DNA from: Candidatus Avigastranaerophilus sp.
Lineage (GTDB): Bacteria > Muiribacteriota > Ozemobacteria > Ozemobacterales > Ozemobacteraceae
NCBI GenBank assembly: GCA_045599645.1
Contig: JAZRWI010000089.1
Span: forward strand, 33,657-97,656
Reading direction: 5' to 3'
Length of the DNA stretch: 64,000 nt
This document shows, one piece after another, positions 1 to 64,000 of this stretch. The notes under the pieces were generated by a model, which saw nothing but the letters and a program-made list of their open reading frames with translations, made no database searches and had not been told where the DNA came from. The position numbers and the translations under genes are program-made. How positions within the stretch are numbered: the first letter of the stretch is position 1; the number at the start of each line of letters is the position of its first letter.

Positions 1-2507
1 GTAACATTAACAGCACCTTTTCCTAGCGTTGCGGCAACATCTGTTGCGAATGAAGTAGCTTGATATGCTGTGTCTGAAATAGCTCTAACGACTGCACTAT
101 TGTCGTAAGCTTTACTTGAGATTTTTCCAGCTATTTCCATATAGGCGACACCCATCTTACAGGTGTCTTTTGCCATGCCTGCAATTACGCCTGTAGTGAA
201 GCCCTCGTCATCGGAAAATACTTTATCAATGCTCTTTCTTGTGTCAGAGTAGAATTTATCTGTACCAACATAGTCATAGAATTCATCACCGAATTTTTTC
301 GGGTCGTTTACTGCTTCTATAGCTATTGATGCTCCATCTGCGAAATTTTTAATATTTTCGCCGTAAACTCCATCCTGTATTCTTTGTACAACTTCATCTG
401 TGTTGCCTGTGAACACTGTTGAAGCACTATCTATTGCCAGATTAGCTGCATTTTTGATATTACCCGTAGGTGAACATATTCCGCTGGCAGTTGTGCCACC
501 GAAGCAGAACTGATTTGCAGCGTCAAGGCCTACTAGGGCTAAATTATTTTCTGTTATTGCCCCCATAAAGTTATTTGTTATCATGGATTTGGCCATTGCA
601 TAAGGAATGTTATCACCGGCTTTTGTGTTTGCATAGGCATCTCCTGCTATACCAAGCCAGCCTAAGGTGCTTCCGGCGAATTTTCCGACCTTACCTACAC
701 CAGATATGACTTTACCTGCTATTTTATCTTTTGTGGCAACTTTGATTGTGTCCATATAATCATTGGCCATATTGTTCCACAATTTGTCTTGAAAAGGTTT
801 TATATAATTTTTGTAGCGTTCGTCTCCGAGAGTTATTAGATTTCCTGCTAAGCCGGCATCGTCACCGCTGCCCCATTCCAGGATTTTGTCTGTGATTTCC
901 TGAGGGCGTTCAAGAACAGCGTCTATGAATCTGCCATAAGTTCTATAAAAATCTTCAAATTCTTTTTCGATATTTTTGCCGGCAGCTTTTTTTATTTCCT
1001 CCCCTTCAATCATTGTTTTCAATTTACTACGAGGACTATTGTCAAATAAAAAAGAATTTATTTTTTCGTAGCTGTTTCCTGTTGTTTTTCCTTCTTCCTC
1101 GTCTTCTTCTTTTTTCTTTTTAGGAAGGCTGGCAGTATTGCCAGACGCAGTTTCTCCTGTTGTTCCTGTTGGAAGAGAACTTGCACCTGCTCCTGTTCCA
1201 GCGCTAGCGGTTCCTGCACCGGCAGCACCTGATGCGGTACCTGCTCCTGTGGCAGCACCAGCGGCACTAGCACCCGCAGCGGCAGCACCAGCGGCGGCGG
1301 CTCCTGCTGCAGCACTGGCGGCCCCGGCAGCTCCGGCAGCTGCTCCTGCGGCTCCACCGAAGCTTGAACCGCAAATGTTTTCCATTGGCGGTCTGGAACC
1401 GTATTTCATCATATTGTTAACTGTTTTTAATTGTGATGCACTTTGTTTTGTAGCTTTAAGGCTTTCGCGAAGGGCGTTCAGTTCTTCTTCCTTTTGTACT
1501 TTTTCCTGAGGTGTCTTAGCGTTTCTTACACTTGCTTCAGCTTGTTTTATCTGTGCTTCAAGCCTTGGTATTTCTTTTTCTATATCCCTGAGAGCTTTGT
1601 TCATTTGTGACTGGTAATCGCAATTTGCGATTGGAATGATGCATAGAATAAATAATGCCAATGCTGTAGCAGCTGGAACCATTGGTGTTTTGAACAGTGA
1701 TACTATATATGCTATGGCTCCGATACCGGCTACTATGTAACCGATGTCATAGAAAATTTCTGCCTGTTTGGAGATAAACCAGCAGGAAGCAAAAGCTATG
1801 AGTGAGCCCCATGAAATGCCTAATAGCAACATTCTTGCTGCCTTTGGGTTTACAGGTCTGTTTTTGGCAAAAGAATTCAAACCGGCTAGCAATATGCTTT
1901 TGGGGTCTGCCTGTATTTTCATGCAAAGGAAAAACAGGACTAAGCCTATTATGCTGTTGTATTTATCAAGATTTACGGTCATGAAATTGAACAATACAAA
2001 TGCAATACCGATGCCGGTAACAAAGGAACAGATATTCGATAGCTTTCTACCTTCGAAATCTGGTTTTAATTGAAAAACAAGCTTTTTATCAGTGGTTCCC
2101 ATGAGAATGGAAATAATCAGGCCACCGATGATTGATTTACCCAGTACACCGCCAAGTATAGAGGTTAAATTCCCGTATATACCAGCTTTTGCATAGGTAA
2201 AGAAGCAGAACAGGTTCAGCAGGAAGGGTATGCCTTTTCGACTGTAGTCTTCAACCAGAAGATTGGTAAAAAACCAGCCTAGAGCAAGGACTACGACGGT
2301 GATTATGACTTTCTTAACGAATAAAGCCTTGAGGCCTTTGAATAGATTCTTTAAGATCAGCAGAATTATATCAATGGGACCCATGCCGTCGAAGGGGTTT
2401 CCTGGTATGGCAGAGCCTTTTCCGAAAAGAACAAATTTAAGCTTTTGCATGAAGCCTGCTGGCTGGGTTTGAAGCTGATTCTGATTTGTATTATTCTGGT
2501 TTTCCAT
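1..2507 (-). CDS. Hypothetical large membrane protein, C-terminally truncated by the window edge (>835 aa): N-terminal multi-pass TM region, coiled coil, Ala/Gly-rich low-complexity linker, then a globular region
   Basis: Not in the supplied ORF track because it runs off the window. I checked the minus-strand frame codon by codon from ATG 2507-2505 down to about 1380 and read on to position 3 without meeting a stop. A GGAGA-type RBS lies 4-9 nt upstream. The start is 18 nt after the stop of the upstream gene 2526..3776. Track ORFs 1058..1357(-), 1138..1509(+), 1768..2073(+) and 2263..2472(+) are alternative-frame shadows of it. Confidence 0.75.
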   Translation of the reverse strand, partial: MENQNNTNQNQLQTQPAGFMQKLKFVLFGKGSAIPGNPFDGMGPIDIILLILKNLFKGLKALFVKKVIITVVVLALGWFFTNLLVEDYSRKGIPFLLNLFCFFTYAKAGIYGNLTSILGGVLGKSIIGGLIISILMGTTDKKLVFQLKPDFEGRKLSNICSFVTGIGIAFVLFNFMTVNLDKYNSIIGLVLFFLCMKIQADPKSILLAGLNSFAKNRPVNPKAARMLLLGISWGSLIAFASCWFISKQAEIFYDIGYIVAGIGAIAYIVSLFKTPMVPAATALALFILCIIPIANCDYQSQMNKALRDIEKEIPRLEAQIKQAEASVRNAKTPQEKVQKEEELNALRESLKATKQSASQLKTVNNMMKYGSRPPMENICGSSFGGAAGAAAGAAGAASAAAGAAAAGAAAAGASAAGAATGAGTASGAAGAGTASAGTGAGASSLPTGTTGETASGNTASLPKKKKEEDEEEGKTTGNSYEKINSFLFDNSPRSKLKTMIEGEEIKKAAGKNIEKEFEDFYRTYGRFIDAVLERPQEITDKILEWGSGDDAGLAGNLITLGDERYKNYIKPFQDKLWNNMANDYMDTIKVATKDKIAGKVISGVGKVGKFAGSTLGWLGIAGDAYANTKAGDNIPYAMAKSMITNNFMGAITENNLALVGLDAANQFCFGGTTASGICSPTGNIKNAANLAIDSASTVFTGNTDEVVQRIQDGVYGENIKNFADGASIAIEAVNDPKKFGDEFYDYVGTDKFYSDTRKSIDKVFSDDEGFTTGVIAGMAKDTCKMGVAYMEIAGKISSKAYDNSAVVRAISDTAYQATSFATDVAATLGKGAVNV

Positions 2508-2525
2508 TTACTTCTCTCCCTTCTG

Positions 2526-3776
2526 TCAGCGTTCCGGAAATTTTTTGCCACAATTGGTGCAGAACAGGCCTTGCATAACGACCTTACTTCCGCAGAAGGG
2601 GCAGAATTTGAAAACAAATCCAGGCTGCGGAGCCACAACTGGCTGATGTGCCGTAACTGGCTCTGGCTGCTGGGTGACAACTGGTTGAGTGACAACGGCA
2701 GGCTGTGCCGGTGCTGCAATGGGTTGAACTACTGATTCAGGCTGCGGTGCTGCAACTGGTTGAACAATAGGCTTCGGTTGAGGTGCTGCAACAGGCTGCG
2801 GTGCAATAGTAGGTTTGGCTTCTGCAACAGGCTGTGATGCAACAGGCTTGTCTTCCTGGGCAGTCTGTGGAACAATGGCTATAGGCACTGTTTCCCAGAA
2901 GCTAAGGTCAATATTATCTACAGTTGAGAATTGTGCAGAACCATCTGCCTCTGTGATTTCAAACAATTTGTCTGTTGTTATGAAATATTTTCTGTAATTG
3001 CCAGTGCCAAGGTCTTTATAACTGATTCTTACATTGCCACCGTCTGGAACCATGTATTTTCTTGTGCTTTCGCCGGGAAGATAGGTATCTTGTATTTCTG
3101 TGGCGGTCAGGAATCCTTTGCTTACAAGACCAGAAACAGCTTTTTGATATCGATTGTCGTCTTCGTATATATTCAGAATGGCGTTATCTGTAAAAAGGTC
3201 TGCGGCAAGAAGCTCTGTTAGAAAATCTTTCTTGAAGGCCTTCAGATTCACCATTGATTCTTCTTTTGTAAGAGGTCTGCCAGCCGTCTTAAAGGCTTTG
3301 CCGATTACAAAAAGACTTATATTGAGAAGAGAAAGTTCGTCATTGGTAAGAGAAAAGGAAACCTTTTCGCTACTGGCCGGGTGCCAGTTTCCAAAGGTAG
3401 AACTGATGACAAATGGCTTGATTATTTCAGGGAGAACAGGTGATGTGAGACTGACCAGTTTTTGCTTGTAATCAATGACTATATATATCCAGAAGCCTTT
3501 ATAATAATTATATATGCAGGGACCGTTTTCGCTGGCTGAAGCGTTATCAAGTAAAATAGTCTTTTCTGGTTCACAGATAACCTTTGCTATTTTTTCGGCT
3601 TTAACAGTGAGTTTACCGTTTTTGTAAAAGCCCAGCGATTCTGTTTTTGATAAATCGTTTTGAAGGTTTTCTCCTTCATACTGCATATAACCAGCGGAAA
3701 GTTCGCTTGGTTGCAGCCCAGAGGCTTTTAAGAAAGCGGCATAATAATCAAATGTAAAAAGGTGTTGAATAATCAC
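2526..3776 (-). CDS. Hypothetical protein with P/Q/V/A-rich repeat linker and C-terminal zinc-ribbon
   Basis: 416-aa ORF with a GTG start at 3776 and an AGGAGAA RBS about 7 nt upstream. The C-terminus carries CPFC-x13-CTNC (zinc ribbon), preceded by about 75 aa of PQPVAAPQP-type repeats. I recognise no motif in the N-terminal 300 aa. It appears to form an operon with 1..2507. Confidence 0.8.
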   Translation of the reverse strand: MIIQHLFTFDYYAAFLKASGLQPSELSAGYMQYEGENLQNDLSKTESLGFYKNGKLTVKAEKIAKVICEPEKTILLDNASASENGPCIYNYYKGFWIYIVIDYKQKLVSLTSPVLPEIIKPFVISSTFGNWHPASSEKVSFSLTNDELSLLNISLFVIGKAFKTAGRPLTKEESMVNLKAFKKDFLTELLAADLFTDNAILNIYEDDNRYQKAVSGLVSKGFLTATEIQDTYLPGESTRKYMVPDGGNVRISYKDLGTGNYRKYFITTDKLFEITEADGSAQFSTVDNIDLSFWETVPIAIVPQTAQEDKPVASQPVAEAKPTIAPQPVAAPQPKPIVQPVAAPQPESVVQPIAAPAQPAVVTQPVVTQQPEPVTAHQPVVAPQPGFVFKFCPFCGSKVVMQGLFCTNCGKKFPER

Positions 3777-3885
3777 AACTGGTTCTCCTATAAAATCACT
3801 CAGAAATTAATATAGCATATTGTTGGAAATTGGACAATAAAAGGGCGCTGCGCTAGGAGGGCGGCCTTTGGCCTAGGAGGGCGTA

Positions 3886-3930
3886 CCGCGGGAGCAGGTT
3901 GCGTAGTCTGTGGGTTCAGCATTGCCAGCC
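3886..3930. repeat. 45-bp direct repeat, copy A (partner at 11074..11118)
   Basis: CCGCGGGAGCAGGTTGCGTAGTCTGTGGGTTCAGCATTGCCAGCC matches 11074..11118 at 43/45 positions in the same orientation. Read on the minus strand it encodes ..NAEPTDYATCSRG.., a remnant of the C-terminus of the 11049..11489 protein. Confidence 0.9.
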
Positions 3931-4077
3931 ATTGTTTAATCTAAAGTTATTGTTTCTGATTTTTCAGATAATATTGAATTAATAAAGGTTGATTAAATAG
4001 AAGCTTCTGCATTAGTTTTTTCTGTTATTTTTTATTGATTGTGTTATTATAAATAAAAAAAACGGTAGAAAATCAAT

Positions 4078-5370
4078 ATGGAAGAAAAAACCTTAAATAG
4101 CGAAAATAGAATCCTTCAGGCTATGGAAGGTAAGCTTTATGTTTTCCCTGAATCTAGAAACTATTTAATTATTATTTCAGTGGTAATAGTTGTTTTTGCA
4201 TTATGTGTCTGGGGGGTAAAAGGAAAAGTTAATGAGTATGTAAAAGGTGTCGGCATTATTACAACAATGACAAACTATACGCCTGTAACAAGCTTTTGCG
4301 ATGGGCTGATTGAATATCTTGATGTAAATGAAGGCGATGAAGTTATATGTGGACAAACTATTGGAAAAGTTTTTTCTATTGATGTCTATATTGAAGTGAT
4401 GAATATAAGAAAAGAGTTAGATATACATAATAAAAGACTTAAATTTTATCAGACCTCTCTTGAAAATATAAAAATTCGGAAAAAAGAAGTTTCTGATGCT
4501 AGCGTACGATATATTAAGGAAAATCTGGCTCGAATTAATAACCAGATAAAATGGTTCAGTGCTTATATAGAAAAATTGGAAACTGTTTCAAAGCGTGGGG
4601 CTGTTCCCTCTAATCTTGTTGCTGATACAAAATTTAAATTTGATTCAATCTTAGAAAATAAAGCTTTGCAGGAATTTGCTTTGATTGAGAATAAGCTGAA
4701 ATTAGAAGAACAATTGGCGAATTTGGATTTTGAATTAGACAAATATCAGGTGGAATTAGAAGAAATAAAAATAAAAGCCGAGGAAGCTTATTCTAAGTAT
4801 GTTAGATCAGGATATATTTTTGCCAGGGATACTGGTAAGGTTGCAGAAATTACAGCACCAAAAGGCGATCAGGTAAAAAATGGTGATACAGTATTATATT
4901 TGATAACTGAAAAAAATGATGATGCGCTGGTAGAAGTAACAGCTTATTTTCCCTTTAAGGATGTAAGAAAAATAGAAAAAGGTATGAAGGTCAGAGTTAT
5001 TCCTTCATATATAAAATTTGAACACGACGGTGCCATTTTGGGAACAGTTGTCTCTATAGATAGAGATGTTGTATCTGACAAAAAATTACAGCGATTGTAT
5101 AAAAGTGAAACTTTGTCACAGCAATTATTTTCACAAAACGATAATTTACCAGTAAGAGTAACTATTTTTCTTGAACAGAACAGTAAGTCTCCTAGCGGTT
5201 TTAATTGGACAACAGGGATTGGACCAGAAATTAAAATAAAGGATAATACATTATTTTCTGCACTGGTTACTGTTAATCAGGTTGCTCCATTTGAGCTTTT
5301 GTTCGGTAAAATTCAAAAATCTGTATTTGGTAAAAATGAGCAAATGACTTTGGAGAAAATTAATGAATAG
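4078..5370 (+). CDS. HlyD-family membrane-fusion / secretion adaptor protein
   Basis: 430 aa. It has an N-terminal TM anchor (LIIISVVIVVFALCVWGV). Lipoyl-like hairpin motifs (GLIEYLDVNEGDEVICGQTIGKV and GKVAEITAPKGDQVKNGDTVL) flank a long coiled coil. It overlaps the next ORF by 8 nt. Confidence 0.85.
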   Translation: MEEKTLNSENRILQAMEGKLYVFPESRNYLIIISVVIVVFALCVWGVKGKVNEYVKGVGIITTMTNYTPVTSFCDGLIEYLDVNEGDEVICGQTIGKVFSIDVYIEVMNIRKELDIHNKRLKFYQTSLENIKIRKKEVSDASVRYIKENLARINNQIKWFSAYIEKLETVSKRGAVPSNLVADTKFKFDSILENKALQEFALIENKLKLEEQLANLDFELDKYQVELEEIKIKAEEAYSKYVRSGYIFARDTGKVAEITAPKGDQVKNGDTVLYLITEKNDDALVEVTAYFPFKDVRKIEKGMKVRVIPSYIKFEHDGAILGTVVSIDRDVVSDKKLQRLYKSETLSQQLFSQNDNLPVRVTIFLEQNSKSPSGFNWTTGIGPEIKIKDNTLFSALVTVNQVAPFELLFGKIQKSVFGKNEQMTLEKINE

Positions 5371-6583
5371 GTCTTTGGTTTCATTTATTTGTATTCTTCT
5401 ATTAGGAGTTTTTATTTATTTTTGCGGAAATGATGTTTGCGACATTGTTACAAAAAATATTTATTTGATAAGAGATGTAGTTGATAACGGTTTGGTGGAT
5501 AAGAAGCACAGAATAGAAGCTGTTAAGAATAATGAAGTTATTAAATTGGCTTTATTTGGAGATTTAAGTAAATTTAAGAATTATGGGATAGATATTAAGA
5601 AAGCTTATGAATTTGTTGCAGAGGAAATAAATGCTTCCAGGATATTAAATAAGAAATTGCAGATAGTTTCTTTTGATAAAGAAGGCGATGTTTATAGATA
5701 TCAGGAAGTGGCAAAATTGATTGCTGAAGATCCAACTGTTTTTGGTGTAATTGGACCTTTTGAGACTAAGTATTTAATCGGTTTTTCTGAGATTTTTGCT
5801 AGTGCCGGGTTGTTCGAAATTATTCCAATATCAATTCGTGATAGATTTTTTGAAAATAAACCGAAGTCTTTATTTATAACTTCTTCTTCATGTGATTCGG
5901 TTGCTGATGCGTGGATTGAATTCTTCTCTAAGAATGGTTTTAATAATGCTTTTTTGTTGGATTTATTTGAACACCATAATGGCAGATGTGGCGTCAGTAA
6001 AAAAATATTAGAAAAAATGTTTAAATCAAACTTAAACTTTGCTTATAGATATGAAATAGATAAGATTGATGTAGAATGGTTAAGAGAAGATTTGAAAGAG
6101 TCAAAGAGCTATTTTGAATCAAATAATATTTTTATTGTATCAAATAAGCATTTTGATCAAACTTATTCTTTTGAACTGTTAGATATGGTCTTAGATGTAT
6201 TTAATGATGGTAACGTCTTTTATGATGATTTAATTTCATTAGATGAGATTAAGGATATAAAGTTTAATCATGACCGGTTCTTTGCTTCCTGTTTTTATGA
6301 AGATACTGAAGTTTTCAGGGTATTGATAAATAAACTAAGTAAACAGCCATGGTATAAAAATGATTTTATTACTCTTCGCATTTATGAAGATTTATGGCTT
6401 CTAGCAGATGCCATTCAGAAATCAGGAAGTTATGAATGCGATAAAATCTCTGAATATATGCTTAATAATACTTTAAATACTCCATTAGGTAATTTTTCTT
6501 TTTCAAAAGATGGCTATGTTGATAAGTATCCTGCTTGTATTATGAGTATTTCTGATGTTGAAAAGATATGGAGCAATAAATAG
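5363..6583 (+). CDS. Membrane-anchored type-1 periplasmic-binding-protein-like protein (LivK/ANF-receptor fold)
   Basis: 406 aa with an N-terminal hydrophobic signal/anchor. The pattern IKLALFGDLS.. / EEINASRILNKKLQIVSFDKEGD / VFGVIGPFETKY is typical of PBP1 branched-chain-type binding proteins. It is translationally coupled inside the exporter operon. Confidence 0.65.
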   Translation: MNRSLVSFICILLLGVFIYFCGNDVCDIVTKNIYLIRDVVDNGLVDKKHRIEAVKNNEVIKLALFGDLSKFKNYGIDIKKAYEFVAEEINASRILNKKLQIVSFDKEGDVYRYQEVAKLIAEDPTVFGVIGPFETKYLIGFSEIFASAGLFEIIPISIRDRFFENKPKSLFITSSSCDSVADAWIEFFSKNGFNNAFLLDLFEHHNGRCGVSKKILEKMFKSNLNFAYRYEIDKIDVEWLREDLKESKSYFESNNIFIVSNKHFDQTYSFELLDMVLDVFNDGNVFYDDLISLDEIKDIKFNHDRFFASCFYEDTEVFRVLINKLSKQPWYKNDFITLRIYEDLWLLADAIQKSGSYECDKISEYMLNNTLNTPLGNFSFSKDGYVDKYPACIMSISDVEKIWSNK

Positions 6584-6600
6584 GAAGGGCATTTATATTT

Positions 6601-8778
6601 ATGAGACTTTTTAATAGATATTGTAAATGTCCGATAAGGTTTCAGCGCGGTAAAAACGAAAGCGCTTTAGTTGCCCTGCAGATGATTCTGGCTTACTATA
6701 AAGCTTTCGTTCCCATAGAAACATTGAGAGATAATTGTTGTGTTGAAAGAGATGGAATAAATGATGAAGGCCTTATAAAGGTTGGTAGTTTTTATGGTTT
6801 AAACGGTAATGCTTACTTAAATATAAGTTCTGATGATTTATTAAATTACCCGATTCCGTCTGTAATTAAGTTTAATAATGGTGATTATGTGACCTTTACG
6901 GGAATGAAAGGCAATAAATATTGTTTTAACCATCCTGAAAAAGGCGAGTTGTCCTATGGGAAGAGAGAGTTTGAAGAAAATTTTTCAGGAAACCTTTATA
7001 CTTTCACGCAGAATAAAAATTTTAAAACCTTTGGTCATGACAGATCGGTCGCAAATGCTATTTTTCACTTCTCAATGCAGGATTCTGGCGGATTAGTAAT
7101 TTTATTTTTAATTTGTTTGTTATTAGTTCCTCCAACTGTTATAACACCGAATTTAAATAAAATATTTATAGATAATATTTTAAATGATGAAAAGGTATAT
7201 TGGGGTATTCCAATGATATCTATTGTCGTTGTTCTGTTTTTTTTAACTTTGATATTATCTTTCTTTCATAATATTGAACTGACAAAAATGAATCTAAGGT
7301 TGTCTTCGAAAAGTTCTATTGCATATATAATGAAGATGTTTCAGGTTCCTGGCGTTTTTTTTGCTTCCAGGTCTCTGGGGGATTTATCTGAAAGACTTTC
7401 TGAAAATAATCAGGTTGCAAAATTTATTACAGATACTCTTGTTCCTAGATTTATAGAAATAGTAATAATGTTTATTTTTGCTGGTTTGCTATTCTATTTT
7501 GATTCTTTTCTTGCAGCAATTACAGTCCTTGCTGTTGTAGCCAATATTAGTTTGTCGATTGTATATGGTTACACATCAAAATATCTTGCTATAGGTGACC
7601 GGGCGTTCAAAACCTCCGCATCGTCTTCTACAATTGTTGGTATTTCCATGATAGAGTCGATGAAATCAACTTCAACCTGTGCCGATTTTGTAAGGCTATT
7701 TATAAGCAATATTAACGAAATTACAATGGCAAAGGATAAATATACGATTATTTCTTCTTACTATACTTGTATTAGAAGGGCAATTGTATTTTTTACCAAG
7801 AATTGTATTACTCTGTTTGCTGTGCTGAAATTACTTAATGGTGATATTTCCGGTGGTGTGTTCATTGTATTTCAGGTTTTACTAAATGGTATTTTCCAAC
7901 CCGTAGAGGGGATTAACATCCTGATAATAAATATAGCACAGGCAGGAAACTCTATTGGCCGAATTGAAGAAATTTTAGATTATGAAGTTCCTGCGCAAAA
8001 AGAGAATCCTGTTTGTCTAAACGAGCGATTAACCGGAAAAATTGAATTTAAGAATATAACCTTTGGTTATAATAAACTTCAGGAGCCTTTAATAAAGAAC
8101 TTTAATTTAACAATTAATCCGGGCGAAAGAATAGCTATTATTGGTTCGTCTGGTTCTGGCAAGTCAACGATTATTAAACTTCTATCCGGAATATTGAAGC
8201 CATGGTCTGGCGAGGTATGCTTTGATGACCGGTCTATAACAGATTATTCAAATGAATATTTAAGGTATTCATTTGCTTCTGTTGATCAGGATATAGTTTT
8301 ATTTGAAAAAGGCACAGTCAAGGATAATATTGCCTTATATGATTCCGCATTGTCTTTGGAAGAAATTGAAAAAGCTGCAAAAGACGCAGTTATTCACAAA
8401 GTTATTGTCAGCCGGCCGGGTGGATATCTGTCGGAAATGGGCTGTAATGATGGTGGATTTAGCGGTGGTGAAAAGCAGAGACTGGAAATTGCAAGAGCCT
8501 TAGCGGTAAATCCTTCTGTTTTATTGCTTGATGAGGCTACAAGTGCCTTAGATACTTTAACAGAAGCTGAAGTAGATAATAATATAAGAAAAAGGGGAAT
8601 TACAACGGTAATTGTTGCTCACAGACTATCTACAATCAGAGACGCTGATAAAATTATTGTTTTGCATAAAGGAGAAATTAAAGAGGTTGGTAAGCACGAA
8701 GAATTATTGGCATTAAGGGGAATCTATTATTCTTTAGTAAGCTCAGGCAAGGAAGGCGGCGAAGAAAGCTATGATTGA
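6601..8778 (+). CDS. ABC exporter (TMD+NBD) with N-terminal C39-like domain that looks catalytically degenerate
   Basis: 725 aa. The NBD carries Walker A GSSGSGKST, signature FSGGEKQR and Walker B LLLDEAT. A six-TM exporter core precedes it. In the N-terminal 130 aa (C39 fold), the positions I align to the Cys/His/Asp triad read NES-A, DYVTF and NHP. Confidence 0.85.
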   Translation: MRLFNRYCKCPIRFQRGKNESALVALQMILAYYKAFVPIETLRDNCCVERDGINDEGLIKVGSFYGLNGNAYLNISSDDLLNYPIPSVIKFNNGDYVTFTGMKGNKYCFNHPEKGELSYGKREFEENFSGNLYTFTQNKNFKTFGHDRSVANAIFHFSMQDSGGLVILFLICLLLVPPTVITPNLNKIFIDNILNDEKVYWGIPMISIVVVLFFLTLILSFFHNIELTKMNLRLSSKSSIAYIMKMFQVPGVFFASRSLGDLSERLSENNQVAKFITDTLVPRFIEIVIMFIFAGLLFYFDSFLAAITVLAVVANISLSIVYGYTSKYLAIGDRAFKTSASSSTIVGISMIESMKSTSTCADFVRLFISNINEITMAKDKYTIISSYYTCIRRAIVFFTKNCITLFAVLKLLNGDISGGVFIVFQVLLNGIFQPVEGINILIINIAQAGNSIGRIEEILDYEVPAQKENPVCLNERLTGKIEFKNITFGYNKLQEPLIKNFNLTINPGERIAIIGSSGSGKSTIIKLLSGILKPWSGEVCFDDRSITDYSNEYLRYSFASVDQDIVLFEKGTVKDNIALYDSALSLEEIEKAAKDAVIHKVIVSRPGGYLSEMGCNDGGFSGGEKQRLEIARALAVNPSVLLLDEATSALDTLTEAEVDNNIRKRGITTVIVAHRLSTIRDADKIIVLHKGEIKEVGKHEELLALRGIYYSLVSSGKEGGEESYD

Positions 8779-10999
8779 TAATAAAGATAAGGTTCTTAGC
8801 CAGATGAGCGAAATCCTTGAAAAGCATAAAGAATCTGAGAACAAGAGAATAAAATCTATTGAAAATTCTTTTGATAAAATTTTTGGCAATTCAGAAAAAC
8901 GTGATTTTGTTCCTTTGCCTAATAACCCTTTGCAGGCAGTAGTTTCTTATGTGGCTAAGTGCTATGGTTTACCTGATTTTAAACTTATCGATGATTCGGA
9001 TAAGTGCATAGCAGATTGTGACAGTAAAATTCAACGTATTATCGAAATTCTGAAAATTTCATGCGGCCGCTCTGGAATATTGGCTTGTTCAGTCTCTCTT
9101 GCAGATGATTGGTATAGCAGTAGTTTTGATCCGTTGATTGTGATAGGAAAAGATGATTCTTCTGTTTTTGCAGTAGTAAATCAAGGTGACAAGAGTATTG
9201 CCATTAATGGAGCAACAGGTGATAGAATTATTGTAGACAAGGAAACATACAAAAATTTCTATAGCTTTGCCTGGTATTTTGCTCGTTCATTACCTAATAA
9301 ATCTTTGACAATCTGGGAATTTCTGAGGTTTGTTTTTTATCCTCAAAGGCATACTATTATTAAATTTTTGGTAGTGTCTTTCCTGGTAAATACATTTTTG
9401 AGTTTTATTACACCATTAATAAATTATATTGTTTTTAGTGAAATAATACCAAATTCTAATAAAAGCTTAATTTTGTATTTGATAATAGCTACTGTGATTT
9501 TTTCTTTGGCGCAAAGCTGGCTGACTTATGTGCAATATGTTATTTTCGGTGTTCTTGCGCATTGGGGCGAAAAAGAAGTAGCTATTTCCATTTGGGACAG
9601 ATTAACCAGATTGCCTGTTTCTTTTTTTAAGAATATTTCTGCTGGTGATTTAGCCAGTAAATTTTCGGCTATTGGTAATATGTTTTTGGCTGTTCAAAGG
9701 GTTGTAATACACATAGGTGGACTGTTTCTGTTTCTGGGAGCTGCTTATTTTGCACCGATACCTTCTTTATGGGCTCTGTTTCTTGTGACCATAGTTGCAA
9801 TCATTCAATTTTATTCTTATAAATATTCTAAAAAATATATGTCCATTGAAACTGCTATTGGCAATAGAACTCAAGGCGTGTTCGTACAGTTTTTGAAGGG
9901 AATTACAAAATTACGGATTGCTGGTGCAGAAGCTGCTGTTACAGACATTTGGTTAAATGGATTTACAGAACAGAAATTAGTATATAAAAAATCATCTATG
10001 ATTAGTAAAATACCATTGGTTCTTCAGAATACATTGCCACAGATAATGTTTGTTGTTATTTCTTCTGCTATATTAATGCAGTTATATAGCTCGAATAAAT
10101 TGCCAATATCTGATTTTGCTGCGTTTATCTCTGCAATAACTATTTTTTCAAATAGCACTATAAGGATAGGACTTGGTTTAATGGCTTGTTTTTCTGATTA
10201 TGCTTCAATAAGTCAATTCCTTCCAATATTAGAGGCTGTGCCCGAAAAATATGATTACTCTTCAACTGTAACGCAGAATCCGGAAGGAAAGATTGAGGTT
10301 AATCATCTTAAATTCTCTTATGACAATAATAGAGAAGTTCTTAGTGACGTTTCGTTTTGTGCAAATCCAGGGGAACTGATAGCTATAACCGGCTCTTCTG
10401 GTTCTGGAAAATCAACCTTATTCAGGCTTATGCTAGGGTTAGAAACTCCAACAAGTGGTTCAATCCTATATGATGATGTTGATATGCTTCATTTAAACCT
10501 TGAATATTTTCGTAGTAAAATAGGGGTTGTGTTGCAGAATGCTGCTCTAATGCCAGATACAATACTAAGAAACATCATTGGTTATTCTTTGGATTTGTCT
10601 GAAGAAGATGCCTGGAAGGTGGCAGAACAGACAGGCTGTGATGAGGATATCCGAAGTTTTCCAAAACAGATGTATACTAAGATAACTACTGGAAGCGTAA
10701 TTTCTGGAGGGCAGAGGCAGAGAATTGCCTTAGCCAGGGCATTGGTTAAAAAACCAAAGATTATTTTCCTTGATGAGGCTACAAGTGCTTTGGATAATAA
10801 GACTCAGGCTATTGTTACAGAATCTCTCAGGCAGTCTGGAGCTACCAGAATCGTAATCGCTCATAGATTGAGCACTATTATTGATGCTGATAAAATCTTT
10901 TATTTAGACAAAGGAAAAATAGTTGAACAAGGCACTTATAAGGAATTGATGAACCTGAACGGGCACTTTGCTGCTATGGCACGTCGTCAGATTGCTTAA
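8771..10999 (+). CDS. Second ABC exporter (TMD+NBD) with about 190-aa N-terminal accessory domain
   Basis: 742 aa. The NBD carries GSSGSGKST, ISGGQRQR and IFLDEAT. The N-terminal extension (LQAVVSYVAKCYGLP ... FDPLIVIGKDDSSVFAVV ... IIVDKETYKNFY) resembles a second non-catalytic C39-like fold. It overlaps the upstream ABC gene by 8 nt. Confidence 0.85.
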   Translation: MIDNKDKVLSQMSEILEKHKESENKRIKSIENSFDKIFGNSEKRDFVPLPNNPLQAVVSYVAKCYGLPDFKLIDDSDKCIADCDSKIQRIIEILKISCGRSGILACSVSLADDWYSSSFDPLIVIGKDDSSVFAVVNQGDKSIAINGATGDRIIVDKETYKNFYSFAWYFARSLPNKSLTIWEFLRFVFYPQRHTIIKFLVVSFLVNTFLSFITPLINYIVFSEIIPNSNKSLILYLIIATVIFSLAQSWLTYVQYVIFGVLAHWGEKEVAISIWDRLTRLPVSFFKNISAGDLASKFSAIGNMFLAVQRVVIHIGGLFLFLGAAYFAPIPSLWALFLVTIVAIIQFYSYKYSKKYMSIETAIGNRTQGVFVQFLKGITKLRIAGAEAAVTDIWLNGFTEQKLVYKKSSMISKIPLVLQNTLPQIMFVVISSAILMQLYSSNKLPISDFAAFISAITIFSNSTIRIGLGLMACFSDYASISQFLPILEAVPEKYDYSSTVTQNPEGKIEVNHLKFSYDNNREVLSDVSFCANPGELIAITGSSGSGKSTLFRLMLGLETPTSGSILYDDVDMLHLNLEYFRSKIGVVLQNAALMPDTILRNIIGYSLDLSEEDAWKVAEQTGCDEDIRSFPKQMYTKITTGSVISGGQRQRIALARALVKKPKIIFLDEATSALDNKTQAIVTESLRQSGATRIVIAHRLSTIIDADKIFYLDKGKIVEQGTYKELMNLNGHFAAMARRQIA

Positions 11000-11048
11000 A
11001 CATTTTTTGTAACCATTGAATGATTTACTGATTTCTTTTCAAACAGTC

Positions 11049-11489
11049 TCATTTGCTCTTCACTTGCCATTTCCCGCGGGACCAGGTTGCGTAGTCTGTG
11101 GGTTCAGCATTGCCAACCCTGTGCTGAATGATGCCGCGGCCAATGATATAGGTTCCGCAGGTGCAGACCTTGGTGCCCTTGCCTGCAACATACGGAAGGG
11201 CATCCTTGGCGTCTTTTAATTCGTTTATTGGTTTATGACCGCATTTACATGCTGGCAGCGGCTCCTGGCCGATGAAAAGCTGTCTTTCAAGCCAGGCAAT
11301 ACCATGAACTACGAACAGCAAAAGAGCAGGTCCGATTAAAATACCGGCATAGCCCCAGTATTCCCCGTATCTGGAAAAAAACACATCACCGAAATAGCCT
11401 GCGATTATAAGCAGGGCCAGGGCAACAGTTTCCATTTTAAGGCCACCCTTTTTGTTGTTTGTAATTCTTGGTTTCATTGGTTTATACAT
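11049..11489 (-). CDS. Small membrane protein with C-terminal Cys cluster (hypothetical)
   Basis: 146-aa ORF. The more likely start is ATG 11435, preceded by an AAGGGTGG RBS. It has two TM helices and then a CKC...CTC cluster. Its 3' end contains copy B of the 45-bp repeat. The overlapping track ORF 11016..11219(+) is a shadow. Confidence 0.55.
   Translation of the reverse strand: MYKPMKPRITNNKKGGLKMETVALALLIIAGYFGDVFFSRYGEYWGYAGILIGPALLLFVVHGIAWLERQLFIGQEPLPACKCGHKPINELKDAKDALPYVAGKGTKVCTCGTYIIGRGIIQHRVGNAEPTDYATWSRGKWQVKSK
11074..11118. repeat. 45-bp direct repeat, copy B (partner at 3886..3930)
   Basis: Matches copy A at 43/45 positions. It lies inside the 3' coding end of 11049..11489(-). 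Confidence 0.9.
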
Positions 11490-11490
11490 A

Positions 11491-11952
11491 CTTGGTATCG
11501 AAGTGTAGCTAGTAAAGCTTTAAGCTCCAAGCTTTAAGCTTTAAGCTCCAAGCTTTAAGCTCCAAGCTATAAGCTATAAGCTTTAAGCTCCAAGCTATAA
11601 GCTATAAGCTATAAGCTCCAAGCTATAAGCTATAAGCTTTAAGCTATAAGCTCCAAGCTATAAGCTATAAGCTATAAGCTCCAAGCTATAAGCTATAAGC
11701 TTTAAGCTCCAAGCTCCAAGCTATAAGCTATAAGCTTTAAGCTCCAAGCTATAAGCTATAAGCTCCAAGCTATAAGCTATAAGCTTTAAGCTATAAGCTC
11801 CAAGCTTCAAGCTTTAGGCTTCCGGCTTCCAGCGGCCTGCTTTCTCGGCCAAGAGCTAAGAGCCAGCAGCCAAAAGCTTATTGCAACAAACCTTATACCC
11901 ACCTGGTATCGAAGCACTGTCCTGCTTCAAGCTTATAGCTTCCAGCTTCCTA
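11491..11952. repeat. Composite element: conserved 30-bp left end, about 45 tandem heptamers (AAGCTNN), about 100-bp core, short second array
   Basis: 11491-11520 is identical to 18126-18155. The array at 11514-11838 uses the units AAGCTTT, AAGCTCC and AAGCTAT. The core at 11832-11930 (..GGCCTGCTTTCTCGGCCAAGAGCTAAGAGCC..AAACCTTATACCCACCTGGTATCGAAGCACTGTCCTGCTTC) is homologous to the cores at 18306-18409 and 18614-18708. Confidence 0.95.
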
Positions 11953-12384
11953 CTACTTCAGGCTGTCAAGGTGTTGCTTGATTGCGTCGCGCATTGGTTT
12001 GAAGAATGCTGTAGTATCAAGCTTGGGTTCGATTCTTTTCCAGACAGAGTTAATCGGGTAAACAACACTGCCGGTTACTTCGTCTACGAGAGCAGGTTCA
12101 CTGCCGAACTGATCTTCAATGATCTGCCAGCCAAAGCCGAATTCAGCTTTGAGAAGCTCACCGAAGAGGCTGCCAAAGCAGTTGGCCATTTCCTCATTGC
12201 CAGCCTTAGTAGCAGATTTATCTTCTGCCCAGGCCTTGAAAACCTTATCAAGATTTTCAAAATTAACAGGACCTTTTACCATGCCGGAATAGGAAGCGTA
12301 AATTTCGCGGCCCTTAGTGGTATTGGCTGCTATTTTTGTAAGTTCCTTCGGGCTTAAACCCAAAATTCTTGGTGTCATATTCAT
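11953..12384 (-). CDS. Hypothetical cytoplasmic protein (possibly DUF3806-like)
   Basis: 143-aa ORF with balanced composition. The opposite-strand ORF 11881..12357(+) has an unnatural Cys/Phe-rich composition and is taken as a shadow. The family assignment is from memory only. Confidence 0.6.
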   Translation of the reverse strand: MNMTPRILGLSPKELTKIAANTTKGREIYASYSGMVKGPVNFENLDKVFKAWAEDKSATKAGNEEMANCFGSLFGELLKAEFGFGWQIIEDQFGSEPALVDEVTGSVVYPINSVWKRIEPKLDTTAFFKPMRDAIKQHLDSLK

Positions 12385-12484
12385 ATCATTTCTCTTTTTA
12401 TCTTTAAAAATTTTGTTTTACGTGTTAAAACTACTAAGTATTTAAATTATCACACAATTTTCGTCAATAGAAAAGGAATCAAAA

Positions 12485-13693
12485 ATGGCAAATTCTAAAG
12501 TTATTTTAATCGTTAACTGCGGTAGCTCTTCTCTTAAGTATGCTCTTATCAGAATGCCAGAACGTGAACAGCTCGGCAAGGGTCTTGTAGAAAGAATCGG
12601 CCTTGAAATGGGTCATCTTGAACAGAAGGCTAATGGTAAGGTTTATGAAGTTAATCAGAAGATTGAAACCCACAAGGTTGCAATGGAACTGGTTATGAAG
12701 GCTATTACCGATTCAGAAAAGGGTATCATCAAGGATACTAAGGAAATCGCAGCTATCGGTCATCGCGTTCTCCATGGCGGTAAGTATTACTATGATTCAA
12801 TCATTGTTAATGCTGATGTTAAGAAAGCTATTAAGGACTGCTTCGAACTCGGTCCATTACACAACCCGGCTAACCTCATGGGTATCGAAGCTTGTGAAGC
12901 TGCAATGCCAGGCGTTCCAAATGTTGCCGTTTTTGATACTGCTTTTGGTATGTCAATGCCGGAAAAAGCTTACCTCTATGCTATTCCTCACGAATATTAC
13001 GAAAAATATTCTATCCGCCGCTACGGTTTCCACGGAACCAGCCACAAGTTTGTTTCCAACGAAGCTATCAAGTTTGCTAACCTTGATCCCAAGAATGCAA
13101 AGGTTATCGTTTGCCACCTCGGCAACGGCGCCAGCGTTTCTGCTTCAATCGGTGGTAAGTGCGTAGATACTTCTATGGGTCTCACTCCTCTCGAAGGCCT
13201 TATCATGGGCACCAGAAGCGGTGACGTAGACCCGGCAGTTCTTCAGTTCATCATGAACAAGGAACACCTTACTGCTGACCAGATGCTCAACATCCTCAAC
13301 AAGAAGTCTGGCGTTCTCGGTATGAGCGGTGGAGTTTCCAGCGACTTCCGTGATGTCGGTAAGGCTAAGGCTGAAGGCAACCATCTTGCTGAAGTAGCTC
13401 TTGATGCTTTCATTTACAGAGTTGTTAAGTATGTTGGTGCTTACACAGCAGCAATGAACGGCGTTGACGCAATCTGCTTCTGCGCTGGCGTTGGTGAAAA
13501 TGACAAGGCTGCTAGAAAGCAGATTTGTGAACACCTGAGCTATCTGGGTGTTAAGATTGATGATAATGCAAATGATATCCGCGGTGAAAGAAGAGTTATC
13601 TCTGCTGCAGATTCTAAGGTTAAGGTTATCCTTCTTCCAACAAACGAAGAACTTCAGATTGCTATCGATACCTTCGAACTTACTGGTAAGTAA
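12485..13693 (+). CDS. ackA: Acetate kinase
   Basis: 402 aa with hallmark motifs ILIVNCGSSSLKY, GHRVLHGG, YGFHGTSH and LPTNEEL. An AAAGGAA RBS precedes the start. A strong terminator follows. Confidence 0.97.
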   Translation: MANSKVILIVNCGSSSLKYALIRMPEREQLGKGLVERIGLEMGHLEQKANGKVYEVNQKIETHKVAMELVMKAITDSEKGIIKDTKEIAAIGHRVLHGGKYYYDSIIVNADVKKAIKDCFELGPLHNPANLMGIEACEAAMPGVPNVAVFDTAFGMSMPEKAYLYAIPHEYYEKYSIRRYGFHGTSHKFVSNEAIKFANLDPKNAKVIVCHLGNGASVSASIGGKCVDTSMGLTPLEGLIMGTRSGDVDPAVLQFIMNKEHLTADQMLNILNKKSGVLGMSGGVSSDFRDVGKAKAEGNHLAEVALDAFIYRVVKYVGAYTAAMNGVDAICFCAGVGENDKAARKQICEHLSYLGVKIDDNANDIRGERRVISAADSKVKVILLPTNEELQIAIDTFELTGK

Positions 13694-13719
13694 TAACGTC
13701 TGATTCGCTTTTGGTAAAA

Positions 13720-13752
13720 GAAACCACGCGATTATCGCGTGGTTTCTTTTTT
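13720..13752 (+). terminator. Rho-independent terminator of ackA
   Basis: GAAACCACGCGA-tta-TCGCGTGGTTTC forms a perfect 12-bp stem and is followed by TTTTTT. Confidence 0.9.
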
Positions 13753-13818
13753 ATGATTTAGCAAGATATTGCAGAAATTATATATTAAAGTTATACTTTA
13801 ATAAGGTAAGGAGGGCAT

Positions 13819-14064
13819 ATGTCAGCAACGTTAAAAGGTTATTTTGATGGAAACAAAATAGTATTTGATGACAATATAACGCTTAATGCTGGGCAAAAAG
13901 TTCTTGTTACTATACTTGATCAGATTGATTTGAATCAAAAAGCGATCAGAAAAGAAAAAATACATAATGCTTTGCTTAGATTATCTGGGGCTTTGTCTGG
14001 TATAAATATCACTGAAGAAGAAATCCGTGACGAACGTTTGAAAAAGTATGAAACTACTGATTGA
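13819..14064 (+). CDS. Antitoxin of a PIN-type toxin-antitoxin pair (DUF104/VapB-like)
   Basis: 81 aa. The N-terminal pattern (KGYFDGNKIVFDDNITLNAGQKVLVTIL) is typical of small PIN-associated antitoxins. It overlaps the PIN gene by 17 nt. Confidence 0.7.
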   Translation: MSATLKGYFDGNKIVFDDNITLNAGQKVLVTILDQIDLNQKAIRKEKIHNALLRLSGALSGINITEEEIRDERLKKYETTD

Positions 14065-14470
14065 TACAAATGTAATTTTAGATGTTTTGTTACATCGGGA
14101 AGTCTTTTTTGATAATTCTTTCAGTGTTATGCAGTTAATAGAAAAAGATGATTTTGAAGGTTATATTTCGGCCTCATCCATTACAGATATTTTTTATATA
14201 GTAAATAAGAAATTAAAAGATAAAGAGTTGGTTATTAGCTTATTAAAAGATATTTTAACGATTGTTGAAATTCAAGGAGTTAACAGGCAAGAGATTTTTT
14301 CTGCATTAGCTCTTGGGTGGGATGATTTTGAAGATGCTGTTCAATATTCTACAGCTGTTTTTGCTGACATGGATTGTATTATAACAAGAAATAAAAGTGA
14401 TTTTTCAATGTCAAAAATACCAGTTTATACTCCTAAAGAAGCATTAGAAGAATTTTCTAATCAATTATAG
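14048..14470 (+). CDS. PIN-domain ribonuclease toxin (VapC-like)
   Basis: 140 aa with the acidic PIN signature residues in context: LLIDTNV, DFEDAVQ and IITRNKSDF. Confidence 0.85.
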   Translation: MKLLIDTNVILDVLLHREVFFDNSFSVMQLIEKDDFEGYISASSITDIFYIVNKKLKDKELVISLLKDILTIVEIQGVNRQEIFSALALGWDDFEDAVQYSTAVFADMDCIITRNKSDFSMSKIPVYTPKEALEEFSNQL

Positions 14471-14515
14471 ATTAGTTTTTGAAGTGAAAATAAGTAAAAC
14501 GAAAGATAATAAAAT

Positions 14516-15133
14516 ATGACTACTAACCAGACTATTGATTTTTATGATAATAATGCGGCTGATTTTTGTGAAAAGCATGATTCTGTGAGCTTGGATCTGT
14601 TTCATAAAGCGGTCAGGGAAAATATACCGGCAGGTTCTAGGATTATTGAGATTGGCTGTGGTTCTGGTCGTGATGCTGCACGCTCTCTGGCTGATGGCTA
14701 TGATATTATTGCCATGGACGGCTCAAAGGGATTGCTGGCAGAAATTCCTCGTTTTCATCCTGAATTAAAGGACAGGCTGCTTTTCGGTATTCTTCCGTGT
14801 AGATTTGATTACCCTGATGGGTATTTTGACGGCTTTTATTCTGTAGCCTGCCTTATGCATTTATATGAAAAGGATTTGCCCGAAACCCTGAAGGAACTGA
14901 ACAGAATAGTCAAAAAGGGTGGCAAAGGCCTTGCATCTATTCCCACAACACGTAATGATGTAAAGGATGACGGAATTGATGAAAAAGGCCGCGTAATGAA
15001 CGTTATGGCCTTAGAAAAATGGGAAAGCTATTTCAAGGCAGCCGGCTTTGCTGTTTCCCGTGGCGATGAAGAACCCGATAAGCTCGGTCGTCCCGGTATT
15101 TTCTGGTTAACCTTTATCCTGACCAAGCTTTGA
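14516..15133 (+). CDS. Class I SAM-dependent methyltransferase
   Basis: 205 aa. It carries the motif I sequence IIEIGCGSGRDA and a downstream acidic loop (IIAMDGS). Confidence 0.85.
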   Translation: MTTNQTIDFYDNNAADFCEKHDSVSLDLFHKAVRENIPAGSRIIEIGCGSGRDAARSLADGYDIIAMDGSKGLLAEIPRFHPELKDRLLFGILPCRFDYPDGYFDGFYSVACLMHLYEKDLPETLKELNRIVKKGGKGLASIPTTRNDVKDDGIDEKGRVMNVMALEKWESYFKAAGFAVSRGDEEPDKLGRPGIFWLTFILTKL

Positions 15134-15137
15134 TAAG

Positions 15138-16439
15138 TTAGAGGTCTATAGATTGTTCGTCTAGCAGGAACTGTTCCAGACCAAGGTATAGAATGCCTTT
15201 TTCGTCTCGCCATGGCTTTATATAGTCACGAACAACAACTATTTTATTGAAAGAATCAGGTATTCGCTCTAAGGAAGCTATTTCTTGCTTCCTTTTGTCC
15301 GGGTCTGCTATTGATAAAGCAGATTGAATATAATAACGCTTCAGACCACGGTTAACTACAAAATCAACCTCTAATTGTTTCCTTATTTTTTTGTTATCAT
15401 CGGTTTTCAGGTTTTGTTCAACTACACCAACATCTATGTCAAATCCTCTTCTGAGCAAATCGCAGTATAGAATGTTTTCCATAATATGGGTCTCTTCCTG
15501 CTGCCTGAAGCCAAGACGTGCATTTCTTAATCCTACATCAGTAAAATAGTATTTTAGTGGCGTTTTTAAGTATTTTTTGCCTTTTACGTCGAAACGTTCT
15601 GTTTTATTTATTAAAAAGGCATCAACAAAGTAGCCTAAATATTTTTCTATAGTGGCTGAACTGATTTTGATCTGTTTTTCGCTGGCAAAAGTATTTGAAA
15701 GCTTTGTTGGATTGGTAAGAGAGCCTGTTGATGAGGCTACTATATTTATCAAATCTTCTATGATAGATTTTTCGTTTTGTATTTTGTTTCGTTCCAGAAT
15801 GTCTTTAAAATAAGTTCTTGCAAACAAGTCTCGTAGATATTTGCTTTTTTCTTCATGGGTTTCTAGCGAAAGTACAAAAGGCATGCCACCATATGTGTAA
15901 AAATCTTGCCAGATTATTCTTGGGTCACCGTTTTGGGTTTCAAAAAATTCAGCATAGGACAGCGGATGCACACGAATTTCATCTCCTCTGTCTCTAAACT
16001 GGGTCAGAATATCTGAAGATAGCATCTTTGAATTACTACCAGTGATATATATGTCAGCATTTTTTATTTTCATAAGGCCAAGAATTACATCAACAAAAGT
16101 GATTTTATTTTCTTTGCTGTCTATGTATGGATTCTGGATAGTTGAAACGAATTGTATTTCGTCAATAATGATGTAATAGTGTCTGTTACTGTCTACTATT
16201 CTTTCTCTTATATATTTATCGAGTTTAATTGGATTTCTGTATTCTATATTCGATAATTCTTCTAACGAGATTTTTATTATTTCATTGTCTGATATGCCAA
16301 TAGATTTTAAATATTTTGTGTATAACTCAAACAGCAAATAAGATTTTCCACAGCGTCTTATACCGGAAATGATTTTTACTCTTCCGTTGTCTTTTTTCTT
16401 TATTAAGGCTTGTATATACTGGTTCCTGTTGATTTTCAT
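15138..16439 (-). CDS. AAA-type ATPase of the DUF4143 (COG1373) family
   Basis: 433 aa with P-loop GIRRCGKSYLL and Walker B YYIIIDEIQ. The C-terminal region is typical of DUF4143 proteins. Confidence 0.85.
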   Translation of the reverse strand: MKINRNQYIQALIKKKDNGRVKIISGIRRCGKSYLLFELYTKYLKSIGISDNEIIKISLEELSNIEYRNPIKLDKYIRERIVDSNRHYYIIIDEIQFVSTIQNPYIDSKENKITFVDVILGLMKIKNADIYITGSNSKMLSSDILTQFRDRGDEIRVHPLSYAEFFETQNGDPRIIWQDFYTYGGMPFVLSLETHEEKSKYLRDLFARTYFKDILERNKIQNEKSIIEDLINIVASSTGSLTNPTKLSNTFASEKQIKISSATIEKYLGYFVDAFLINKTERFDVKGKKYLKTPLKYYFTDVGLRNARLGFRQQEETHIMENILYCDLLRRGFDIDVGVVEQNLKTDDNKKIRKQLEVDFVVNRGLKRYYIQSALSIADPDKRKQEIASLERIPDSFNKIVVVRDYIKPWRDEKGILYLGLEQFLLDEQSIDL

Positions 16440-16450
16440 AATTTTGCCCG

Positions 16451-16558
16451 AAAAATTATTGCGGATTCCGCATTTTTTTTACGAGTAAATTATATCAGTG
16501 TTATTCGTAAAAATCAAACTACTCAAAAAATTATTGCGGATTCCGCATTTTTTTTACG
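16451..16558. repeat. Two copies of a 33-bp palindrome-containing direct repeat
   Basis: AAAAATTATTGCGGATTCCGCATTTTTTTTACG occurs at 16451-16483 and again at 16525-16558. Each copy contains the inverted repeat GCGGA-T-TCCGC flanked by A and T runs. The pair lies between two co-directional minus-strand genes. Confidence 0.85.
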
Positions 16559-16572
16559 GGTTGGTCTTGGGT

Positions 16573-17547
16573 TTATTTTCGAGAAAAAACAACGGCTTGT
16601 TTTATAGAGGCTAAAATAATACTGACTACTCTTGGCTGTAAATAAATATCGGGAAGTTTGGACTTACTATATTGATATTTTGTTGAGTTGGTAAGTTTTG
16701 TGAGTAAATCAGTAAAGTAGCGTTCCCAACTGAAATAGTTATTACTATTAATGTAATCAGACGGATTCATGAGTATATTATCCAGGTCTTTATCTTCAAA
16801 AAGTTTCGAAGCTAAGATTAACCATTCAAAAGACTCTGGTAAATATAATTTAATGTTTTTATTTCCAATAAGTTTAACAATACGATCTATTTCAGAACCA
16901 AATGCTGCACCATCAGCAATAATCAGGGTGCCTTTATCATTCTGACTATCAAGCAAATGGAATATGTTTGCTTTACCCTTAGCAGATTCACAGTCTATTG
17001 CATTTTGTTGGCAAACAGCAGAAAAAAAATCATTTCCGGAATTTGAATCTTCAGTTATTATTTTTTCTGGGATTATAGGAACAGACAAAAATCTTTCATT
17101 GGAATAAATCTTATAAAATTCGTGATAGGTCTGGTTTAAATAATTATATTTTCCAGAATTTTTAATGCCGTATATTTCATTAACACTGTATGGCAACGAA
17201 TGTAAGCTTTCTCTGGTTACAATAACATAGTAATTGTCTGTATTTTTTATACAATTAGCAAAATCGTGGGAAGAAACAAAATAATTACCTTCATCAATAA
17301 ACACAATGCTATCAGAGATTAAGCCCAGTTGTTTCTGCCAGTTATTACCATTTATTACTGCACAGGTTTTGTCACATATTAATTCGATACCACTTTCTAT
17401 ACCGTTTTCAGAGTATTCGCGAATCATATCAACTAAAGAGGTTTTGCCTGTTGCACTGTTGCCCTGAATTATTGTAATGTTTCGCCTTAGTTCAAAATCA
17501 TAGCGTAAGCGTTTACTACGAATCGATATTTTATGAATGCCTTTCAT
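16573..17547 (-). CDS. Compact P-loop NTPase with C-terminal TOPRIM/DUF4435-like region (OLD/PARIS-like, tentative)
   Basis: 324 aa. Walker A is QGNSATGKTS and Walker B is IVFIDEG only about 45 aa later. The C-terminal half has acidic motifs (IITEDSNSGND and LIIADGAAFGSEID) reminiscent of TOPRIM. The fold assignment is inference. Confidence 0.6.
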   Translation of the reverse strand: MKGIHKISIRSKRLRYDFELRRNITIIQGNSATGKTSLVDMIREYSENGIESGIELICDKTCAVINGNNWQKQLGLISDSIVFIDEGNYFVSSHDFANCIKNTDNYYVIVTRESLHSLPYSVNEIYGIKNSGKYNYLNQTYHEFYKIYSNERFLSVPIIPEKIITEDSNSGNDFFSAVCQQNAIDCESAKGKANIFHLLDSQNDKGTLIIADGAAFGSEIDRIVKLIGNKNIKLYLPESFEWLILASKLFEDKDLDNILMNPSDYINSNNYFSWERYFTDLLTKLTNSTKYQYSKSKLPDIYLQPRVVSIILASIKQAVVFSRK

Positions 17548-17555
17548 AAAATCAC

Positions 17556-18032
17556 CTATACGTATCTGCCAGCTATTGGAATTAATTCTTCCATGCTTGT
17601 AACAATCTGATTTGTATTAAGTAATTTAACCTTGAATTTTTCAGGACCAAAATCCATCAGGTGGCGTAGGTTTATTACAATATCTTTTTCTTTGGCTATC
17701 TTTAATAGCCATTTGGCACAGTTATCGCCACAGGTTGAAGCATTAAATACTTTGTCCGGTTCGTTAAAAATAAGAATCAAAGTTTTAACACCACCAGACA
17801 ACGCCAAGGGCGAAATCTTGCCTAATACTGGACTATCGATAACAGCGTTCCCTAACACAGTAGATTTATCAACATCAAGTATCATTTTTTTGGCAAAATC
17901 GTTTGTTATCCAAGAATCTTCATAAGTATTCTTGAAATATACAGACGTATTAAAAACAGCCTCAGGCATATCGCCATAAAAGATGCTTAACATCAAATTA
18001 CCGCCTTTTTCAGATATCAATAGTATAGCCAT
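17556..18032 (-). CDS. DUF4869-like small protein
   Basis: 158-aa ORF. The probable true start is ATG 17993 (MLSIFYGDMPEA..) with an AAGG RBS. It contains LSGGVKTLILIFNEPD, which resembles an ABC signature. It ends 8 nt before the downstream ATPase gene. Confidence 0.7.
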   Translation of the reverse strand: MAILLISEKGGNLMLSIFYGDMPEAVFNTSVYFKNTYEDSWITNDFAKKMILDVDKSTVLGNAVIDSPVLGKISPLALSGGVKTLILIFNEPDKVFNASTCGDNCAKWLLKIAKEKDIVINLRHLMDFGPEKFKVKLLNTNQIVTSMEELIPIAGRYV

Positions 18033-18125
18033 TTATACAATAATTATCAACAGCGAAATGAAGGCATATAGTTTCGTTTTTAACAAAAGCACCATAAAAA
18101 CAGTTTTATGAATTTATCTTACTTG

Positions 18126-18846
18126 CTTGGTATCGAAGTGTAGCTAGTAAAGCTTTAAGCTTTAAGCTATAGGCTCCAAGCCCCAAGCCCCAAGCCCCAA
18201 GCCCCAAGCCCCAAGCTATAAGCTATAGGCCCCAAGCCCCAAGCTATAAGCTATAGGCCCCAAGCCCCAAGCTATAAGCTATAGGCTCCAAGCTTCTAGC
18301 TTCAGGCTTCCGACGGCCTGCTTTCTCGGCCAAGAGCTAAAAGCTAAGAGCCAAAAGCCTATTGAACCAAACCTTATACCCGCTTGGTATCGAAGCACTG
18401 TCCTGCTTCTAGCTTCAAGCTTCAAGCTTTAAGCTATAGGCTCCAAGCTCCAAGCCCCAAGCTCCAAGCTCCAAGCTCCAAGCCCCAAGCCCCAAGCTAT
18501 AAGCTATAGGCCCCAAGCTCCAAGCCCCAAGCTATAAGCTATAGGCTCCAAGCCCCAAGCCCCAAGCTATAAGCTATAAGCTATAGGCTCCAAGCTTCTA
18601 GCTTCTAGCTTCAGGCTTCCGACGGCCTGCTTTCTCGGCCAAGAGCTAAAAGCCAAAAGCCTATTGAACCAAACCTTATACCCGCTTGGTATCGAAGCAC
18701 TGTCCTGCTTCTAGCTTCAAGCTTCAAGCTTTAAGCTATAGGCTCCAAGCCCCAAGCCCCAAGCCCCAAGCTCCAAGCTCCAAGCTCCAAGCTATAGGCT
18801 CCAAGCTTCTAGCTTCTAGCTTCTAGCTTCTAGCTTCAAGCTTATC
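18126..18846. repeat. Composite element: three heptamer arrays separated by two copies of an about 100-bp core
   Basis: The left end at 18126-18155 equals 11491-11520. The arrays lie at about 18149-18310, 18406-18612 and 18705-18846 and use the units CTTTAAG, CTATAAG, CTATAGG, CTCCAAG, CCCCAAG, CTTCTAG and CTTCAAG. The cores lie at 18306-18409 and 18614-18708 and differ by a 7-nt indel. Confidence 0.95.
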
Positions 18847-18987
18847 TTCGATAGGCTCGGATGCGAACCTGTTTTTTAGGGTTAATTATTTGTACTATTA
18901 TGCCGATGATTAGACCGATGTACTCTGAAAAGTCGAAAACTGTGCTTTCTAACCAAAGCAAATTGAGTTGCCAGGCAGCATGGCGCA

Positions 18988-21900
18988 ATGATTGAGCTAA
19001 TACTGATGGATATTTGCAGGCACAAAATGCAGAAAGACAAAAAATATAGAATTAGAGCGGACATTAAGAAAAGAGCAATGGCTCTGGCTGTTGCTTTGTC
19101 TGTTTTTCTCCAATCCACAACTGTTTCTTTTGCTGCAGCTCCGACTTTTGGTGCCGGTTCAGGCACCAATAGCACTGCAGCGGGTGTTAACAATACTGCT
19201 GACGGTGCAAATAGCACTGCTGTAGGTTTGGGTAACACGGCAAATGGTTCGCATAATGTTGCTGTTGGCTCAACTAATAATGCCGATGGAACCTATACCG
19301 CTGCACTAGGAACTTATAACAATATTAATGGCTATGAAAGTAACGCAATCGGTGACGACAATAATGTTACTGGTTCCCATACAAATGCAATAGGTTCCCG
19401 AAACACCACTGATGCTAATAATAGCAATGCTATAGGGTCATACAATAAAGCAATGGCTGAAAATAGCAGTGCTTTTGGTTACAAGAATACCGCTAATGGT
19501 GAAAACAGTGTGGCTTTCGGTTTTGCTAATCTGGCTGAGATTGGTAGTTCTACGGCAATAGGTGTCTCAAATACTGCTAATGGCGATGAAAGTAGTGCAC
19601 TAGGTTTTTCCAATATTGCTACGGGTAGTTTAAGTTCTGCTATTGGTGCTGAAAATATTGCTGACGGTAATTACAGTAGCGCCTTTGGTGGTCATAACAA
19701 AGCTAATGGTATTCTAAGTAACGCCTTCGGTTATTTTAACGAAGTAAATGGCTATACTAATGTTGCTATGGGTTCCAACAATACTGCTTCAGGTTCCTAT
19801 GCCAGTGCCATGGGAACATTTAATAAAATCTATTATGGTCATGAAAGCAATGCAATAGGTGATGATAATACTGCCAGTGGTACTCGTACTAATGCTATCG
19901 GTAGTTATAACCAAACTTATGCCAATTATAGTAATGCAATAGGTACTCAGAACAACACAAATGGAGAATATGCCAGTGCCTTTGGTGCAGAAAATACTGC
20001 TGGTGGAGAATACAGCAGTGCTTTGGGTTACCACAATACTGCATCGGGCTATTTTAGTTCTGCTGTGGGTAGCGAAAACAAAGCCTATGCCGATTATGGC
20101 TCAGCAATAGGTGTTTATAATTATGTAAACCAAGAATCTGCTAGTGCTTTGGGTTACAAAAATACTTCTTCAGGTCTTGAAAGCAGTGCTATGGGTGCAG
20201 AAAATACTGCTTCAGGAGAAACTAGCAGTGCCATTGGGAATAAGAATAGTGCTGAGGGTGTGAATGCAAGTTCTGTTGGTGTAGAAAATACTGCTGCTGC
20301 TTTCAGTAGTGCTGTTGGTTATTTTAACAAGGCTGTAGGTGGAAATAGCTTTGCTTTCGGTGGTTATAACGAAGCCAATGGAAATTTTAGCAGTGCTTTT
20401 GGTATTGGCAATGATGCTTTTGGCCGCGATAGCACTGCCATGGGCAGTGAGAATGCTGCAACAGGTAATAAGAGTTTGGCTATTGGGTATGCCAACAATA
20501 GAGAGTTTATCCCTATACTTTCCATCTTATCGCCTGTTGATGCCATTGATACAGGTGAAAATAGCACCGCAGTAGGCTATGTTAACGTTGCTATCGGCAC
20601 AAATAGCAGTGCTTTGGGTTATATGAATAGAACCGAAGGTGAAAATAGCACCGCAGTAGGCTATAAGAATTCCTCAGCCGGTCTAAGAAGTAGTTCTATT
20701 GGTTATAATAACGTTGCTAGTGGCACAAACAGTACCGCGGTCGGTTATTCCAACAATGCACATGATTCTATGAGTGCTGCAATGGGTACGGGCAACGAAG
20801 CGATAGGCGAATTTACCAGTGCCATTGGATCTAGCAATTACGTTAAAGGCTATGAAAGTAATGCTATTGGTGATGACAATAATGCTTTGGGTATGAATTC
20901 GAATGCTGTCGGTAGTCATAACGAAGTTTATGACAATAATAGTAATGCAATAGGTACTGGGAACTATATCGAAGGTGAAAACAGCAGTGCTTTTGGTACT
21001 GAAAACGAAGTAATCCTCTCTAATAGCAGTGCTTTCGGTTTGAGTAACAGTGTTTCAGGGGAAAAGAGCAATGCATTGGGTTATAAAAATGAGGTTCTTA
21101 CTAATGATAGCAATGCTATAGGTAGCTTAAATAAATCTAAAGGCGGCCTTAGTAGTGCTATTGGTTATTCTAATGAAGCTTCTGGCTATATGGGCACCGC
21201 TGTCGGTTATGGTAACTCAGCTTTTGCTAATGGAAGCAGCGCTTTGGGTAATGCAAACCAGGCAAACAGCTATGAAAGCAGTGCCATTGGCGCTAAAAAT
21301 ATAGCAAAAGGACCTCAAAGCAGCGCCTTTGGTGCTTCAAATACTGCATTACTCTCCTACAGCACAGCTTTGGGTTATAATAATATTGCTAATGCCGAAT
21401 ACAGTAATGCTTTTGGTAACGTAAATAGAGCTAATAGTGATTATAGCAGCGCGGTAGGTGTTGGCAATATAGCTAATGGGTATTTCAGCAGTGCCTTTGG
21501 GGCCAACAATATTGCAGAAGGGGACTACAGCAATATTTTTGGGATTGATAATGAAGCTTGGGCAGAAAATAGCACCGCAGTAGGCTATGTTAATGTTACT
21601 AGCGGTGCAAATAGCAGTGCTTTTGGTGCAGAGAATGCCGCAGGTGGTGATTACAGCACTGCAGTTGGTTATAAAAATGAGGTTACGAATAAGCACAGTA
21701 TTGCTTTGGGTAGCTTGAATAGTGTTGCAGCTATGCAAAGTAGTGCTATCGGTTATAAAAACGTTGTTTCGGCTTATGAAGGTACTGCTGTTGGTAATTA
21801 TAATGAAGCAAGGGACGTTTCAGCTGGTGCTTTTGGTTATTCTAACAAGGCTATAGGTGAAGAAAGCTATGCTTTCGGTGGTTATAACGAAGCTCATGGA

Positions 21901-24900
21901 GGTCTTAGCAGTGCTTTTGGCTATACAAATATAGTTAAAGGAGAATCCGGCAGTGCTTTTGGCTATACCAATACAGCTAATGGTGACTATAGCAGTGCTT
22001 TTGGTTTTTCTAATACTGCTGAAGGAGAATCCGGCAGTGCTTTTGGTAATTCTAATATAGCTAATGCCCTTGAAAGCAGTGCCTTCGGTTTTAACAATGT
22101 TTCTGAAGGAGAATCCGGCAGTGCTTTTGGTAATTCAAATAACGCTTCGGCATTGGGCAGCAGTGCGTTGGGTAATGCAAATAAGGCTTCTGGTGAGAAT
22201 AGCAGCGCAGTAGGTACAAACAACGTTTCTATGGGAGTGGAAAGTACTGCTATAGGTAATTTTAACGAATCTAAGGCGGAAAGCTCCAGTGCCGTTGGTT
22301 ATGGCAATATTGCTACTGGTTTGAGCACTGTGGCTGTTGGTGCTTACAACGAAGCTATCGGGACTGACAGCATTGCTCTTGGTAAAGACAATATCAGCTA
22401 TTTGGAAAATAGTGTCGCTATTGGTTTGTCAAATCAAGCATTTGAGGAAGATTCCAGTGCCGTTGGTGGCTATAATAATGCTTTGGGCGATATCAGTAAC
22501 GCCTTTGGTAATACTAATAATGCCTTAGGCGATTTCAGCCAGGCTTTCGGTGGGTGGAACATAGCTTCAGGCAGCAGCAGCACTGCTTTTGGTATGAGTA
22601 ACTATTCTGGTGGCGATTACAGCGTGGCTATGGGCTTCGGCAACAACTCAGCTTACGATGAAGACGATTTTGTTGGTGGCGTTATAGCTACCTATGCTTC
22701 AGGTCATTTAAGCACCGCAGTAGGTATTAACAACGTAGCAACTGGAGCTCGAAGCATAGCTGTTGGTTTCCAGAACTTCTCAGATGCTGAATCAAGCAGT
22801 GCAGTCGGTTATAAAAATACCGTAGCAGGCGATGCTAGTAATGGTTTCGGCAGTTTGAATGAAGTTAGCGGCGACTACAGTAGCGCTGTTGGTTATCAGA
22901 ATGCTCTTAATGGCGCAAACAGCAATGCTTTCGGTCTTACAAATGATTTGACAGGTGAATATAGCAACGCTTTTGGTGCAAACAATACAGTTAATAACGA
23001 CTACGCTACTGCTATTGGTACATGGAATGACGCTTCAGGTGAATATAGCAGCGCTGTTGGGTATTCTAATACTGTATCAGATTCTTATAACAGCGCTTTT
23101 GGCTCTAACAATATAGTTTCAGAAAACTATTCCAGCGCTTTTGGTTATCAAAATACTATTTCTGGCGGTTCTAGCAACGCTTTGGGTTATAAAAATACAG
23201 TAAGTGGTATTTATAGCAATGCCGTAGGTGCTTATGATTATGTTGGCGGGAATTATAGCACAGCTATTGGTTATGGCAACAATAGCGAGCTTAATTCATA
23301 CTGTTTCCCTACTTCTCTTATTGATTCTGGTGACTATAGCAGTGCAATAGGCTTTAATAATATTTCATCCGGTGAATACAGCAGTGCTTTTGGTAGTGAA
23401 AACAAAGCTACAGATGGTCAAGCCAGTGCTTTTGGGCATGCCAATGAAGCTACTGGTTATGAATCCAGTGCTTTTGGCGCTTATAATGAGGCTCCAGCCG
23501 ATTTCGGAAATGCGTATGGTTATTCAAATATAGCTTCGGGTGAAGACAGTAATGCTTTTGGTGATTGTAACGAGGCTTCTGGCGATTTTAGCAGTGCTTT
23601 TGGTTATGATAATAAAGCTATTGAAGAAGGCAGTAATGCTTTCGGTTATGGGAACCAGGCTAATGGAGCTTATAGCATTGCTCTGGGTGCAGAAAACCAA
23701 GCAAATGCCGATTACAGCGTAGCCATAGGTTATCAGGCGGTTTCAACAGAAGAAAATACCGTTTCCTTTGGTCATAGCATAGGTGACGCTAAGCCTTATG
23801 GAACCTACAGCGATGAACTTAACAGCAGGCTTGTTCATGTTGCTTCAGGCACAGCGAATACCGATGCGGTAAACTACGGTCAGGTAAAGAGCGGCTTTGC
23901 TTCAGCTACCTATAATGCTTCAACAAAGAAACTGACTCTTAAATCAATTGACGGCACAAGCAGTGAACTGATAATTTCCAATGACGGTGGAGATCTTGAT
24001 CTTTCACTTATTAAAAACAGCCTTGGTCTTCTTGATGATAAGCCAAACACCATTAACAGCAGCGGATCTATTGCAATCGGTTCCGAAAATACTTCCGGGG
24101 TTGCCGGTAAGCGTTCAATAGCTATAGGTATTGCCAACTCTTCAACAGGCAGCTATTCTGTTGCTCTTGGTTCCCAAAATGATGTCAGCGGTTTGAATGG
24201 CACTGTAGTGGGACACGAAAACACTTCTAATGGCGCATACAGCAATGCTTTTGGCTACAACAATACTGCATCAGGCAATGAAAGCAATTCCATAGGCTCC
24301 AATAATCTTGCTTCAGGAAACCAGAGCAGCGCTTTTGGTTATGAAAATGTTGCTGTTGCCACTTTAAGCAATGCCTTTGGTTATGACAACTATGTAACAG
24401 GCGAAAGCAGCAGCGCTTTTGGCGTCAGCAATACCGCAACAGGCACAAACAGCAGCGCTTTTGGCTACAATAGCCATGCTGACGGGTATAGAAGCTCTGC
24501 TTTGGGGTATAACAACCTTGCTGGTTCAGCAAACACTATAGCTATTGGTAGTTCCAATATTGCCTTTTCAGAAAGCAGCATTGCCATTGGTGTATCAAAT
24601 ATTGCTTCCGGCGCTTCCAGCATAGCTATTGGCGCCGATAATAAATCTAATGGCGAATCCAGTGTGGCTTTTGGTAGTGGTAATATTACTAATGCAATCT
24701 ACAGCGTGGCTTTTGGTGGCTGGAATGTAGCCTCTGGCACATTAAGTTCTGTCTTTGGCGTTGACAACATTACAGAAGGCCAGCATAGTGTAGCCCTTGG
24801 TGTTGGTAATAATGCCAAAGATTACAATTTTGACGATCCGTCTGCTGGTATTGTAACTACCTATTCGTCTGGTGAAAGAAGTACCGCTGTTGGGGTTAAC

Positions 24901-27900
24901 AACGTAGCTACCGGCACAAGAAGCACTGCTGTCGGTTACCAGAACTTCTCTGATGGCGATTCAAGCACTGCTTTCGGTTACCAGAACTATGCACTGGGTA
25001 AAAACAGTAGCGCGTCTGGTAATGGTAATATTGCTTCTGGAAGCTACAGTAATGCCTTTGGTTCTAAAAGCAAGACCTCCGGTAGTTATAGCAGTGCCTT
25101 TGGTTATTCTAATGCCGCAACAGGCACAAATGCCAATGCTTTTGGTAGCAATAACAATGTATCAGGAAATCAGAGCAGCGCTTTTGGTGTCTTTAATGCT
25201 GTTACTGCTGGTTCAAGCGGTGCCTTTGGTTTTGATAACAGGGCTTATAGCGACAGAAGTAATGCTTTCGGTTATCAGAATACCGCTTCTGGTTCTCAAA
25301 GCAGCGCTATGGGCTTTAAGAACATAGCTGTTGGTGATAACAGCAGTGTCTTTGGTTTTGAAAACTATGCTACAGGTCCGAACAGCCTGGCTTTCGGTTA
25401 TCAGAACCTTACTGATGCTGAAAAGACTTCTGCTTTCGGTTTCCAGAATAGTGCCCTTGGTTCCGGCAGTGTGGCCTTTGGTCATGCAAATAAATCTATT
25501 GGTGAAGACAGTAATGCTGTCGGGTCTGACAATATTGCAACAGGCACTAAGTCTAGTGCTTTTGGTTATTCTAACAAATCAGAAGGTAATGACAGCTCAG
25601 CCATAGGCTACGACAACTATGCAAAAGCTGAACATAGCAGTGCTTTTGGTAGCGATAACGTTGCAACTGGCACTAAGTCAAATGCATTTGGTTATAGTAA
25701 CTATGCTGATGGTGACTATAGCGCTGCTTTTGGTACCGGCAACTATGCCATAGGTAGTAAAACTACTGCTATTGGTCATTCCAACATCACTCTCAGTGAC
25801 TACAGCACTGCTGTTGGTTATAAAAATACTGCTAATGGCACAGACTCAGTTGCAGTTGGCTATAAAAATACTACTAATGGCACAGATTCAGTTGCTGTTG
25901 GTTACCAGAATACTGCTTCTGAAAGATATGATTCTGCAGTTGGTTATAAGAATACAAGCAGCGGTGCTTACAGCTCTACATTTGGTAATGCAAATACAGC
26001 CTCTGCCAGAGGCAGTAATGCAATAGGCTATCGTAATATCGCTGAAGGTCAATACAGTAGCGCATTCGGTGCAGAAAGCCATGCCATAGCCAATGGTAGT
26101 CTTGCTCTTGGTTATCAGTCTGTTGCGAAGGATGTTAATACTGTTTCCTTCGGTCATGCAGCCGATGATCTTGATGTTGACGGCACAGCCTATGGCACTG
26201 ATAAATACAGCAAGCTTGTTTATGTTGCTTCAGGTTCTGCAAATACCGATGCTGTAAACTACGGCCAGATAAAGAGCGACTTTGCATCAGCAACCTATAA
26301 TGCAGCAAATAATAAGCTCGTTCTGAAATCTGTAGACGGCACTACCAGTGAACTGACCATAACAAGTGATGCTGTAGATAATGATTTGTCTTTAATCAAA
26401 AATTCCCTCGGCCTGCTTGATGCTTACCCGAATACCATTAACAGCAGCGGCTCTATAGCTATCGGTTCTAGAAATGTTTCCGGAACATCAGCAGATACTG
26501 CAATCGCTATTGGTATTGGTAATAAGGCTAATGCTGATAAAGCTATCGCTCTTGGTTATGAAAACGAAGTCAGTGGTTCCTCTGGTACTTCATACGGACA
26601 CAACAATGTTGTTAGCGGCAATAATGGTCTAGCCGTTGGTGATAAGAATCAGGCTAAGAGTGACTATAGTAGTGCTGTTGGTTATGAAAACATAGCTTCA
26701 GGTGCAAACTCCACCGCTTTGGGCAGAACCAGCAAGGCTCTTAGTCAATATGCTACAGCTGTCGGTTATAACAATACCGCCTCTGGTAATAGCAGTAATG
26801 CTGTTGGCAAAGGGAATTCGGCTTCGGCTGACAATTCTAATGCTTTTGGTAACAGTAATACTTCTTCTGGCAACAACAGTAGTTCATTTGGTAATGACAA
26901 CTCAGCCTTAGGTTGGGATAGTATCGCTATGGGTAATAAGAACCAGGCTAGAAGTGATTATAGCGTCGCTATTGGTTATGAAAACATAGCTTCAGGTGCA
27001 AGCTCCACCGCTTTGGGCAGAAGCAGCAAGGCTCTTAATCAATCTGCTACAGCTGTCGGTTACAATAACACTGCTTCTGGCAATAGCAGCGCAGCTGTTG
27101 GTTTTGGCAATCAGGCTCTTGGTTCAAACAGCGGAGCCTTTGGTAGAGGCAATACCGCTTCAGGTTCTTTGGCTAACGCTTTTGGTTACAATAACTTAGC
27201 TTCTGGCTCAGATACTACTGCTTTTGGTAATGGTAATCAGGCTACTGGTGGTGCCAGCAACGCTTTTGGTTATCATAACACCGCTTCTGGCAATAGCAGC
27301 ACAGCAATGGGTTCTGGTAACACTGCTTCAGGCAGTGTCAGCACTGCTGTTGGTTATGGTAATATAGCTTCTAATAGCTATAGCAGTGCCTTCGGTTATC
27401 AAAACAAGGCCTACGGCCAGGGAAGCAGTGCTCTTGGTTATGGCAACCAGGCTCTAGGTACGGATGGTGCCGCTGTTGGTTTTAATAATATAGCTTCTGG
27501 AAGTAATAGTAGTGCTTTTGGCGTTAGCAATATTGCTTCCGGTTCTGGAAATGCTGCTTTCGGTAACAACAACAAAGCTTTGGGCGGTGGCAGTGATGCT
27601 TTGGGCTTGGGCAACACTGCTTCAGGTAACAACAGTAGTGCAATAGGCACTGGTAATACAGCTGCCGGCACATATAGTGTTGCCATGGGCTATAGTAATA
27701 CTGTAACAGGTCAGGGCAGCAGTGCTGTTGGTTGGACAAATACTGTATCCGGTCAGGATAGCAATGCCTTCGGTTTCAGGAATGAAGCTCTGGGCGTAAA
27801 CAGCAATGCTTATGGTAAGATGAATAAGGCTCTTGGTTCAACAAGCAGTGCATATGGTTATGAAAATACTGCAACAGGTTCAAACGGTAGCGCTTTTGGT

Positions 27901-30900
27901 TTTTCAAATGACGCTTTCGGAGCTGGCAGTAATGCTTTCGGTTATGACAATACTGCAACAGGTTCTAATAGCAGTGCCTTTGGTTACCAGAACTTCTCTG
28001 ATGGTAATTACAGCACTGCCCTTGGCTATAAAAACAAGGCTTTAAGTCAGTCCACTACAGCTGTTGGTTATGGCAATAATGTTACAGGCAATGAAGGCAG
28101 TGCTTTTGGCTATAGCAATACAATTGAAAGTGCTGGTGCCACAGCTGTGGGGCATGTTAACTCTGCCCTTGGAATGGGTTCTAGTGCTATCGGTAGTGGT
28201 AATACCGCTAATACTGCTGGTACCACTGCTGTTGGTCAGAACAATAGTGCTTCTGGTAGTAGTGCAAATGCCATTGGTAATGCCAATACTACTTCAGGCA
28301 CTCGCAGCAATGCTTTTGGTAGTGGCAACCTTGCCTCTGGTGAAGGCAGCAACGCTTTCGGTATTGATAATAAGGTCACTGGCTCTTATGGCAGTGCTTT
28401 TGGTTATAGTAATAAATCCAATTCAAATAGCAGCGCCATCGGTTATTTTAACGAAGCAAACGGTATCTCTGCCAATGCCTTTGGTTACCAGAACAAGTCT
28501 GGTGGATGGTATAGCAGCGCTTTCGGTTTTGCCAACATTGCTTCAGGTGAGAACAGTGTTTCCTTTGGTTATAAGAATGATTCTTATGGCAATAACAGTG
28601 TGGCTATGGGTTACACTAACTCATCTCTAGCTGCTGATACTGTTGCTGTCGGTTTCTTCAATGAAGCATCAGTAGCCAGCAGCACGGCAATGGGTCTCAG
28701 CAACACCGTAGCTGCTGCCAGCGGCACAGCTGTTGGTATTGGTAATAGAGTAACAGGCGATAATGGCAGCGCATTTGGTCTGAACAACACTTTATCTGGC
28801 AAGGATGGTAGTGTTTTCGGTAAAAACAATACAGCCACAGGCGATTCTGCAACTGTTATCGGTAGTAACAATACCGGAAACGGCAATAATGGAACCGCTG
28901 TTGGGTATGGCAATCTCTCTGATAATATATATGCTAGTGCCATTGGTTCTTGTAATATTGCAGATGGCGAAGAAACCAGCGCTTATGGTTTCAGTAACCA
29001 GGCTAGTGGTGATGGCAGCAATGCTTTCGGTTCCTATAATAGTACAAATGGTTATTATGCCAGTGCCTTTGGTGATTCGAACGTTTCCAGTGGCGAAGAA
29101 AGCAATGCTTTTGGTTCTTACAATAAAGCAAATGTAGATTATAGCAATGCTTTCGGTTATAGAAACATTGCCAGTGGTGTATATAGCAGTGCAATTGGTA
29201 GCCAAAACCAGGCAAAAGGTGATTATAGTCTTGCTCTTGGCTATCAGGCAGTAGCTAATAACGAAAATGAAGTTTCCTTCGGCCATAGTGCAACAGATCT
29301 TGATGTTAGCGGCACAGCCTATGGAAGTGCTAAATATAGCCAACTTACTTATGTTGCTTCGGGTGCAGCAGATACAGACGCTGTAAACTACGGCCAGATA
29401 AAGGGCGCTTATGCTTCAGCAACCTATAATGCTTCAAGCAAAAAACTGGTTCTTACGTCTGTTGATGGCACAACTAACGAACTGATAATTTCTAATGAAA
29501 GTGCTGATCTTGACCTTGATTTGATAAAGAACAGCCTCGGCCTGCTCTCTACTAATCCGAATACCATCAACAGCAGTGGTTCTATTGCTATCGGTTCATT
29601 GAATCATTCCGGTACTTCTCCAGATAAGCTTGGAATAGCTATCGGGGTTAGCAACAGTGCAACTGGCAGCGGTTCTGTGGCTCTTGGTTTCTCAAATTCC
29701 AATAATGGATATTATGCCGTAACATTAGGCAACAATAACGAAGTAACTTACTCTTATGATAGTGCTGTCGGCTATCAGAATAAGGCTTCCAATGCTTATT
29801 CAAGTGCTTTTGGTTATAACAACACGGCAAATGGTATTTATAGCAGTGCCTTTGGTGGTAGCAATACCGCTTCTGGTTATCAGAGCAGCGCTTTTGGTAG
29901 CAGCAATAAAGCTACTGGCCATTACACCAGTGCTATTGGTTATAGGAATACCGCTTCAGGTCCGAATAGTAGTGCTTTCGGTTTTGACAACACTGCTCAT
30001 GCTACTTACAGTGTTGCAATTGGTTATACTAATAACGCATGGGATAACGAAAGCAGCGCTTTTGGTTATAAAAACAATGCTTATCAACAGGGCGACAATG
30101 CTTTCGGTCATAACAATATCGCATCTGGCTCATACAGCAGCGCTTTCGGTTCTGATAACGTTGCAACAGGCTCTCATAGCAGTGCTTTTGGTTTTGGCAA
30201 CGTAACCAATGGCAGTCAGAGTTTGGTTGCAGGTTATTCAAATAAAGTCTATGGCGCTAATTCTTCTGCTATTGGTAAGTCTAATACTGTTATGAAGGAT
30301 AATTCAGTTGCTTTGGGTTCTGATAACAATGTTTACGGCAATCTAAGCAGTGCCATAGGCTATAAAAATACTGCTTATGAAATGTGCAGCAATGCTGTTG
30401 GTCAGCTTAATACTGCATCTGGCACCCATGCAAATGCTTTCGGTTCTGATAACGTCGCAACAGGCTCATATAGTAGCGCCTATGGTTATTATAACTATTC
30501 TGACGGCTCAGACAGCAGTGCTTTTGGTTATAACAACTATTCATTGGGCAATAACAGCACAGCTGTTGGTTATAAAAACCAGACCTCAGCTCTTGAATCT
30601 ACTGCTGTTGGCTCGTTAAATAAGGCTAAAGGCTCCTACAGCACTGCAATAGGTGCTCAAAACCAGGCAAATGGAAATTACAGCACAGCTATAGGCTATC
30701 AGGCTGTTGCAAATGATGACAATACTGTTTCCTTCGGTCATGCAGCTACAGATCTTGATGTTAACGGCACAGCCTATGGAACAGCCAAGTATAGCAAGCT
30801 TACTTATGTTGCTTCAGGCACAGCAGACACTGATGCTGTAAACTTCGGCCAGATAAGAGTTGCTAGAGACGGTAAGTATGTTGTAGCAACAGAAACCTTA

Positions 30901-33375
30901 AGCAATAATGTTCTTTCTCTTGATAATGCTATTAATGGAATGAGCACTTACGTAACAGCTACCGGTCTTAATGCTGACAGCAAAAAGATTGTTAACGTTG
31001 CTGACGGCACAGATGAAAATGACGCTGTAAATGTTAAGCAGATAAGTCTTACCAGCAATGGCATACATGTAGCAAAGGGCAACACCTTGAGTGAAAATAT
31101 ACTTTCTCTTGATTCTGCTATTGGTGATATGAGCAGCTTCGGTACTAACAATATTGCAAAGAGCACTAATGTTGCAGCCAATTTGAAGAGCCTTGATACT
31201 GCCATCGGTGATATGAGCGGCTTCAGCACCAGCAATTATTTTGCAAAGAGCTCTAACGTGGCTGATAACCTTAAGAGTCTTGATACTGCAATCGGTGACA
31301 TGAGCGGCTTCAGCACCAGTAACTATTTTGCAAAGAGCAATACCAGCGTAGCAACCAACCTGAAGAACCTTGATACTGCTATTGGCGAACATGCAGCCAG
31401 CAGTACCATTCATATTACTTCCGCTGAAAGAGATACCTGGAATGCTAAACAGGATGCTCTCGATGCTAGTCAGACCAGAGCAATTAATTCTGGTATTACT
31501 GCAGACCTGGTAGCTAAATACAATACTTATGTTACTGATTCCGGTCTCAACGCCAATAATAAGAAGATTACAAACCTTGCTTCCGGAACATCTGATACAG
31601 ACGCAGTAAGCTTTGGTCAGATAAGACTTACCAGAGATGGCAAATATATTGTAGCAACAGATACCTTGAGCAATAACCTTCTTGCTCTTGATACTACCAT
31701 TGGCAGTATGAGCGGTTTTATTACAGATAAAGGTATTGATGCAGGTAACAAGAAGATTATAAATGTTGCTTCTGCAACAATAGATTCTGATGCTGTCAAC
31801 TTTGGTCAGATAAGACTTACCAGAGACGGTAAGTATGTTGTAGCAACAGATACATTAAGCAACAATATTCTTTCTCTTGATAAGACTCTTGATAACATGA
31901 GCGCTTATGTAACTACTTCCGGCCTCAATGCCAATAATAAAAAGATCACTAAGGTGGCTGCCGGTTCAGAAGACACAGATGCTGCCAACTATGGCCAGAT
32001 AAAGAATGCTTATGTTGGCGCAACCTACGACGCTGATACCAACAAGCTTACTTTGACAAAGGTAAACGGTGAAAAGAGCGAAGTTCAGATAACCTCTTCC
32101 AAGGAGCTTGAAAAGAAGGTTAACAAGAACCAGCAGGACATCAAGAAGAATGCTGATGCTATAAAGGCAAATTCTGAGAATATTGGTAAGAACGCCAGCA
32201 ATATTGCTAAGAATACAACCAACATCAATAACAATGCTGTTGATATCACTAAGATAAAATCAGATTTAGGTATGGTTTCAACCAAGGAAAATAAATCTGA
32301 CGGTAATGGCTGTATTACTATTGGTTCCGGCAATATTGCCAACGGCTTTGGTGACATTACCATGGCTATTGGTAGCGGCAACAAGGTTTATGGAACTAAT
32401 TCCATAGCTATAGGCTACGGCCACGAAGTAACCGGTAATAATTCAGGTGCTTTCGGTGACCCGACCTACATTAAGGCAGACAATGCCTATGCTATTGGTA
32501 ACAACAATAATATCAGCGGTAATGGCAGCTTTATTGTTGGTAACAACAGCAATGTAAGCGGTTCAGACAGTTTTGTTGTTGGCACAAAGAGCAAGGTAAC
32601 CAAAGAAAACAGCTTTGTTGTTGGCAGTAATAGCACTGTAAGCGGTAAGAACTCAATTGCCATAGGCAGCAATGCTGTTGTTGAACACAATAACGCTGTA
32701 GCTCTTGGTGAAGGCTCAAAGACCTATGCAGATAACAGTGTTTCTGTTGGCACCAAGGAAAAGCAGCGTGTTATCCAGAATGTTGCATCAGGCACTATGG
32801 ATACAGATGCAGTAAACTACGGCCAGTTGAAGGATTACGTTGCTAATAACAGTGCCGGTGCAGCTGAAATGAACCAGATTAATAAGAACTTTAACAGACT
32901 TGATAACAAGATTAACAGCGTCGGTGCCGGCGCAGCAGCTCTTGCCAGTCTCAGACCTATTGACAGTGACAAGGATGTTAAGTGGAGTGGCGGTATCGGC
33001 TATGGTAACCTTCATGGCAAGTCCGCAGCCGCTATTGGCGTATTCTACAGACCGTCACCTGATGTTGTCTACAGTGTTGGCGCTAACGCCGGCGGTGAAG
33101 ACAACATGGTTAATGCTTCTATCAACTTCGCTTTCGGTCATGTTGACAGAAACAAGGATGGAAAGATTATAAAGGCAAGTTCTGGTGACAACAAGAGAAT
33201 TAATGCCCTTGCTGAAGAAAACGAAGAGCTCAGGGCAATGCTGGCTGACCAGAACGTTAAGCTCTGTGTTCAGGACGCAAAGCTTAATGCTCAGACCAAT
33301 AAGATTAACAATCAGGATGTCAGAATCAGACAGCTTGAACGTATGATCAAAAAAATGTCAGAAAAAGGAAAATAA
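18988..33375 (+). CDS. Giant trimeric autotransporter adhesin (type Vc; YadA/Hep_Hag-type head repeats)
   Basis: 4795-aa ORF. The likely start is ATG 19027 (MQKDKKYRIR..AMALAVALSVFLQSTTVSFA signal peptide). Head repeats of the form S-x-A-x-G-x-x-N-x-A-x-G fall into four blocks. Each block ends with a neck junction NTVSFGH..SKL(V/T)YVASG..TDAVNYGQIK, at about nt 23750, 26130, 29265 and 30715. A coiled-coil stalk follows, then a YadA-type anchor (AGAAALASLRPID..NASINFAFG, nt 32905-33141), then a 77-aa tail. Confidence 0.93.
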   Translation: MIELILMDICRHKMQKDKKYRIRADIKKRAMALAVALSVFLQSTTVSFAAAPTFGAGSGTNSTAAGVNNTADGANSTAVGLGNTANGSHNVAVGSTNNADGTYTAALGTYNNINGYESNAIGDDNNVTGSHTNAIGSRNTTDANNSNAIGSYNKAMAENSSAFGYKNTANGENSVAFGFANLAEIGSSTAIGVSNTANGDESSALGFSNIATGSLSSAIGAENIADGNYSSAFGGHNKANGILSNAFGYFNEVNGYTNVAMGSNNTASGSYASAMGTFNKIYYGHESNAIGDDNTASGTRTNAIGSYNQTYANYSNAIGTQNNTNGEYASAFGAENTAGGEYSSALGYHNTASGYFSSAVGSENKAYADYGSAIGVYNYVNQESASALGYKNTSSGLESSAMGAENTASGETSSAIGNKNSAEGVNASSVGVENTAAAFSSAVGYFNKAVGGNSFAFGGYNEANGNFSSAFGIGNDAFGRDSTAMGSENAATGNKSLAIGYANNREFIPILSILSPVDAIDTGENSTAVGYVNVAIGTNSSALGYMNRTEGENSTAVGYKNSSAGLRSSSIGYNNVASGTNSTAVGYSNNAHDSMSAAMGTGNEAIGEFTSAIGSSNYVKGYESNAIGDDNNALGMNSNAVGSHNEVYDNNSNAIGTGNYIEGENSSAFGTENEVILSNSSAFGLSNSVSGEKSNALGYKNEVLTNDSNAIGSLNKSKGGLSSAIGYSNEASGYMGTAVGYGNSAFANGSSALGNANQANSYESSAIGAKNIAKGPQSSAFGASNTALLSYSTALGYNNIANAEYSNAFGNVNRANSDYSSAVGVGNIANGYFSSAFGANNIAEGDYSNIFGIDNEAWAENSTAVGYVNVTSGANSSAFGAENAAGGDYSTAVGYKNEVTNKHSIALGSLNSVAAMQSSAIGYKNVVSAYEGTAVGNYNEARDVSAGAFGYSNKAIGEESYAFGGYNEAHGGLSSAFGYTNIVKGESGSAFGYTNTANGDYSSAFGFSNTAEGESGSAFGNSNIANALESSAFGFNNVSEGESGSAFGNSNNASALGSSALGNANKASGENSSAVGTNNVSMGVESTAIGNFNESKAESSSAVGYGNIATGLSTVAVGAYNEAIGTDSIALGKDNISYLENSVAIGLSNQAFEEDSSAVGGYNNALGDISNAFGNTNNALGDFSQAFGGWNIASGSSSTAFGMSNYSGGDYSVAMGFGNNSAYDEDDFVGGVIATYASGHLSTAVGINNVATGARSIAVGFQNFSDAESSSAVGYKNTVAGDASNGFGSLNEVSGDYSSAVGYQNALNGANSNAFGLTNDLTGEYSNAFGANNTVNNDYATAIGTWNDASGEYSSAVGYSNTVSDSYNSAFGSNNIVSENYSSAFGYQNTISGGSSNALGYKNTVSGIYSNAVGAYDYVGGNYSTAIGYGNNSELNSYCFPTSLIDSGDYSSAIGFNNISSGEYSSAFGSENKATDGQASAFGHANEATGYESSAFGAYNEAPADFGNAYGYSNIASGEDSNAFGDCNEASGDFSSAFGYDNKAIEEGSNAFGYGNQANGAYSIALGAENQANADYSVAIGYQAVSTEENTVSFGHSIGDAKPYGTYSDELNSRLVHVASGTANTDAVNYGQVKSGFASATYNASTKKLTLKSIDGTSSELIISNDGGDLDLSLIKNSLGLLDDKPNTINSSGSIAIGSENTSGVAGKRSIAIGIANSSTGSYSVALGSQNDVSGLNGTVVGHENTSNGAYSNAFGYNNTASGNESNSIGSNNLASGNQSSAFGYENVAVATLSNAFGYDNYVTGESSSAFGVSNTATGTNSSAFGYNSHADGYRSSALGYNNLAGSANTIAIGSSNIAFSESSIAIGVSNIASGASSIAIGADNKSNGESSVAFGSGNITNAIYSVAFGGWNVASGTLSSVFGVDNITEGQHSVALGVGNNAKDYNFDDPSAGIVTTYSSGERSTAVGVNNVATGTRSTAVGYQNFSDGDSSTAFGYQNYALGKNSSASGNGNIASGSYSNAFGSKSKTSGSYSSAFGYSNAATGTNANAFGSNNNVSGNQSSAFGVFNAVTAGSSGAFGFDNRAYSDRSNAFGYQNTASGSQSSAMGFKNIAVGDNSSVFGFENYATGPNSLAFGYQNLTDAEKTSAFGFQNSALGSGSVAFGHANKSIGEDSNAVGSDNIATGTKSSAFGYSNKSEGNDSSAIGYDNYAKAEHSSAFGSDNVATGTKSNAFGYSNYADGDYSAAFGTGNYAIGSKTTAIGHSNITLSDYSTAVGYKNTANGTDSVAVGYKNTTNGTDSVAVGYQNTASERYDSAVGYKNTSSGAYSSTFGNANTASARGSNAIGYRNIAEGQYSSAFGAESHAIANGSLALGYQSVAKDVNTVSFGHAADDLDVDGTAYGTDKYSKLVYVASGSANTDAVNYGQIKSDFASATYNAANNKLVLKSVDGTTSELTITSDAVDNDLSLIKNSLGLLDAYPNTINSSGSIAIGSRNVSGTSADTAIAIGIGNKANADKAIALGYENEVSGSSGTSYGHNNVVSGNNGLAVGDKNQAKSDYSSAVGYENIASGANSTALGRTSKALSQYATAVGYNNTASGNSSNAVGKGNSASADNSNAFGNSNTSSGNNSSSFGNDNSALGWDSIAMGNKNQARSDYSVAIGYENIASGASSTALGRSSKALNQSATAVGYNNTASGNSSAAVGFGNQALGSNSGAFGRGNTASGSLANAFGYNNLASGSDTTAFGNGNQATGGASNAFGYHNTASGNSSTAMGSGNTASGSVSTAVGYGNIASNSYSSAFGYQNKAYGQGSSALGYGNQALGTDGAAVGFNNIASGSNSSAFGVSNIASGSGNAAFGNNNKALGGGSDALGLGNTASGNNSSAIGTGNTAAGTYSVAMGYSNTVTGQGSSAVGWTNTVSGQDSNAFGFRNEALGVNSNAYGKMNKALGSTSSAYGYENTATGSNGSAFGFSNDAFGAGSNAFGYDNTATGSNSSAFGYQNFSDGNYSTALGYKNKALSQSTTAVGYGNNVTGNEGSAFGYSNTIESAGATAVGHVNSALGMGSSAIGSGNTANTAGTTAVGQNNSASGSSANAIGNANTTSGTRSNAFGSGNLASGEGSNAFGIDNKVTGSYGSAFGYSNKSNSNSSAIGYFNEANGISANAFGYQNKSGGWYSSAFGFANIASGENSVSFGYKNDSYGNNSVAMGYTNSSLAADTVAVGFFNEASVASSTAMGLSNTVAAASGTAVGIGNRVTGDNGSAFGLNNTLSGKDGSVFGKNNTATGDSATVIGSNNTGNGNNGTAVGYGNLSDNIYASAIGSCNIADGEETSAYGFSNQASGDGSNAFGSYNSTNGYYASAFGDSNVSSGEESNAFGSYNKANVDYSNAFGYRNIASGVYSSAIGSQNQAKGDYSLALGYQAVANNENEVSFGHSATDLDVSGTAYGSAKYSQLTYVASGAADTDAVNYGQIKGAYASATYNASSKKLVLTSVDGTTNELIISNESADLDLDLIKNSLGLLSTNPNTINSSGSIAIGSLNHSGTSPDKLGIAIGVSNSATGSGSVALGFSNSNNGYYAVTLGNNNEVTYSYDSAVGYQNKASNAYSSAFGYNNTANGIYSSAFGGSNTASGYQSSAFGSSNKATGHYTSAIGYRNTASGPNSSAFGFDNTAHATYSVAIGYTNNAWDNESSAFGYKNNAYQQGDNAFGHNNIASGSYSSAFGSDNVATGSHSSAFGFGNVTNGSQSLVAGYSNKVYGANSSAIGKSNTVMKDNSVALGSDNNVYGNLSSAIGYKNTAYEMCSNAVGQLNTASGTHANAFGSDNVATGSYSSAYGYYNYSDGSDSSAFGYNNYSLGNNSTAVGYKNQTSALESTAVGSLNKAKGSYSTAIGAQNQANGNYSTAIGYQAVANDDNTVSFGHAATDLDVNGTAYGTAKYSKLTYVASGTADTDAVNFGQIRVARDGKYVVATETLSNNVLSLDNAINGMSTYVTATGLNADSKKIVNVADGTDENDAVNVKQISLTSNGIHVAKGNTLSENILSLDSAIGDMSSFGTNNIAKSTNVAANLKSLDTAIGDMSGFSTSNYFAKSSNVADNLKSLDTAIGDMSGFSTSNYFAKSNTSVATNLKNLDTAIGEHAASSTIHITSAERDTWNAKQDALDASQTRAINSGITADLVAKYNTYVTDSGLNANNKKITNLASGTSDTDAVSFGQIRLTRDGKYIVATDTLSNNLLALDTTIGSMSGFITDKGIDAGNKKIINVASATIDSDAVNFGQIRLTRDGKYVVATDTLSNNILSLDKTLDNMSAYVTTSGLNANNKKITKVAAGSEDTDAANYGQIKNAYVGATYDADTNKLTLTKVNGEKSEVQITSSKELEKKVNKNQQDIKKNADAIKANSENIGKNASNIAKNTTNINNNAVDITKIKSDLGMVSTKENKSDGNGCITIGSGNIANGFGDITMAIGSGNKVYGTNSIAIGYGHEVTGNNSGAFGDPTYIKADNAYAIGNNNNISGNGSFIVGNNSNVSGSDSFVVGTKSKVTKENSFVVGSNSTVSGKNSIAIGSNAVVEHNNAVALGEGSKTYADNSVSVGTKEKQRVIQNVASGTMDTDAVNYGQLKDYVANNSAGAAEMNQINKNFNRLDNKINSVGAGAAALASLRPIDSDKDVKWSGGIGYGNLHGKSAAAIGVFYRPSPDVVYSVGANAGGEDNMVNASINFAFGHVDRNKDGKIIKASSGDNKRINALAEENEELRAMLADQNVKLCVQDAKLNAQTNKINNQDVRIRQLERMIKKMSEKGK

Positions 33376-33512
33376 AACTTAGGTATTAAAACTTAGGTAT
33401 TAGGTATTAGGTATTAGGTATTAGGTATTAGGGATTAGGGATTAGGGATTAGGGATTAGGGATTAGGGATTAGGTATTAGGTATTAGGGGTTAGGAGGCC
33501 CCAACCCCTAAT
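33376..33512. repeat. Heptamer array TTAGGTA/TTAGGGA plus 10-bp-stem hairpin between the two adhesin genes
   Basis: It starts directly after the stop at 33373-33375. The order is 2 x AAACTTAGGTATT, then (TTAGGTA)n, then six TTAGGGA units (GGG runs at 33431-33468), then TTAGGTA. The hairpin ATTAGGGGTT..AACCCCTAAT lies at 33483-33512. Confidence 0.95.
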
Positions 33513-33575
33513 ACTTGACCCCGCTGCCTGAGAATCGGGCAGCATATATAGTATCTGTATACAAGGAAGTAGCAG

Positions 33576-36500
33576 ATGTTGTGCAAAAGAAAAAGAGAAT
33601 TTAATCAAAAATTCTGCTTTAAAAGGGATTTGAAGAGCAGAATAGTAGCTATTACTGTTGCGTTGTCTGTTTTTTTACAGACGACAACAGTTTCCTTTGC
33701 TGCTGCTCCGACAATAAACAATGGCTCTGGCATTGACAGCACCGAGGCTGGTGTTGATAATATTGCTTTTGGCGATTACAGCAGCTCCTTTGGCTATATG
33801 AATGTTGCAACAGGCTCGAACAGCAGCGCTTTTGGTTATAAGAATTTTTCTGATGGCAGTGGCAGCGTGGCTTTGGGCTTTTCTAATCTTGCTGCAGGTT
33901 ATTCAGCAATAGCAGTTGGTAGTGGTAATGTCGTTGAAGGCTATAACGGAACTGCTTTTGGCTTTGGGAATAAATCACTAGATGTATATAGCAATGCAGT
34001 TGGAGCTAGCAATATTGCTAAGGGCGAAGAAGCCAGCGCCTTTGGTTTTACTAACCAGGCAAATGGTGGTGGCAGCAATGCTTTTGGTTCTAACAATATT
34101 GCAAATGGTGATTATTCCAATGTTTTTGGGGATTCTAATACCGCTGATGGCAAAGAAAGCAATGCTATTGGTTATAATAACAATGCAACAGGCAATAATA
34201 GTATTGCTATAGGAAGTGGGAATACAACTAGTCTTGATTCTAGTATCGCGGTTGGGGTTTCTAATGCTGCAAGTGCTAACTATGCCAGTGCTTTTGGTTT
34301 TTCTAACTATGCAAAAGCCAGTGGTAGCAATGCTTTTGGGAAAGGCAATATTGCCTCTGGCACTTTTAGCAATGCTTTTGGTGTTGAAAACAAGGCCATA
34401 GGCAATAATAGCAGTGCGTTTGGCTCTAACAATGAAGCAGTTGGTGAAAAAAGCCTGGCTGTAGGTTACGAAAACCATTCGAATGGTTTATATAATTCTG
34501 CTTTGGGATACCAGAACTATTCTAATGGAGATAACAGCTTAGTTGCCGGTTATGGTAACAAGGCTAATGGTAAAAACAGTTATGTTATTGGTTTTCAAAA
34601 CATTGCTGATGGTGAAACAGATATTGCATTAGGTAGCTTTAATGAAGTTTATGCCACAGACACTTATGTTTTCGGTAGTTATAATTATGTTGAAGAAGGA
34701 AACAATAATGTTGCTCTTGGTGAATATAATGACATTTTATATGGCGAAAACAACACTCTGGTAGGCCATTACAATAGCGCTGCTGATGGTGATGATAATG
34801 TTGCTGTAGGTAGCAATAATAGAACAAAAGGTAATAATAATATTGCAATAGGCAATATGAACAATGCTGTAGATAACAGTATTGCAATAGGCTATCAGAA
34901 TAACTACAAGGGCTACAATAGCTCTACTCATAGACATGAATTCTATACACCTGGTGCAAACAGCACTTCGGTCGGTTATAAGAATGTCGCAACAGGCACC
35001 AACAGCAACGCTTTCGGTTATGCTAATATTTCAACAGGCGATAACAGCAGTGCCTTTGGTAATCAAAATACTGCATCTGGATCATACAGCAGCACCTTTG
35101 GTTATAATAACGCTGCTGATGGAACTTTCAGTTCTGCAATAGGGGTTGGTAATATTGCTCTTGGCACAGAAGCCTTTGCTTTCGGTAGTGGTAATGATGC
35201 CATCGGTTATATGAGCACTGCCATGGGTCATCATAACGAAGTTCCGGCCAGTTACGGCATTGCCATCGGTTACATGAATAAATCCCGTGATGAATATGGT
35301 GTTGCCATCGGTGTTTATAATGAGGCTAACGGAAACATCAGCAATGCTATTGGTGGCTACAACAGAGCCTATGGTGAACTAAGCAGTGCTTTTGGTAGAG
35401 ACAACGTTGCTTCTGCTGCAAACGCCAACGCCTTTGGGCGAAACAATAATGCAATGGGTGAAAACAGTAGCGCCTTTGGTTATAACAATACTGCTACAGA
35501 TTCCAACAGCAGTGCCTTCGGGTATAACAATACTGCCAATGGCATTAATTCCAGCGCCTTAGGTTCTTCCAATACTGTAAATGGTCAGGAAAGCACTGTT
35601 ATTGGTTATTGGTCAAAAGTTACTGGTAATGCATCCACCGTTGTTGGACGTGCTAGTAATGTAACAGGCAATAATAGCAATGCTTTTGGTTACTACAACG
35701 TTGTTACTGCTTCTTTATCAAGTGCTATAGGCAGTAGCAATGTGGCTAAGGGATATATCAGTAATGCTGTCGGCTGGAGCAACAACGCTAACGAAGAAGG
35801 CGGTCAGGCCTTTGGTGGTTATAATACAGCAGATGGTAACCGCAGCAGCGCCTTTGGTTATTGGAATATTGCTACAGGTAGTCAAAGCAATGCTTTTGGT
35901 TATTATAACAAGGTTAATAATAACAATAGTAATGCTTTTGGGAATGGCAATAACATCTATAGTAGCAGCAGCAATGCTTTCGGTAGAGCTAATACTGCTT
36001 CTGGCAGCTATTCCAATGCTTTTGGTTCCGAAAATAAAACTTATGGTAGCAATAGCAATGCTGTTGGTCATTCAAACGAATCAATAGGCTCTAAGAGCAG
36101 TGCTTTTGGTTACGATAATACAGCTACCGGCAGTAACAGTAGCGCTTTCGGGTATGCGAATAAAGCTGAGGGCTCGAACAGCAATGCTTTTGGTAATCAG
36201 AATACGGCTGGCGGTATTTATAGTGTTGCTGTTGGTTACAATAACTCAGCCATGAATGAAAAAAGCATCGCTTTTGGGTATGGCAGCATCGCATCTGCTG
36301 CTTACACTACGGCCATCGGTTATCAGAATAAGGCCATGGATTTCGGAAGTGTTGCCATTGGTTCTGGCAATGAATCATACAATAATCATACTATAACCAT
36401 GGGTAAAAATAATATTGCTACAGGCGGTGTTGCTGTTGGTAGCGATAATAAGATAATCGGGGCGATTGCTTTTGGTTCAGGCAATACAGCTACGGGCACA

Positions 36501-39500
36501 TCAGGAAGTGCGATTGGTTATAATAATATTGCTATAGGTGAAAGAGGCACCGCTGTTGGTTATGTGAATAAAGCAACGGCTGGTTGGACCACTGCTGTTG
36601 GTTATCAGAATGAAGCTAATGGTTTTACAAGCAGTGCCTTTGGTTATAAGAGTATAGCCAATGGCGACTATAGCAGTGCTATAGGTAAGGAAAATCAGGC
36701 TCTTGGCAATAGCAGCAGTGCTTTTGGCAATAGCAACACTGCTTCTGGTTCCTTCAGTAATGCTTTTGGCTATAATAATATAGCCTCTGCTTCTGATACT
36801 AACGCTTTTGGTGAAGGTAACAAGGCTTTAGGCAGTTATAGCAGTGCTTTTGGTAGAAGCAATACTTCATCTGGTAGTAGCAGTACTGCTTTTGGGGTTG
36901 ATAATAAGGCTTCAGCCGCAAATAGTCATTCTTATGGCGGTTCAAACCAGGCCTTAGGCGAAAATAGTAATGCCTTCGGTTTTACAAACCAGGCAACAGG
37001 CCTGAACAGCAGTGCTTTCGGCAAGGAAAACAAAGCCATAGATAACAACACAAGTGCTTTTGGTCTTTGCAGTGTTGCTTCAGGTACTGGTAGTAACGCT
37101 TTTGGTTTTTATGATGTTGCTTCAGGCAGCGATAGTAATGCCTTTGGTAAAAGTAATAATGCTTTGGGTAACAGCAGCAATGCCTTCGGTGGTGGTAATA
37201 CTGCTTCAGGTGGAAACAGCAGTTCATTCGGTGTTGGTAATACTTCTTCAGGTTCTGACAGTAGTGCTTTTGGTTTCAGAAATCAGGCAACAGCTCTTAA
37301 CAGCAGTGCTTTTGGTAAGGAAAATAAAGCTATTGGTTTGTATACCAGTGCTTTTGGTTATAGCAACACTGCTTCTGGAACCTTTGGCAATGCCTTTGGC
37401 TATGGAAATATTGCTTCAGGCTCAGACAGCAACGCCTTTGGTAAAGAAAACAAGGCTTTGGCAGAAAACAGCAGTGCCTTTGGTAAAGGCAATACTGCAT
37501 CTGGTGGAAGCAGCAATGCTGTCGGTAGTGGAAATCAGGCATTAGAAGGCAACAGCAATGCTTATGGCACAAATAACAAGGCCAAAATAGAATATAGTAG
37601 TGCCTTTGGTTGCAGCAATACTGCAGATGGCAAATTTGGTAATGCTTTTGGTTATCTCAACTCTGCTTCAGGTTTTGACAGTAATGCTTTTGGTAAAGAA
37701 AACAGAGCTCTTTCAACAAACAGCAGCGCCTACGGTAAAGGCAATGTTGCTTCCGGAACAAGCAGTAATGCCTTTGGTCTGACTAATGTTGCTTCTGGTG
37801 ATAACAGCAATGCAGTTGGTGGAAGCAATTATGCCTTATACGGTGGCGGCAATGCTTTTGGCTCTGGCAACTATGCTTCATCTACAAACGCTAATGCTTT
37901 CGGCCGCGATAACAAAGTTTATTCCCCATATACTGATGCTTTTGGCTCTGGCAATGTGGCATCAGGAAGCTTTGCCAATGCTTATGGTTATAACAACATT
38001 GCTTCTGGCGTAGACAGCAACGCCTTTGGTAAAGACAATAAAGCTCTTGAATCAAACAGCAGTGCATATGGTAGAAGCAATACTGCTGAAGGTATTTATA
38101 GCAATGCTTTTGGTTATGGCAATACAGCATCAGGCAGTAGTAGCAGTGCTGTCGGTCGTGAAAATTATGTGGTAGGGACAGAAAGCAGTGCTTTTGGTAG
38201 TGGTAATAAAGCTTACAATAGTTTCAGCAGTGCTTTTGGTCAGAACAATTTGGCTACAGGTAGTTACACCAGTGCTTTTGGTTGTCAGAATGTTGCTTCT
38301 GGCGCGAAAGCAGTAGCCATGGGTATCAAGAATGTTTCTGACGGTGAAAATAACGTATCTGTCGGTAATAATAACAAAGCCAATAATTATAATTCTAATG
38401 CTTTAGGTATCGATAACACATCTTCAGGCAATAAGAGCAATGCTGTTGGTGTTGCTAATATCTCTACAAGAAGTGAAAGCAGTGCTTTCGGTAACAACAA
38501 TAAGGCTTATGCTGATTACAGCAGCGCCTTTGGTCATAATAATACTGCTTCAGCTACTTATAGCAGCGCCTTTGGTCATGACAATACTGCTTCTGGATCA
38601 AACAGCAGTGCTTTTGGTTACAGCAATATGGCTGCTAGTAACAACAGCAGTGCCTTTGGTGGTAAAAATCAGGCAACAGGTCTCAATAGCAGTGCTTTTG
38701 GTTTAAACAATATTGCTTCCGAAAACTATAGCAGTAGCTTTGGTCAGGGAAATTCTGCTTTGGCTGGTAGCAGCAGTGCTTTTGGCCGTGGTAATATTGC
38801 CTCAGGTTTTGATAGTAGTGCTTTTGGTAGAGAAAACAAGACAATGGGTAGCGATAGTTCTGCCTTTGGTAGAAGTAATACTGCTTCTGGCTCTAAAAGT
38901 GTTGCATTTGGTTACGGCAATACCGCTTCGGGTGCTTCCAGTATAGCTATTGGTAGCGGCAATGTGGCTAATGACAGCGATGGCAGCGCTTTTGGTTATA
39001 ATAATATTTCAACAGGTAACAACAGCAGTGCCTTTGGTTATAGCAATAATGTTTCAGGCATACAAAGTAGCGCTTTTGGTGCTTCCAATAAGGTAACCGG
39101 CGGTTTAAGCAATGCCTTTGGTTATGGCAATATTGCTTCAGATACATATACTAGCGCATATGGTTATATGAATGCAGTAGAAGGTAATAACAGCAGCGCC
39201 TTTGGTTATCGCAATACAGCTTCAAAAGCTACTGCTATCGGTATTTCCAATATCTCACAGGGTGGCAGTGCTGCTTTGGGTAGTAATAACATAGCCACAG
39301 GCTCCAGTAGTATTGCCGTTGGTTTGAACAACAAATCACTGGCTCAGAATACAAGCACCTTTGGCTCTGACAATATTGTTACCGGGAACATTGGTAATGC
39401 TATTGGTAGTAGCAACAAGGTATCCGGTTCAAGCGGCAATTCTTTTGGTAGTAGTAATGAAGTTACCAGCTCCTGGAGCAATGCCTTTGGTAGTAAGAAC

Positions 39501-42500
39501 AAATCTACTGGCGGCTACAGCAACGCTTTTGGTCATAATAATATTGCTTCAGGTCTTTATAGCAGCGTATTTGGTAATGAAAGCCAGTCTATTGCTAATG
39601 GTAGTCTTGCTCTTGGTTATCAGGCTGTTGCAAAGGATGCTAATACTGTTTCCTTTGGTCATGCTGCAGAAGATTTGAATGTCAGTGGCACAGCCTATGG
39701 CACAGATAAGTATAGCAAGCTTGTTTATGTTGCTTCAGGTTCTGTAAATACAGACGCTGTAAACTACGGCCAGATAAAGAGCAGCTTTGCTTCAGCAACC
39801 TATAATGCTGCTGACAACAAGCTTGTTTTGAAGGCTGTAGATGGCACTACCAGTGAGCTCACTATAACAAGTGAAGCTGTAGGCGATGACTTGACTTTGA
39901 TCAAGAATTCCCTCGGCCTGCTTACTGCTAATCCAAACACCATCAACAGCAGCGGTTCAATCGCTATCGGTTCAAAGAACATTTCAGGTACTACAGACAA
40001 TCTTTCAATTGCAATGGGTTTCCAGAATACATCTAATGGCTCTGCTAGCATGGCAATAGGTTCTAATAACTCTGCTATAGCTATGAACTCTTCTGCTGTC
40101 GGCTCATTGAATAAGGCTAATAATCCTTACAGCGCTGCTATGGGTTATAACAATACAGCCGAAGGCACTTATGCTAATGCATTTGGTGTTAACAATACTG
40201 CGAAAGGCCTCAATACTTCGGTTTATGGCTATAATAATACTGTTGAAGGCAGCTTCAGTATGGCTTTTGGTCTGGATAATACTGTTGAAAATACAAATAA
40301 TACGGCATTTGGTTTAAGCAATACCTCTAATGGCAATTATAGTAATGCTTTCGGTTACAACAATGAATCAACAGCCAAGCATTCTAATGCTATTGGTGCT
40401 TACAATGTAGCATCTGCTGAATACAGCCTTGCTTACGGTTATCATAACCTTGCATACAATAAAAGCTCAAGCGCATTTGGTAATGGAAATACTGCAAGGG
40501 GAGATTCTTCCGTTGCTTTCGGTCTTGGCAATAGTACCTTTGCTGTAAATGCCAGTGCCTTGGGTGCAGGCAACAATGCCTATGGACTTATGTCCAGTGC
40601 TATTGGTGTTGTAAACGAAGCCAGCGGAGATTACTCCAATGCTTATGGTGTCAGTAACTATGCTTTGGCAGAAGGCGCCAGCGCATTCGGTTATGTAAAT
40701 GCTGCCTATGGTTTATTTAGTAATGCAATAGGTGCTGAAAACCAGGCATTCGGCAATTTCAGCACAGCCATAGGTTATCAGGCTGTTGCATATGATGATA
40801 ACACAATTTCCTTCGGCCACAGTAAAGGCGATTTGGATCTTGAAGGTAATCCTTATAGCACTGATAGATACAGCAAGCTTGTTTATGTAGCTTCAGGTTC
40901 TGCAAATACCGATGCTGTAAACTACGGCCAGATAAAAGTTGCCAGAGACGGTAAGTATGTTGTAGCAACAGAAACCTTAAGCAATAACATTCTTTCTATT
41001 GATAATGCCATTAATGGAATGAGTACTTACGTAACAGCTTCTGGTCTTAATGCTGCCAGCCAAAAGATTGTTAATGTTGCTGACGGTGTAGATGCCAATG
41101 ATGCTGTAAATGTTAAGCAGATAAGTCTTACCAGTGACGGTATTCATGTAGCAAAAGCCAGTTCTTTGAGCAGTAATATGCTTTCTCTAGATTCTGCTAT
41201 TGGCGATATGAGCAGTTTCAGCACCAGCAACTATTTTGCTAAGAGCTCAAATGTTGCAGACAATATTAAGAGTCTTGATACTGCGATTGGTGATATGAGC
41301 GGCTTCAGCACCAGCAACTATTTTGCCAAGAGTAATACCAGTGTTGCAACCAACCTGAAGAATCTTGATACAGCTATTGGTGAACATACTGCTAGTAGCG
41401 CCGTTCATATAACTTCTGCTGAAAGAGACGCCTGGAATGCTAAGCAGACTGCTCTGAATGCTGACCAGACATTGGCAGTCAATTCCGGTATTACTGCTGA
41501 CATGGTAACAAGGTATAACTCTTATATTACCGCTTCAGGCTTCAATGCAAACAGCAATAAGATCATAAATGTTTCTGCCGGCACATCAGATACGGATGCA
41601 GTTAACTACAGCCAGATAAAGAATGCTTATGTTGGCGTCGCTTACGCTTCAGCAACAAATAAGCTTACTCTGACCAAGGTTAATGGCGAAACAAGTGAAA
41701 TTGAAATTTCCAGTGGAAGCGATGAAGACCTTGCAAGAAAGGTTGAACAGAATAAGCAGGATATCAGCAATAACACTGCAGCTATCAATACCAATACGGA
41801 TAACATCAATAAAAACAAGACCAGTATTGCCAAGAATTCTGATGATATCAAGGCTAATGCTGATAATATCAACAAAAATAAGACCAGTATTGCCAAGAAT
41901 TCTGATGACATCAAGGCCAATGCAGATAACATCAACAAGAACAAAACCAGTATTGCCAAGAATTCTGATGATATCAAGGCCAATGCAGATAACATCAACA
42001 AGAACAAGACTAGTATTGCCAAGAATACTGAAGCTATAAACGCTAATGCCGCAAATATCAGCAAGAACACAACCAATATCAACGCAAATGCTGTTGATAT
42101 TACTAAGATAAAATCAGATCTCGGTATGGTCTCAACCAAGCCGCAGAATCAATCTGATGGTAATGGGTGCATCACTATTGGTTCCGGCAACATTGCCAGT
42201 GGTTCCGGCGCTGTTACCATGGCTATTGGTAGTGACAACAAGGTTTCTGGAGCTAATTCCATAGCTATTGGCTACGGCCACATAATAAACGGCAGCAATT
42301 CTGGCGCCTTTGGTGACCCGACAGACATTGAAGCTGATAATGCCTATGCTATCGGTAACAGCAATAATATCAGCGGTAATGGCAGCTTTATTATTGGTAA
42401 TAACAGCAATATCAGCGGCGCAGGTAGTTTTGTCATGGGCACAAATAGTAAGGTAACTAATGATAGCAGCTTTGTTGTTGGAAGCAATAGCACTGTAAGC

Positions 42501-43298
42501 GGCAAGAACTCAATTGCCATGGGCAGCAATGCCGTTGTTGAACACAATAATGCTGTAGCTCTTGGTGAAGGCTCAAAGACCTATGCAGATAACAGTGTTT
42601 CTGTTGGCACCAAGGAAAAGCAGCGTGTTATCCAGAATGTTGCATCAGGCACTATGGATACAGATGCTGTAAACTACGGCCAGATGAGGGATTATGTTGC
42701 TAATAACAGTACTGGTGCTGCGGATATGAACCAGATTAACAAGAACTTTAACAGACTTGATAACAAGATTAACAGCGTCGGTGCTGGTGCAGCAGCTCTT
42801 GCCAGTCTCAGACCTATTGACAGTGACAAGGATGTTAAGTGGAGCGGCGGTATTGGCTATGGTAATCTCCATGGCAAGTCTGCTGCAGCTGTTGGCGTAT
42901 TCTACAGACCGTCACCTGATGTTGTCTACAGTATTGGCGCCAACGCCGGCGGAGAAGATAACATGGTTAATGCCTCTATCAACTTCGCCTTCGGCCATGT
43001 AGACAGAAAGAAAAATAATCAGACTCAGACTGTTTATAACATCGTTACCCAGAGCAACGAAGAAAATGAAGAAAGGTTTGATTACCTTACAAATGAAAAT
43101 GCGGAATTAAAGGCAAAGGTATCAGAACAGGATTTGAGAATAAAACGTCTGGAACGCCTTATTATAAAGATGTCTGAAAACCAGAAAAATGATGATGATG
43201 ACGACGAAGAAGCCAGACCGTCTGAACGCATACCGCAGAAGCCGTCATGGCCAGCTATAAAATGCTCAGATGGTAAGGCTATGGTGCCGAATATTTAA
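33576..43298 (+). CDS. Second giant trimeric autotransporter adhesin
   Basis: 3240 aa with an AAGGAAG RBS and the signal peptide ..IVAITVALSVFLQTTTVSFA. It has the same head-repeat architecture, with neck junctions at about nt 39640 and 40800. A stalk contains 63-bp tandem repeats. The YadA-type anchor lies at nt 42762-42998 and is followed by a 99-aa tail. Confidence 0.93.
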   Translation: MLCKRKREFNQKFCFKRDLKSRIVAITVALSVFLQTTTVSFAAAPTINNGSGIDSTEAGVDNIAFGDYSSSFGYMNVATGSNSSAFGYKNFSDGSGSVALGFSNLAAGYSAIAVGSGNVVEGYNGTAFGFGNKSLDVYSNAVGASNIAKGEEASAFGFTNQANGGGSNAFGSNNIANGDYSNVFGDSNTADGKESNAIGYNNNATGNNSIAIGSGNTTSLDSSIAVGVSNAASANYASAFGFSNYAKASGSNAFGKGNIASGTFSNAFGVENKAIGNNSSAFGSNNEAVGEKSLAVGYENHSNGLYNSALGYQNYSNGDNSLVAGYGNKANGKNSYVIGFQNIADGETDIALGSFNEVYATDTYVFGSYNYVEEGNNNVALGEYNDILYGENNTLVGHYNSAADGDDNVAVGSNNRTKGNNNIAIGNMNNAVDNSIAIGYQNNYKGYNSSTHRHEFYTPGANSTSVGYKNVATGTNSNAFGYANISTGDNSSAFGNQNTASGSYSSTFGYNNAADGTFSSAIGVGNIALGTEAFAFGSGNDAIGYMSTAMGHHNEVPASYGIAIGYMNKSRDEYGVAIGVYNEANGNISNAIGGYNRAYGELSSAFGRDNVASAANANAFGRNNNAMGENSSAFGYNNTATDSNSSAFGYNNTANGINSSALGSSNTVNGQESTVIGYWSKVTGNASTVVGRASNVTGNNSNAFGYYNVVTASLSSAIGSSNVAKGYISNAVGWSNNANEEGGQAFGGYNTADGNRSSAFGYWNIATGSQSNAFGYYNKVNNNNSNAFGNGNNIYSSSSNAFGRANTASGSYSNAFGSENKTYGSNSNAVGHSNESIGSKSSAFGYDNTATGSNSSAFGYANKAEGSNSNAFGNQNTAGGIYSVAVGYNNSAMNEKSIAFGYGSIASAAYTTAIGYQNKAMDFGSVAIGSGNESYNNHTITMGKNNIATGGVAVGSDNKIIGAIAFGSGNTATGTSGSAIGYNNIAIGERGTAVGYVNKATAGWTTAVGYQNEANGFTSSAFGYKSIANGDYSSAIGKENQALGNSSSAFGNSNTASGSFSNAFGYNNIASASDTNAFGEGNKALGSYSSAFGRSNTSSGSSSTAFGVDNKASAANSHSYGGSNQALGENSNAFGFTNQATGLNSSAFGKENKAIDNNTSAFGLCSVASGTGSNAFGFYDVASGSDSNAFGKSNNALGNSSNAFGGGNTASGGNSSSFGVGNTSSGSDSSAFGFRNQATALNSSAFGKENKAIGLYTSAFGYSNTASGTFGNAFGYGNIASGSDSNAFGKENKALAENSSAFGKGNTASGGSSNAVGSGNQALEGNSNAYGTNNKAKIEYSSAFGCSNTADGKFGNAFGYLNSASGFDSNAFGKENRALSTNSSAYGKGNVASGTSSNAFGLTNVASGDNSNAVGGSNYALYGGGNAFGSGNYASSTNANAFGRDNKVYSPYTDAFGSGNVASGSFANAYGYNNIASGVDSNAFGKDNKALESNSSAYGRSNTAEGIYSNAFGYGNTASGSSSSAVGRENYVVGTESSAFGSGNKAYNSFSSAFGQNNLATGSYTSAFGCQNVASGAKAVAMGIKNVSDGENNVSVGNNNKANNYNSNALGIDNTSSGNKSNAVGVANISTRSESSAFGNNNKAYADYSSAFGHNNTASATYSSAFGHDNTASGSNSSAFGYSNMAASNNSSAFGGKNQATGLNSSAFGLNNIASENYSSSFGQGNSALAGSSSAFGRGNIASGFDSSAFGRENKTMGSDSSAFGRSNTASGSKSVAFGYGNTASGASSIAIGSGNVANDSDGSAFGYNNISTGNNSSAFGYSNNVSGIQSSAFGASNKVTGGLSNAFGYGNIASDTYTSAYGYMNAVEGNNSSAFGYRNTASKATAIGISNISQGGSAALGSNNIATGSSSIAVGLNNKSLAQNTSTFGSDNIVTGNIGNAIGSSNKVSGSSGNSFGSSNEVTSSWSNAFGSKNKSTGGYSNAFGHNNIASGLYSSVFGNESQSIANGSLALGYQAVAKDANTVSFGHAAEDLNVSGTAYGTDKYSKLVYVASGSVNTDAVNYGQIKSSFASATYNAADNKLVLKAVDGTTSELTITSEAVGDDLTLIKNSLGLLTANPNTINSSGSIAIGSKNISGTTDNLSIAMGFQNTSNGSASMAIGSNNSAIAMNSSAVGSLNKANNPYSAAMGYNNTAEGTYANAFGVNNTAKGLNTSVYGYNNTVEGSFSMAFGLDNTVENTNNTAFGLSNTSNGNYSNAFGYNNESTAKHSNAIGAYNVASAEYSLAYGYHNLAYNKSSSAFGNGNTARGDSSVAFGLGNSTFAVNASALGAGNNAYGLMSSAIGVVNEASGDYSNAYGVSNYALAEGASAFGYVNAAYGLFSNAIGAENQAFGNFSTAIGYQAVAYDDNTISFGHSKGDLDLEGNPYSTDRYSKLVYVASGSANTDAVNYGQIKVARDGKYVVATETLSNNILSIDNAINGMSTYVTASGLNAASQKIVNVADGVDANDAVNVKQISLTSDGIHVAKASSLSSNMLSLDSAIGDMSSFSTSNYFAKSSNVADNIKSLDTAIGDMSGFSTSNYFAKSNTSVATNLKNLDTAIGEHTASSAVHITSAERDAWNAKQTALNADQTLAVNSGITADMVTRYNSYITASGFNANSNKIINVSAGTSDTDAVNYSQIKNAYVGVAYASATNKLTLTKVNGETSEIEISSGSDEDLARKVEQNKQDISNNTAAINTNTDNINKNKTSIAKNSDDIKANADNINKNKTSIAKNSDDIKANADNINKNKTSIAKNSDDIKANADNINKNKTSIAKNTEAINANAANISKNTTNINANAVDITKIKSDLGMVSTKPQNQSDGNGCITIGSGNIASGSGAVTMAIGSDNKVSGANSIAIGYGHIINGSNSGAFGDPTDIEADNAYAIGNSNNISGNGSFIIGNNSNISGAGSFVMGTNSKVTNDSSFVVGSNSTVSGKNSIAMGSNAVVEHNNAVALGEGSKTYADNSVSVGTKEKQRVIQNVASGTMDTDAVNYGQMRDYVANNSTGAADMNQINKNFNRLDNKINSVGAGAAALASLRPIDSDKDVKWSGGIGYGNLHGKSAAAVGVFYRPSPDVVYSIGANAGGEDNMVNASINFAFGHVDRKKNNQTQTVYNIVTQSNEENEERFDYLTNENAELKAKVSEQDLRIKRLERLIIKMSENQKNDDDDDEEARPSERIPQKPSWPAIKCSDGKAMVPNI
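41799..42030 (+). repeat. In-frame 63-bp tandem repeat (about 3.5 copies) in the stalk of adhesin 2
   Basis: Copies start at 41799, 41862, 41925 and 41988. Each encodes DNINKNKTSIAKNSDDIKANA. Confidence 0.9.
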
Positions 43299-43348
43299 TT
43301 CATAATTCATAATTCATAATTCATAATTCATAATGCATAATGCATAAT
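43296..43348. repeat. Heptamer array TAATTCA/TAATGCA beginning at the stop codon of adhesin 2
   Basis: (TAATTCA)x5 followed by (TAATGCA)x2, starting with the TAA stop at 43296-43298. Confidence 0.9.
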
Positions 43349-43376
43349 TGATTGTTGATTGATTGGGTTTGGTGTT

Positions 43377-43585
43377 GCTTCGACCAAGTTTGTGCCAATG
43401 CCTGGATTGAGAATTGAAAATTGAGAATTGAGAATTTTTTGTTTTTTTGCTGCTTCGACCAAGTTTGTGCCAATGCCTGGATTGAGAATTGAAAATTGAG
43501 AATTGAGAATTTTTTGTTTTTCTGCTGCTTCGACCAAGTTTGTGCCAATGCCTGGATTGGGTATTGAGAATTGAGAATTTTTGGG
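43377..43585. repeat. 75-bp tandem repeat x3, each containing nested GAGAATT heptamers
   Basis: GCTTCGACCAAGTTTGTGCCAATGCCTGGATTGAGAATTGAAAATTGAGAATTGAGAATTTTTTG.. starts at 43377, 43452 and 43527. Track ORFs 43321..43686(-) and 43328..43624(-) are repeat artefacts. Confidence 0.9.
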
Positions 43586-43664
43586 TTTAGTGCTGTTGAC
43601 GCGCCCTGCGAGGCCTTCCTCCAATTGGGGGAAGGTGGCACAGCGAAGCTGTGACGGATGAGGG

Positions 43665-44455
43665 CTATAGAATCACCCCTATACATCCACTGCTATAAAA
43701 TAGGTCTTAGGTCTTAGGTCTTAGGTCTTAGGTCTTAGGTCTTAGGTCTTAGGTCTTAGGTCTTAGGTCTTAGGTTTTAGGGTTCTGGCTTTTCTCGGCG
43801 GTAAGCTGGTGGTCGATAGCTGATGGCTGCTCTTTCTCGGCCAACAGCCAAAACCTAACAGCGTATAAAATCATCCTTATACATCCACTGCTATAGAATA
43901 TATCTGGCTTTCTAGCTTCTAGCTTCTGGCTTTCTGGCTTCTAGCTTCTAGCTTCTAGCTTCTGGCTTTCTGGCTTCTAGCTTCTAGCTTCTAGCTTCTA
44001 GCTTCTAGCTTCTGGCTTTCTAGCTTCTAGCTTCTAGCTTCTAGCTTCTGGCTTTCTAGCTTCTAGCTTCTAGCTTCTAGCTTCTAGCTTCTGGCTTTCT
44101 AGCTTCTAGCTTCTAGCTTCTGGCTTTCTGTCTTCTAGCTTCTAGCTTCTAGCTTCTAGCTTCTAGCTTCTAGCTTCTGGCTTTCTGTCTTCTGGCTTTC
44201 TGTCTTCTGGCTTTCTGTCTTCTGGCTTTCTGACTTCTAGCTTCTGGCTTTCTAGCTTCTGGCTTTCTGGCTTCTGGCTTCTGGCTTCTGGCTTTCTGGC
44301 TTTCTGGCTTCTAGCTTCTAGCTTCTGGCTTTCTGGCTTCTAGCTTCTAGCTTCTAGCTTCTGGCTTTCTAGCTTCTGGCTTTCTAGCTTCTAGCTTCTA
44401 GCTTCTAGCTTCTAGCTTCTAGCTTCTGGCTTTCTGACTTCTAGCTTTCGACTCG
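43665..44455. repeat. Composite element of a second family: 39-bp motif, (GGTCTTA)n array, about 120-bp core, 39-bp motif, about 545-bp array of AGCTTCT/GGCTTTCT units
   Basis: The motif CTATAGAATCACCCCTATACATCCACTGCTATAAAATAG at 43665-43703 recurs at 43863-43901. The GGTCTTA array lies at 43702-43785. The core at 43786-43904 contains CTTTCTCGGCCAACAGCCAAAACC and CCTTATAC, as in the 18-kb cores. The long array at 43905-44448 ends at the -35 box of the glycosyltransferase gene. Confidence 0.95.
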
Positions 44456-44474
44456 CGGCTTGCTGTGCTATAAT
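44447..44474 (+). promoter_or_regulatory. Putative sigma70-type promoter with extended -10, positioned for a leaderless transcript
   Basis: TTCGAC (44447-44452), a 16-nt spacer, then TGcTATAAT (44466-44474). ATG 44481 lies 7 nt after the -10 element. Confidence 0.4.
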
Positions 44475-46949
44475 CTAGGTATGTTAATAGCTAATTTATC
44501 TAGTTCAGTATTGCCTTCACAGAAGGCTAACAGTGTTCAGGTCATGCGTATGAGTGACGCCTTTACCAGATTGGGTCACTCTGTTATTCTTTTTGGCAGA
44601 ATGCCTGATAATGCTGCTGAAAGACTGAATAATACTGCCATAAGAAAATATTACGGCACAAAGGCTGATTTTGATATAAGGCTTGTGCATTGCAGGTTGA
44701 AGGCCAGGTTTTGGTCTGGCTTGGAATACGGTTTTAAAACTTTTTTGTCAGTTTTAAAATTACAAAATATGTCGTTTAAAAAATTACAAACTTCTCGAAA
44801 TTCTTTTTGGGGGCAGCAAGGTGTGTCATTTAAAAAATTACAATCTCCCCAAGGTTTTTTCTGGGTTTGTCGAAATATGTCATTTAAAAAATTACAGTTA
44901 TTTCGAGGTTTATTTGATTTGTTTTATGGGCGCAATCTGTATGCTCTGATGTTTTGTAATTTTTTTAATAAACCAATAATTTATGAAAGTCATGCTTCGC
45001 CATCATGTGGTCGCAAAAAACTTGAAGAATACTTGTTTAACCAGTCGAATTTTGCCGGCCTGGTGGTAATAAACGAAGCTTTGCATGACTACTATAAAGA
45101 AAACTTTAAGATATTCAGAGATTGCCCTGAAAAGCTAATGGTCTGCCCTGATGGCGGTGAAGAAGCTATTGCCAGAGTAGTTGGAGTGGCTAAAAATCCG
45201 GGTAACCACCCTACTGCTGGCTATGCTGGAAGTCTGTATCCTGGTAAAGGCATAGAAATGATTGCAAAGCTGGCTGAAGCAAGACCTGGTGTAAATTTCG
45301 TTGTTGCGGGTGGCACTGCTGAGCAGGTTGGTCTGATGAAACAAAAATGGCCTTTTATAGACTTACAGTTTAAGGGATTTGTAAAACCATCGGAGCTGGC
45401 TAGCTTTTACAATGAATGTGATATTCTGCTGGCGCCCTATCAGCAACAGGTTTACTCAGATGATAATGAAAAGCGTGATTTGTCTAAGTGGATGTCTCCG
45501 TTAAAGATCTTTGAATACATGGGAACCGGGAAGGCGATGATTGTCTCGGATTTGCCGTGCTTCAATGGTATTTTGCGCGATGAGTCAAATGCTTTGCTTG
45601 TTCGCTGTGATGATACTGCCAAATGGCTTGAAGCTATTGATAAACTTATTGCAAACAAAGACTTGTGCAAAAGTCTGAGTAATAAGGCCTATGCTGATTT
45701 ACAAAGCCAATATACCTGGAAGGCCAGGGCTGAAAGAATTATTGCAGGTTTGTATGCTAAGCACATTGAGACCTCAATAGCTTCTTTGCAAAGTGGCAAA
45801 CCAGTAATTTTGCATATCGTGGGTGACCTCAATGTTGGCGGAGCCGAAAGAACGATGCTTAACCTGCTGCCTTTGCTTAATAAAGGCGATTATGAGCATC
45901 GCATACTGACTTTGTTTGAAGAGGGCGCTCTGGCTGATGATTTCAGAAAAGCTGGTATAAACGTAGAAACATTAGGCTTCTCAAAAAGATTTACAGCCTT
46001 TTTGAACCCTTCTAACCTGATAAGGCTGATAAATACAATTAAAGCCCGAAAGCCGCGGCTTATCCAGACCTGGATGTATCATTCCAATAATCTTGTAAAT
46101 GCCTTGCATTGCTTCTTCAAAGAAATACCTGTTGTGAATAATATCCGTCACAATGACCCGAACGCGGGAACGCTTAAAACCTATGCTTCTGCCGTTGCGG
46201 GAGCGATGCCTGCTTGGATGGCGCCAAAAGCTGTTGTGTGCTGCTCTGAGGTGGCAAAAAAGAATCATATTGCCATTGGTTACCCGAAGGATAAGATGGC
46301 TGTGATTCCTAATGGCTTCGTTGTGAAAGGCTTATCAAAGGAAGAAGCCAGGAAAAGCTGTGTGGAAGCTCTGGCTGTGCCGGCTGAAAACAAGCTTGTG
46401 ATTGTTGCTGGCAGATATTGCAGCGAAAAGGATTTTCCGAATTTTGCGGCTGCAGCGTGTTTGATTTTGAAGAATCGTTCCGATGTAACCTTTTTGTTGT
46501 GCGGCAAAGGTTTGGAAGAATCTAATGCTGAGCTTGTTAAGCTACTTGAAAATAACAATGCAAAAGATAATTGCATGCTGCTGGGCCACAGAAACAATAT
46601 AGAAACATTTATGGCGGCCGCTGATTTGCTTGTTTCTGCTTCTGCTTCAGAGGCTTTTCCGAATGTTATTGCTGAGGCAATGTCGGTAGGCACTCCATGT
46701 GTCGGGACTGATGTTGGGGAAACCAGGGCGATAATTGGTGCTGCTGGTCTGGTTGTTCCAGCCAAGAATCCGCAAGCGCTTGCTGACGCTGTTTTGTCTA
46801 TGCTTTCAAATGCTGAAGCATACAATGATTTTGCTTCTAGAACAAAAGCTCATATTGCTGTCAATTACTCGCTGGAAGCCACAGCTAAGCGATATTCTGA
46901 ATTATGGCAACGGATAACAGGATTTATGCGGATAGAGCAGGGCAAATAA
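44460..46949 (+). CDS. Fused double GT4-family glycosyltransferase
   Basis: 829-aa ORF. The likely start is ATG 44481 (MLIANLSS..KANSVQVMRMSDAFTRLGHSV). There are two GT-B/GT4 modules (about aa 8-430 and 445-829), the second with ILHIVGDLNVGGAERT and an E..FPNVIAEAMSVGTPCV motif. The last 13 codons lie inside a repeat element. Confidence 0.85.
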   Translation: MLCYNLGMLIANLSSSVLPSQKANSVQVMRMSDAFTRLGHSVILFGRMPDNAAERLNNTAIRKYYGTKADFDIRLVHCRLKARFWSGLEYGFKTFLSVLKLQNMSFKKLQTSRNSFWGQQGVSFKKLQSPQGFFWVCRNMSFKKLQLFRGLFDLFYGRNLYALMFCNFFNKPIIYESHASPSCGRKKLEEYLFNQSNFAGLVVINEALHDYYKENFKIFRDCPEKLMVCPDGGEEAIARVVGVAKNPGNHPTAGYAGSLYPGKGIEMIAKLAEARPGVNFVVAGGTAEQVGLMKQKWPFIDLQFKGFVKPSELASFYNECDILLAPYQQQVYSDDNEKRDLSKWMSPLKIFEYMGTGKAMIVSDLPCFNGILRDESNALLVRCDDTAKWLEAIDKLIANKDLCKSLSNKAYADLQSQYTWKARAERIIAGLYAKHIETSIASLQSGKPVILHIVGDLNVGGAERTMLNLLPLLNKGDYEHRILTLFEEGALADDFRKAGINVETLGFSKRFTAFLNPSNLIRLINTIKARKPRLIQTWMYHSNNLVNALHCFFKEIPVVNNIRHNDPNAGTLKTYASAVAGAMPAWMAPKAVVCCSEVAKKNHIAIGYPKDKMAVIPNGFVVKGLSKEEARKSCVEALAVPAENKLVIVAGRYCSEKDFPNFAAAACLILKNRSDVTFLLCGKGLEESNAELVKLLENNNAKDNCMLLGHRNNIETFMAAADLLVSASASEAFPNVIAEAMSVGTPCVGTDVGETRAIIGAAGLVVPAKNPQALADAVLSMLSNAEAYNDFASRTKAHIAVNYSLEATAKRYSELWQRITGFMRIEQGK
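44748..44900 (+). repeat. In-frame 54-bp tandem repeat (about 3 copies) inside the first GT4 module
   Basis: Copies start at 44769, 44823 and 44877 ((A/G)TGTC(G/A)TTTAAAAAATTACA(A/G)). A partial copy lies at 44748. The encoded peptide is (M/V)SFKKLQ + 11 aa. Confidence 0.9.
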
Positions 46950-47330
46950 CCGATTTTTTAGCCTCGGTTTAAGTAGGTGTGTGGTTTGCCAGCGTAGGTT
47001 TTTGCTTGGCGAAAGTAAGCAGGAAAACCTCCCTTGGTCCCTCCTTGGGAAGGAGGGTTAGAAGTGAAATAGCCGATGAGCAGGGCAAATAACCGATTTT
47101 TTAGCCTCGGTTTAAGTAGGTGTGTGGTTTGCCAGCGTAGTTTTTTTGCTTGGCGAAAGTTAGCAGGAAAACCTCCCTTGGTCCCTCCTTGGGAAGGAGG
47201 GTTAGAAGAGAAATAGCCGATGAGCAGGGCAAATAACCGATTTTTTAGCCTCGGTTTAAGTAAGTGTGTGGTTTGCCAGCGTAGGTTTTTGCTTGGCGAA
47301 AGTAAGCAGGAAAACCTCCCTTGGTCCCTC
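46935..47330. repeat. 143/144-bp tandem repeat x3 (third copy truncated), each with a GC-rich palindrome
   Basis: Units start at 46935, 47078 and 47222 (GAGCAGGGCAAATAACCGATTTTTTAGCCTCGG..). Each contains CCCTCCTT-GGG-AAGGAGGG. The first unit supplies the last codons and the stop of the glycosyltransferase gene. Track ORFs 46958..47365(-) and 47220..47429(+) are artefacts. Confidence 0.92.
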
Positions 47331-47629
47331 TGGGAGAGGCTGTCTGAAAACTCGATTTTATGCATTCAAAACAAATTCCTTCTAAAATCAAAACCCTCCC
47401 TACCCTCCCTTAAAAAGGGAGGTTTTTAGGAATCTACTGTATATCGGGATTTTTACAAATTTCTAGTTTTGGGACAGCCTCTGGGAAGGAGGGTTAGAAG
47501 CACAGATTTTAATCTGCAGACCTTTGCATAGCTGAGAATAGCTTAGAGTAAGACAGAAACAATCTAATACCGAGGCCCAAAAATCGGCCTGCTTGTCTTG
47601 ATATCTGCCTTTATCCTGTTATCCGTTGC

Positions 47630-49021
47630 TTACTTTTTCTTCTTGCGGAGGCGGACGCGGATGGCCTGGGAGGCGGCGTTGTCATCGAGGCCGGTGATAG
47701 TCTTGGTTTCGTAGAGAACATCAAGGCCTACAGCAAGGTTAGCCATGGTTTCTTCTGTTAATGCTGAGAATGGGAAGAAAACATCGTTTCCGTCAGCACC
47801 CTTTATGAGGCCAAGTTTCTTCTTTTCGTCGAACTTGGTTATTTTGCCAGGCATAACTTCTGCTTCTGTTGGAGTGCCAATTTTTTCCACATCTACAGCA
47901 ACAGGACTCATTTTGTCTTTTACAATGCCGAATCTGACTGCATCGCCTTTTTTGAGGTCTGCTTCCTTTTCATTTTTGATGGCAGTGTAATGCAGAAGAA
48001 CTTCCGGATATTGTTCGCAGGTAACAACACCTAGACCGGATTCCTTGTTATACCATTTTACAGTGCCTTCAGCGTAAGCGTCCGGACTTGGGTCATAGGT
48101 CATTTCTTCAACTGTCTGGCCAATTTCCTTGCGGACAGCTTCTATCTGGGTAATAAGCTGTCTTACTTCAGGCTGGTTCGGGTCGATCTTCAAGCTGTCG
48201 TGGAAGGTCTGGACAGCCATGCCGAGAAGGCGTTTCTTGAAATAAACGAGGCCTAATTCCATGAGAGATGGAGCGTTGCCTGGTTTAATGCGCAGAGCTT
48301 CGATAAGATGGCTTTCTGCTTCGCCCAGCATATCCATTTCGGACATGATTCCACCGGCTTCTCTGTGGAAGGCTGCATTGTATGGATATCTCTTGAGAAG
48401 CTGCTGATATGTATCGAGAGCTTCTTCGAAGAATTTCATGTGACGGTATATGTCACCGAGCTGTTCCATAGCTTCAGCGTTCTTGGGGTCAACCTTAAGT
48501 AGTTCCTTGAATTCTTCGGCAGCTTTTGTGTAGTTTTCTTCAGCGTTTTCTTCTTCATGTAGAAGTCCGTATATGTCGCCAAGATAACGATGGAAGAAGC
48601 CTTGACGCTGGCCTGTTTCCAAACCCTGCTTGTAATATCTGAGGGATGCTTTCAGGTCACCTTTTAGTCTGCAGACAAGACCCATGGTTTCATAGTAGTC
48701 CGGTTCACCGGGGTTCTGGTTCATGCACCAGTTCAGCTTTTCTTCTGCGCCTTCGAGATCACGGTTTTCCAAATCATAAACCGCTTCCTGATACTGTTCG
48801 TTGACCAGTTCAAGAAATTCGCCTAATTCCATGTCATAGGTTTCTCTTTGGTCTTCGTCTGATAAAATGTCTAAAACCTGTTTAAGCTGTTTTAGTTTGG
48901 GGATGTTTGCCAGTGGTGAATCCGAAGAGAATAATTCGTTGTATTTCTTTCTGTAGGCAGCAGAGACTTCGTCAAAGGTTGCGAAGTTGGGAACGCCCAT
49001 AAGCTGATAGTAGTTTAGCAT
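47630..49021 (-). CDS. J-like domain / TPR repeat / tandem cold-shock-domain fusion protein
   Basis: 463 aa. The N-terminal J-domain-like helices (NYYQLMGV..FDEVSAAYRKKY) have no HPD tripeptide. TPR repeats fill the centre. Two CSD-like modules sit at the C-terminus (GTVKWYNKESGLGVV and GKITKFDEKKKLGLI). Confidence 0.85.
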   Translation of the reverse strand: MLNYYQLMGVPNFATFDEVSAAYRKKYNELFSSDSPLANIPKLKQLKQVLDILSDEDQRETYDMELGEFLELVNEQYQEAVYDLENRDLEGAEEKLNWCMNQNPGEPDYYETMGLVCRLKGDLKASLRYYKQGLETGQRQGFFHRYLGDIYGLLHEEENAEENYTKAAEEFKELLKVDPKNAEAMEQLGDIYRHMKFFEEALDTYQQLLKRYPYNAAFHREAGGIMSEMDMLGEAESHLIEALRIKPGNAPSLMELGLVYFKKRLLGMAVQTFHDSLKIDPNQPEVRQLITQIEAVRKEIGQTVEEMTYDPSPDAYAEGTVKWYNKESGLGVVTCEQYPEVLLHYTAIKNEKEADLKKGDAVRFGIVKDKMSPVAVDVEKIGTPTEAEVMPGKITKFDEKKKLGLIKGADGNDVFFPFSALTEETMANLAVGLDVLYETKTITGLDDNAASQAIRVRLRKKKK

Positions 49022-49158
49022 GAGTTATAAATTGTCCTGCGAAAAGTTTTGTAAAGGTATTATAACATTTTGCACTGTATTGTACAATTTTTAAATTTAG
49101 GGTATGATGTTACGGTGTTTCTACTGTTTTTTTATGACTTTCTATAGCGGAGCTATCT

Positions 49159-50382
49159 GTGAATAAACTTAGATTAACTACTGTATTATTGCTGTTAGTG
49201 CTTGTGGCATCAGGTGTTTATGCCCAGCATAATAAATATTACTTCTATCATTTTGGTGGTCGTGCTGTGCTTTCACGCACGCAAGGCTCTACATGGCTTG
49301 CTCTTCAGCCTGGTCAGCCAATGGAATTGCATCCTGGCGACATAATAAATGTCGAAGGCGATGGCCGTGGTGAAATCAATTTCCCTGATGGCACCTCTGT
49401 AAGAATGAAAAATAATGCTATGGTCACACTGGACCGCTACGGCATCAACCTGAGGATGGGCTATGTCTGGCTTAATGTCAGACGCAGCGCTGATATGTTC
49501 AAGGTTATCACTCCGAAGGGCTCCTGCAGCGTATTGGGAACTTCCTTTGATGTTGATGTTGATAAGTATGGGAAAGCGCGTGTAAGAGTTTTTCAGGGTA
49601 TCGTTGCTGTGAGAGCCTCTGATGATAAGCGTAATAAGCAGCTTGTTCTTCAGGCAGGCATGCATACCTTGCTTGGCGATTCAACTAAGGTTGCTGATAA
49701 GCCTGATAAGTTCCAGCATCAGAGCATAGAAGCAGCTTTACACAGTGAATGGGAACAGAAGAATGTTTATACAGGCATTACCCAGATGAGACCCGGCAAC
49801 ACCTCTGCTGCAGAAGAATACGCTGCTAAGCACAACGAAGACGCTAATATTCCCTCTGCTCCTGTTGTTACTTCTGATGGTTTCCTTCCGTTAATCCGCA
49901 AGGATGACAAGATTGAAATGGAATTCAAGCCTATTGAAAAGATTCTTGAAAATGAACCGGGCACTGAAAGCGAAGAAGGAAAAATCAAGATAATGGCGCG
50001 TCAGCGCTCTGAATTTGCAGAAATGCTCAGACAGCAGCAACTGGAACGTGACTCTGTAATAGGTTTCAGTATTCCTGAAAAGAAGGACATGATGAAGGAT
50101 GGTCATGCTCTTTCCTTTGGCGAATCAAGCAGAACCTCTGAAAATATTACTGATTACGCTTCTTTGGAACGTGAATATTCTTTGTTGAGAAACAGATTGC
50201 TCAGGGTTCAGAGCCAGATCAGGCAAAAAGAAATGGAAATCGGGGCACTTTGTTCCAAGAATGACCCTTCAACAGGTAATAAACTTAAGATTAGAAATGC
50301 ACAGAACAGTCTGATGGAACTGCGTTCTGAAAGCCGCATTGTAACTGCTAAGCTTCGTGAGTTACAACACAAAAAGAAGTGA
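49159..50382 (+). CDS. Secreted FecR-domain protein with C-terminal coiled coil
   Basis: 407 aa with a GTG start, a GGAG RBS and a signal peptide. The FecR-like beta-sandwich pattern is present (GDIINVEGDGRGEINFPDGTSVRMKNNAMV .. FKVITPKGSCSVLGTSFDV .. VRVFQGIVAV). Confidence 0.8.
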   Translation: MNKLRLTTVLLLLVLVASGVYAQHNKYYFYHFGGRAVLSRTQGSTWLALQPGQPMELHPGDIINVEGDGRGEINFPDGTSVRMKNNAMVTLDRYGINLRMGYVWLNVRRSADMFKVITPKGSCSVLGTSFDVDVDKYGKARVRVFQGIVAVRASDDKRNKQLVLQAGMHTLLGDSTKVADKPDKFQHQSIEAALHSEWEQKNVYTGITQMRPGNTSAAEEYAAKHNEDANIPSAPVVTSDGFLPLIRKDDKIEMEFKPIEKILENEPGTESEEGKIKIMARQRSEFAEMLRQQQLERDSVIGFSIPEKKDMMKDGHALSFGESSRTSENITDYASLEREYSLLRNRLLRVQSQIRQKEMEIGALCSKNDPSTGNKLKIRNAQNSLMELRSESRIVTAKLRELQHKKK

Positions 50383-50408
50383 TAATGCAACTTTTTTACT
50401 AAAAACCG

Positions 50409-50437
50409 TTGACAAGTTTTGATTCTATCGTTATGAT
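50409..50437 (+). promoter_or_regulatory. Putative sigma70 promoter of the HU gene
   Basis: TTGACA (50409-50414), a 17-nt spacer, then TATGAT (50432-50437), 47 nt upstream of the start codon. Confidence 0.55.
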
Positions 50438-50484
50438 TCAAATTGTTGAGTCCTATAAATTACTTCAAAAGGGAGAAATCTTAA

Positions 50485-50769
50485 GTGAAAAAGATCGAAT
50501 TGGTTCGCGAAATCGCTAAAACTGCTGAAATGACTCAGGCTCAGGCTGCTAAGGCTCTTGATGCAACTCTTGCTATTATTAAGGCTGCTCTTAAGAACAA
50601 AGATGACGTTCGCCTTGTTGGCTTTGGTTCTTTCAAGGTTAACACCAGAAAAGCTCGCACTGGCATCAACCCACAGACCAAAAAGTCTATCAAGATTCCT
50701 GCTTGCAATGTAGCTAAGTTCGTTCCAGGCAAAGAACTTCGCGAAATGGTAAATTCTAAGAAGAAATAA
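50485..50769 (+). CDS. hup: HU-family DNA-binding protein
   Basis: 94 aa with a GTG start after a GGGAGA RBS. The family pattern is present: ..GFGSFKVNTRKARTGINPQTKKSIKIPA..VAKFVPGKELRE. Confidence 0.93.
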   Translation: MKKIELVREIAKTAEMTQAQAAKALDATLAIIKAALKNKDDVRLVGFGSFKVNTRKARTGINPQTKKSIKIPACNVAKFVPGKELREMVNSKKK

Positions 50770-50782
50770 TCTTTGAATAAAA

Positions 50783-50818
50783 AAGGTCGCTTCAAAATCT
50801 TTGGAGCGGCCTTTTTTA
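50783..50818 (+). terminator. Rho-independent terminator after hup
   Basis: GGTCGCTTCAAA-atc-TTTGGAGCGGCC forms a stem with two non-Watson-Crick positions (a G-U wobble and an A-C mismatch) and is followed by TTTTTT. Confidence 0.7.
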
Positions 50819-50873
50819 TTTGCTTAAAATATTGCTTGTAAAGTACCTCTATTTTGGTTAAACTTTTAGCATT

Positions 50874-52544
50874 ATGAGTATACCAAAGAAACGCTTAGGC
50901 GATATCCTAATAGATTGCAATCTTATTACTGAAGATCAGCTGAAGGAAGCTTTGACCTTTCAGAAGGAGAACGGGCTGAAGCTCGGTGAAGCTCTTTCCC
51001 AGATGGGTCTTGTTACAGAAGACGATATTATTTGGGCCTTAGGTAACCAGTTGAATATTTCATTTATTCATCTCAGCCCCGATATCGTAAATCCTGAAGT
51101 TACAAAGCTTATAGCATCTGATTTTGCTCGCGATTACAGACTTATGCCTCTCTATAAAGCAGGCAACGAAATCAGTGTCTGTATGGTTGACCCACTTGAT
51201 TCAAGACCAATAGAATATCTTGAAGGCAAATTCGGCGCTATAGTTTCAATTTCTATTTGTACTGCTTTTGACTTTGAGCAGACCTTTAATGCTGTTTACG
51301 GCCCATTAGATGTAAATAATGCCAGTGGTGTTGACACAACATCACCTTCAGAAGCCGAAACAAAACAGATGGAACAGGGCATTCCACGTGGTATGGAAGG
51401 CTCTGAAAAGATTATTAACTATATTCTCGGCCAGGCTATCATCAACAACGTTGACCGCATCCATTTCGAACCTTCTGATAAGGGTGTTTTGATACGTTTC
51501 AGATCCAACAATGTTTTGAACCGCAAGATTGAAATACCTGTTAAGGTTCATCATGATGTCATAACCAGACTTAAGAAGCTTTCCCAGCTTTCTGACAGTG
51601 ATATGGAACGTGAAGGCGGCGTAATTGTAGGCCACTTCAAGGTTAATGTTTCTGACAGACAGATTAATATTCAGTCTATTTTCTACCCGACAGTAAACGG
51701 GGAAATGGTTATCCTGCACCTGAGCGACCTTGCTTCTTTGGTAGAACAGATTGCACGCACTGGTAAGGAAGCAATCGGCCGTATTCTCAATGCCGTTCAG
51801 ACTACTCATGGTATACTCTATGTCAGCGGTCCTAGAGAATCCGGTAGAACAACTACTCAATACTGTATTATCAGCAGCTATGATTCAGAAAAGCATAAGC
51901 TGGTTACTATTGAAGATCCGGTTATTTCTACTCTTCCGAATATTACTCAGCTTCAGGTTGGTTCTGGCGATATAAAGACAGCATTAGAAGGCTTGAAATT
52001 GTCTTTGATGCTTGATGCCGATGTTGTCTACGTTGATAAGACAGACAGCAAGGAATTGCTTGAGGAAATGTGCTATGCCGCTCTTGGTGGCAAGACTGTT
52101 CTTACCGGCCTTTTGGCTTATGATGCTGCCAGCAGTATTATAAAGCTTTTGGATACCGGTGTAGACCCTGTTCTTATCGTATCCTCACTTTGCGGCTTCG
52201 TAAATCAGCGTCTGATTCGTATGTTGTGTCCAAATTGTAAGCAGGAAGCAGAAGTTCCTGAAGAATTAAAGGAATATATCGAATTAGACGAAGATAAAAA
52301 CAAGAAGATTTATAAAGCCTGTGGCTGTGATGTTTGTAAACAGACTGGTTACGTAGGTAAAATGCTTGTTACAGAATTCATCCCGTCTACATCAAGATTG
52401 AGACAGATGATTATGAATAAGCAGTCATACCTCGACTTCTCTAACTTTGCTCGTAAGCAGGGTATCAAGAGTATTGAAAAAGAAGCTCTCGACCTTGTTT
52501 TGAAGGGAATTACTTCCGCAGACGAATTTATGAGGCTTTTCTAA
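50874..52544 (+). CDS. GspE/PilB-family protein with N-terminal MshEN-type domain and degenerate ATPase motifs
   Basis: 556 aa. The N-terminus has tandem RLGDILIDCNLITEDQLKEALTFQ and KLGEALSQMGLVTEDDIIWALGNQ motifs. The Asp box VTIEDPV and the tetra-Cys cluster (CPNC..CDVC) are retained. Walker A reads GPRESGRTT, the Walker B region reads LDADVVYVDKTDS, and the His box reads GKTVLTGLLAYD. Confidence 0.85.
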   Translation: MSIPKKRLGDILIDCNLITEDQLKEALTFQKENGLKLGEALSQMGLVTEDDIIWALGNQLNISFIHLSPDIVNPEVTKLIASDFARDYRLMPLYKAGNEISVCMVDPLDSRPIEYLEGKFGAIVSISICTAFDFEQTFNAVYGPLDVNNASGVDTTSPSEAETKQMEQGIPRGMEGSEKIINYILGQAIINNVDRIHFEPSDKGVLIRFRSNNVLNRKIEIPVKVHHDVITRLKKLSQLSDSDMEREGGVIVGHFKVNVSDRQINIQSIFYPTVNGEMVILHLSDLASLVEQIARTGKEAIGRILNAVQTTHGILYVSGPRESGRTTTQYCIISSYDSEKHKLVTIEDPVISTLPNITQLQVGSGDIKTALEGLKLSLMLDADVVYVDKTDSKELLEEMCYAALGGKTVLTGLLAYDAASSIIKLLDTGVDPVLIVSSLCGFVNQRLIRMLCPNCKQEAEVPEELKEYIELDEDKNKKIYKACGCDVCKQTGYVGKMLVTEFIPSTSRLRQMIMNKQSYLDFSNFARKQGIKSIEKEALDLVLKGITSADEFMRLF

Positions 52545-52547
52545 TTT

Positions 52548-53975
52548 ATGGGTGATAATTTTTTCGGAAAATTATTTGGCGGAGATGACAAAAATAAACC
52601 AGCAGGCACTGGGAACGCCCCAAGGCCGACTCCTCCTGCTACAATGCCTCCGAGACCGATAAATCCAGCTATTGCTAATTATCAGCCTCCTAAGCCTCCG
52701 ACACCATCGGCTCCACCACCTCCACGTCCGATGGGAGGTGCTCCGGCGCCTCGTCCAATGCCGCAACGTCCTGCACCACCTCGTCCACCATTGAATACTG
52801 ATGTAATGGGTGGTATGGGAGGAATGGGCGGCGATGCTTTTGCTTCACCTCCATTGCCACCAAAGCCTGCAGAACCTATCAGCAGCGGTAAATCTGACAT
52901 TCAGGAAGGCGAACTCACTATTGACGATCTTCTGAAGATGATTGTTGATAAGGCCGGGTCAGACCTTCATCTTACAGTTGGTTCACCGCCTATGCTGAGA
53001 CTTCAGGGTAAGCTTTGGCCAACTGATTTGCCAGAACTGACTCCGAAGGAAATCCGCCGTCTTGTTTACAATTTCTTGTCAAACGACCAGCGCGAAAAGC
53101 TCGAAAAAGACCTGGAACTGGATATTTCCTACGAATTAAAGGGAGTGGCCCGTTACCGCTGTAACGTCTTTTTTACAAGACTGGGTATGGGAGCTGTATT
53201 CCGTGTTATTCCAACACGTATCAAGACTCTTGCAGAATTGAGACTGCCACCTGTTCTTGGTGATCTGGCCCGCCGCACAAAGGGTTTGATTCTTGTTACC
53301 GGACCTACTGGTTCAGGTAAGTCAACAACTCTTGCAGCAATGGTTGACCAGGTTAACAGTGAACGACAGGACCACATTCTCACTATTGAAGACCCAATAG
53401 AATTTGTTCACAAGCATAAGCAATGCATTGTAAACCAGCGTGAAATCGGTCCTAATACCAAATCCTTCGCCAATGCGCTGCGCTCAGCACTCCGTGAAGA
53501 CCCTGACATTATTCTGGTCGGCGAAATGCGTGACTATGAAACTATTTCTCTCGCAGTAACTGCAGCAGAAACAGGTCACTTGGTATTTGCAACCTTGCAT
53601 ACTCCATCAGCTGCACAGTCTGTTGACCGTATTGTCGACGTTTTCCCTGCACACCAGCAGGATCAGATTAGAACTCAGTTGGCAGACGCGTTACAGGGAA
53701 TTATTGCCCAGCAGCTTATTCCTACTATTGATGGCCAGCGCCGTGAATGTGCTCTCGAAATCATGATTAACACTCCGGCTGTTGCAAACCTTATTCGCGA
53801 TAACAAGACATTCCAGTTGCCGTCTATCATGCAGACCAGCAAACAATCTGGTATGCAGACCATGGACCAGTCACTGATGGACCTTGTAAAATCACGAAAG
53901 ATAAGCCCTCAGGAAGCCTATCGAAGAGCCTTTGACAAGAAAGCCTTCGAACAATACAAACCTAGAGACTACTAA
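52548..53975 (+). CDS. pilT: PilT-type retraction ATPase with about 125-aa proline-rich N-terminal extension
   Basis: 475 aa. The catalytic motifs are intact: GPTGSGKSTT, ILTIEDPIEF, DPDIILVGEMRD and GHLVFATLHT. The PilT-specific AIRNLIRE-like motif reads AVANLIRD. The start is 4 nt after the upstream stop. Confidence 0.9.
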   Translation: MGDNFFGKLFGGDDKNKPAGTGNAPRPTPPATMPPRPINPAIANYQPPKPPTPSAPPPPRPMGGAPAPRPMPQRPAPPRPPLNTDVMGGMGGMGGDAFASPPLPPKPAEPISSGKSDIQEGELTIDDLLKMIVDKAGSDLHLTVGSPPMLRLQGKLWPTDLPELTPKEIRRLVYNFLSNDQREKLEKDLELDISYELKGVARYRCNVFFTRLGMGAVFRVIPTRIKTLAELRLPPVLGDLARRTKGLILVTGPTGSGKSTTLAAMVDQVNSERQDHILTIEDPIEFVHKHKQCIVNQREIGPNTKSFANALRSALREDPDIILVGEMRDYETISLAVTAAETGHLVFATLHTPSAAQSVDRIVDVFPAHQQDQIRTQLADALQGIIAQQLIPTIDGQRRECALEIMINTPAVANLIRDNKTFQLPSIMQTSKQSGMQTMDQSLMDLVKSRKISPQEAYRRAFDKKAFEQYKPRDY

Positions 53976-53978
53976 CAC

Positions 53979-54010
53979 GAAAGCCCGTTTTAAACGGGCT
54001 TTCTTAATTA
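53979..54010 (+). terminator. Rho-independent terminator after pilT
   Basis: GAAAGCCCGTTT / AAACGGGCTTTC forms a stem followed by a T-rich tail. Confidence 0.75.
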
Positions 54011-54031
54011 TTACTGAAAGAAAAACTGTTT

Positions 54032-54574
54032 ATGTTATTGGAATTTGATGATTTATTACTTTACACTTTAAATGCTGAGGAGTTGTCTCTCTGGATAAAT
54101 GATTTACCTGAATTGGAAAAGAAGCTTAACGGTCAATACTGTGCAGAACCAATGGAAGGTATATTCAGAGAGGTTGTTCAGTCGCAGCTTATTCTTGCTA
54201 TGGCTGATACTGCAGAAAACTGGCTGTGGTATACATTCTGGTTTTTAATAAGAAAGTCAGATCGTAAAATAATCGGTTCTCTTGTTTTTAAGGGAAAACC
54301 AGGTGATAATGCTGGTGATGTTGAGATTGGCTATGGTTTAGGCAAGGAATTCGAACATAAAGGATATATGACAAAGGCTGTAAATGCTTTATGCGATTGG
54401 GCAAAGAAACAGTCAGGTGTAAAGAGAATTATAGCTGAAACAGATCTTGATGGCCTGCCTTCCCAGCGATTGCTGCAAAGATGCGGTTTTTCACTATTTA
54501 AAAAGGATACTGCTTCAACCTGGTGGGAATTAATACCTGATAAAAATATGTTCCACATTACAATTACGCCATAG
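54032..54574 (+). CDS. GNAT-family N-acetyltransferase
   Basis: 180 aa with the acetyl-CoA-binding core pattern (VEIGYGLGKEFEHKGYMTKAVNALCDWA .. QRLLQRCGF). Confidence 0.85.
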   Translation: MLLEFDDLLLYTLNAEELSLWINDLPELEKKLNGQYCAEPMEGIFREVVQSQLILAMADTAENWLWYTFWFLIRKSDRKIIGSLVFKGKPGDNAGDVEIGYGLGKEFEHKGYMTKAVNALCDWAKKQSGVKRIIAETDLDGLPSQRLLQRCGFSLFKKDTASTWWELIPDKNMFHITITP

Positions 54575-54738
54575 CAATTGATTATAACAAAGAAAATATT
54601 TATGGAAAAGGTAATGGTATTTTTATACATTGCCAAGGTTATAAACCATATACTTGGGGTTGTGTCGCAATTCCAGAAGAAGATATGCTGGCTTTAATAA
54701 AAGAAGTGGATAAAGATACAAAGGTTTGCATTTTTTAA
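54544..54738 (+). pseudogene. Start-less C-terminal remnant of a YkuD-type L,D-transpeptidase
   Basis: A 64-codon open frame with no start codon reads ..YNYAIAIDYNKENIYGKGNGIFIHCQGYKPYTWGCVAIPEEDMLALIKEV..CIF*. It contains the H-x(n)-GC catalytic signature of YkuD domains. It overlaps the 3' end of the GNAT gene. Confidence 0.5.
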
Positions 54739-54845
54739 TTTATAACGCGCTATGCATATTAAACCATCAATTAAATAGATGGGTATTGAATAGTTTATTC
54801 TAGTGAGTATATAATTTGTAATATATTAAGCAGGAGAAATAGAAA

Positions 54846-55142
54846 ATGGAAATAGTAAAAACTCAGGATGGAAGTACTCTTAAGGTTGCTATATCAGGCA
54901 GACTTGGGGTAAATACTGTTGGAGAATTAGAAGAAGCATTGAATTCATCTCTTGATGGAATTACCGAACTGGATTTGGACTTAGCAGGCCTTGAATTTTT
55001 GTCTTCTGCTGGTCTTCGCCTTATTCTTTCAACTCAGAAGAGAATGAACAAGCAGGGTTGCATGAAGGTATTTAACGTAAACGATACTGTTATGGAAATA
55101 TTTAGCATGACAGGTTTTACTGATATTCTGACAATTAAGTAA
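54846..55142 (+). CDS. STAS-domain anti-sigma-factor antagonist (SpoIIAA/RsbV-like)
   Basis: 98 aa with the conserved phosphorylatable-serine context DLAGLEFLSSAGLRLIL. Confidence 0.88.
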   Translation: MEIVKTQDGSTLKVAISGRLGVNTVGELEEALNSSLDGITELDLDLAGLEFLSSAGLRLILSTQKRMNKQGCMKVFNVNDTVMEIFSMTGFTDILTIK

Positions 55143-55154
55143 TAGCTGTTTTAT

Positions 55155-57182
55155 ATGTCAATTGGTTTAACCAAGCGTAAAACAATATCTGTTATTGTTT
55201 ACTTATTGTTGTCTGCTCTGACTGTTGTTTTGACAATTGGATACATGGCCTTTTCTGCTTTTGAACGTCAGGAAGCGGAGTGGTTGGATTTAGTTGAGGA
55301 AGCAGACTTAAGATATATACGAGAAGTGGTTGGCAAAGGCCAATGGCATATTAAAGATGGCTTTTTATATGTAAATGAGACTTGTCTTGGCGATGGTACC
55401 AAAGAAAAGTCAAATTTGGACATATTCAGCGATTATGCAGAAAAAACAGGAGCCAATTGTTTTATCTATAAACGCTGTTCAGATAGCATAGAGGGCTGGA
55501 TTGACGACCCTGAAGTTTTAAGTGGTAAATATTATGCCGGACATTATCTTTGTGTCTGTGATTCCAGAAAAAATGCCAAGAATAGTTATGTTGGCTGGCC
55601 AATAAGCAAGCGTATTGCAGATGCTATAGAAAAAGACGGAATTTTTAACAAAACCGAATATTATAAATCTGAAGAAGGAATAGTTCGTCTGAGTTTCAGA
55701 GTAGTTGGCGTAAAAGATTCTGACAATGCTGATTATGTAGCATTGATAGCTGTTGGGCGTAACTTGGATGATAGTGAAACTTTCATAGAAAAAACAAGTC
55801 TGCATGTGGCTTTAATTGCTATTGCCCTGATAATTATACTTGGCTTAGGGCTTTGCAGAATGTTTTCTACTCAGATCAAGGATATTGACAAACTTATTGT
55901 TTATCTTTCCTCTGTTGGAACTGAACGATTTAATAATAAACCTATTGTTTTGTCCAATGGGCTAATGTCTGAAATTGCCAATGCTGTGAATGGAATGGTA
56001 TCGGCGTTGCAAGAGAAGGACAGACTTCAGAAAGAACTTAAGATTGCGGCTGGAATCCAGAAAAGTATGCTTCCAAAGGACTTTAAGATTTTTGAAAAAT
56101 ATAAGGAATTTTCGCTTTATGCCGACATGGTTCCTGCAAAAGAAGTCGGTGGTGACTTTTATGACGTTTTCCTTGCTGATGAAAATCATCTTGCAATGGT
56201 GATTGCAGACGTTTCTGGAAAAGGTGTGCCGGCAGCGATGTTTATGGCTGTTACCAGAACTCTTATCAGGAATTCGATGATAGTCGGCAGTGCAGTGGAT
56301 AAGACTTTTACAAAAGTCAATGCTTTCCTTTGCAATGACAATAAGGAAGAAATGTTTGTCACAGCCTGGCTAGGAATACTGAATCTTGAAACAGGAAATC
56401 TTGTTTATGTTAATGCTGGTCATAACCCACCTTTGATTTGCAGTAACGGAAAATTTGAATATATGAAAATGAAGCCTGGTTTTGTTTTGGCTGCAATGGA
56501 TAATTATCAATACAAACAATATGAATTACAGTTTGAACCAGGTGACAAAATAGTATTGTATACCGACGGCGTAACCGAGGCTACAGATATCAACGGCAGT
56601 CTTTATGGAAATAAACGATTTGTAGATTTGCTTAATGAAAACAAAAATAAATCTCCGAAAGAACTTATTGACGAGATTTATACCGATGTAAATGAGTATC
56701 AGAAAAATGTGGAACAGGCTGACGATATTACTGTTCTTGCCGTTGAGTTTAATAAAAAAATGAATTTGTTCGCTTATGAAAAAGATTTTGACTCCGACCG
56801 TAAACAGTTGGATGAAGCAGTTGCTTTTGTAGAAACATATCTTGAAGAATTAGAATGTCCTATGAAGTTTATAATGCAAGTATCTACCGCGGTTGAAGAA
56901 ATTTTCCTGAATATTGTTGATTATGCATATAAAATTAATAAAGGGAAAGTCACTATTGCTGTTGGTCGCGATGAAGTAGATAATTCTCTGATTCTTCGTT
57001 TTACTGATACAAGCTACGCCTTTAATCCGTTAGAATTAAAGAATCCTGATATAAATCTTTCTGCAGAGGAACGAAGCGAAGGCGGTCTAGGAATATTCAT
57101 GGTGAAAAACATTATGGATAGTGTTGATTATAGACGCTCTGATGAAAAAAATATCCTTACGATGAAAAAAAAGATTGCATAA
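55155..57182 (+). CDS. Membrane sensor / PP2C (SpoIIE-type) phosphatase / RsbW-like HATPase kinase fusion
   Basis: 675 aa. Two TM helices bracket an extracytoplasmic domain of about 190 aa. The PP2C motifs are GGDFYDV and DVSGKGVPAAMFM ..YTDGVTEA..DDITVL. The C-terminal region is GHKL-type (..EGGLGIFMVKNIMD..). Confidence 0.85.
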   Translation: MSIGLTKRKTISVIVYLLLSALTVVLTIGYMAFSAFERQEAEWLDLVEEADLRYIREVVGKGQWHIKDGFLYVNETCLGDGTKEKSNLDIFSDYAEKTGANCFIYKRCSDSIEGWIDDPEVLSGKYYAGHYLCVCDSRKNAKNSYVGWPISKRIADAIEKDGIFNKTEYYKSEEGIVRLSFRVVGVKDSDNADYVALIAVGRNLDDSETFIEKTSLHVALIAIALIIILGLGLCRMFSTQIKDIDKLIVYLSSVGTERFNNKPIVLSNGLMSEIANAVNGMVSALQEKDRLQKELKIAAGIQKSMLPKDFKIFEKYKEFSLYADMVPAKEVGGDFYDVFLADENHLAMVIADVSGKGVPAAMFMAVTRTLIRNSMIVGSAVDKTFTKVNAFLCNDNKEEMFVTAWLGILNLETGNLVYVNAGHNPPLICSNGKFEYMKMKPGFVLAAMDNYQYKQYELQFEPGDKIVLYTDGVTEATDINGSLYGNKRFVDLLNENKNKSPKELIDEIYTDVNEYQKNVEQADDITVLAVEFNKKMNLFAYEKDFDSDRKQLDEAVAFVETYLEELECPMKFIMQVSTAVEEIFLNIVDYAYKINKGKVTIAVGRDEVDNSLILRFTDTSYAFNPLELKNPDINLSAEERSEGGLGIFMVKNIMDSVDYRRSDEKNILTMKKKIA

Positions 57183-57205
57183 ACAGTCTGTGTTAATGCA
57201 ATCTT
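57171..57205. terminator. Hairpin between convergent genes (possible terminator for the minus-strand gene)
   Basis: AAGATTGCAT-15 nt-ATGCAATCTT. On the minus strand the hairpin is followed by a T8 run. The left arm overlaps the last codons of 55155..57182. Confidence 0.45.
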
Positions 57206-57230
57206 CTGATTCAATGATGACGCTGGGCAA

Positions 57231-58739
57231 TTATTTCGTTTTATCTTCGACCATAGCTTGAATGATAGAATCCATTATCTTTTCTTCCCAAATGTAATTG
57301 CTACTGAATATGCCGGAAGAACGCGGGTCGTTGTCTTCCTCCACTGCCTCGCCATTAACTGTAAATACAAATCCATCCTGAGGTTTAGCAACAAACCTGT
57401 ATGCTCCTGATAATAGGCCATAACATTCTCCGGTATGACCAACCAAATCAACCTGGTATTTTTCACATGCCTTGGCTTTTGTATTTCCATCAATCAACAT
57501 TGTTCCCAAGCCGTATTTCAGCAAAGTGTCACCATAGGTTTTGCCGTTTTGCAGATTTGCATCATAGGTCCACTGGGCTTTACACATTTCTTCGACTGAA
57601 TCTGGCTGGAGTACTTGATATTCATTAAATTTGCCGTTATTTCCAAGCATCATCAGCATATTGCCGATTTCTGGCAAGCTTATTCTCAAACCGCCCTGTG
57701 GTCCAAAACATGATGGGTTTTTCCCAATTTGATATTTATCAAAAGAGTAAACCGTTGAATATTTGCCGGGAAAATCATAAAGAATTGCAAAAAAATTTTT
57801 TGACTCAACAGCATCTTTGTAAGATGGTTTTACCGAAAAATCATCACACTTCGCAAACCAGGAACCATGTTCATTCCAAACATCAAAGTCGTCTGATTTT
57901 TGATATATTGTTGCCAGATTATTGAATTCTGTGTCTTCCATATTCACTGGAATATAGTCTGCTTTGGTATTTAACTGACTTAAAATATGCTTCTTCTGAT
58001 AAATGTCAAAACGTTCTCCGGTTACTCTTTCGATAATGGCTCCCAGGAGTATATAATTCAAGTTAGAGTAACAAAAATAGATTCCAGGTTCTTCTGCTTT
58101 GCTGGCAAAATGGGCACCGTTTTCCCAAAATTTTCCCTTTGGATTAAAACATTCTTTAAGGCTCAAATATGGCGGAGTACTGTAACACTTGCCATCACGT
58201 ATAGAAGAAGTATGGGCTAAAAGCATACGCACAGTTATTGCAACATCTGGAAAATTTGGATTCCGCAGCGAATAACCGAGATATTCGCTAGCATCCGTAT
58301 CAAGCTTAAGTTTCCCTTCTTCTACCAATTGCATAATTGTAATAGCAGTAAATTGTTTGGAAATAGAAGCTATTCTAAATCGCGTATCACGAGTTATCGG
58401 ACGGTCATTGGCCGGATTTTTTTCATCAATATATGCACGGCCTGCAAAGTGGCTATACACTTCTTTCCCGTTTTTATAGACGATTACACCAATTCCTGGA
58501 ACCTTATAATACTCGTTTGTATTGACCATATCATCAAGCTCTTTTGTAAGCTTTTCTGCTGCTGCTGTTGAAAGTTTTGAAGAAGTCTCTGCTGGTTTTA
58601 CAGTATCAGTTTGGCCATACAAAACTGTGCTTGTTAAAAATATTGCTGCTCCGCATAACGAAATAATATTTTTACCGAATAGAATTCTTGGCATTTGTGA
58701 CAACTCCATATTTATCGAATTTATTAAATTATAATACAA
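57231..58739 (-). CDS. Serine hydrolase of the beta-lactamase / PBP (class C-like) family, secreted
   Basis: 502-aa ORF. The probable start is ATG 58694 (MPRILFGKNIISLCGAAIFL.. signal peptide). The S-x-x-K motif is ASISKQF and a YSN motif lies downstream. Confidence 0.85.
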   Translation of the reverse strand: MYYNLINSINMELSQMPRILFGKNIISLCGAAIFLTSTVLYGQTDTVKPAETSSKLSTAAAEKLTKELDDMVNTNEYYKVPGIGVIVYKNGKEVYSHFAGRAYIDEKNPANDRPITRDTRFRIASISKQFTAITIMQLVEEGKLKLDTDASEYLGYSLRNPNFPDVAITVRMLLAHTSSIRDGKCYSTPPYLSLKECFNPKGKFWENGAHFASKAEEPGIYFCYSNLNYILLGAIIERVTGERFDIYQKKHILSQLNTKADYIPVNMEDTEFNNLATIYQKSDDFDVWNEHGSWFAKCDDFSVKPSYKDAVESKNFFAILYDFPGKYSTVYSFDKYQIGKNPSCFGPQGGLRISLPEIGNMLMMLGNNGKFNEYQVLQPDSVEEMCKAQWTYDANLQNGKTYGDTLLKYGLGTMLIDGNTKAKACEKYQVDLVGHTGECYGLLSGAYRFVAKPQDGFVFTVNGEAVEEDNDPRSSGIFSSNYIWEEKIMDSIIQAMVEDKTK

Positions 58740-58824
58740 ATTTCTTTTTACTTAAATTAATAAATTCTGATTTCGGACTATATTCTATATCGCCGAGGGT
58801 CGCCGAGAGCCTACAACATTTTAA

Positions 58825-58853
58825 TTGACTTTGCTTCAGTCACTCACTAGAAT
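58825..58853 (+). promoter_or_regulatory. Putative sigma70 promoter of the SLH-porin gene
   Basis: TTGACT (58825-58830), a 17-nt spacer, then TAGAAT (58848-58853). A GGAG RBS at 58877-58880 and ATG 58890 follow. Confidence 0.55.
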
Positions 58854-58920
58854 AACGCAATTAAATTTTAATATACGGAGTCTGATTTTATGAAAAAATC
58901 CGTTTTTATGCACGCACTAG

Positions 58921-58940
58921 GTGTGTGTGTGTGTGTGTGT
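58921..58940 (+). repeat. (GT)10 dinucleotide tract inside the signal-peptide coding region
   Basis: GTGTGTGTGTGTGTGTGTGT read directly from the sequence. ATG 58890 reads MKKSVFMHALGVCVCVCQ* through the tract. The long ORF continues in the +1 frame. Confidence 0.98.
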
Positions 58941-60513
58941 CAATAGCGCATTAGCGGCACCTTTTTCTGACGTTTCAGCTAATCACTGGGCCTATGATGC
59001 CATAGAAAACCTGGCTTCCAAAGGGTTGCTTCAGGGATTTAATGACAATACCTTCAAGGGGAACAAAACAGCTACCCGCTATGAACTGGCAGTTCTTACT
59101 GCCAAGATGCTTGGCAACGCTGAAGCTGGCGGAGCCTCTGTAAGCAGATCTGACCTTCAGACCCTGGAAAAGCTTACCGTGGAATTTGCAGACGAACTGG
59201 CTTCTCTGGGTGTTAAAGTCACTTCAATCGAAAGTGACATGGCTGCGGTAAAAGAAGATGTTGCCACCCTTAAGGCTGACGTTGCATCAATAAAGGAATG
59301 CAAAAGCCTTTCAAAGGTAAGAATCAGCGGTGATATGCTTGTTGCACATTACAGCGACAAGATGAAAAATCATTCACTGAATAACCATACTGCTCGCACA
59401 CATTTCAGACTGCAGATGGATGCAGACATTGATGAAAACATCTCTGCACGTGCCCGCTTTAAGCTTATCAACGACACAGCCTGGGATGGAAAAAATAAAA
59501 ATACATCTAATGTCGAAATAGCATACCTGAAGATAAAAAATGCTTTCAACTCAGGTGGCGAACTTAAGCTTGGCCGTGATTTCCATACCCATGGTCACGG
59601 TTTTGTAGTTCATGACTACATGGATGCCATCAGCTATTCAAAGAAGTGCGGCAATATAGATTTAACCTTCAACTGCTTCTTTGACCGCAAGAATGACGAA
59701 AATGGCAATGATTACCACAATTTCTGGAACATCAATGCAGACACAGAATACAAAGGTCATAAGCTTTATGCCGGTGTTTATTACAATACTAAAAAATATG
59801 CCGGTGTAGAAGACAGCAAGAAGGAAACCAGAGTGGAATTCGGTTCTTCCGGTAAACTCACTGATAATAAGAAGCTGACCTATGACCTGGCAGGTGTTTA
59901 CAGCGATACCCAGAACACAGGTGCTCTCCTGGATGAAGCCACCAATTATCATAAGCACGAAAGAGGCTGGTTAGCTCACGGAGCAATCAGCTATGATTCT
60001 CTTAAGCAGTTCAATGCAAAGCTTGCCTATACTTTTGTTGATGACGGTTCTAATGCCAATCTCAGCAATGTTAGCAGAAACGACCTTCTCAGAAGATTCG
60101 ATGAACCGGAAACTATTTTTGAAGACCTTGCCTGGTATAATCTCTGTTCTAACAATAAAATGAACTACAAGAACCTTTCCGATATAAAGGTTCAGATTGG
60201 TTATACTCTTAAGAATGCAGACAAACATAGCTTCAGACTTGCATACGATAAGGTTCAGTCCAAGCAGGATGATATTGCTTTTATTTCCAGCGTGAATAGT
60301 CGTATTGCACCGCCTGACTCAATGTGGCATAAGGTTGACTTTGATATGCTGACTTTTGAATATATGTATAAGCTCTCTGAAAATGCCCGTTTGAGAGTTG
60401 TCTATGCAGCCACCAGAGATGACAGTGTTGTAAAACAGGCAACAGCAGCCAGCCCTGCTGTTGAAGCCGATGATCAGCACACTCTTTTCTTTGAAATATA
60501 TAACAGATTCTGA
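58921..60513 (+). CDS. OmpM-like outer-membrane protein (SLH domain, coiled coil, beta-barrel porin), frame-disrupted relative to its natural ATG at 58890
   Basis: The 530-aa track ORF begins inside the GT tract. The SLH motif is FSDVSANHWAYDAIENLASKGLLQGFNDNTFKGNKTATRYELA. A coiled coil follows. The C-terminal 380 aa has alternating-hydrophobic beta-strands and ends in ..FFEIYNRF. The promoter, RBS, ATG and signal peptide lie upstream in another frame. Confidence 0.8.
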   Translation: MCVCVCVNSALAAPFSDVSANHWAYDAIENLASKGLLQGFNDNTFKGNKTATRYELAVLTAKMLGNAEAGGASVSRSDLQTLEKLTVEFADELASLGVKVTSIESDMAAVKEDVATLKADVASIKECKSLSKVRISGDMLVAHYSDKMKNHSLNNHTARTHFRLQMDADIDENISARARFKLINDTAWDGKNKNTSNVEIAYLKIKNAFNSGGELKLGRDFHTHGHGFVVHDYMDAISYSKKCGNIDLTFNCFFDRKNDENGNDYHNFWNINADTEYKGHKLYAGVYYNTKKYAGVEDSKKETRVEFGSSGKLTDNKKLTYDLAGVYSDTQNTGALLDEATNYHKHERGWLAHGAISYDSLKQFNAKLAYTFVDDGSNANLSNVSRNDLLRRFDEPETIFEDLAWYNLCSNNKMNYKNLSDIKVQIGYTLKNADKHSFRLAYDKVQSKQDDIAFISSVNSRIAPPDSMWHKVDFDMLTFEYMYKLSENARLRVVYAATRDDSVVKQATAASPAVEADDQHTLFFEIYNRF

Positions 60514-60529
60514 TTTCTGGAGTTAAATC

Positions 60530-62104
60530 ATGAAAAAATACATTTTATCAATATTAGTCCTCGTGACCGTGATACTGGCAGCAGTTGGCTGCAGCTCACA
60601 CAGCGGTTTCGGCGGCAATCCTTCCAGCGTAGGTCCTGTCCCGGACCCGACACCTACATCAATTCCCGTTCCAACTCAAGTGAGTGCTGCATATGACCAT
60701 AATCAGAAAATGCTTGAAGCCAGTTGGTCGTGGAATTGGGACGGTGGAACATATCAGAATGTTTCTTATACTGTAATAATAAGGGATTCAAATGATCAGG
60801 AATTTGGAAAAATAGAAAATATATCTGATTGTTTCTGTGATAGTTCAAATACTGATTTGACATTTCCAGCGGGCGACTATAATCTTAATGTAATCGCCGT
60901 CGTAGACGGTCAGAAATCTGAAGAATCAGAAACTGCTGATTTTAATGTTGGTCTTGCTCCAGCAGAACCCATAATTGATAATACGTCTGTTGATGTTTTA
61001 ACGAAACATCGGCCGACTATAACCTGGAAGCCAGGGAACGAGGCTCCGGGAGTAACTTATCATATAAGCTTAAAAGACAATTCAGGGAATATCGTTGATA
61101 GTTGCTCAACTGAAACTCTTGTCTGGAATTCATCAAAATCTATTGATGGCGCACATGAATTCGATATATATGCAGAAAATATTTATGGGAAATCAACTAC
61201 TGCCGTCTATAAATTTACAGTTAAGTTCTGGGAAGGTGATGGAACTCAGTCTAAGCCATATATTATAGCTGACGCTGAACATCTGGACAATGTCAGAGAT
61301 TATCTTAATACTGAAAATGTATATTTTAAGCAAACTAACGACATTGATTTAACTGAATATATTGCCAGTAATTATCCTGACGGCGGTTGGATGCCTATAG
61401 GGGATTATTCAAATACATTTAAAGGGTATTATGATGGTGGCAATAAAAAAATCTCTGGCTTTACTATAAATAGAACTAGCACTGATGATGTTGGTTTATT
61501 TGGTCGTTGCCAAGGCACTTTGAGCAATATAATAATGTATAAACCAATGGTTGAAGGGAGTATTAACGTAGGTGCTTTATCTGGTTCTGCTTTTAATGGT
61601 GAATTTAATCAATGTTGTGTAATCGATGGTTCAGTAAAAGGTGTATCAGAGTGTGGTTTACTTGTTGGAGTCTGTATGGCACACTTCAATGAATGCTTTA
61701 CAAGTGGCGGTAGTATTATAGCTTTAAAAACTGCTGGCGGTTTAATAGGGTTTACAAATAATTCAGATAATGAAATTACAAATTGTTATTCCAGTGGCGT
61801 TACTATTAGTTGTGACGAACGTTCTGCAGGTCTTTGCGGGGAATCATATCGGGCAGATTCTAAGATAACTAATTCGTATTCGGCAAATACCGTAAATTGT
61901 AGTGGTAGTAAAGGGGCTTTTGTTTATGATTCTTCCTCCTTTATTAATATTAGTGATTGCTTTACTACAGAAGAAGGCAATTTGAAAAGCGGTTGCATAA
62001 AAGCCTCTAAATATAGTGAAACAGGTTATTCCTGGGATAGCGATATTTGGGATTTGAGCAAGGATCTGCCAACCCTCAGATGGTATGACAATCTAGGCTA
62101 CTAA
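60530..62104 (+). CDS. Lipoprotein with Ig/Fn3-like repeats and C-terminal GLUG-motif repeats
   Basis: 524 aa with the lipobox LAAVGC. Two repeats of about 90 aa follow. The C-terminus has repeated hydrophobic-Gly motifs (VGLFGRC, VGALSGS, CGLLVGV, AGGLIGF, SAGLCGE) typical of GLUG domains. The gene starts 17 nt after the porin gene. Confidence 0.75.
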   Translation: MKKYILSILVLVTVILAAVGCSSHSGFGGNPSSVGPVPDPTPTSIPVPTQVSAAYDHNQKMLEASWSWNWDGGTYQNVSYTVIIRDSNDQEFGKIENISDCFCDSSNTDLTFPAGDYNLNVIAVVDGQKSEESETADFNVGLAPAEPIIDNTSVDVLTKHRPTITWKPGNEAPGVTYHISLKDNSGNIVDSCSTETLVWNSSKSIDGAHEFDIYAENIYGKSTTAVYKFTVKFWEGDGTQSKPYIIADAEHLDNVRDYLNTENVYFKQTNDIDLTEYIASNYPDGGWMPIGDYSNTFKGYYDGGNKKISGFTINRTSTDDVGLFGRCQGTLSNIIMYKPMVEGSINVGALSGSAFNGEFNQCCVIDGSVKGVSECGLLVGVCMAHFNECFTSGGSIIALKTAGGLIGFTNNSDNEITNCYSSGVTISCDERSAGLCGESYRADSKITNSYSANTVNCSGSKGAFVYDSSSFINISDCFTTEEGNLKSGCIKASKYSETGYSWDSDIWDLSKDLPTLRWYDNLGY

Positions 62105-62134
62105 TCTACTCTCCAGCCTTTAAAAGCGAACTTC

Positions 62135-62172
62135 AAAACTCCGCAGAGCTTTTCCATTTGCGGAGTTTTTTT
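62135..62172 (+). terminator. Rho-independent terminator after the lipoprotein gene
   Basis: AAAACTCCGCA-13 nt-TGCGGAGTTTT followed by a T run. Confidence 0.8.
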
Positions 62173-62174
62173 CT

Positions 62175-62289
62175 AGCAAATTGCCGAATGATTTTCAGCC
62201 AAATTGCTGAATGATTTTTAGCCAAATTGCCGAATGATTTTCAGCCAAAACGCCGAAAAATATTTGACCAAAACGATGAATGATTCTTA
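62175..62289. repeat. Five tandem copies of an about 23-bp unit
   Basis: AGC(C)AAATTGCCGAATGATTTTC occurs three times nearly perfectly, followed by two degenerate copies. The array lies between convergent genes. Confidence 0.85.
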
Positions 62290-62309
62290 ACACAAAGTTA
62301 AATATATTA

Positions 62310-62630
62310 TTAAATAATTTCTAATTGCTGCTTTAACAGTAACAGATCCTTCTTTGATGTTTGCCAGATTATTCTATAATCTGTTCTCATATATTCGTGA
62401 ACAATAATATTTCTCATAGCAATTATTGTTGCCCACGGAATTTGCGGATACTTATCCTTAAAATCCTTTGTTATTCTAGCTGAAGCCTCACCAATAATCA
62501 TAAAGTGATATGAAACCATTTCTTGTTTTTCTATAGAATTTATAAAAGCTTCATAGCTGCAGTCTGTAATTTCTATTATTCTTGCTATTGATTTTAAAAT
62601 ATCTTCTATTCTTGTTTTATTATCTATCAT
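62310..62630 (-). CDS. hepT: HepT-family (DUF86/HEPN) toxin
   Basis: 106 aa with the R-x4-H-x-Y motif (RNIIVHEY). It overlaps the upstream MNT gene by 4 nt. Confidence 0.88.
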   Translation of the reverse strand: MIDNKTRIEDILKSIARIIEITDCSYEAFINSIEKQEMVSYHFMIIGEASARITKDFKDKYPQIPWATIIAMRNIIVHEYMRTDYRIIWQTSKKDLLLLKQQLEII

Positions 62631-63034
62631 AATAAAATCATGTCTTTCTTTACTGATTGATCAAAATACTCGTTTTTTAAAGCAGCATAAGAAATTACAT
62701 CCACATTGCAAGAAAACAGGTTTGATAAATCAATAATCATATTAGCCTGATCAAAAAGTGAAGCATTTTCATTAAAACAAGCCAGGAAATCTATGTCACT
62801 ATTTGGTTTTTCCTCTTTCCGTGCGCAAGAGCCAAATACATAAACCTTATCAGCGTTGTATTTGTTAGCTATCTGATAAATATTTGCTTTTTTATTTAAT
62901 ATTTCATCTAACTTACACATATTTGTAACCTTGCCAATACATTGTATTGAAGGACATTTTAAATTATTTTCACTTTCTAATATCATTATACCCATTTTAT
63001 TCAAATAGAGCAATAATACTACTTTACTAATCAA
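62627..63034 (-). CDS. mntA: MNT-family nucleotidyltransferase antitoxin
   Basis: The motif G-S-x-x-R .. D-x-D is present (VFGSCARKEEKPNSDIDF). The probable true start is ATG 62920 (98 aa, AAGG RBS). The longer track ORF adds an implausible hydrophobic extension. Confidence 0.85.
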   Translation of the reverse strand: MISKVVLLLYLNKMGIMILESENNLKCPSIQCIGKVTNMCKLDEILNKKANIYQIANKYNADKVYVFGSCARKEEKPNSDIDFLACFNENASLFDQANMIIDLSNLFSCNVDVISYAALKNEYFDQSVKKDMILL

Positions 63035-63458
63035 AGAAAGCTGAAAGCTGCGGGTATCGGGTTAAAATATGGTCTTTGGTGAATATTTCGAAGCCGTCGT
63101 GTCAGAAGCGGGGAACGGTGATAGCAGTAATTTGTATTGCCTGCTTCCAAAATCCTCATTCATTATGAAAATTTATTGGATCTATCCTACATCGCTTCCC
63201 AGTCAGCATTGAGATTATATCATTTTTCAGACAATCAATATTCATGCCAATATCATCTCTAAGCACCTCAAAGATATCTGTTCCTGTCCAATAGTTTCCG
63301 TATTCATGACTTAGTTACTAGCGAACAGCCTTTTCCGGTCCGTGGTTTTTTTTATTCTCTTACCTCTTATACTATTCTACTCGAAAAACTTTTCAATTCC
63401 AATTTTTTTTCGAGTAGAACCTTATGCCCCTTATGCCTGCATAGTTTTCCTGACCTTT

Positions 63459-64000
63459 TTAATTGTTGATAAGATAGATAAAACTACGATTATTGCCCTG
63501 TCGTTTTATTATTTTTTTCTTAAGCAGACTCTTTAATATGAGAATTGTTGTTGTCTGAGATTTACAAATGGCTTTCTGAATTGCAATTCGAGAGGCCTTA
63601 GAGTTGGATTTTAAATAATTAACAACTTTCTTTTCTGTATCAGATAGATTGTGATTTTGAAAATCGGAATTGGAAATATCAGAGAACTCTTTTTCTCTAT
63701 GAAAATTTTTATTTGGCAAAGTAATTTTAAAAGAGTTAGGTCCGATTTCTATTTTGGGCTTTATTGAAAAATCGTTGTATGCATTCATTATTTTTGAAAT
63801 TCCTACTCCATAAGATTCTACTAGTTTCAGCCTGTAAAAAATATTTGCCAGATTTGAATTTCTTGAAGAAGACACACCAATCATAATGTCTTCAAAAGAC
63901 ATGCCGGATAAAAGGCCACCTATATTCAATATTTCCAGTCTGTCATCAAACAAGCTAATCAATATAGGACTATTATACGAGTAATCTCTATGTACAATGG
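63459..64000 (-). CDS. C-terminal part of a Schlafen/AlbA_2-type ATP-binding putative transcriptional regulator (COG2865-like), N-terminus outside the window
   Basis: The track ORF starts at TTG 63962, but the frame stays open upstream to the window edge (..IVHRDYSYNSPILISLFDDRLEILNIGGL..). This matches the HRDYS..I..F.DR.EI.N.GGL motif of the family. A C-terminal winged-helix-like region follows. Confidence 0.75.
   Translation of the reverse strand, partial: IVHRDYSYNSPILISLFDDRLEILNIGGLLSGMSFEDIMIGVSSSRNSNLANIFYRLKLVESYGVGISKIMNAYNDFSIKPKIEIGPNSFKITLPNKNFHREKEFSDISNSDFQNHNLSDTEKKVVNYLKSNSKASRIAIQKAICKSQTTTILILKSLLKKKIIKRQGNNRSFIYLINN

Follow-up and report, generated by a model that had tools for sequence, protein, structure and literature searches.

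A probable copy of a dispersed, modular repeat with heptamer tracts upstream of a giant trimeric autotransporter adhesin gene

The DNA analyzed here, a stretch of 64,000 nucleotides referred to as the window, carries an intergenic block of heptamer repeats between a DUF4869 gene on the minus strand (17556–18032) and a giant adhesin gene that diverges from it on the plus strand (adhesin 1, 19027–33375). YadA_head, YadA_stalk, and YadA_anchor domains were found in the product of adhesin 1, which agrees with its designation as an adhesin in an earlier note made by reading the letters and identifies it as a trimeric autotransporter, the same class as NadA. The next ORF (adhesin 2, 33576–43298) also encodes YadA head, stalk, and anchor domains and represents another giant trimeric autotransporter. 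The repeat block itself spans 18114–18853 and is described on the plus strand. Its right end lies at about 18846–18853, and the gap from there to the ATG of adhesin 1 was measured as 181 bp, as against the approximately 180 bp given earlier; the sequence from the last box to the start codon (18854–19026) is a unique spacer.

By sequence reading, TRF, and a unit-by-unit parse, the block was resolved into three heptamer arrays of 22, 30, and 19 units with two cores of about 100 bp between them, in the layout box-array-core-array-core-array-degenerate box, and TRF and the parse indicated a strict 7-nt register in all three arrays. The left terminal box TTATCTTACTTGCTTGGTATCGAAGTGTAGCTAGTAAAG (39 nt, 18114–18152) consists of an incomplete copy of the core's 3' portion together with a short segment designated leader A, and is followed by array 1 (18153–18306; 22 units), the interior of which is made of a 28-bp higher-order block (CTATAAG CTATAGG CCCCAAG CCCCAAG). 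Core 1 with leader B (CTTCCGACGGCCTGCTTTCTCGGCCAAGAGC...CCTTATACCCGCTTGGTATCGAAGCACTGTCCTG) occupies 18307–18405, array 2 occupies 18406–18615 (30 units), core 2 with leader B occupies 18616–18707, and array 3 occupies 18708–18840 (19 units), after which the element closes with the degenerate right-end box CTTATCTTCGATA (18841–18853); direct repeats of one box form both ends. The total of 71 units over about 720 bp is of mixed types, namely, the seven listed from the first reading (CTTTAAG, CTATAAG, CTATAGG, CTCCAAG, CCCCAAG, CTTCTAG, and CTTCAAG) and CTTCAGG, which we added to them, and higher-order periods of 28, 35, and 42 bp were detected within the arrays by TRF. The alignment of core 1 with core 2 reproduced the single 7-nt indel reported earlier and gave zero substitutions; the indel (AGCTAAG, missing from core 2) is itself the size of one unit. 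The earlier judgment that this is not a CRISPR array also held, with low-complexity heptamer tracts of 133–210 bp and no unique spacers between the cores. A 17-nt core motif has four exact occurrences in the window versus 0.04 expected by chance at up to two mismatches, and the structure upstream of adhesin 1 far exceeds chance.

The core had been described as unique, but the window contains a third full copy at 11833–11924 and a divergent copy at approximately 43805–43905. The third copy belongs to a sister element on the plus strand (11482–11959), composed of a left box near-identical to that upstream of adhesin 1 (11482–11517), a 45-unit array (11518–11832), the same core with leader B, and three to four trailing units; it is flanked by a 146-aa ORF and a DUF3806 gene and lies beside the acetate kinase gene. 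The divergent copy, with a different leader (leader E), lies in the spacer between adhesin 2 and a glycosyltransferase gene and precedes an array of approximately 74 units of the type TTCTAGC/TTTCTGGC (43910–44447), the whole spanning 43805–44447 on the plus strand. Heptamer families of other kinds follow both adhesin genes on the same strand. A separate family, TTAGGTA/TTAGGGA, was detected by TRF at 33373–33495, beginning at the stop codon of adhesin 1, and the modules 3' of adhesin 2 (43296–43781) include TAATTCA repeated 7.7 times, three 75-bp units with ATTGAGA heptamers, and TAGGTCT repeated 11.6 times (43296–43349, 43376–43579, and 43701–43781). At least five heptamer unit families are thus present in four intergenic regions of the window. 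Heptamer arrays occupy all three adhesin-adjacent intergenic gaps versus one of the 12 other gaps of at least 80 bp, a comparison within the window that is post hoc and based on small numbers. Such a concentration near the two adhesin genes could reflect function rather than neutrality. Elsewhere in the window, there are a genuine TIR-bounded element family of the same genome at 46907–47629 and, directly beyond it, a gene for a DnaJ-TPR-cold-shock-domain protein (47630–49021).

We determined the distribution of the core in other genomes by a two-box gapped pattern, which was used in place of the 17-nt motif, the matches of the latter in genome contigs being chance ones in unrelated GC-rich genomes. 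Among 185,579 species-representative genomes, the gapped pattern was found only in the MAG JAZUDR01, on six contigs, apart from one chance match. A search by nhmmer with the window core yielded at least 15 core copies in these six contigs (E below 1e-4) and additional copies in contigs L127, L121, and L211. The genes flanking the cores in JAZUDR01 encode DprA, FKBP, GNAT, a GltD-like oxidoreductase, an NMT1-like binding protein, DUF3990, an MBL hydrolase, and a phosphoribosyltransferase (PRTase); these are unrelated housekeeping genes, with no adhesin gene among them. Some copies lie where two genes end convergently, some where two genes start divergently, and others behind stop codons, with inconsistent distance and orientation to the genes. 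A scan of JGI metagenomes and viral contigs gave no core copy, and the sole JGI match to the leader was a chance match in coding sequence. Furthermore, when approximately 0.7 Mb around the gene of a PilB-like ATPase was sampled in approximately 40 related Riflebacteria/Ozemobacteraceae genomes, with thresholds of E up to 0.01 for the core by nhmmer and of at least 42 bp at 85% period-7 identity for heptamer arrays, neither cores nor arrays were found outside JAZUDR01; this absence is weak evidence because MAGs under-represent repeats. Elements of this kind break short-read assemblies and, hence, would be invisible in most MAGs.

Two proteins place the host, in all likelihood, in a Riflebacteria lineage of the gut or rumen. 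The PilB-like ATPase is 97% identical to that of JAZUDR01, after which the identity falls smoothly from 85% to 55% across MAGs labeled as Riflebacteria, Rifleibacterium, or Ozemobacteraceae, many of them from ruminants, and the acetate kinase is 92–93% identical to those of two rumen or reindeer MAGs labeled as Riflebacteria. The label of JAZUDR01, Candidatus Avigastranaerophilus, which is a Melainabacteria genus, is at odds with these relatives and is doubtful, and the Melainabacteria host that it would imply was therefore dropped. Exact-protein look-ups of three window proteins gave no match.

Across the family, the copies share a common module grammar. In an alignment of 14 cores, there are 27 invariant columns within TTCTCGGCCAAnAGC...GCCTATTGnAACAnACCTTATAC, and heptamers also make up the central part of the core (AGCTAAT AGCTAAG AGCCAAA AGCC), which is the reverse complement of array units of the AGCTnTT type. 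Thus, the core may be viewed as heptamers that meet head to head around GGCC-N9-GGCC. A module consists of the conserved core, a short leader box such as CTACTTGGTATnGAAG plus TGTAGCTAGTAAAG, or CACTGTCCTG, and a graded tract of AAGCTnn-type heptamers in fixed order; CCTTATAC is followed by one of several types of leader, to which the tract is joined, and the modules are joined head to tail. The tract order in all nine complete modules, which come from two genomes, is CTTTAAG, (CTTCAAG), CTATAAG(n), CTCCAAG, CTTCAAG, CTTCAGG(n), CTTCCAG(n), after which the (C/G)GGCCTG of the following core appears. What varies among the modules is the unit count alone, with 6–11 in JAZUDR01, where short arrays are possibly biased or collapsed by short-read assembly, versus 19–45 in the window. 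In parallel, the distance from leader to core is 46–86 bp in JAZUDR01 versus 170–324 bp in the window, and the higher-order periods found by TRF point to a block-wise expansion of the tracts in the window.

The lengths of the tracts differ even where their surroundings do not. Upstream of adhesin 1, the arrays that follow cores 1 and 2, which are free of substitutions relative to each other, have 30 and 19 units, being 11 units apart and internally reordered. In the spacer between adhesin 2 and the glycosyltransferase gene, the orthologous array has approximately 74 units in the window versus approximately 9 in L211, although this contrast is not fully secure, since the short-read assembly of L211 could have collapsed the array; the window and L211 share the divergent core, its leader, both array junctions, and the downstream flank, the last at 80–92% identity. 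When the 724-nt element was folded as single-stranded DNA, the energy was −129 kcal/mol compared with −95 ± 4.7 kcal/mol for shuffled sequences (z = −7.3). This strong self-pairing is due to the palindromic AGCT/AAGCTT inside each unit, and it fits slipped-strand intermediates. From these patterns, we infer that the heptamer tracts are hypermutable, presumably by slippage. The left junction of the element upstream of adhesin 1 recurs in two short-read contigs from other samples (L129 and L130), both of which stop at the first heptamers, so that the array length is unreadable from short-read data; the recurrence in independent contigs is evidence against an assembly artefact at the left end.

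Taken together, we consider it probable, at roughly 0.6, that the block upstream of adhesin 1 is one copy of a lineage-restricted, dispersed, modular (mosaic) intergenic repeat that carries slippage-prone heptamer tracts. The number of units in a tract would rise and fall, by one unit or by blocks of two to six, through slipped-strand mispairing or unequal recombination, to which the palindromic center of the unit and its strong pairing within a single strand probably contribute, and such gain and loss would be much faster than base substitution. The presence of two cores upstream of adhesin 1 is probably the result of a recent tandem duplication of a core-plus-array module of approximately 300 bp. 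The high conservation of the core could be explained by recent spread and also by selection for function. The element does not appear, from the distribution of its copies, to be dedicated to the adhesin. Nevertheless, its location in the divergent DUF4869/adhesin intergenic region means that changes in length could, as a by-product, shift the promoter geometry or the 5' UTR, and an effect of tract length on adhesin expression is possible.

Orthologous spacers differ in mosaic content, and no clean empty site was recovered from them. Two candidates were rejected. Contigs with a DUF4869 homolog (92% identity) lack the element and have other upstream neighbors, but they do not count as true empty sites, given the apparent mobility of the gene pair itself; and in the two closest MAGs, those with the acetate kinases of 92–93% identity, the element is absent near the acetate kinase gene, but this neighborhood is not a clean empty site because the synteny on that side is unconserved. 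The N-terminus of adhesin 1 had no close ortholog in the protein database (40–47% at best), which leaves the locus upstream of adhesin 1 outside strain comparison.

The earlier note had proposed a contingency, regulatory, or recombination element for the adhesin locus. In its phase- or rheostat-type form, this proposal holds that unit gain and loss around the two trimeric autotransporter genes shifts the promoter spacing or the 5'-UTR length and thereby tunes adhesin expression. The part concerning instability stood, inasmuch as the tracts behave as hypermutable (30 versus 19 units and, with the reservation about L211 given above, approximately 74 versus approximately 9), and the YadA-type genes downstream, together with the arrays in every adhesin-adjacent gap, are in its favor; the placement of an unstable tract ahead of an adhesin gene makes the proposal physically plausible. 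There is also published support by analogy: HMW1A expression is reported to be controlled by 7-bp intergenic SSRs (PMC8262952, PMC12721329), and the promoters of recO and recF are modulated by heptamer repeats in Nostoc (bioRxiv 10.1101/2022.06.06.494920). The part concerning dedication to the adhesin did not stand, as the same element occurs at loci without surface-protein genes, both in the window at 11.5 kb, beside DUF3806, the 146-aa ORF, and acetate kinase, and at the housekeeping genes of JAZUDR01. Moreover, a classical contingency tract is single, homogeneous, and short, whereas the 71 units here are mixed and extend over about 720 bp; no promoter consensus was found in or across the tract upstream of adhesin 1, the array stops 181 bp short of the ATG, and a search for orthologs of the locus, with which lengths could have been compared, gave none. 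An adhesin-specific switch is unlikely in our estimation. Large, fast-changing spacers do arise beside surface-adhesin genes, and if expression depends on tract length, they would offer this little-known gut phylum a means of varying its surface.

The repeat upstream of the adhesin in H. influenzae hmw1A/hmw2A (a 7-bp tract) and that in N. meningitidis nadA (a TAAA tract) resemble the present locus in the placement of an unstable short repeat upstream of an adhesin gene; adhesin 1 is a trimeric autotransporter like NadA, and the 7-bp unit is as in HMW. Those repeats, however, are single, homogeneous, gene-specific tracts placed relative to mapped promoters, whereas the units here are mixed, three arrays are interspersed with cores, and the same element is found at unrelated genes.

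The possibility was also considered that the modules form a family of functional cis-elements, in which core, leader, and tract together represent an array bound by a sequence-specific protein (nucleoid, regulatory, or cold-shock/S1-type, as suggested for the TAACTGA repeats) or are transcribed as a structured noncoding RNA that acts at many loci. The strong conservation of the core across copies would be in line with this, as would the minus strand of the core, which as a single sequence folds modestly better than shuffled sequences (z of about −2.1 to −2.4), the proposal of regulator binding for intergenic heptamer repeats (MacGregor 2015, PMC4679880), and the DnaJ-TPR-cold-shock-domain protein encoded in the window. 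On the other hand, Rfam gave no gathering-score match in the window, only sub-threshold miRNA or sok noise, and the alifold consensus of the cores reached only −2.55 kcal/mol with essentially no compensatory pairs; with neither an Rfam match nor covariation, the structured RNA reading was ruled out. Neither a sigma-70-like promoter nor an intrinsic terminator was found inside either of the window elements, the one at 11.5 kb and the one upstream of adhesin 1. In addition, the inconsistent orientation and distance to neighboring genes are hard to reconcile with a cis-element, and the conservation is explicable by recent spread within one species-level lineage. We regard this explanation as improbable. 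Two candidate signals were rejected: a sigma-70 promoter noticed by eye in the core (TTGCAA ... TATAGA), on account of its spacing of 20 and the negative scanner result, and, at the right end, a tRNA remnant suggested by a minus-strand motif resembling GGTTCGCATCC, as ARAGORN found neither tRNA nor tmRNA.

A bolder form, to which we give a correspondingly low probability, is that core plus leader constitutes a functional "array head", in which a lineage-specific factor would recognize the core or the CCTTATAC box together with AAGCTnn heptamers, and the tracts would serve as tunable spacers or binding arrays throughout the genome, concentrated at the two giant adhesin genes. If this were true, it would amount to a distributed contingency or regulatory network and a new heptamer-based cis-regulatory system in an uncultured gut Riflebacteria lineage.

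A MITE-like nonautonomous transposable element, mobilized in trans by a transposase encoded elsewhere, would account for a dispersed, multicopy, intergenic, and lineage-restricted family, and the TIR-bounded family in the same genome indicates that elements with such ends do occur there. The earlier statement that there are no inverted ends was, however, essentially right: the right-end box upstream of adhesin 1 is weakly complementary to the left box (15 nt, 80%), which is the only trace of inverted ends, and the sister element at 11.5 kb has no inverted ends at all, so that terminal inverted repeats are inconsistent. The ends are instead direct repeats of the same box, no consistent target-site duplication was seen at either window element, and the absence of a transposase from the window, also noted earlier, was borne out. 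The number and composition of modules vary as in a mosaic, which is unlike a discrete transposing unit, and this explanation is very unlikely. Lastly, that the block is mis-joined or inflated low-complexity sequence is barely credible, since, although short-read assemblies break at heptamer arrays and such regions are error-prone, independent contigs assembled from other samples show the same left junction, L211 has the core, the leader, and the two junctions of the 43.9-kb array, and the structured unit order is common to copies in another genome.

With the dispersed modular repeat as the preferred explanation, the closest parallels are other heptamer repeats and modular intergenic elements. 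The cyanobacterial STRR arrays and the intergenic heptamer SSRs of Nostoc and Xanthomonas are alike in being tandem 7-bp intergenic units at many loci, in several unit families and with no established function, and the parallel to STRR drawn earlier fits, given the tandem 7-bp units of several families in several intergenic regions here. Extensive length variation between close relatives has been reported for intergenic heptamer SSRs (PMC4692102). The differences from STRR are that the host here is not a cyanobacterium, that the units are AAGCTnn units rather than the canonical STRR1-3, and that the arrays lie within a core-plus-leader module, in a fixed graded unit order and with up to 45–74 units. 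The TAACTGA direct repeats of Beggiatoaceae, some Cyanobacteria, and Bacteroidetes (MacGregor 2015, PMC4679880) are likewise intergenic heptamer repeats, sometimes in long mixed arrays, with contigs that often end inside them and a patchy phylogenetic distribution. The TAACTGA sets, however, mostly have two to six copies and lie a few nucleotides upstream of start codons in fixed orientation, whereas the present units are different, form long tracts that keep neither position nor orientation constant with respect to start codons, and are attached to a core of approximately 100 bp. The literature support is limited to intergenic heptamer repeats being common in some bacteria, variable between close relatives, and sometimes effective on expression.

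Modular repeats of other unit lengths are also instructive. The pneumococcal BOX element has the structure boxA-boxB(n)-boxC, in which boxB is 45 bp, and the BIMEs of E. coli are built with the REP hairpin. These elements and the present one are alike in being modular, dispersed, intergenic, and noncoding, with conserved end or core modules around a module of variable copy number, locus-specific combinations, and high self-pairing. They differ in that there is no sequence similarity, that the variable module here is 7 bp rather than the 45-bp boxB or the REP hairpin, that consistent inverted termini are lacking, and that no RAYT or transposase was identified; as there is no sequence homology, the comparison is to be taken as "works like" and not as membership.

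Heptamer microsatellite arrays have been known mainly from cyanobacteria, Beggiatoaceae, some Bacteroidetes, and Xanthomonas, and what is new here is the packaging of heptamer SSR arrays in a conserved, dispersed core-plus-leader module in an unusual host. The copies also provide an unusually clean record of tract expansion, from approximately 8 to 45 units in the family and, if the array in L211 is not collapsed, from approximately 9 to approximately 74 units in the related array.

The spacer that separates adhesin 2 from the glycosyltransferase gene was compared with its ortholog in L211, a contig of the related MAG JAZUDR01. The spacer spans 1.16 kb in the window (43299-44459), whereas it spans about 0.36 kb in L211 (1178-1540), and its mosaic content was unlike between the two. 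The TTCTAGC heptamer array within it comprised about 74 units in the window and about 9 in L211, where the short-read assembly may have collapsed it.

At each of the two giant adhesin genes, a heptamer array starts precisely with the TAA stop codon (33373 and 43296), and the stop codon therefore belongs to the first repeat unit. Downstream of adhesin 2, a 75-bp unit repeated 2.7 times (43376-43579), which is also present in the JAZUDR01 contig L021 at about 4600-4760, contains ATTGAGA heptamers together with TGCTTCGACCAAG. Because TGCTTCGACCAAG, read in inverted orientation, nearly matches the CTTGGTATCGAAGCA box that belongs to the flagged core-plus-heptamer family, this box may be a motif common to different heptamer families and adjoining each of them. 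The same intergenic mosaics hold a further small repeat class, in which short GC-rich hairpins bearing GNRA-like loops occur in series with TTCAC after each hairpin (e.g., CTGCCGCGAAGCGGCAG), at 43580-43660 and at 15780-15990 of the related contig L121.

An element of about 720 bp at 46907-47629 carries 28-nt inverted repeats at both ends (GCAACGGATAACAGGAT..., 86% complementary) and, at 46935-47330, a 144-bp tandem repeat (2.8 copies, 96% identical). Its terminal motif is also present in five related contigs (L121, L123, L125, L127, and L211). The element looks like a member of a MITE-like family separate from the flagged one. The adjoining region (47630-49021) encodes a protein of unusual make-up, with DnaJ, TPR, and two cold-shock domains; published work has proposed that cold-shock proteins bind heptamer repeats.

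The DUF4869 gene and the adjacent gene of about 325 aa (16573-18032) probably constitute a mobile two-gene module. The same pair was found in differing genomic contexts in the related contigs L121-L128, and homologs of its family number in the thousands among gut Firmicutes. The acetate kinase (AckA; 12485-13693) is 92-93% identical to those of two Riflebacteria-labelled MAGs and, beyond these, shares 72-77% identity with enzymes from Lachnospiraceae and Clostridia, the latter identity suggesting its horizontal acquisition from gut Firmicutes.

JAZUDR01, which includes L211, L021, L059, and other contigs, is labelled at NCBI as Candidatus Avigastranaerophilus, Melainabacteria. The relatives of PilB and AckA are Riflebacteria/Ozemobacteraceae MAGs, which is at odds with that label, and JAZUDR01 is, judging from these relatives, probably mislabelled.

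Finally, the intergenic gap at 62169-62285 holds a 23-bp tandem repeat, TTTTCAGCCAAATTGCCGAATGA, in 3.9 copies with a higher-order period of 46 bp.

Follow-up and report, generated by a model that had tools for sequence, protein, structure and literature searches.

Two giant trimeric autotransporter adhesins (TAAs), encoded next to each other in the window (the whole 64,000-nucleotide stretch of DNA analyzed here), continue past their YadA-type membrane anchors into a helical, heptad-patterned tail. Nearly all close relatives continue past the anchor as well, and among the closest of them the differences in tail length preserve the heptads. The tails are probably the short periplasmic domain known from TAAs of non-proteobacterial diderms, which, by analogy with those systems, would clamp and stabilize the trimer.

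Two adhesins and the end of the anchor

The features on which the argument depends are as follows.

18988..33375, plus strand: TAA 1, 4795 aa plus stop, from the ORF listing
18988..19134, plus strand: signal-peptide-like N-terminus of TAA 1 (..KKRAMALAVALSVFLQSTTVSFA then AAP), read by eye from the translation; an internal Met may be the true start
32773..32889, plus strand: YadA_stalk (neck/stalk) upstream of the TAA 1 anchor; PF05662, 34.5 bits, residues 125-163 of the fragment from 32401
32842..32946, plus strand: predicted helix entering the TAA 1 barrel (pore helix); AF2 residues 5-39 of 32830-33372, resembling the Hia and YadA anchors
32974..33135, plus strand: YadA-type membrane anchor of TAA 1, last strand ..NASINF(AF); PF03895, four AF2 strands, 2lme alignment
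33130..33183, plus strand: flexible linker 3' of the TAA 1 barrel (AFGHVDRNKDGKIIKASS); no secondary structure in AF2
33184..33369, plus strand: post-anchor 62-aa helix of TAA 1 with heptad repeats, a predicted periplasmic coiled coil; AF2, heptad register, shuffles, multiple-of-7 indels in relatives
33576..43298, plus strand: TAA 2, 3240 aa plus stop, a paralogue with the same C-terminal plan, from the ORF listing
42831..42992, plus strand: YadA-type anchor of TAA 2; PF03895, 27.4 bits, residues 145-198 of the fragment from 42399, with AF2 strands within 52-100
42993..43295, plus strand: post-anchor tail of TAA 2, 101 aa, made up of a linker, a helix (43044-43211) and an unstructured end (43212-43295); translation and AF2

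The TAA 1 frame runs without interruption from 18988 to the stop codon at 33373-33375, and its C-terminal translation is ..DNMVNASINFAFGHVDRNKDGKIIKASSGDNKRINALAEENEELRAMLADQNVKLCVQDAKLNAQTNKINNQDVRIRQLERMIKKMSEKGK*. Pfam finds YadA_head repeats at its N-terminus, above the cut-off, and YadA_head, YadA_stalk and YadA_anchor in its C-terminal part, each over the cut-off; head, stalk and anchor are all found in TAA 2. Across the TAA 1/TAA 2 set, PF05658 and PF05662 exceed their cut-offs in a passenger that combines YadA head repeats with a coiled stalk. Both translations, inspected by eye, begin with basic residues, then a hydrophobic run, then SFA followed by AAP.

The TAA 1 anchor matches PF03895 with 28.7 bits, over the cut-off of 22.7 bits, at profile positions 6-60 of 60, and the match stops at codon 33133-33135, which encodes the second F of NFAF. 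In the alignment with the YadA anchor chain 2lme, this point of TAA 1 lies two residues short of the 2lme C-terminus. AF2, run as monomer predictions with the TAA 1 model spanning 32830-33372, places strands at residues 52-61, 64-76, 79-87 and 93-100 (32983-33129). Foldseek matches that model to the anchors of Hia, YadA and AtaA with E from about 3 × 10−4 to 1.6 × 10−3 and target-normalized TM-scores of 0.55-0.78, and the matches are confined to roughly its first 100 residues. Judged by profile and predicted fold, both TAAs appear to have the C-terminal YadA-like four-strand anchor that is the criterion for type Vc. Between the TAA 1 anchor end and the stop there are 79 aa (33136-33372). The original prediction, which had 77 aa following a genuine YadA-type anchor, started them at 33142, the V of HVDR, and is thus right to within two codons.

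The tails and their relatives

The TAA 1 tail begins with a linker, residues 101-118 of the model, where pLDDT is about 55-60 and falls under 50 at 108-114. Residues 119-180 then form one uninterrupted helix at pLDDT about 85-97. In the best heptad register, the tail has I,N,L,L,L,I,I,I at a and L,L,Q,Q,Q,Q,L,M at d. That register puts 12 strong hydrophobics at a and d over the whole 79-aa tail, a count that 56 of 20000 tail shuffles reach. Given the helicity, the heptads and the position after the anchor, the feature is therefore present beyond chance expectation, and the earlier description of the tail as helical and heptad-patterned is borne out, as is its lack of SLH. With E up to 1, Pfam finds neither SLH nor OmpA in the tail of TAA 1 or TAA 2, in a search that puts the TAA 1 anchor end at 33135 and that has a positive control in the tail of one relative, scoring SLH at 1.7 × 10−13. 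The TAA 2 helix corresponds to AF2 residues 120-175 and differs from that of TAA 1 by a 21-aa gap within the helix. Residues 176-203 of TAA 2 have low pLDDT and are predicted to be unstructured; this acidic/Pro-rich end is 28 aa long by AF2 and 36 aa by sequence.

In 153 of the 154 top-ranking database relatives that show an anchor match, the chain goes on past the anchor for 31 aa or more. The tails are coil only, 32-100 aa long, in about 74 of the 154, and coil plus SLH in about 79, with the SLH confirmed by Pfam in one example. In the closest subfamily, tail lengths differ by 7, 14 or 21 aa, all multiples of 7, and the tails share the end motif R[IM]K[RH]LE[RH]L[IM][IL]KMS; between families, the tail sequences are poorly conserved. 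There is practically no chance that the tail is an artefact, meaning an extension made by a frameshift or by read-through, or a barrel whose final strand is in fact at the true C-terminus, possibilities that the original prediction had partly raised itself. We found no point that supports it. The layout recurs in the paralogue and in the 153 relatives, the heptad register is kept across indels, and the barrel closes about 80 aa before the stop in both Pfam and AF2. Tails in so many relatives, with length steps in multiples of 7, therefore exclude the frameshift and part-of-barrel readings.

Class, host and known systems

The original prediction took a post-anchor coiled coil with no SLH to be an undescribed architecture, but it is already present in Béchon et al. 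2020 (PMC7549365), who report such tails also in other Negativicutes, Synergistetes and Fusobacteria, with Cyanobacteria in the supplementary lists, and in Dorison et al. 2026 (bioRxiv 10.64898/2026.01.22.700529), who survey the distribution of short and long types. The published criterion for a periplasmic domain is a chain that runs more than 5-10 residues beyond the YadA anchor; TAA 1 runs on for 79 aa and TAA 2 for 101 aa. The short domain of Dorison et al. has fewer than 100 aa, most of them coiled coil as called with DeepCoil2; judged here by heptads and AF2, TAA 1 belongs with it, having 62 of 79 aa in one heptad-patterned helix, and TAA 2, whose unstructured end brings it to 101 aa, is a borderline case. 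As in that class, both tails are free of a peptidoglycan module by Pfam, and the acetate kinase and OmpM-like genes of the window point to a non-proteobacterial, OmpM-bearing host. The long class, coil plus SLH in Negativicutes, is rejected for both proteins since SLH is missing from the tails by Pfam, and the classical proteobacterial plan is rejected since the last anchor strand is not the C-terminus by translation, Pfam, 2lme or AF2.

The acetate kinase in the window is 92-93% identical to those of two rumen Riflebacteria MAGs, its nearest genomes. The host is probably a rumen Riflebacterium, an assignment that is probable and not certain because one marker gene and MAG labels underlie it, and the Negativicutes host implied by the original prediction is probably wrong. 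Riflebacteria are counted in the literature within the OmpM-bearing diderm Terrabacteria, where periplasmic TAA domains are the rule, and an OmpM-like SLH protein is encoded in the window at about 58890-60513.

The nearest described parallels are VtaA, VtaE and VtaF of Veillonella parvula SKV38, giant TAAs of about 3000 aa, against 4795 and 3240 aa for TAA 1 and TAA 2. In them too the YadA anchor gives way to a tail that is coil only, with no SLH, and several such genes adjoin one another. These proteins are from another phylum, if the host here is a Riflebacterium, and the tails here, at 79 and 101 aa, are longer than the 45-63 aa that match the published V. parvula deletions. Homology in sequence to the Veillonella tails is not demonstrable; those in the window have a lineage-specific GH[VR] start and RIKRLERLIIKMS end motif, and TAA 2 has the extra acidic/Pro-rich unstructured end. 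The coil plus SLH TAAs of Negativicutes (VtaG) and the OmpA TAAs of Streptobacillus likewise have a periplasmic helix after the anchor, and many proteins of these types are among the nearest relatives of the window protein by anchor, but their peptidoglycan-binding module is absent here. In Fusobacterium nucleatum CbpF (PDB ID: 9GH4), the chain runs about 50-60 aa beyond the anchor match, but CbpF is a small adhesin and that C-terminal part is unresolved in the cryo-EM map; our PDB sequence and Foldseek searches find no solved structure resembling the post-anchor coil. The classical YadA, Hia and AtaA share head, stalk and four-strand anchor and end with the anchor, where TAA 1 and TAA 2 have 79 and 101 aa more. 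Dorison et al. liken these TAAs to the inverse autotransporters intimin and invasin with a periplasmic helix or LysM, which likewise pair an outer-membrane barrel adhesin with a periplasmic part, either just a helix or a module that binds peptidoglycan, but which are of class Ve, non-trimeric, with the periplasmic part N-terminal.

What the tails may do

After Sec export, three protomers of four strands each would form a 12-strand outer-membrane barrel. The last strand would finish on the periplasmic side, leaving each chain with a flexible linker of 18 residues and then a helix of about 62 in the periplasm, a placement to which the four-strand anchor topology of Hia and YadA points, with the anchor fold matched by Foldseek, and with which the original prediction agrees. 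Held together by the barrel, the three helices would make a parallel three-stranded coiled coil about 9 nm long at about 1.5 Å per residue; we infer this trimeric state, the AF2 models being monomeric. The coil may clamp the periplasmic face of the trimer, aiding folding and assembly of a very long adhesin, and guard it against degradation from the C-terminus, and would itself be no peptidoglycan binder. A stabilizing role is suggested by V. parvula, in another phylum, where VtaA, VtaE and VtaF without the coil lose function and are degraded (Dorison et al. 2026, bioRxiv 10.64898/2026.01.22.700529), and a tail that helps secretion or stability would fit these deletion phenotypes. VtaG without SLH still forms trimers and is secreted, and the authors leave the mode of stabilization open. 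Running counter to a clamp is the polar core of the TAA 1 tail, where one a position is N and four d positions are Q, unusual residues for a purely hydrophobic trimer core.

An unlikely alternative role is that of an assembly aid that contacts the BamA POTRA or speeds trimerization and secretion in bacteria without BamD-type lipoproteins, and has little to do afterwards. Dorison et al. put this forward for the near-universality of such domains outside Proteobacteria, and it suits both the beta-signal-like ..NASINFAF, which is internal in TAA 1, and a host on the OmpM/Terrabacteria side; direct evidence for it has come from no organism, however, and the trimerization and secretion of VtaG minus SLH tell against it. 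The original prediction favored a tether, with the tail docking on a peptidoglycan-associated partner such as the coiled-coil stalk of the OmpM-like SLH porin and passing the pull on the adhesin to the cell wall, which we regard as improbable and find unsupported here. The helix would be roughly 9 nm long, the OmpM-like gene is present, the conserved end motif of the subfamily could serve as a docking site, and SLH domains take related TAAs to peptidoglycan. But these tails have no peptidoglycan-binding domain by Pfam, the adhesin and OmpM-like genes are about 25 kb apart with no link between them, and the poor conservation between families argues for a structural role and against a specific interface. 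The tether is further weakened by the VtaG chimera with the VtaA coil, which loses the SLH-type localization (Dorison et al. 2026), suggesting that short coils do not bind peptidoglycan, as those authors also hold to be probable.

It is a long shot that the Riflebacteria-type tails, as a subfamily of their own marked by GH[VR] at the start, Asn conserved at core a, the Gln run at d and the RIKRLERLIIKMS end, use their end motif as a docking site for the OmpM stalk or the BamA POTRA, the coil being a force-bearing tether or assembly handle and not a passive clamp. The design itself, a helical tail behind the anchor, has been in the literature since 2020 and was put to experiment in 2026, and TAA 1 and TAA 2 are therefore an ordinary further example of it. 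What is new here is only the host, probably a rumen Riflebacterium and not a Negativicute.

Where the barrel of TAA 1 ends

The two trimeric autotransporter adhesins (TAAs) are encoded as follows, the tail being the residues after the YadA-type anchor.

18988 to stop 33373-33375, + strand: TAA 1, an uninterrupted ORF of 4795 aa, tail at 33136-33372
33576-43298, + strand: TAA 2, a second giant adhesin of 3240 aa, tail at 42993-43295

Pfam places YadA_head repeats, YadA_stalk and YadA_anchor in the last 325 residues of TAA 1, all above the cut-offs. YadA head repeats are also found at the N-terminus, together with a segment that by eye, from the translation, resembles a signal peptide ending ..KKRAMALAVALSVFLQSTTVSFA before AAP. 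Of the 60 profile positions of YadA_anchor, 6-60 are matched; the match stops at the second Phe in ..NASINFAF, with codon 33133-33135, and the protein goes on for another 79 residues, GHVDRNKDGKIIKASSGDNKRINALAEENEELRAMLADQNVKLCVQDAKLNAQTNKINNQDVRIRQLERMIKKMSEKGK. The 77-aa tail of the original prediction is essentially right, its start at 33142 lying two codons into this stretch.

Three independent lines agree that the barrel ends before the tail, and hence that the tail is outside it. The alignment of the solved YadA anchor (2lme) to TAA 1 reaches two residues short of the YadA C-terminus, which is the start of the TAA 1 tail. AlphaFold2 was run on the last 181 residues (32830-33372) with a 28-sequence alignment, giving a mean pLDDT of 83; numbered from there, the model has a helix at 5-39 and four strands at 52-61, 64-76, 79-87 and 93-100, followed by a low-confidence unstructured linker at 101-118 and a single unbroken helix at 119-180 (pLDDT ~85-97). 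Foldseek matches this model in the PDB to the membrane anchors of Hia, YadA and AtaA, with alignments of ~94-106 columns that cover the pre-tail part only. A last strand at the true C-terminus, which the original prediction had named as fatal to it, is therefore excluded, and the AlphaFold2 models of TAA 1 and TAA 2 rule out that the tail is a fifth strand or another part of the barrel.

In line with the original prediction, the tail does not hide an SLH domain either: Pfam finds none, while an SLH-bearing relative used as positive control was detected. Searched alone against Pfam and NCBIfam, the tail gives sub-threshold matches to SIKE, DUF4763, bZIP_2, ZraP and others, which we take as generic coiled-coil similarity. 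Against PDB sequences it has no significant match, 5hyt (E = 0.32) and 3lay (E = 0.66) being rejected on that ground. PDB searches did not find an experimental structure resolving such a post-anchor tail; the only chain found with residues beyond the anchor is Fusobacterium nucleatum CbpF (9GH4), and that part of it is unresolved.

Heptads, the TAA 2 tail and the relatives

In its best heptad register the TAA 1 tail has I,N,L,L,L,I,I,I at the a positions and L,L,Q,Q,Q,Q,L,M at the d positions. Over the whole tail, that register puts 12 strong hydrophobic residues at a/d, a number equalled in 56 of 20000 shuffles of the same tail, and with the AlphaFold2 helix this bears out the heptad patterning first noticed by the original prediction. 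The shuffle test is crude and weak on short tails, 37 of 74 of which pass at 5%. The whole 101-aa tail of TAA 2 fails it, because about half of that tail is non-helical.

TAA 2 ends with the same anchor (..NASINFAF followed by GHVDR..) and its AlphaFold2 model has the plan of TAA 1: the strands end at residue 100, and a linker leads to a helix (120-175) and then to an unstructured acidic/Pro-rich end. The DNA of the two genes is ~93% identical through stalk, neck and anchor (approximate limits 32581-33150 versus 42438-43007), but the alignment is lost abruptly at the anchor/tail boundary and beyond. This pattern suggests that the anchor module was subject to gene conversion, or that the tails were exchanged independently. 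The two helices share the motifs L..EN.EL and RI[RK][QR]LER[ML]I.KMSE, and the gap between them is exactly 21 residues, or three heptads. In the closest public subfamily (database proteins P0001, P0007-P0010 and P0017) the tails begin GH[RV], an end motif like R[IM]K[RH]LE[RH]L[IM][IL]KMS is present in P0007, P0008 and P0017 and less closely in P0001, and helix lengths are offset from TAA 1 by 0, 7, 14 or 21 residues. Such register-keeping indels are expected of a coiled coil and not of artefactual read-through. A frameshift artefact is likewise ruled out by the same layout in TAA 2 and in the relatives, so that the tail as an artefact is excluded.

Since a word-indexed protein search gave six matches only, 1.84 billion representative proteins were instead searched exhaustively with HMMER, with anchor plus tail as the query; 2871 relatives had an E-value of 1e-3 or lower. 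Inclusion of the tail biases the ranking somewhat, although most of the score comes from the anchor. When the anchor was re-mapped on the best 154 of the 2871, at least 31 residues past it were found in 153, and the sole exception is a truncated fragment; a post-anchor extension is thus present family-wide. In about 74 of these 154 the tail is 32-100 aa long and shows no SLH motif, the last 35 residues of such short tails being nearly free of Pro and Gly, and about 79 have a short helix and then an SLH-type motif, FPDVP.NHWAYEYV, confirmed as SLH by Pfam on one of them.

Host lineage and neighboring genes

Judging from one marker gene and the labels of metagenome-assembled genomes (MAGs), the window is probably of Riflebacteria and not of Negativicute origin. 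An exact-match look-up of the acetate kinase encoded at 12485-13693 gave nothing, but in a scan of GTDB genomes this protein shares 92-93% identity with two Candidatus Riflebacteria bacterium MAGs (CAJOQX01, CAJOND01), one from a rumen co-assembly and one from reindeer. Its DNA is ~82-83% identical to theirs, and of the 1-kb flanks the upstream one aligns weakly in one MAG. The next best matches are from Lachnospiraceae and related Clostridia at 76-77%, the enzymes of this group spanning 73-77%, and the gene may have been transferred horizontally into this lineage. The names of the two MAGs fit the study by Glendinning et al. 2021 of the rumen of cow, sheep, reindeer and red deer, which reported two Riflebacteria genomes, both of family UBA8953 (PMC7820578). 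The window also encodes an OmpM-like protein.

~58890-60513: OmpM-like SLH protein, matching chains 8bys and 8bym of an SLH-domain protein from V. parvula (E ~1e-16)

We take these chains to be OmpM. Riflebacteria are listed as diderm Terrabacteria with OmpM (Witwinowski et al.), and within the bacterial tree the window belongs to the part in which TAAs as a rule carry a periplasmic domain. The OmpM-like gene has an ATG at 58890 and a signal-peptide-like start MKKSVFMHALG.., and a (GT)10 tract at 58921-58940 leads the ATG frame into a TAG at 58944-58946. The long SLH ORF resumes in another frame from 58921, and one GT unit more, or two units fewer, would join both. The tract has the look of a phase-variable repeat within the region of the signal peptide, or else of a sequencing error.

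Tandem heptanucleotide arrays fill many intergenic regions (11515-11799, 18157-18843, 33393-33495, 43296-43349, 43406-43511, 43701-43781 and 43910-44447), with units such as AAGCTAT x41, GCTTCAA x20-30, TTAGGKA x15, TAGGTCT x12 and TTCTAGC x74. Arrays immediately precede the two adhesin genes and a glycosyltransferase gene, and could alter promoter spacing in the manner of phase-variable repeats. Longer intergenic tandem repeats are found at 43376-43579 (75-bp unit x2.7) and 46935-47330 (144-bp unit x2.8), copies being ~96% identical in both. On a 1.5-kb low-coverage metagenome contig (L001), positions 471-915 align with window 33217-33500 and a 135-aa ORF (P0003) joins an N-terminal half that is a TauE-like fragment to a last ~52 aa sharing 91% identity with the tail of TAA 1. 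Past the tail, the contig has the same heptamer array in only ~5 copies, and after it a start resembling that of TAA 2. The contig shows what a deletion left behind in a related strain, or else it was assembled as a chimera, and whichever it is, heptamer copy number varies between strains. Directly downstream of both adhesins, behind the 74-copy array, an 829-aa ORF (44460-46949) has two GT4/GT1 glycosyltransferase modules, while its N-terminal ~150 aa resemble translated repeat and may be non-coding. Its product is possibly an adhesin-modifying enzyme; DUF2827, another glycosyltransferase-like family, adjoins TAAs (Dorison et al. 2026, bioRxiv 10.64898/2026.01.22.700529).

Periplasmic domains of TAAs and the role of the tail

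The original prediction was wrong to regard a coiled coil after the anchor, without SLH, as an undescribed architecture, since Béchon et al. (2020, PMC7549365) and Dorison et al. 2026 describe it. The former reported the feature in other Negativicutes, Synergistetes and Fusobacteria, with Cyanobacteria in the supplementary lists. The latter surveyed all InterPro YadA-anchor proteins and found a periplasmic extension in 12%, nearly all non-Proteobacteria, including 99.8% of the TAAs of Negativicutes, 96% in Synergistia, 92.5% in Synechococcus and 62% in Fusobacteriia. Their "short" type has <100 aa, mainly coiled coil, and their "long" type a short coil plus SLH or OmpA. The tail agrees in every testable respect with the short periplasmic coiled-coil domain, and departs from both the SLH-type long domain and the classical proteobacterial TAA. 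Compared with the tested Veillonella tails, those of the window come from a host in another phylum, differ in length, and have a lineage-specific start and end motif and a polar Asn/Gln core; TAA 2 alone has the additional unstructured acidic/Pro-rich end.

By analogy with the topology of Hia and YadA, three tails would hang below the 12-strand barrel in the periplasm. The best-supported reading is a coil that clamps the trimer under the barrel: after the 18-residue linker the tails would zip into a parallel, presumably trimeric, coiled coil of roughly 9 nm (62 residues at ~1.5 Å per residue), which would shield the adhesin from degradation or help assembly. The stabilizing role is suggested by V. 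parvula, where VtaA, VtaE or VtaF without the coil loses function and is degraded, apparently from the C-terminus, and partial coil deletions have the same effect (Dorison et al. 2026). The same authors put forward the hypothesis that the domain is a BamA-directed assembly aid. Tethering to OmpM or the wall, an idea of the original prediction, for which the stretch RIKRLERMIKKMS could be the docking site, is supported by nothing in this analysis. VtaG without its SLH still trimerizes and arrives at the surface, at a lower level; when the VtaA coil is substituted for SLH, it loses polar localization (Dorison et al. 2026). Short coils are thus unlikely to bind peptidoglycan, which weakens the tether. 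Periplasmic domains swap between adhesins with partial success only (Dorison et al. 2026).

Hence the feature is real and was rightly observed, and is already known in kind. A text search for "Riflebacteria" found no occurrence in the main text of Dorison et al. 2026 or in the supplementary text of either of the two defining papers. Little is added to knowledge beyond one further lineage, probably Riflebacteria, a modest extension of the taxa in support of what has been published as a rule, namely that in OmpM-type diderms TAAs bear a post-anchor periplasmic domain. Since no structure of such a tail was found, any well-behaved example is a possible structural target. The TAA 1/TAA 2 pair is a natural example of a tail that evolves as a module of its own within the constraint of the heptad register, and could guide chimera experiments.

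Follow-up and report, generated by a model that had tools for sequence, protein, structure and literature searches.

Does the G-rich heptamer array lying between two giant adhesin genes serve this pair as a purpose-built regulator or recombination initiator, or is it an ordinary intergenic repeat? The question arises in the 64-kb window (the whole stretch of DNA that was analysed, 64,000 nt), where the array begins 3 nt past the stop codon of adhesin-1 and the next ATG is found approximately 80 nt from the array end. The features of the locus were as follows.

18988-33375, plus strand: adhesin-1, an ORF of 4795 aa for a trimeric autotransporter-type adhesin, with its stop codon TAA at 33373-33375
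33373-33400, plus strand: 14-nt direct duplication, two copies of TAAAACTTAGGTAT, with the stop codon within (Tandem Repeats Finder, TRF, 33373-33402, period 14, 100% matches)
33379-33490, plus strand: heptamer array, 16 units in one strict 7-nt register
33431-33468, plus strand: potential G-quadruplex (GGGATTA)5GGG from a regex scan, six G3 tracts with 4-nt loops on the coding strand
33466-33522, plus strand: hairpin 1, a predicted fold of approximately 17-20 bp with its core at 33477-33518
33523-33543, plus strand: hairpin 2, a predicted fold GCUGCCUGA-GAA-UCGGGCAGC of 9 bp with one U.G pair and no U tract after it
33564-33578, plus strand: ribosome-binding site AAGGAAG (33564-33570) and the adhesin-2 ATG (33576)
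33576-43298, plus strand: adhesin-2, an ORF of 3240 aa, paralogue of adhesin-1

Adhesin-1 showed the Pfam domain YadA_head (E 4e-204) together with YadA_stalk repeats, and homologues of its C-terminal piece bear YadA_anchor PF03895. The two adhesins were 77% identical over the aligned C-terminal ~384 aa. No close adhesin orthologues were found in the protein collections, where the best hits reached 49% for the C-terminal piece of adhesin-1 and 47% for the N-terminal piece of adhesin-2. In addition, the JGI metagenome scan showed no relative of the adhesin-1 C-terminus, and exact look-ups of ack and adhesin-2 gave no match.

The 16 units of the array were ordered as TTAGGTA, TTAAAAC, five TTAGGTA, six TTAGGGA (33428-33469), two TTAGGTA and a final TTAGGGG, most of them carrying GGT, not GGG. 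TRF reported the array at 33393-33495 with period 7, 14.7 copies, 95% matches and a score of 150. The pattern TTAGGKATTAGGKA produced 13 matches compared to 0.08 expected by chance, and TTAGG[GT]A was found within the 64-kb window at the array locus only. The earlier note had described tandem heptamers right after the adhesin-1 stop with six TTAGGGA in succession, GGG runs at 33431, 33438, 33445, 33452, 33459 and 33466, and a G3-N4-G3 motif on the coding strand; the in-register parse reproduced the tandem units, the start positions were exact and the motif was a canonical match at 33431-33468. Formation of a quadruplex by the array is plausible by analogy with (GGGAATC)3GGG, which has tracts and loops of the same lengths. 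Only three canonical quadruplex motifs were present in 64 kb, at 33431-33468 (plus strand), 18181-18212 (minus strand) and 47394-47409 (minus strand). The second, (GGGGCTT)5, lies in a heptamer mosaic upstream of adhesin-1 and is the sole other array-borne motif. The third, the compact GGGAGGGTAGGGAGGG, was found just past a 144-bp tandem repeat of 2.8 copies (46935-47330), on the distal border of the region that follows the glycosyltransferase gene.

Period 7 alone was enriched in the window: it had 12 runs covering 1,643 nt of the 64 kb, and the other periods from 4 to 12 had 0-2 runs. The units were varied (AAGCTAT, CCAAGCC, TTCTAGC, TTAGGTC, TAATTCA and ATTGAGA) and most were without a G tract. 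Arrays of AAGCTAT/AAGCTCC/AAGCCCC were found at 11515-11830 and 18147-18846, a TTCTAGC array at 43910-44447 and (TTAGGTC)11, one letter off TTAGGTA, at 43701-43781, while the stop codon of adhesin-2 itself starts a (TAATTCA)n array. Five of the eight array ends in the window fold onto downstream inverted units. In the (TTAGGTC)11 region (43701-43870), the end of the array forms a long, imperfect hairpin that AAAACCTAA closes. The core ATCACCCCTATACATCCACTGCTATAAAA precedes (TTAGGTC)11 and recurs ahead of the TTCTAGC array at 43860-43905.

A scan for (TTAGGGA)3 in one genome per bacterial species produced more than 120 stretches, which is a lower bound, in Planctomycetota, Acidobacteriota, Bacteroidota, Cyanobacteria, Chloroflexota, Clostridia, Negativicutes, Xanthomonas and others; rumen and gut metagenome-assembled genomes were included among the matches listed. 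The 120 loci among the matches listed (852 kb) held 287 period-7 runs compared to 7-20 for periods 5, 6, 8 and 9, and 71 of them carried a further heptamer array of another unit. When 84 arrays among the matches listed were read with the G strand on top, the 5'-side ORF was at a median distance of 14 nt and the 3'-side ORF at 90 nt (64 vs 20, p = 1.6e-6), the ORFs in the 120 comparison loci having been called crudely as the longest ORFs. An inverted copy at ≤100 nt was found on the 3' side in 22 of 103 arrays among the matches listed and on the 5' side in none of the 103, with 1 of 253 in controls; the median gap of these copies was 23 nt and their median span 24 nt. At the adhesin locus, the inverted copy begins 14 nt past the array end, spans 10 nt and has no counterpart on the 5' side, a geometry that falls inside the range of the listed TTAGGGA arrays. 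Copy numbers of the listed arrays peaked at 5 units with a second peak at 8, and not sharply at the minimal four. In many of the listed arrays the TAG of the first unit was itself the stop codon of the upstream ORF (distance -4). The count of 122 TTAGGGA arrays as all intergenic was dropped as evidence, since three or more units carry TAG or TAA in all six frames.

TTAGGGA arrays after stop codons, with the G strand as the sense strand and an inverted copy on the 3' side, were thus present in unrelated bacteria beside unrelated neighbour genes. The array is not specific to the adhesin-1/adhesin-2 locus, because the window holds 12 period-7 arrays mostly without a G tract and because TTAGGGA recurs, likewise placed, by unrelated genes in many bacteria. 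A purpose-built regulator or recombination initiator for the adhesin pair is therefore not supported. Instead, the array is probably an ordinary intergenic heptanucleotide simple sequence repeat (SSR), born by slippage and belonging to the G-rich subclass known from Xanthomonas and Nostoc, in which the stem-loops would be likelier to matter than the quadruplex.

That subclass was described by Rehm et al. 2015 (PMC4692102) as G-rich heptameric SSRs with the units GGGAATC in Xanthomonas and GGGGAYT in Nostoc PCC 7120. The repeats are intergenic, lie nearer the 5'-side ORF (28 vs 160 nt), occur as convergent inverted pairs, vary in length and are transcribed, and their function was not established (PMC4692102). 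The array at the adhesin locus resembles them in its tandem 7-nt units with at least four tracts of three or more G, which the six TTAGGGA provide, in its position nearer the 5'-side ORF (3 nt vs approximately 80 nt) and in a convergent inverted partner with which it can fold into a stem-loop, namely hairpin 1. It differs from them in its unit (GGGATTA/GGTATTA), in its host, an uncultured gut bacterium, and in an inverted partner of only approximately 2 units. The window as a whole also resembles genomes with short tandemly repeated repetitive (STRR) sequences in heterocystous cyanobacteria and other long SSRs, in which numerous period-7 arrays with different units lie between genes, are lineage-specific and are presumed to arise by slippage: its 12 runs are non-coding and of several unit types, and arrays are missing at the same sites in sister species. 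The STRR units differ in sequence from those of the array. Finally, the TAACTGA repeats of Beggiatoaceae are found a few nt upstream of start codons in 2-6 copies (MacGregor 2015, PMC4679880), unlike the array, whose 16 units lie against a stop codon.

Downstream of the array, hairpin 1 pairs the final ~2.5 array units, GGUAUUAGGGGUUAGG, with the downstream inverted copy CCCCAACCCCUAAUAC; within the fold at 33466-33522 the inverted copy reads CCCCAACCCCTAATAC. Hairpins 1 and 2 jointly gave -42 kcal/mol with z = -6.0. The hairpin with a 10-bp stem proposed earlier was real and was understated, as the fold pairs approximately 17-20 bp, and hairpin 2 was absent from that account. The distance from the end of the proposed hairpin (33512) to the adhesin-2 ATG (33576) was 64 nt as claimed. 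A scan of 33200-33700 likewise agreed with the claim of a hairpin without a T tract: stems were present with no T run after them, so no intrinsic (Rho-independent) terminator was found there, and no sigma-70-like promoter was found in the same interval. No Rfam family reached its gathering score, and 33300-33650 gave chance-level matches only.

Repetitive extragenic palindromes (REP/BIME) of enterobacteria are stem-loops that lie just after stops between co-oriented genes. They have no U tracts and can make the mRNA upstream of them more stable. The hairpins of the array are similar in being stem-loops after a stop codon, between co-oriented genes and without a U tract. However, REPs are dispersed palindromic units and not tandem heptamers, and no sequence relationship exists between the two.

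Related strains were represented by the gut-metagenome runs X30, X46, X33 and X25, in which 5' parts of adhesin-2 were present at approximately 90% identity. These data are Logan contigs (31-letter words), which end inside the array, and unit numbers are unreadable in them. The X46 contig begins within the last part of the array; at 33488/33489, in hairpin 1, it differs by a net +7-nt indel, and it keeps hairpin 2 as CTGCCCGAGAATCGGGCAGC, with the U.G pair changed to C-G. A -10-like TATAGT was not conserved in X46. The X30 contig begins in TTAGGTA-like units, and an unrelated AT-rich spacer replaces both hairpins. A joint from 33434 to 33554 in X30 was rejected as a clean deletion, since the 30 nt before 33554 are unrelated and AT-rich and represent a replaced spacer. 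An array thus persists at the site in X46 and X30, and the hairpins are replaceable. Overall, the array was present at the adhesin site in all three strain lineages seen, despite approximately 10% divergence. This persistence in three lineages, together with the pair-preserving change in hairpin 2, could reflect selection, not neutrality.

Transcription across the site was indicated by one 106-nt contig of metatranscriptome X2, which covers 33328-33432 with one mismatch and runs from adhesin-1 across the stop into the array. X2 was the sole RNA run with traces of the organism, which was otherwise barely present there; the contig has low depth, and DNA carry-over is possible. A further RNA search produced only a seawater run sharing array words. 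The earlier suggestion that read-through RNA could carry the motif agrees with this contig from one RNA library.

For the ordinary SSR, a course of events can be proposed. The sequence itself shows a duplication at the start of the array and unit variants arranged in blocks. The TAAAACTTAGGTAT duplication at the adhesin-1 stop is the probable seed of the heptamer array, from which the array would have grown in place by replication slippage. A single T-to-G variant of one unit, TTAGGTA to TTAGGGA, would then have spread by slippage into the block of six, which incidentally makes the G3N4 quadruplex motif. Since most arrays of the window are without a G tract, the motif is read as a one-letter variant spread within a TTAGGTA array, that is, as a probable by-product and not a selected feature. 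A short inverted copy of its own units at the array end, a frequent ending for arrays of this kind, would give rise to the strong hairpin. The array would be transcribed as the 3' UTR of adhesin-1 or as its intercistronic spacer, and the two stem-loops, if they have any effect, may form a barrier at the RNA 3' end, stabilise that end or cause partial pausing that needs no U tract. The most likely effect of the locus is that of a presumed 3'-UTR or intercistronic RNA stem-loop.

A point against a neutral SSR is the position of the site: a giant adhesin gene begins 78-200 nt downstream, the arrangement in which the 7-bp repeat of Haemophilus hmw acts. In Haemophilus influenzae, the (ATCTTTC)n repeat of hmw1A/hmw2A lies in the 5' UTR, between the mapped promoter and the ATG (Rapun-Araiz et al. 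2025, PMC12721329). Ten repeats pair with a downstream arm into a long hairpin, and RNase III processing and a dose effect have been shown experimentally (PMC12721329). By analogy, adhesin-2 would have the array and hairpin 1 in its 5' UTR or intercistronic leader, its output would be set by the unit number as a graded phase variation, and the hairpin with its downstream arm would possibly be cut by RNase III. The likeness extends to a heptamer array upstream of a large adhesin gene, repeats paired with a downstream arm in a stable hairpin 64 nt before the ATG, and a G-rich element in the structure; the precedent of a heptamer upstream of the HMW1A gene (PMC12721329) and the retention of the array in related strains are also in its favour. 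Since the interval from the array to the ATG gave no promoter and TATAGT was not conserved in X46, adhesin-2 transcripts may start upstream of the array. However, approximately 2.5 units enter the stem compared to 10 in hmw, so that unit number would hardly alter the fold and no long hairpin with many repeats in one arm is formed; the G-rich element is here the repeat arm itself, and the structure is a predicted one. X30 has the array and neither hairpin, the same architecture is found beside unrelated genes in many phyla, and Rehm et al. saw no association with surface genes (PMC4692102). Such a control of adhesin-2 is considered unlikely.

A broader version would take the polarity across phyla (22 vs 0) as the trace of an undescribed directional synthesis or use of the repeats, by fold-back or template switching tied to transcription or replication, joined at this locus to a leader of adhesin-2 like that of hmw, driven by slippage and of the RNase III type. 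This combination is regarded as quite unlikely.

The surroundings of the array were compared with those in sister species, whose contigs were reached through ack and were collinear with the window on both sides. Contigs L124, L125 and L126 are in the same protein cluster (≥90%) as the window ack, with approximately 75-80% nucleotide identity, and L121 shows 87% amino-acid identity. Blastn of the window against these four, together with gene maps, delimited one further feature.

15118-44481, no strand assigned: insertion of 29.4 kb relative to the sister species, holding an AAA ATPase (AAA_14/DUF4143), two small ORFs, the heptamer mosaic and both adhesins with their arrays

In L124, L125 and L126 the methyltransferase and glycosyltransferase genes adjoin, 13-30 nt apart, and L121 is without the glycosyltransferase as well as without the island. 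No integrase was seen in the 15118-44481 block. The array thus lies on a strain-variable adhesin island. No period-7 arrays were found in approximately 60 kb of sister-species sequence, which also lacks the (AAGCTAT)40 array seen upstream of ack in the window; the arrays of the window are therefore young and lineage-specific.

Other differences from the sister species were seen around the island. The glycosyltransferase has 829 aa in the window compared to 765 aa in L124 and L125, and the gap in the nucleotide alignment at 44734-44916 would fit a lineage-specific insertion. The DnaJ/TPR/cold-shock-domain and FecR-like genes (47635-50360) are inverted as a pair relative to L124 and L125 (blastn, opposite strand) and have the orientation seen in L121. 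The acetate kinase gene ack (12485-13693) showed a few close relatives at 87-92%, followed by approximately 76% to Lachnospiraceae/Clostridia enzymes. This likeness to Clostridia is odd if the host is not a Firmicute, and horizontal transfer may be involved. Directly after ack, at 13716-13750, a perfect 16-bp bidirectional intrinsic terminator with T tracts was found, which indicates that the genome uses canonical terminators.

The location of all arrays on or beside the 29.4-kb insertion would also agree with a dispersing composite element (array, core hairpin, array) that was inserted after the stop and did not grow in place. Conserved cores are tied to other arrays of the window, for example one ending in TATACATCCACTGCTATARAA before 43701 and 43910, and GGCCTGCTTTCTCGGCC loops are found at 11832, 18314 and 18623; the strict polarity across phyla of a G array followed by its inverted copy points the same way. 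However, the array at the adhesin locus has none of those cores and its 5' end grades into the local 14-nt duplication that holds the stop codon. A search of the window gave no transposase, no target duplication and no further copies of the hairpins. Insertion of such an element is very unlikely.

A quadruplex with a function of its own was considered as a block to transcription or replication (an attenuator), or as an initiator of recombination for gene conversion between the adhesin paralogues. The pilE G4 in Neisseria starts the recombination that drives gene conversion. At the adhesin locus, donor and recipient sequences exist in the 77% identical C-terminal parts, six G3 tracts with 4-nt loops stand on the coding strand and a second G4-capable array, (GGGGCTT)5 at 18181-18212 (minus strand), lies upstream of adhesin-1. 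In addition, circular dichroism in vitro showed K+-dependent G4 folding of (GGGAATC)3GGG, which likewise has G3 tracts separated by 4-nt loops, and in Xanthomonas starts and ends of transcripts are more frequent at repeats able to form a G4 (PMC4692102). Set against this, G tracts are missing from the majority of the heptamer arrays in the window, the units of the G block differ by a single letter from the TTAGGTA units around them, and the copy numbers elsewhere, among the matches listed, have their peaks at 5 and 8 and not sharply at four. A dedicated role of the quadruplex is held to be highly improbable. Finally, the earlier term "telomere-like" stands for a resemblance of letters only, and a telomere repeat was rejected, as the array is internal to a bacterial contig, between two same-strand ORFs, and TTAGGGA is common inside bacterial contigs.

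The placement and polarity rules known from Xanthomonas and Nostoc are extended here to TTAGGGA in many phyla, and the question is sharpened to why the units are heptamers, why they lie flush with stop codons and why the G array always comes first. If adhesin-2 is tuned in the manner of hmw, graded control of adhesins by heptamer repeats would exist outside Pasteurellaceae. If the array is an ordinary SSR, as is probable, the finding would be of value for annotation: similar arrays in assembled gut and rumen metagenomes would be neither telomere remnants nor purpose-built switches, and would be slippage-prone spacers that break assemblies at adhesin islands.

Follow-up and report, generated by a model that had tools for sequence, protein, structure and literature searches.

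The window analysed here, a 64,000-nucleotide stretch of DNA from an uncultured gut Riflebacterium, contains a spacer of 1,182 bp (~1.2 kb) that runs from the stop codon of an adhesin gene, adhesin 2, to a double GT4 glycosyltransferase (GT) gene. Adhesin 2 (ORF 33576..43298; 3,240 aa) is of the trimeric-autotransporter type, with YadA head, stalk and anchor domains. The GT carries the Pfam domains Glyco_trans_1_4 and Glycos_transf_1, in two stretches each, plus Glyco_transf_4. The whole spacer consists of repeats: an array of TAATTCA units, a 75-bp unit, a REP-like hairpin and two stretches in which a motif is followed by an array (Table 1). The TAA stop of adhesin 2 lies inside the first unit of the TAATTCA array, and each 75-bp unit comprises four ATTGAGA/ATTGAAA heptamers and a T run. 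A sequence scan of the plus strand found no terminator-like site between the adhesin stop and the GT. Apart from the arrays that follow the two motifs, TRF reports heptamer arrays in the window at 43296 (the TAATTCA array), 33393, 18150-18843 and 11515.

Table 1. Repeat, promoter and coding features between the adhesin 2 stop codon and the end of the glycosyltransferase gene.
Feature	Position	Strand	Basis
(TAATTCA)5(TAATGCA)2 array	43296..43349	+	TRF period 7, 7.7 copies, 95% matches
75-bp unit x2.7	43376..43579	+	TRF period 75, 96% matches; repeat family D4
REP-like hairpin GCCTTCC..GGGGGAAGG	43601..43664		Summed contig depth in relatives' metagenomes
Motif a, equal to the 3' half of the core (profile positions 55-97)	43665..43703	+	nhmmer E=1.4e-5
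(TAGGTCT)x11.6 array	43701..43781	+	TRF, 98% matches
Decayed array units, then core box CTTTCTCGGCCAACAGCCAAAACCTAACAGC	43782..43862	+	nhmmer match 43818-43907, E=3.8e-19
Motif b	43863..43901	+	33/39 identity to motif a; direct reading
Mosaic array, 74 units, 545 bp	43903..44447	+	TRF periods 7, 29, 36; unit parse
Decayed heptamers (..GACTCGC GGCTTGC TG) over the -35 and spacer region	44448..44465	+	Relatives' alignment
Putative extended -10 box (TGcTATAAT) 6 nt upstream of the ATG	44466..44474	+	Invariant in 4 lineages
Double GT4 glycosyltransferase, 822 aa, start ATG 44481	44481..46949	+	Pfam; homologue N-termini

The original prediction described a motif and an array on either side of a core, in parallel with an element at 18 kb of the window, and each of these features was found where it had been placed. 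Motifs a and b both precede a heptamer array and have in common the exact 18-mer TATACATCCACTGCTATA, which occurs twice in the window against 0.11 expected. Motif a ends in TGCTATAAAATAGGT. Motif b consists of three 14-nt sub-units, each led by TATA (TATAAAATCATCCT / TATACATCCACTGC / TATAGAATATATCT). Sharing of core sequence with the elements at 11 and 18 kb, also predicted, extends to an exact core box, CTTTCTCGGCCAA, at 11840, 18321, 18630 and 43832; CCTTATAC is present at 43875-43882. Parsing of the long array bore out the proposed mixture of 7-bp and 8-bp units: its 74 units are 42 AGCTTCT, 19 GGCTTTCT and 13 variants (7 GGCTTCT, 4 GTCTTCT and 2 GACTTCT). The order of the units is aperiodic, and no perfect run exceeds 6-7 units.

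A nine-core profile detects both the cores at 11 and 18 kb (type 1) and the core at 43.8 kb (type 2), with E-values of 1e-19 to 1e-29. It also retrieves motif a as a half-core and, elsewhere, only two copies on one related MAG contig (L054); by locus, the family is found three times in the window and once in L054. Blocks common to both types are TTTCTCGGCCAA, an AGCC/AAAAGC run, and C(C/T)TATAC followed by TG(G/C)TAT(A/C)GAA. With the reading TGGTATAGAAT, the L054 copy falls between the two types. The 43.7-kb element had been taken for a second composite family, with an alignment of all cores as the proposed check. Run as the nine-core profile, that check grouped the element with the 11- and 18-kb type and yielded no distinct family.

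Relatives show how fluid this locus is. In L117, whose GT is 88% identical, four type-2 modules of core, motif and array stand in tandem, with arrays of 5-15 units, so whole modules can duplicate. In L118 and L119 (GT 71% and 67% identical) a type-1 core is followed by 11 and ~4 AGCTTCT/GGCTTTCT units, respectively. As both types occur at the GT locus in relatives, they are interchangeable at one site. Profile and locus comparison together make the 43.7-kb element a type 2 sequence variant of the type 1 family at 11 and 18 kb. Across the four lineages that share the adhesin-GT arrangement, the array adjoining the GT has ~4, 5, 11 or 74 units, and contigs of relatives display one-unit indels and skips of 319-376 bp. 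The final units of the long array (GGCTTTCT GACTTCT AGCTTTC) are common to L118 and L119.

A conserved RNA structure in the cores was considered and rejected. Hairpin potential is present around TTTCTCGGCCAA in each type, in shifted registers and with no covariation. Folding 11 cores to a consensus gives a weak structure (-5.4 kcal/mol), with two pairs that show double changes and many broken pairs. Single-sequence folds have z=-1.8 and -1.5, and Rfam gave no match better than E=0.67.

Copy numbers were estimated by aligning gut metagenomes that contain relatives at ~90% identity to the region; the values are summed contig depths from mixed communities and give rough copy numbers. In runs X2, X3 and X6, the hairpin segment 43603-43669 has summed depths of 3633, 3730 and 332, compared with 18, 12 and 6.6 for the GT gene. 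The motif segment 43666-43702 has depths of 1262, 297 and 392 in the same runs, compared with 18, ~12 and 6.6. Over four metagenomes of relatives, the motif reaches 25-70 times the depth of the GT gene and is carried by 19-34 contigs per run. The edges of the high-copy segment are sharp in four runs, at 43664/43666 and at 43702, and delimit a motif of 37 bp.

The surroundings of the motif vary from copy to copy. On the left it adjoins the core in 6-11 contigs per run and the REP-like hairpin in 2-4. To its right lie at least five kinds of sequence: an AGCTTCT-type array, other nnCTTCn arrays, a TAATTCA-type array, unique DNA, or a further module of hairpin and motif. The REP-like hairpin is a separate dispersed repeat of very high copy number that, in the spacer, stands in for the 5' half of the core. 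The order of hairpin then motif recurs in relatives, and the hairpin is inverted in L117 (~9150-9215). Orientation towards genes is equally variable. The 43.7-kb element lies between tandem genes and the 18-kb element between divergent genes, while the 11-kb copy is flanked by two minus-strand genes and runs antisense to them, and the L054 copy sits between convergent genes. The last two copies rule out a motif that is always aimed at a downstream gene start. The motif is a lineage-specific, many-copy and sharply bounded module without a fixed relation to genes.

Searches for a wider distribution or a mobile origin returned little. A contig scan with CTTTCTCGGCCAASAGC, a pattern too short for the purpose, hit 116 loci that are almost all due to chance, the L054 copy being the only true member according to the profile. 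The profile found no family copy in the 20-kb syntenic locus of L124, and neither a strict type-2 motif nor a gapped pattern covering both types found a copy in JGI metagenome contigs. Phage and plasmid collections gave no match and hence no sign of an origin from a known mobile element. No inverted repeat pairs occur in 43250-44520, no terminal inverted repeats or target duplications indicative of transposition were found, the 37-bp motif contains no palindrome, and no associated transposase was identified.

The lineage of these sequences can be read from neighbouring proteins. MurA of L124 shares 87% identity with proteins from MAGs that bear the name Candidatus Riflebacteria, and a GltD-like protein is 88% identical between L054 and L124. 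These identities rule out the melainabacterial origin that the 'Avigastranaerophilus' label of L054 would imply, and the label is probably that of a mis-binned contig.

Three gene callers put the start of the GT at ATG 44550, 23 codons too far downstream. Because 11 homologues (36-69% identity) begin at a methionine aligned with ATG 44481 (MxIAxLSSS), and one more carries that methionine internally, comparison of N-termini identifies ATG 44481 as the true start, in agreement with the original prediction. The segment 44466-44474, TGcTATAAT, is a perfect match to TGnTATAAT, and, counted from this -10, ATG 44481 begins at the seventh base. Four lineages agree completely over the 24 nt that lead up to the ATG (GGCTTGCTGTGCTATAATCTAGGT) and over the initial 52 coding nucleotides; the 128 coding nucleotides that follow are 87%, 91% and 71% identical, and the array end upstream varies. 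This pattern indicates that the putative GT promoter is under strong constraint, although the invariant 76-nt block could instead be a recent recombination tract. The sequence TGNTATAAT occurs 12 times in the window compared with 4.6 expected, a count reached in 0 of 100 shuffles, and both the DnaJ/TPR/CSD gene and the AAA_14 gene are preceded by it at 38-50 nt. Owing to this enrichment and to its position before two other genes, TGNTATAAT is a credible promoter type in the host organism.

The promoter had been proposed as TTCGAC-16-TGcTATAAT, abutting the end of the array. Its -10 element stands, being perfect and conserved. The -35 element does not, as TTCGAC matches TTGACA at 2 of 6 positions, went unreported by a consensus scan, and falls within decayed heptamers that read TTCAGC or TTCGGC at this position in relatives. 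In the alignment of relatives, the end part of these heptamers (GGCTTGCTG) is conserved and the -35 position is not. No Shine-Dalgarno (SD) sequence is present at a working distance, the only SD-like letters, AGGU, abutting the AUG. Given this lack and a -10 box 6 nt before the AUG, the GT mRNA is predicted to be leaderless or to have a leader of 2-3 nt, which is plausible. Extended -10 leaderless promoters are similar in having TGnTATAAT, a poor -35 and an AUG that begins at the seventh nucleotide past the -10, a likeness that here is one of sequence only. Within ~170 kb of the lineage, the GT and its orthologues are the only genes with a -10 box 5-8 nt before the start. Among RNA runs, none contains the 5' region of the GT or the core. 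Metatranscriptomes bearing the lineage contain only an HU transcript, at a depth of 2-5, and the absence of the array from them carries no weight.

The position of the GT right after the adhesins, which had been emphasized in the original prediction, is correct, but the link appears secondary: in relatives the GT belongs to a methyltransferase (MT) operon with no adhesin nearby. In L122, a 50%-identical GT directly follows the MT, its GTG start lying 13 nt past the MT stop. The flanking proteins of this comparison are 75-88% identical, with AckA at 88%, the MT at 81% and FecR at 75% between L122 and the window. L124 has the order AckA-MT-DnaJ with nothing between, neither GT nor island. In the window, ~30 kb separate the MT from the GT and contain an AAA_14 ATPase, a two-gene defence candidate and the two giant adhesins. 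Since an island appears to have split the MT-GT operon, the pairing of GT and adhesin is, by gene order, secondary.

This gene order suggests how the GT may have obtained its promoter. The ~30-kb island would first have split the ancestral MT-GT operon, and repeat modules would then have filled the resulting gap. Finally, the 3' end of a motif copy would have become fused to the AUG and would now serve as the GT promoter. The promoter TGCTATAATCTAGGT matches the end of motif a at 13 of 15 positions, a likeness that spans 15 nt only; in this comparison, one of four, 3 of 5000 shuffles did as well. The probable source of the GT promoter is the 3' end of a copy of the motif.

Taken together, the spacer is probably a mosaic of modular, many-copy intergenic repeats followed by a GT with its own extended -10, and the length of the array would be at most modulatory. 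The module set comprises a ~60-nt core box (TTTCTCGGCCAA plus AGCC/AAAAGC units), a motif of 37-39 bp with three TATA-led 14-nt sub-units, often a REP-like hairpin, and 7/8-bp arrays built on nnCTT(T)Cn. Arrays would change in length via slippage and unequal recombination, and whole modules of core, motif and array would duplicate in tandem. Exchange of modules among dispersed copies would account for the different types and numbers found at one locus in close relatives. The TGcTATAAT box 6 nt before the AUG would drive the GT, from a leaderless or nearly leaderless (2-3 nt) message. On this view the long array resembles unstable filler and is no established switch of expression.

A regulatory role for the array had been suggested in the original prediction, in which array length could modulate the promoter context of the GT. 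In a fuller form of this reading, the long array would act as a contingency rheostat whose length sets the upstream promoter context, through curvature, UP-like contacts or the distance to an upstream site, and thereby tunes a GT that serves the adhesins. Position is what speaks for this: the end of the array is 19 nt from the -10 box, and its size ranges from ~4 to 74 units between lineages at the GT locus. There is also a precedent in Haemophilus influenzae hmw, where heptamer tracts before surface genes act as rheostats (PMC12721329, PMC8262952). However, the promoter and the start are identical at any array length, and an identical promoter found with ~4, 5, 11 or 74 units shows that the array is dispensable for the predicted GT core promoter, a finding that does not bear on modulation. 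The array also lies outside the segment from -10 to AUG, and from a place upstream of the core promoter the number of units cannot alter the -10-to-start geometry. In hmw-type contingency loci a homogeneous tract lies between promoter elements or between promoter and start; at the GT the tract combines five unit types and sits upstream of the -10 of the proximal promoter, and the comparison would hold only if an upstream promoter were the real one. The same modules occur in every gene orientation, including places where no gene start follows, and the GT of relatives is not linked to adhesins. Tuning of the GT by array length therefore seems unlikely.

An upstream promoter is the basis of a second alternative. 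The GT could be transcribed from a box in motif a or b (TAGAAT/TAAAAT), or by read-through from adhesin 2, placing a CU-rich array in a long 5' UTR where it would affect folding, processing or translation of the mRNA; the TATAAT before the AUG would then be a minor or inactive promoter. Type-2 motifs do carry TAGAAT or TAAAAT 7-9 nt before the array start, the plus strand offers no terminator-like site on the way to the GT, and the (ATCTTTC)n tract of H. influenzae is transcribed within a 5' UTR as part of a hairpin cut by RNase III (PMC12721329). Type-1 motifs at the GT locus of L118 and L119, by contrast, read TCGAAG and have no -10-like box. Nor is an SD present at a working distance, as the AGGU abuts the AUG. 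No purine-rich partner for the array was found downstream, the covariation in the cores is unconvincing, and RNA contigs do not include the array, at a coverage too low to weigh. An hmw-like leader of this kind is likewise unlikely.

The preferred reading, in which the GT has its own extended -10, can also be extended. The 37-bp motif might be a portable outward promoter (TGCTATA(A/G)AAT) that scatters cassettes of promoter and CU-rich repeat RNA, with transcription starting at the first unit of the adjoining array. The GT promoter would be an exapted copy, and the upstream modules would add an hmw-like long leader in a second, array-containing GT transcript, whose length-dependent folding would tune expression as in hmw. 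This broader scheme is quite improbable.

An error of assembly as the source of the long array or of its length, with a real locus as short as in relatives, is highly unlikely: the 545 bp come from one metagenome assembly of a strain present in no public run (best share of words 0.16), the Logan contigs of relatives all break within the array, those of the GT starting at 44439, and relatives carry 4-15 units, but the unit order is aperiodic and internally consistent, the 100-kb contig crosses several other arrays, and the recurrence of these units at this position in four separate assemblies shows that the array as a feature is real.

As a mosaic of intergenic modules, the spacer shares traits with several known repeat systems. 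In the summary of Mrazek et al. (2007) given in PMC4679880, LSSRs have units of 5-11 nt, with heptamers predominant. The arrays described here consist of head-to-tail 7-nt units in non-coding DNA and have copy numbers that are unstable between close relatives, and they fit the STRR/LSSR class. Like cyanobacterial STRR/LSSR repeats, which have no established function, they are intergenic tandem heptamers with many unit sequences per genome and a copy number that shifts fast between close relatives. Unlike them, they mix 7- and 8-nt units, their host is a Riflebacterium and not a cyanobacterium, and they are coupled to a core box, a 37-bp motif and a REP-like hairpin in tens of copies, in modules that duplicate as a whole in tandem. 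Coupling to bounded many-copy modules, with tandem duplication and exchange, is what appears to set the arrays apart from the class.

Direct TAACTGA repeats occur in marine Beggiatoaceae, some Cyanobacteria and Bacteroidetes (MacGregor 2015, PMC4679880). Their units contain stop codons, and a regulatory role has been proposed for them, not shown (PMC4679880). Both they and the present arrays are intergenic heptamers that often lie just before starts without a canonical ribosome-binding site. TAACTGA sets have 2-6 copies of one unit genome-wide, whereas the present arrays have up to 74 units of many types, are accompanied by a separate conserved motif, and, at the GT, lie upstream of the -10 instead of between promoter and start.

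The phase-variable (ATCTTTC)n tracts of hmw1A and hmw2A, whose copy number is strain-dependent, are homogeneous, lie in the 5' UTR and form a hairpin with a G-rich arm that is processed by RNase III; by experiment, their length is inversely related to expression (PMC12721329, PMC8262952, PMC2424069). As at hmw, a CT-rich heptamer tract precedes a surface-structure locus with an adhesin and a glycosyltransferase. The tract described here differs in being a mosaic, in lying upstream of the proximal promoter, in belonging to a dispersed family, in having no pairing partner that could be found and in being known from sequence alone. The modules further resemble REP/BIME, REPIN and MITE elements (e.g. 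PMC3116915), as they are short, non-coding, strictly intergenic, present in tens of copies, lineage-specific and assembled into mosaics of several module types in either orientation. Unlike REP and MITE elements, the 37-bp motif lacks a palindrome and terminal inverted repeats, and neither kind of element is coupled to heptamer arrays.

Arrays of heptamers abound in some bacterial lineages and are not known to have a function or a mechanism of spread. Their coupling to modules provides a handle on how arrays are seeded and moved, as the module is an anchor that can be traced across genomes. The GT locus is also a natural series for the effect of an array, in which the promoter is identical and the units number 4, 5, 11 or 74. 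It may be a case of a repeat element donating a promoter to a gene orphaned by the insertion of an island. For annotation, wrong start calls are a risk in genes flanked by repeats and devoid of a Shine-Dalgarno sequence. A leaderless start, if true, would give the first hint that Riflebacteria express genes in this way. If the motif is in fact a portable promoter, its copies would amount to genome-wide, repeat-borne promoter donation, together with rheostats, in an uncultured phylum.

The REP-like hairpin beside the 37-bp motif, a sharply bounded module adjoining the heptamer arrays, is found repeatedly joined to this motif, and hairpin-motif modules also occur in tandem. In metagenomes of relatives, the hairpin reaches a summed depth approximately 50-300 times the level of single-copy genes; RNA contigs also contain it. 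Inside the motif, TAT-led boxes display a 14-nt (2 x 7) periodicity. The AAGAGCT/AAAAGCT units of the core resemble array units in inverted orientation. The heptamer arrays may be the source from which the conserved modules themselves arose.

The double GT4 glycosyltransferase (GT) gene that follows is annotated with a start 23 codons 3' of the conserved one in three assemblies, those of the window and of two relatives (loci L117 and L118). The start is likely called too far downstream by gene callers because the true AUG lacks a preceding ribosome-binding site. An in-frame repeat within the gene is present in three copies in the window, two in L117, and one each in L118 and L119 (a further relative), with no copies in GT homologues at ≤53% identity; contigs of relatives show a 63-nt skip at this position. 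The repeat is a variable insertion within a surface loop of the enzyme. Downstream of the GT gene, every unit of an array of 144-bp units carries a CCCTCCTTGGGAAGGAGGG hairpin, and further CCCTCCC/GGGAGG elements 3' of the array reach 47500.

Coordinates of repeats, gene starts, and the variable segment (window unless stated)
Feature	Position	Details
GT start, called vs conserved	44550 vs 44481	
GT start, called vs conserved	L117 10001 vs 9932	
GT start, called vs conserved	L118 317 vs 248	
REP-like hairpin	43601-43664	G5 run (GCCTTCCTCCAATTGGGGGAAGGTGGC...); inverted counterpart in L117 at about 9150-9215
TAT-led boxes, type 2 motif	43665-43901	TATAGAA.., TATACAT.., TATAGAA..
TAT-led boxes, type 1 motif	18360-18400	TATTGAA.., TATACCC.., TATCGAA..
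TGTC(G/A)TTTAAAAAATTACA x3	44768-44905	inside GT gene; encodes SFKKLQ-containing segments
144-bp unit x2.8	46935-47330	96% matches; directly 3' of GT stop codon
Antisense TGNTATAAT matches	21440, 23252, 29138, 35902	minus strand
Acetate kinase (AckA)	12485-13693	
Two type-1 cores	L054 (JAZUDR010000057.1) 4841-5153	from a GTDB representative MAG bearing the name Candidatus Avigastranaerophilus (Melainabacteria)
Variable segment	about 15134-47629	AAA_14/DUF4143 ATPase, DUF4869 two-gene module, 2 giant adhesins, repeat mosaics, GT

Four of the 12 matches to the promoter-box pattern lie antisense within the adhesin genes. Repeated codons may have produced them incidentally, but they are potential antisense promoters.

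Acetate kinase shares 75-77% identity with enzymes of Lachnospiraceae/Clostridia, which makes its horizontal acquisition from gut Firmicutes likely; this identity is well above expectation for Riflebacterium. Proteins of L054, a contig carrying family cores, are 88% identical to those of the Riflebacteria locus L124, so that contig is probably mis-binned or its MAG mislabelled.

The variable segment is missing entirely from the syntenic L124, where the order is AckA-methyltransferase-DnaJ/TPR/CSD. In L122, another syntenic locus, the methyltransferase and GT genes are directly adjacent. The segment is a variable surface/defence island whose flanks are conserved.
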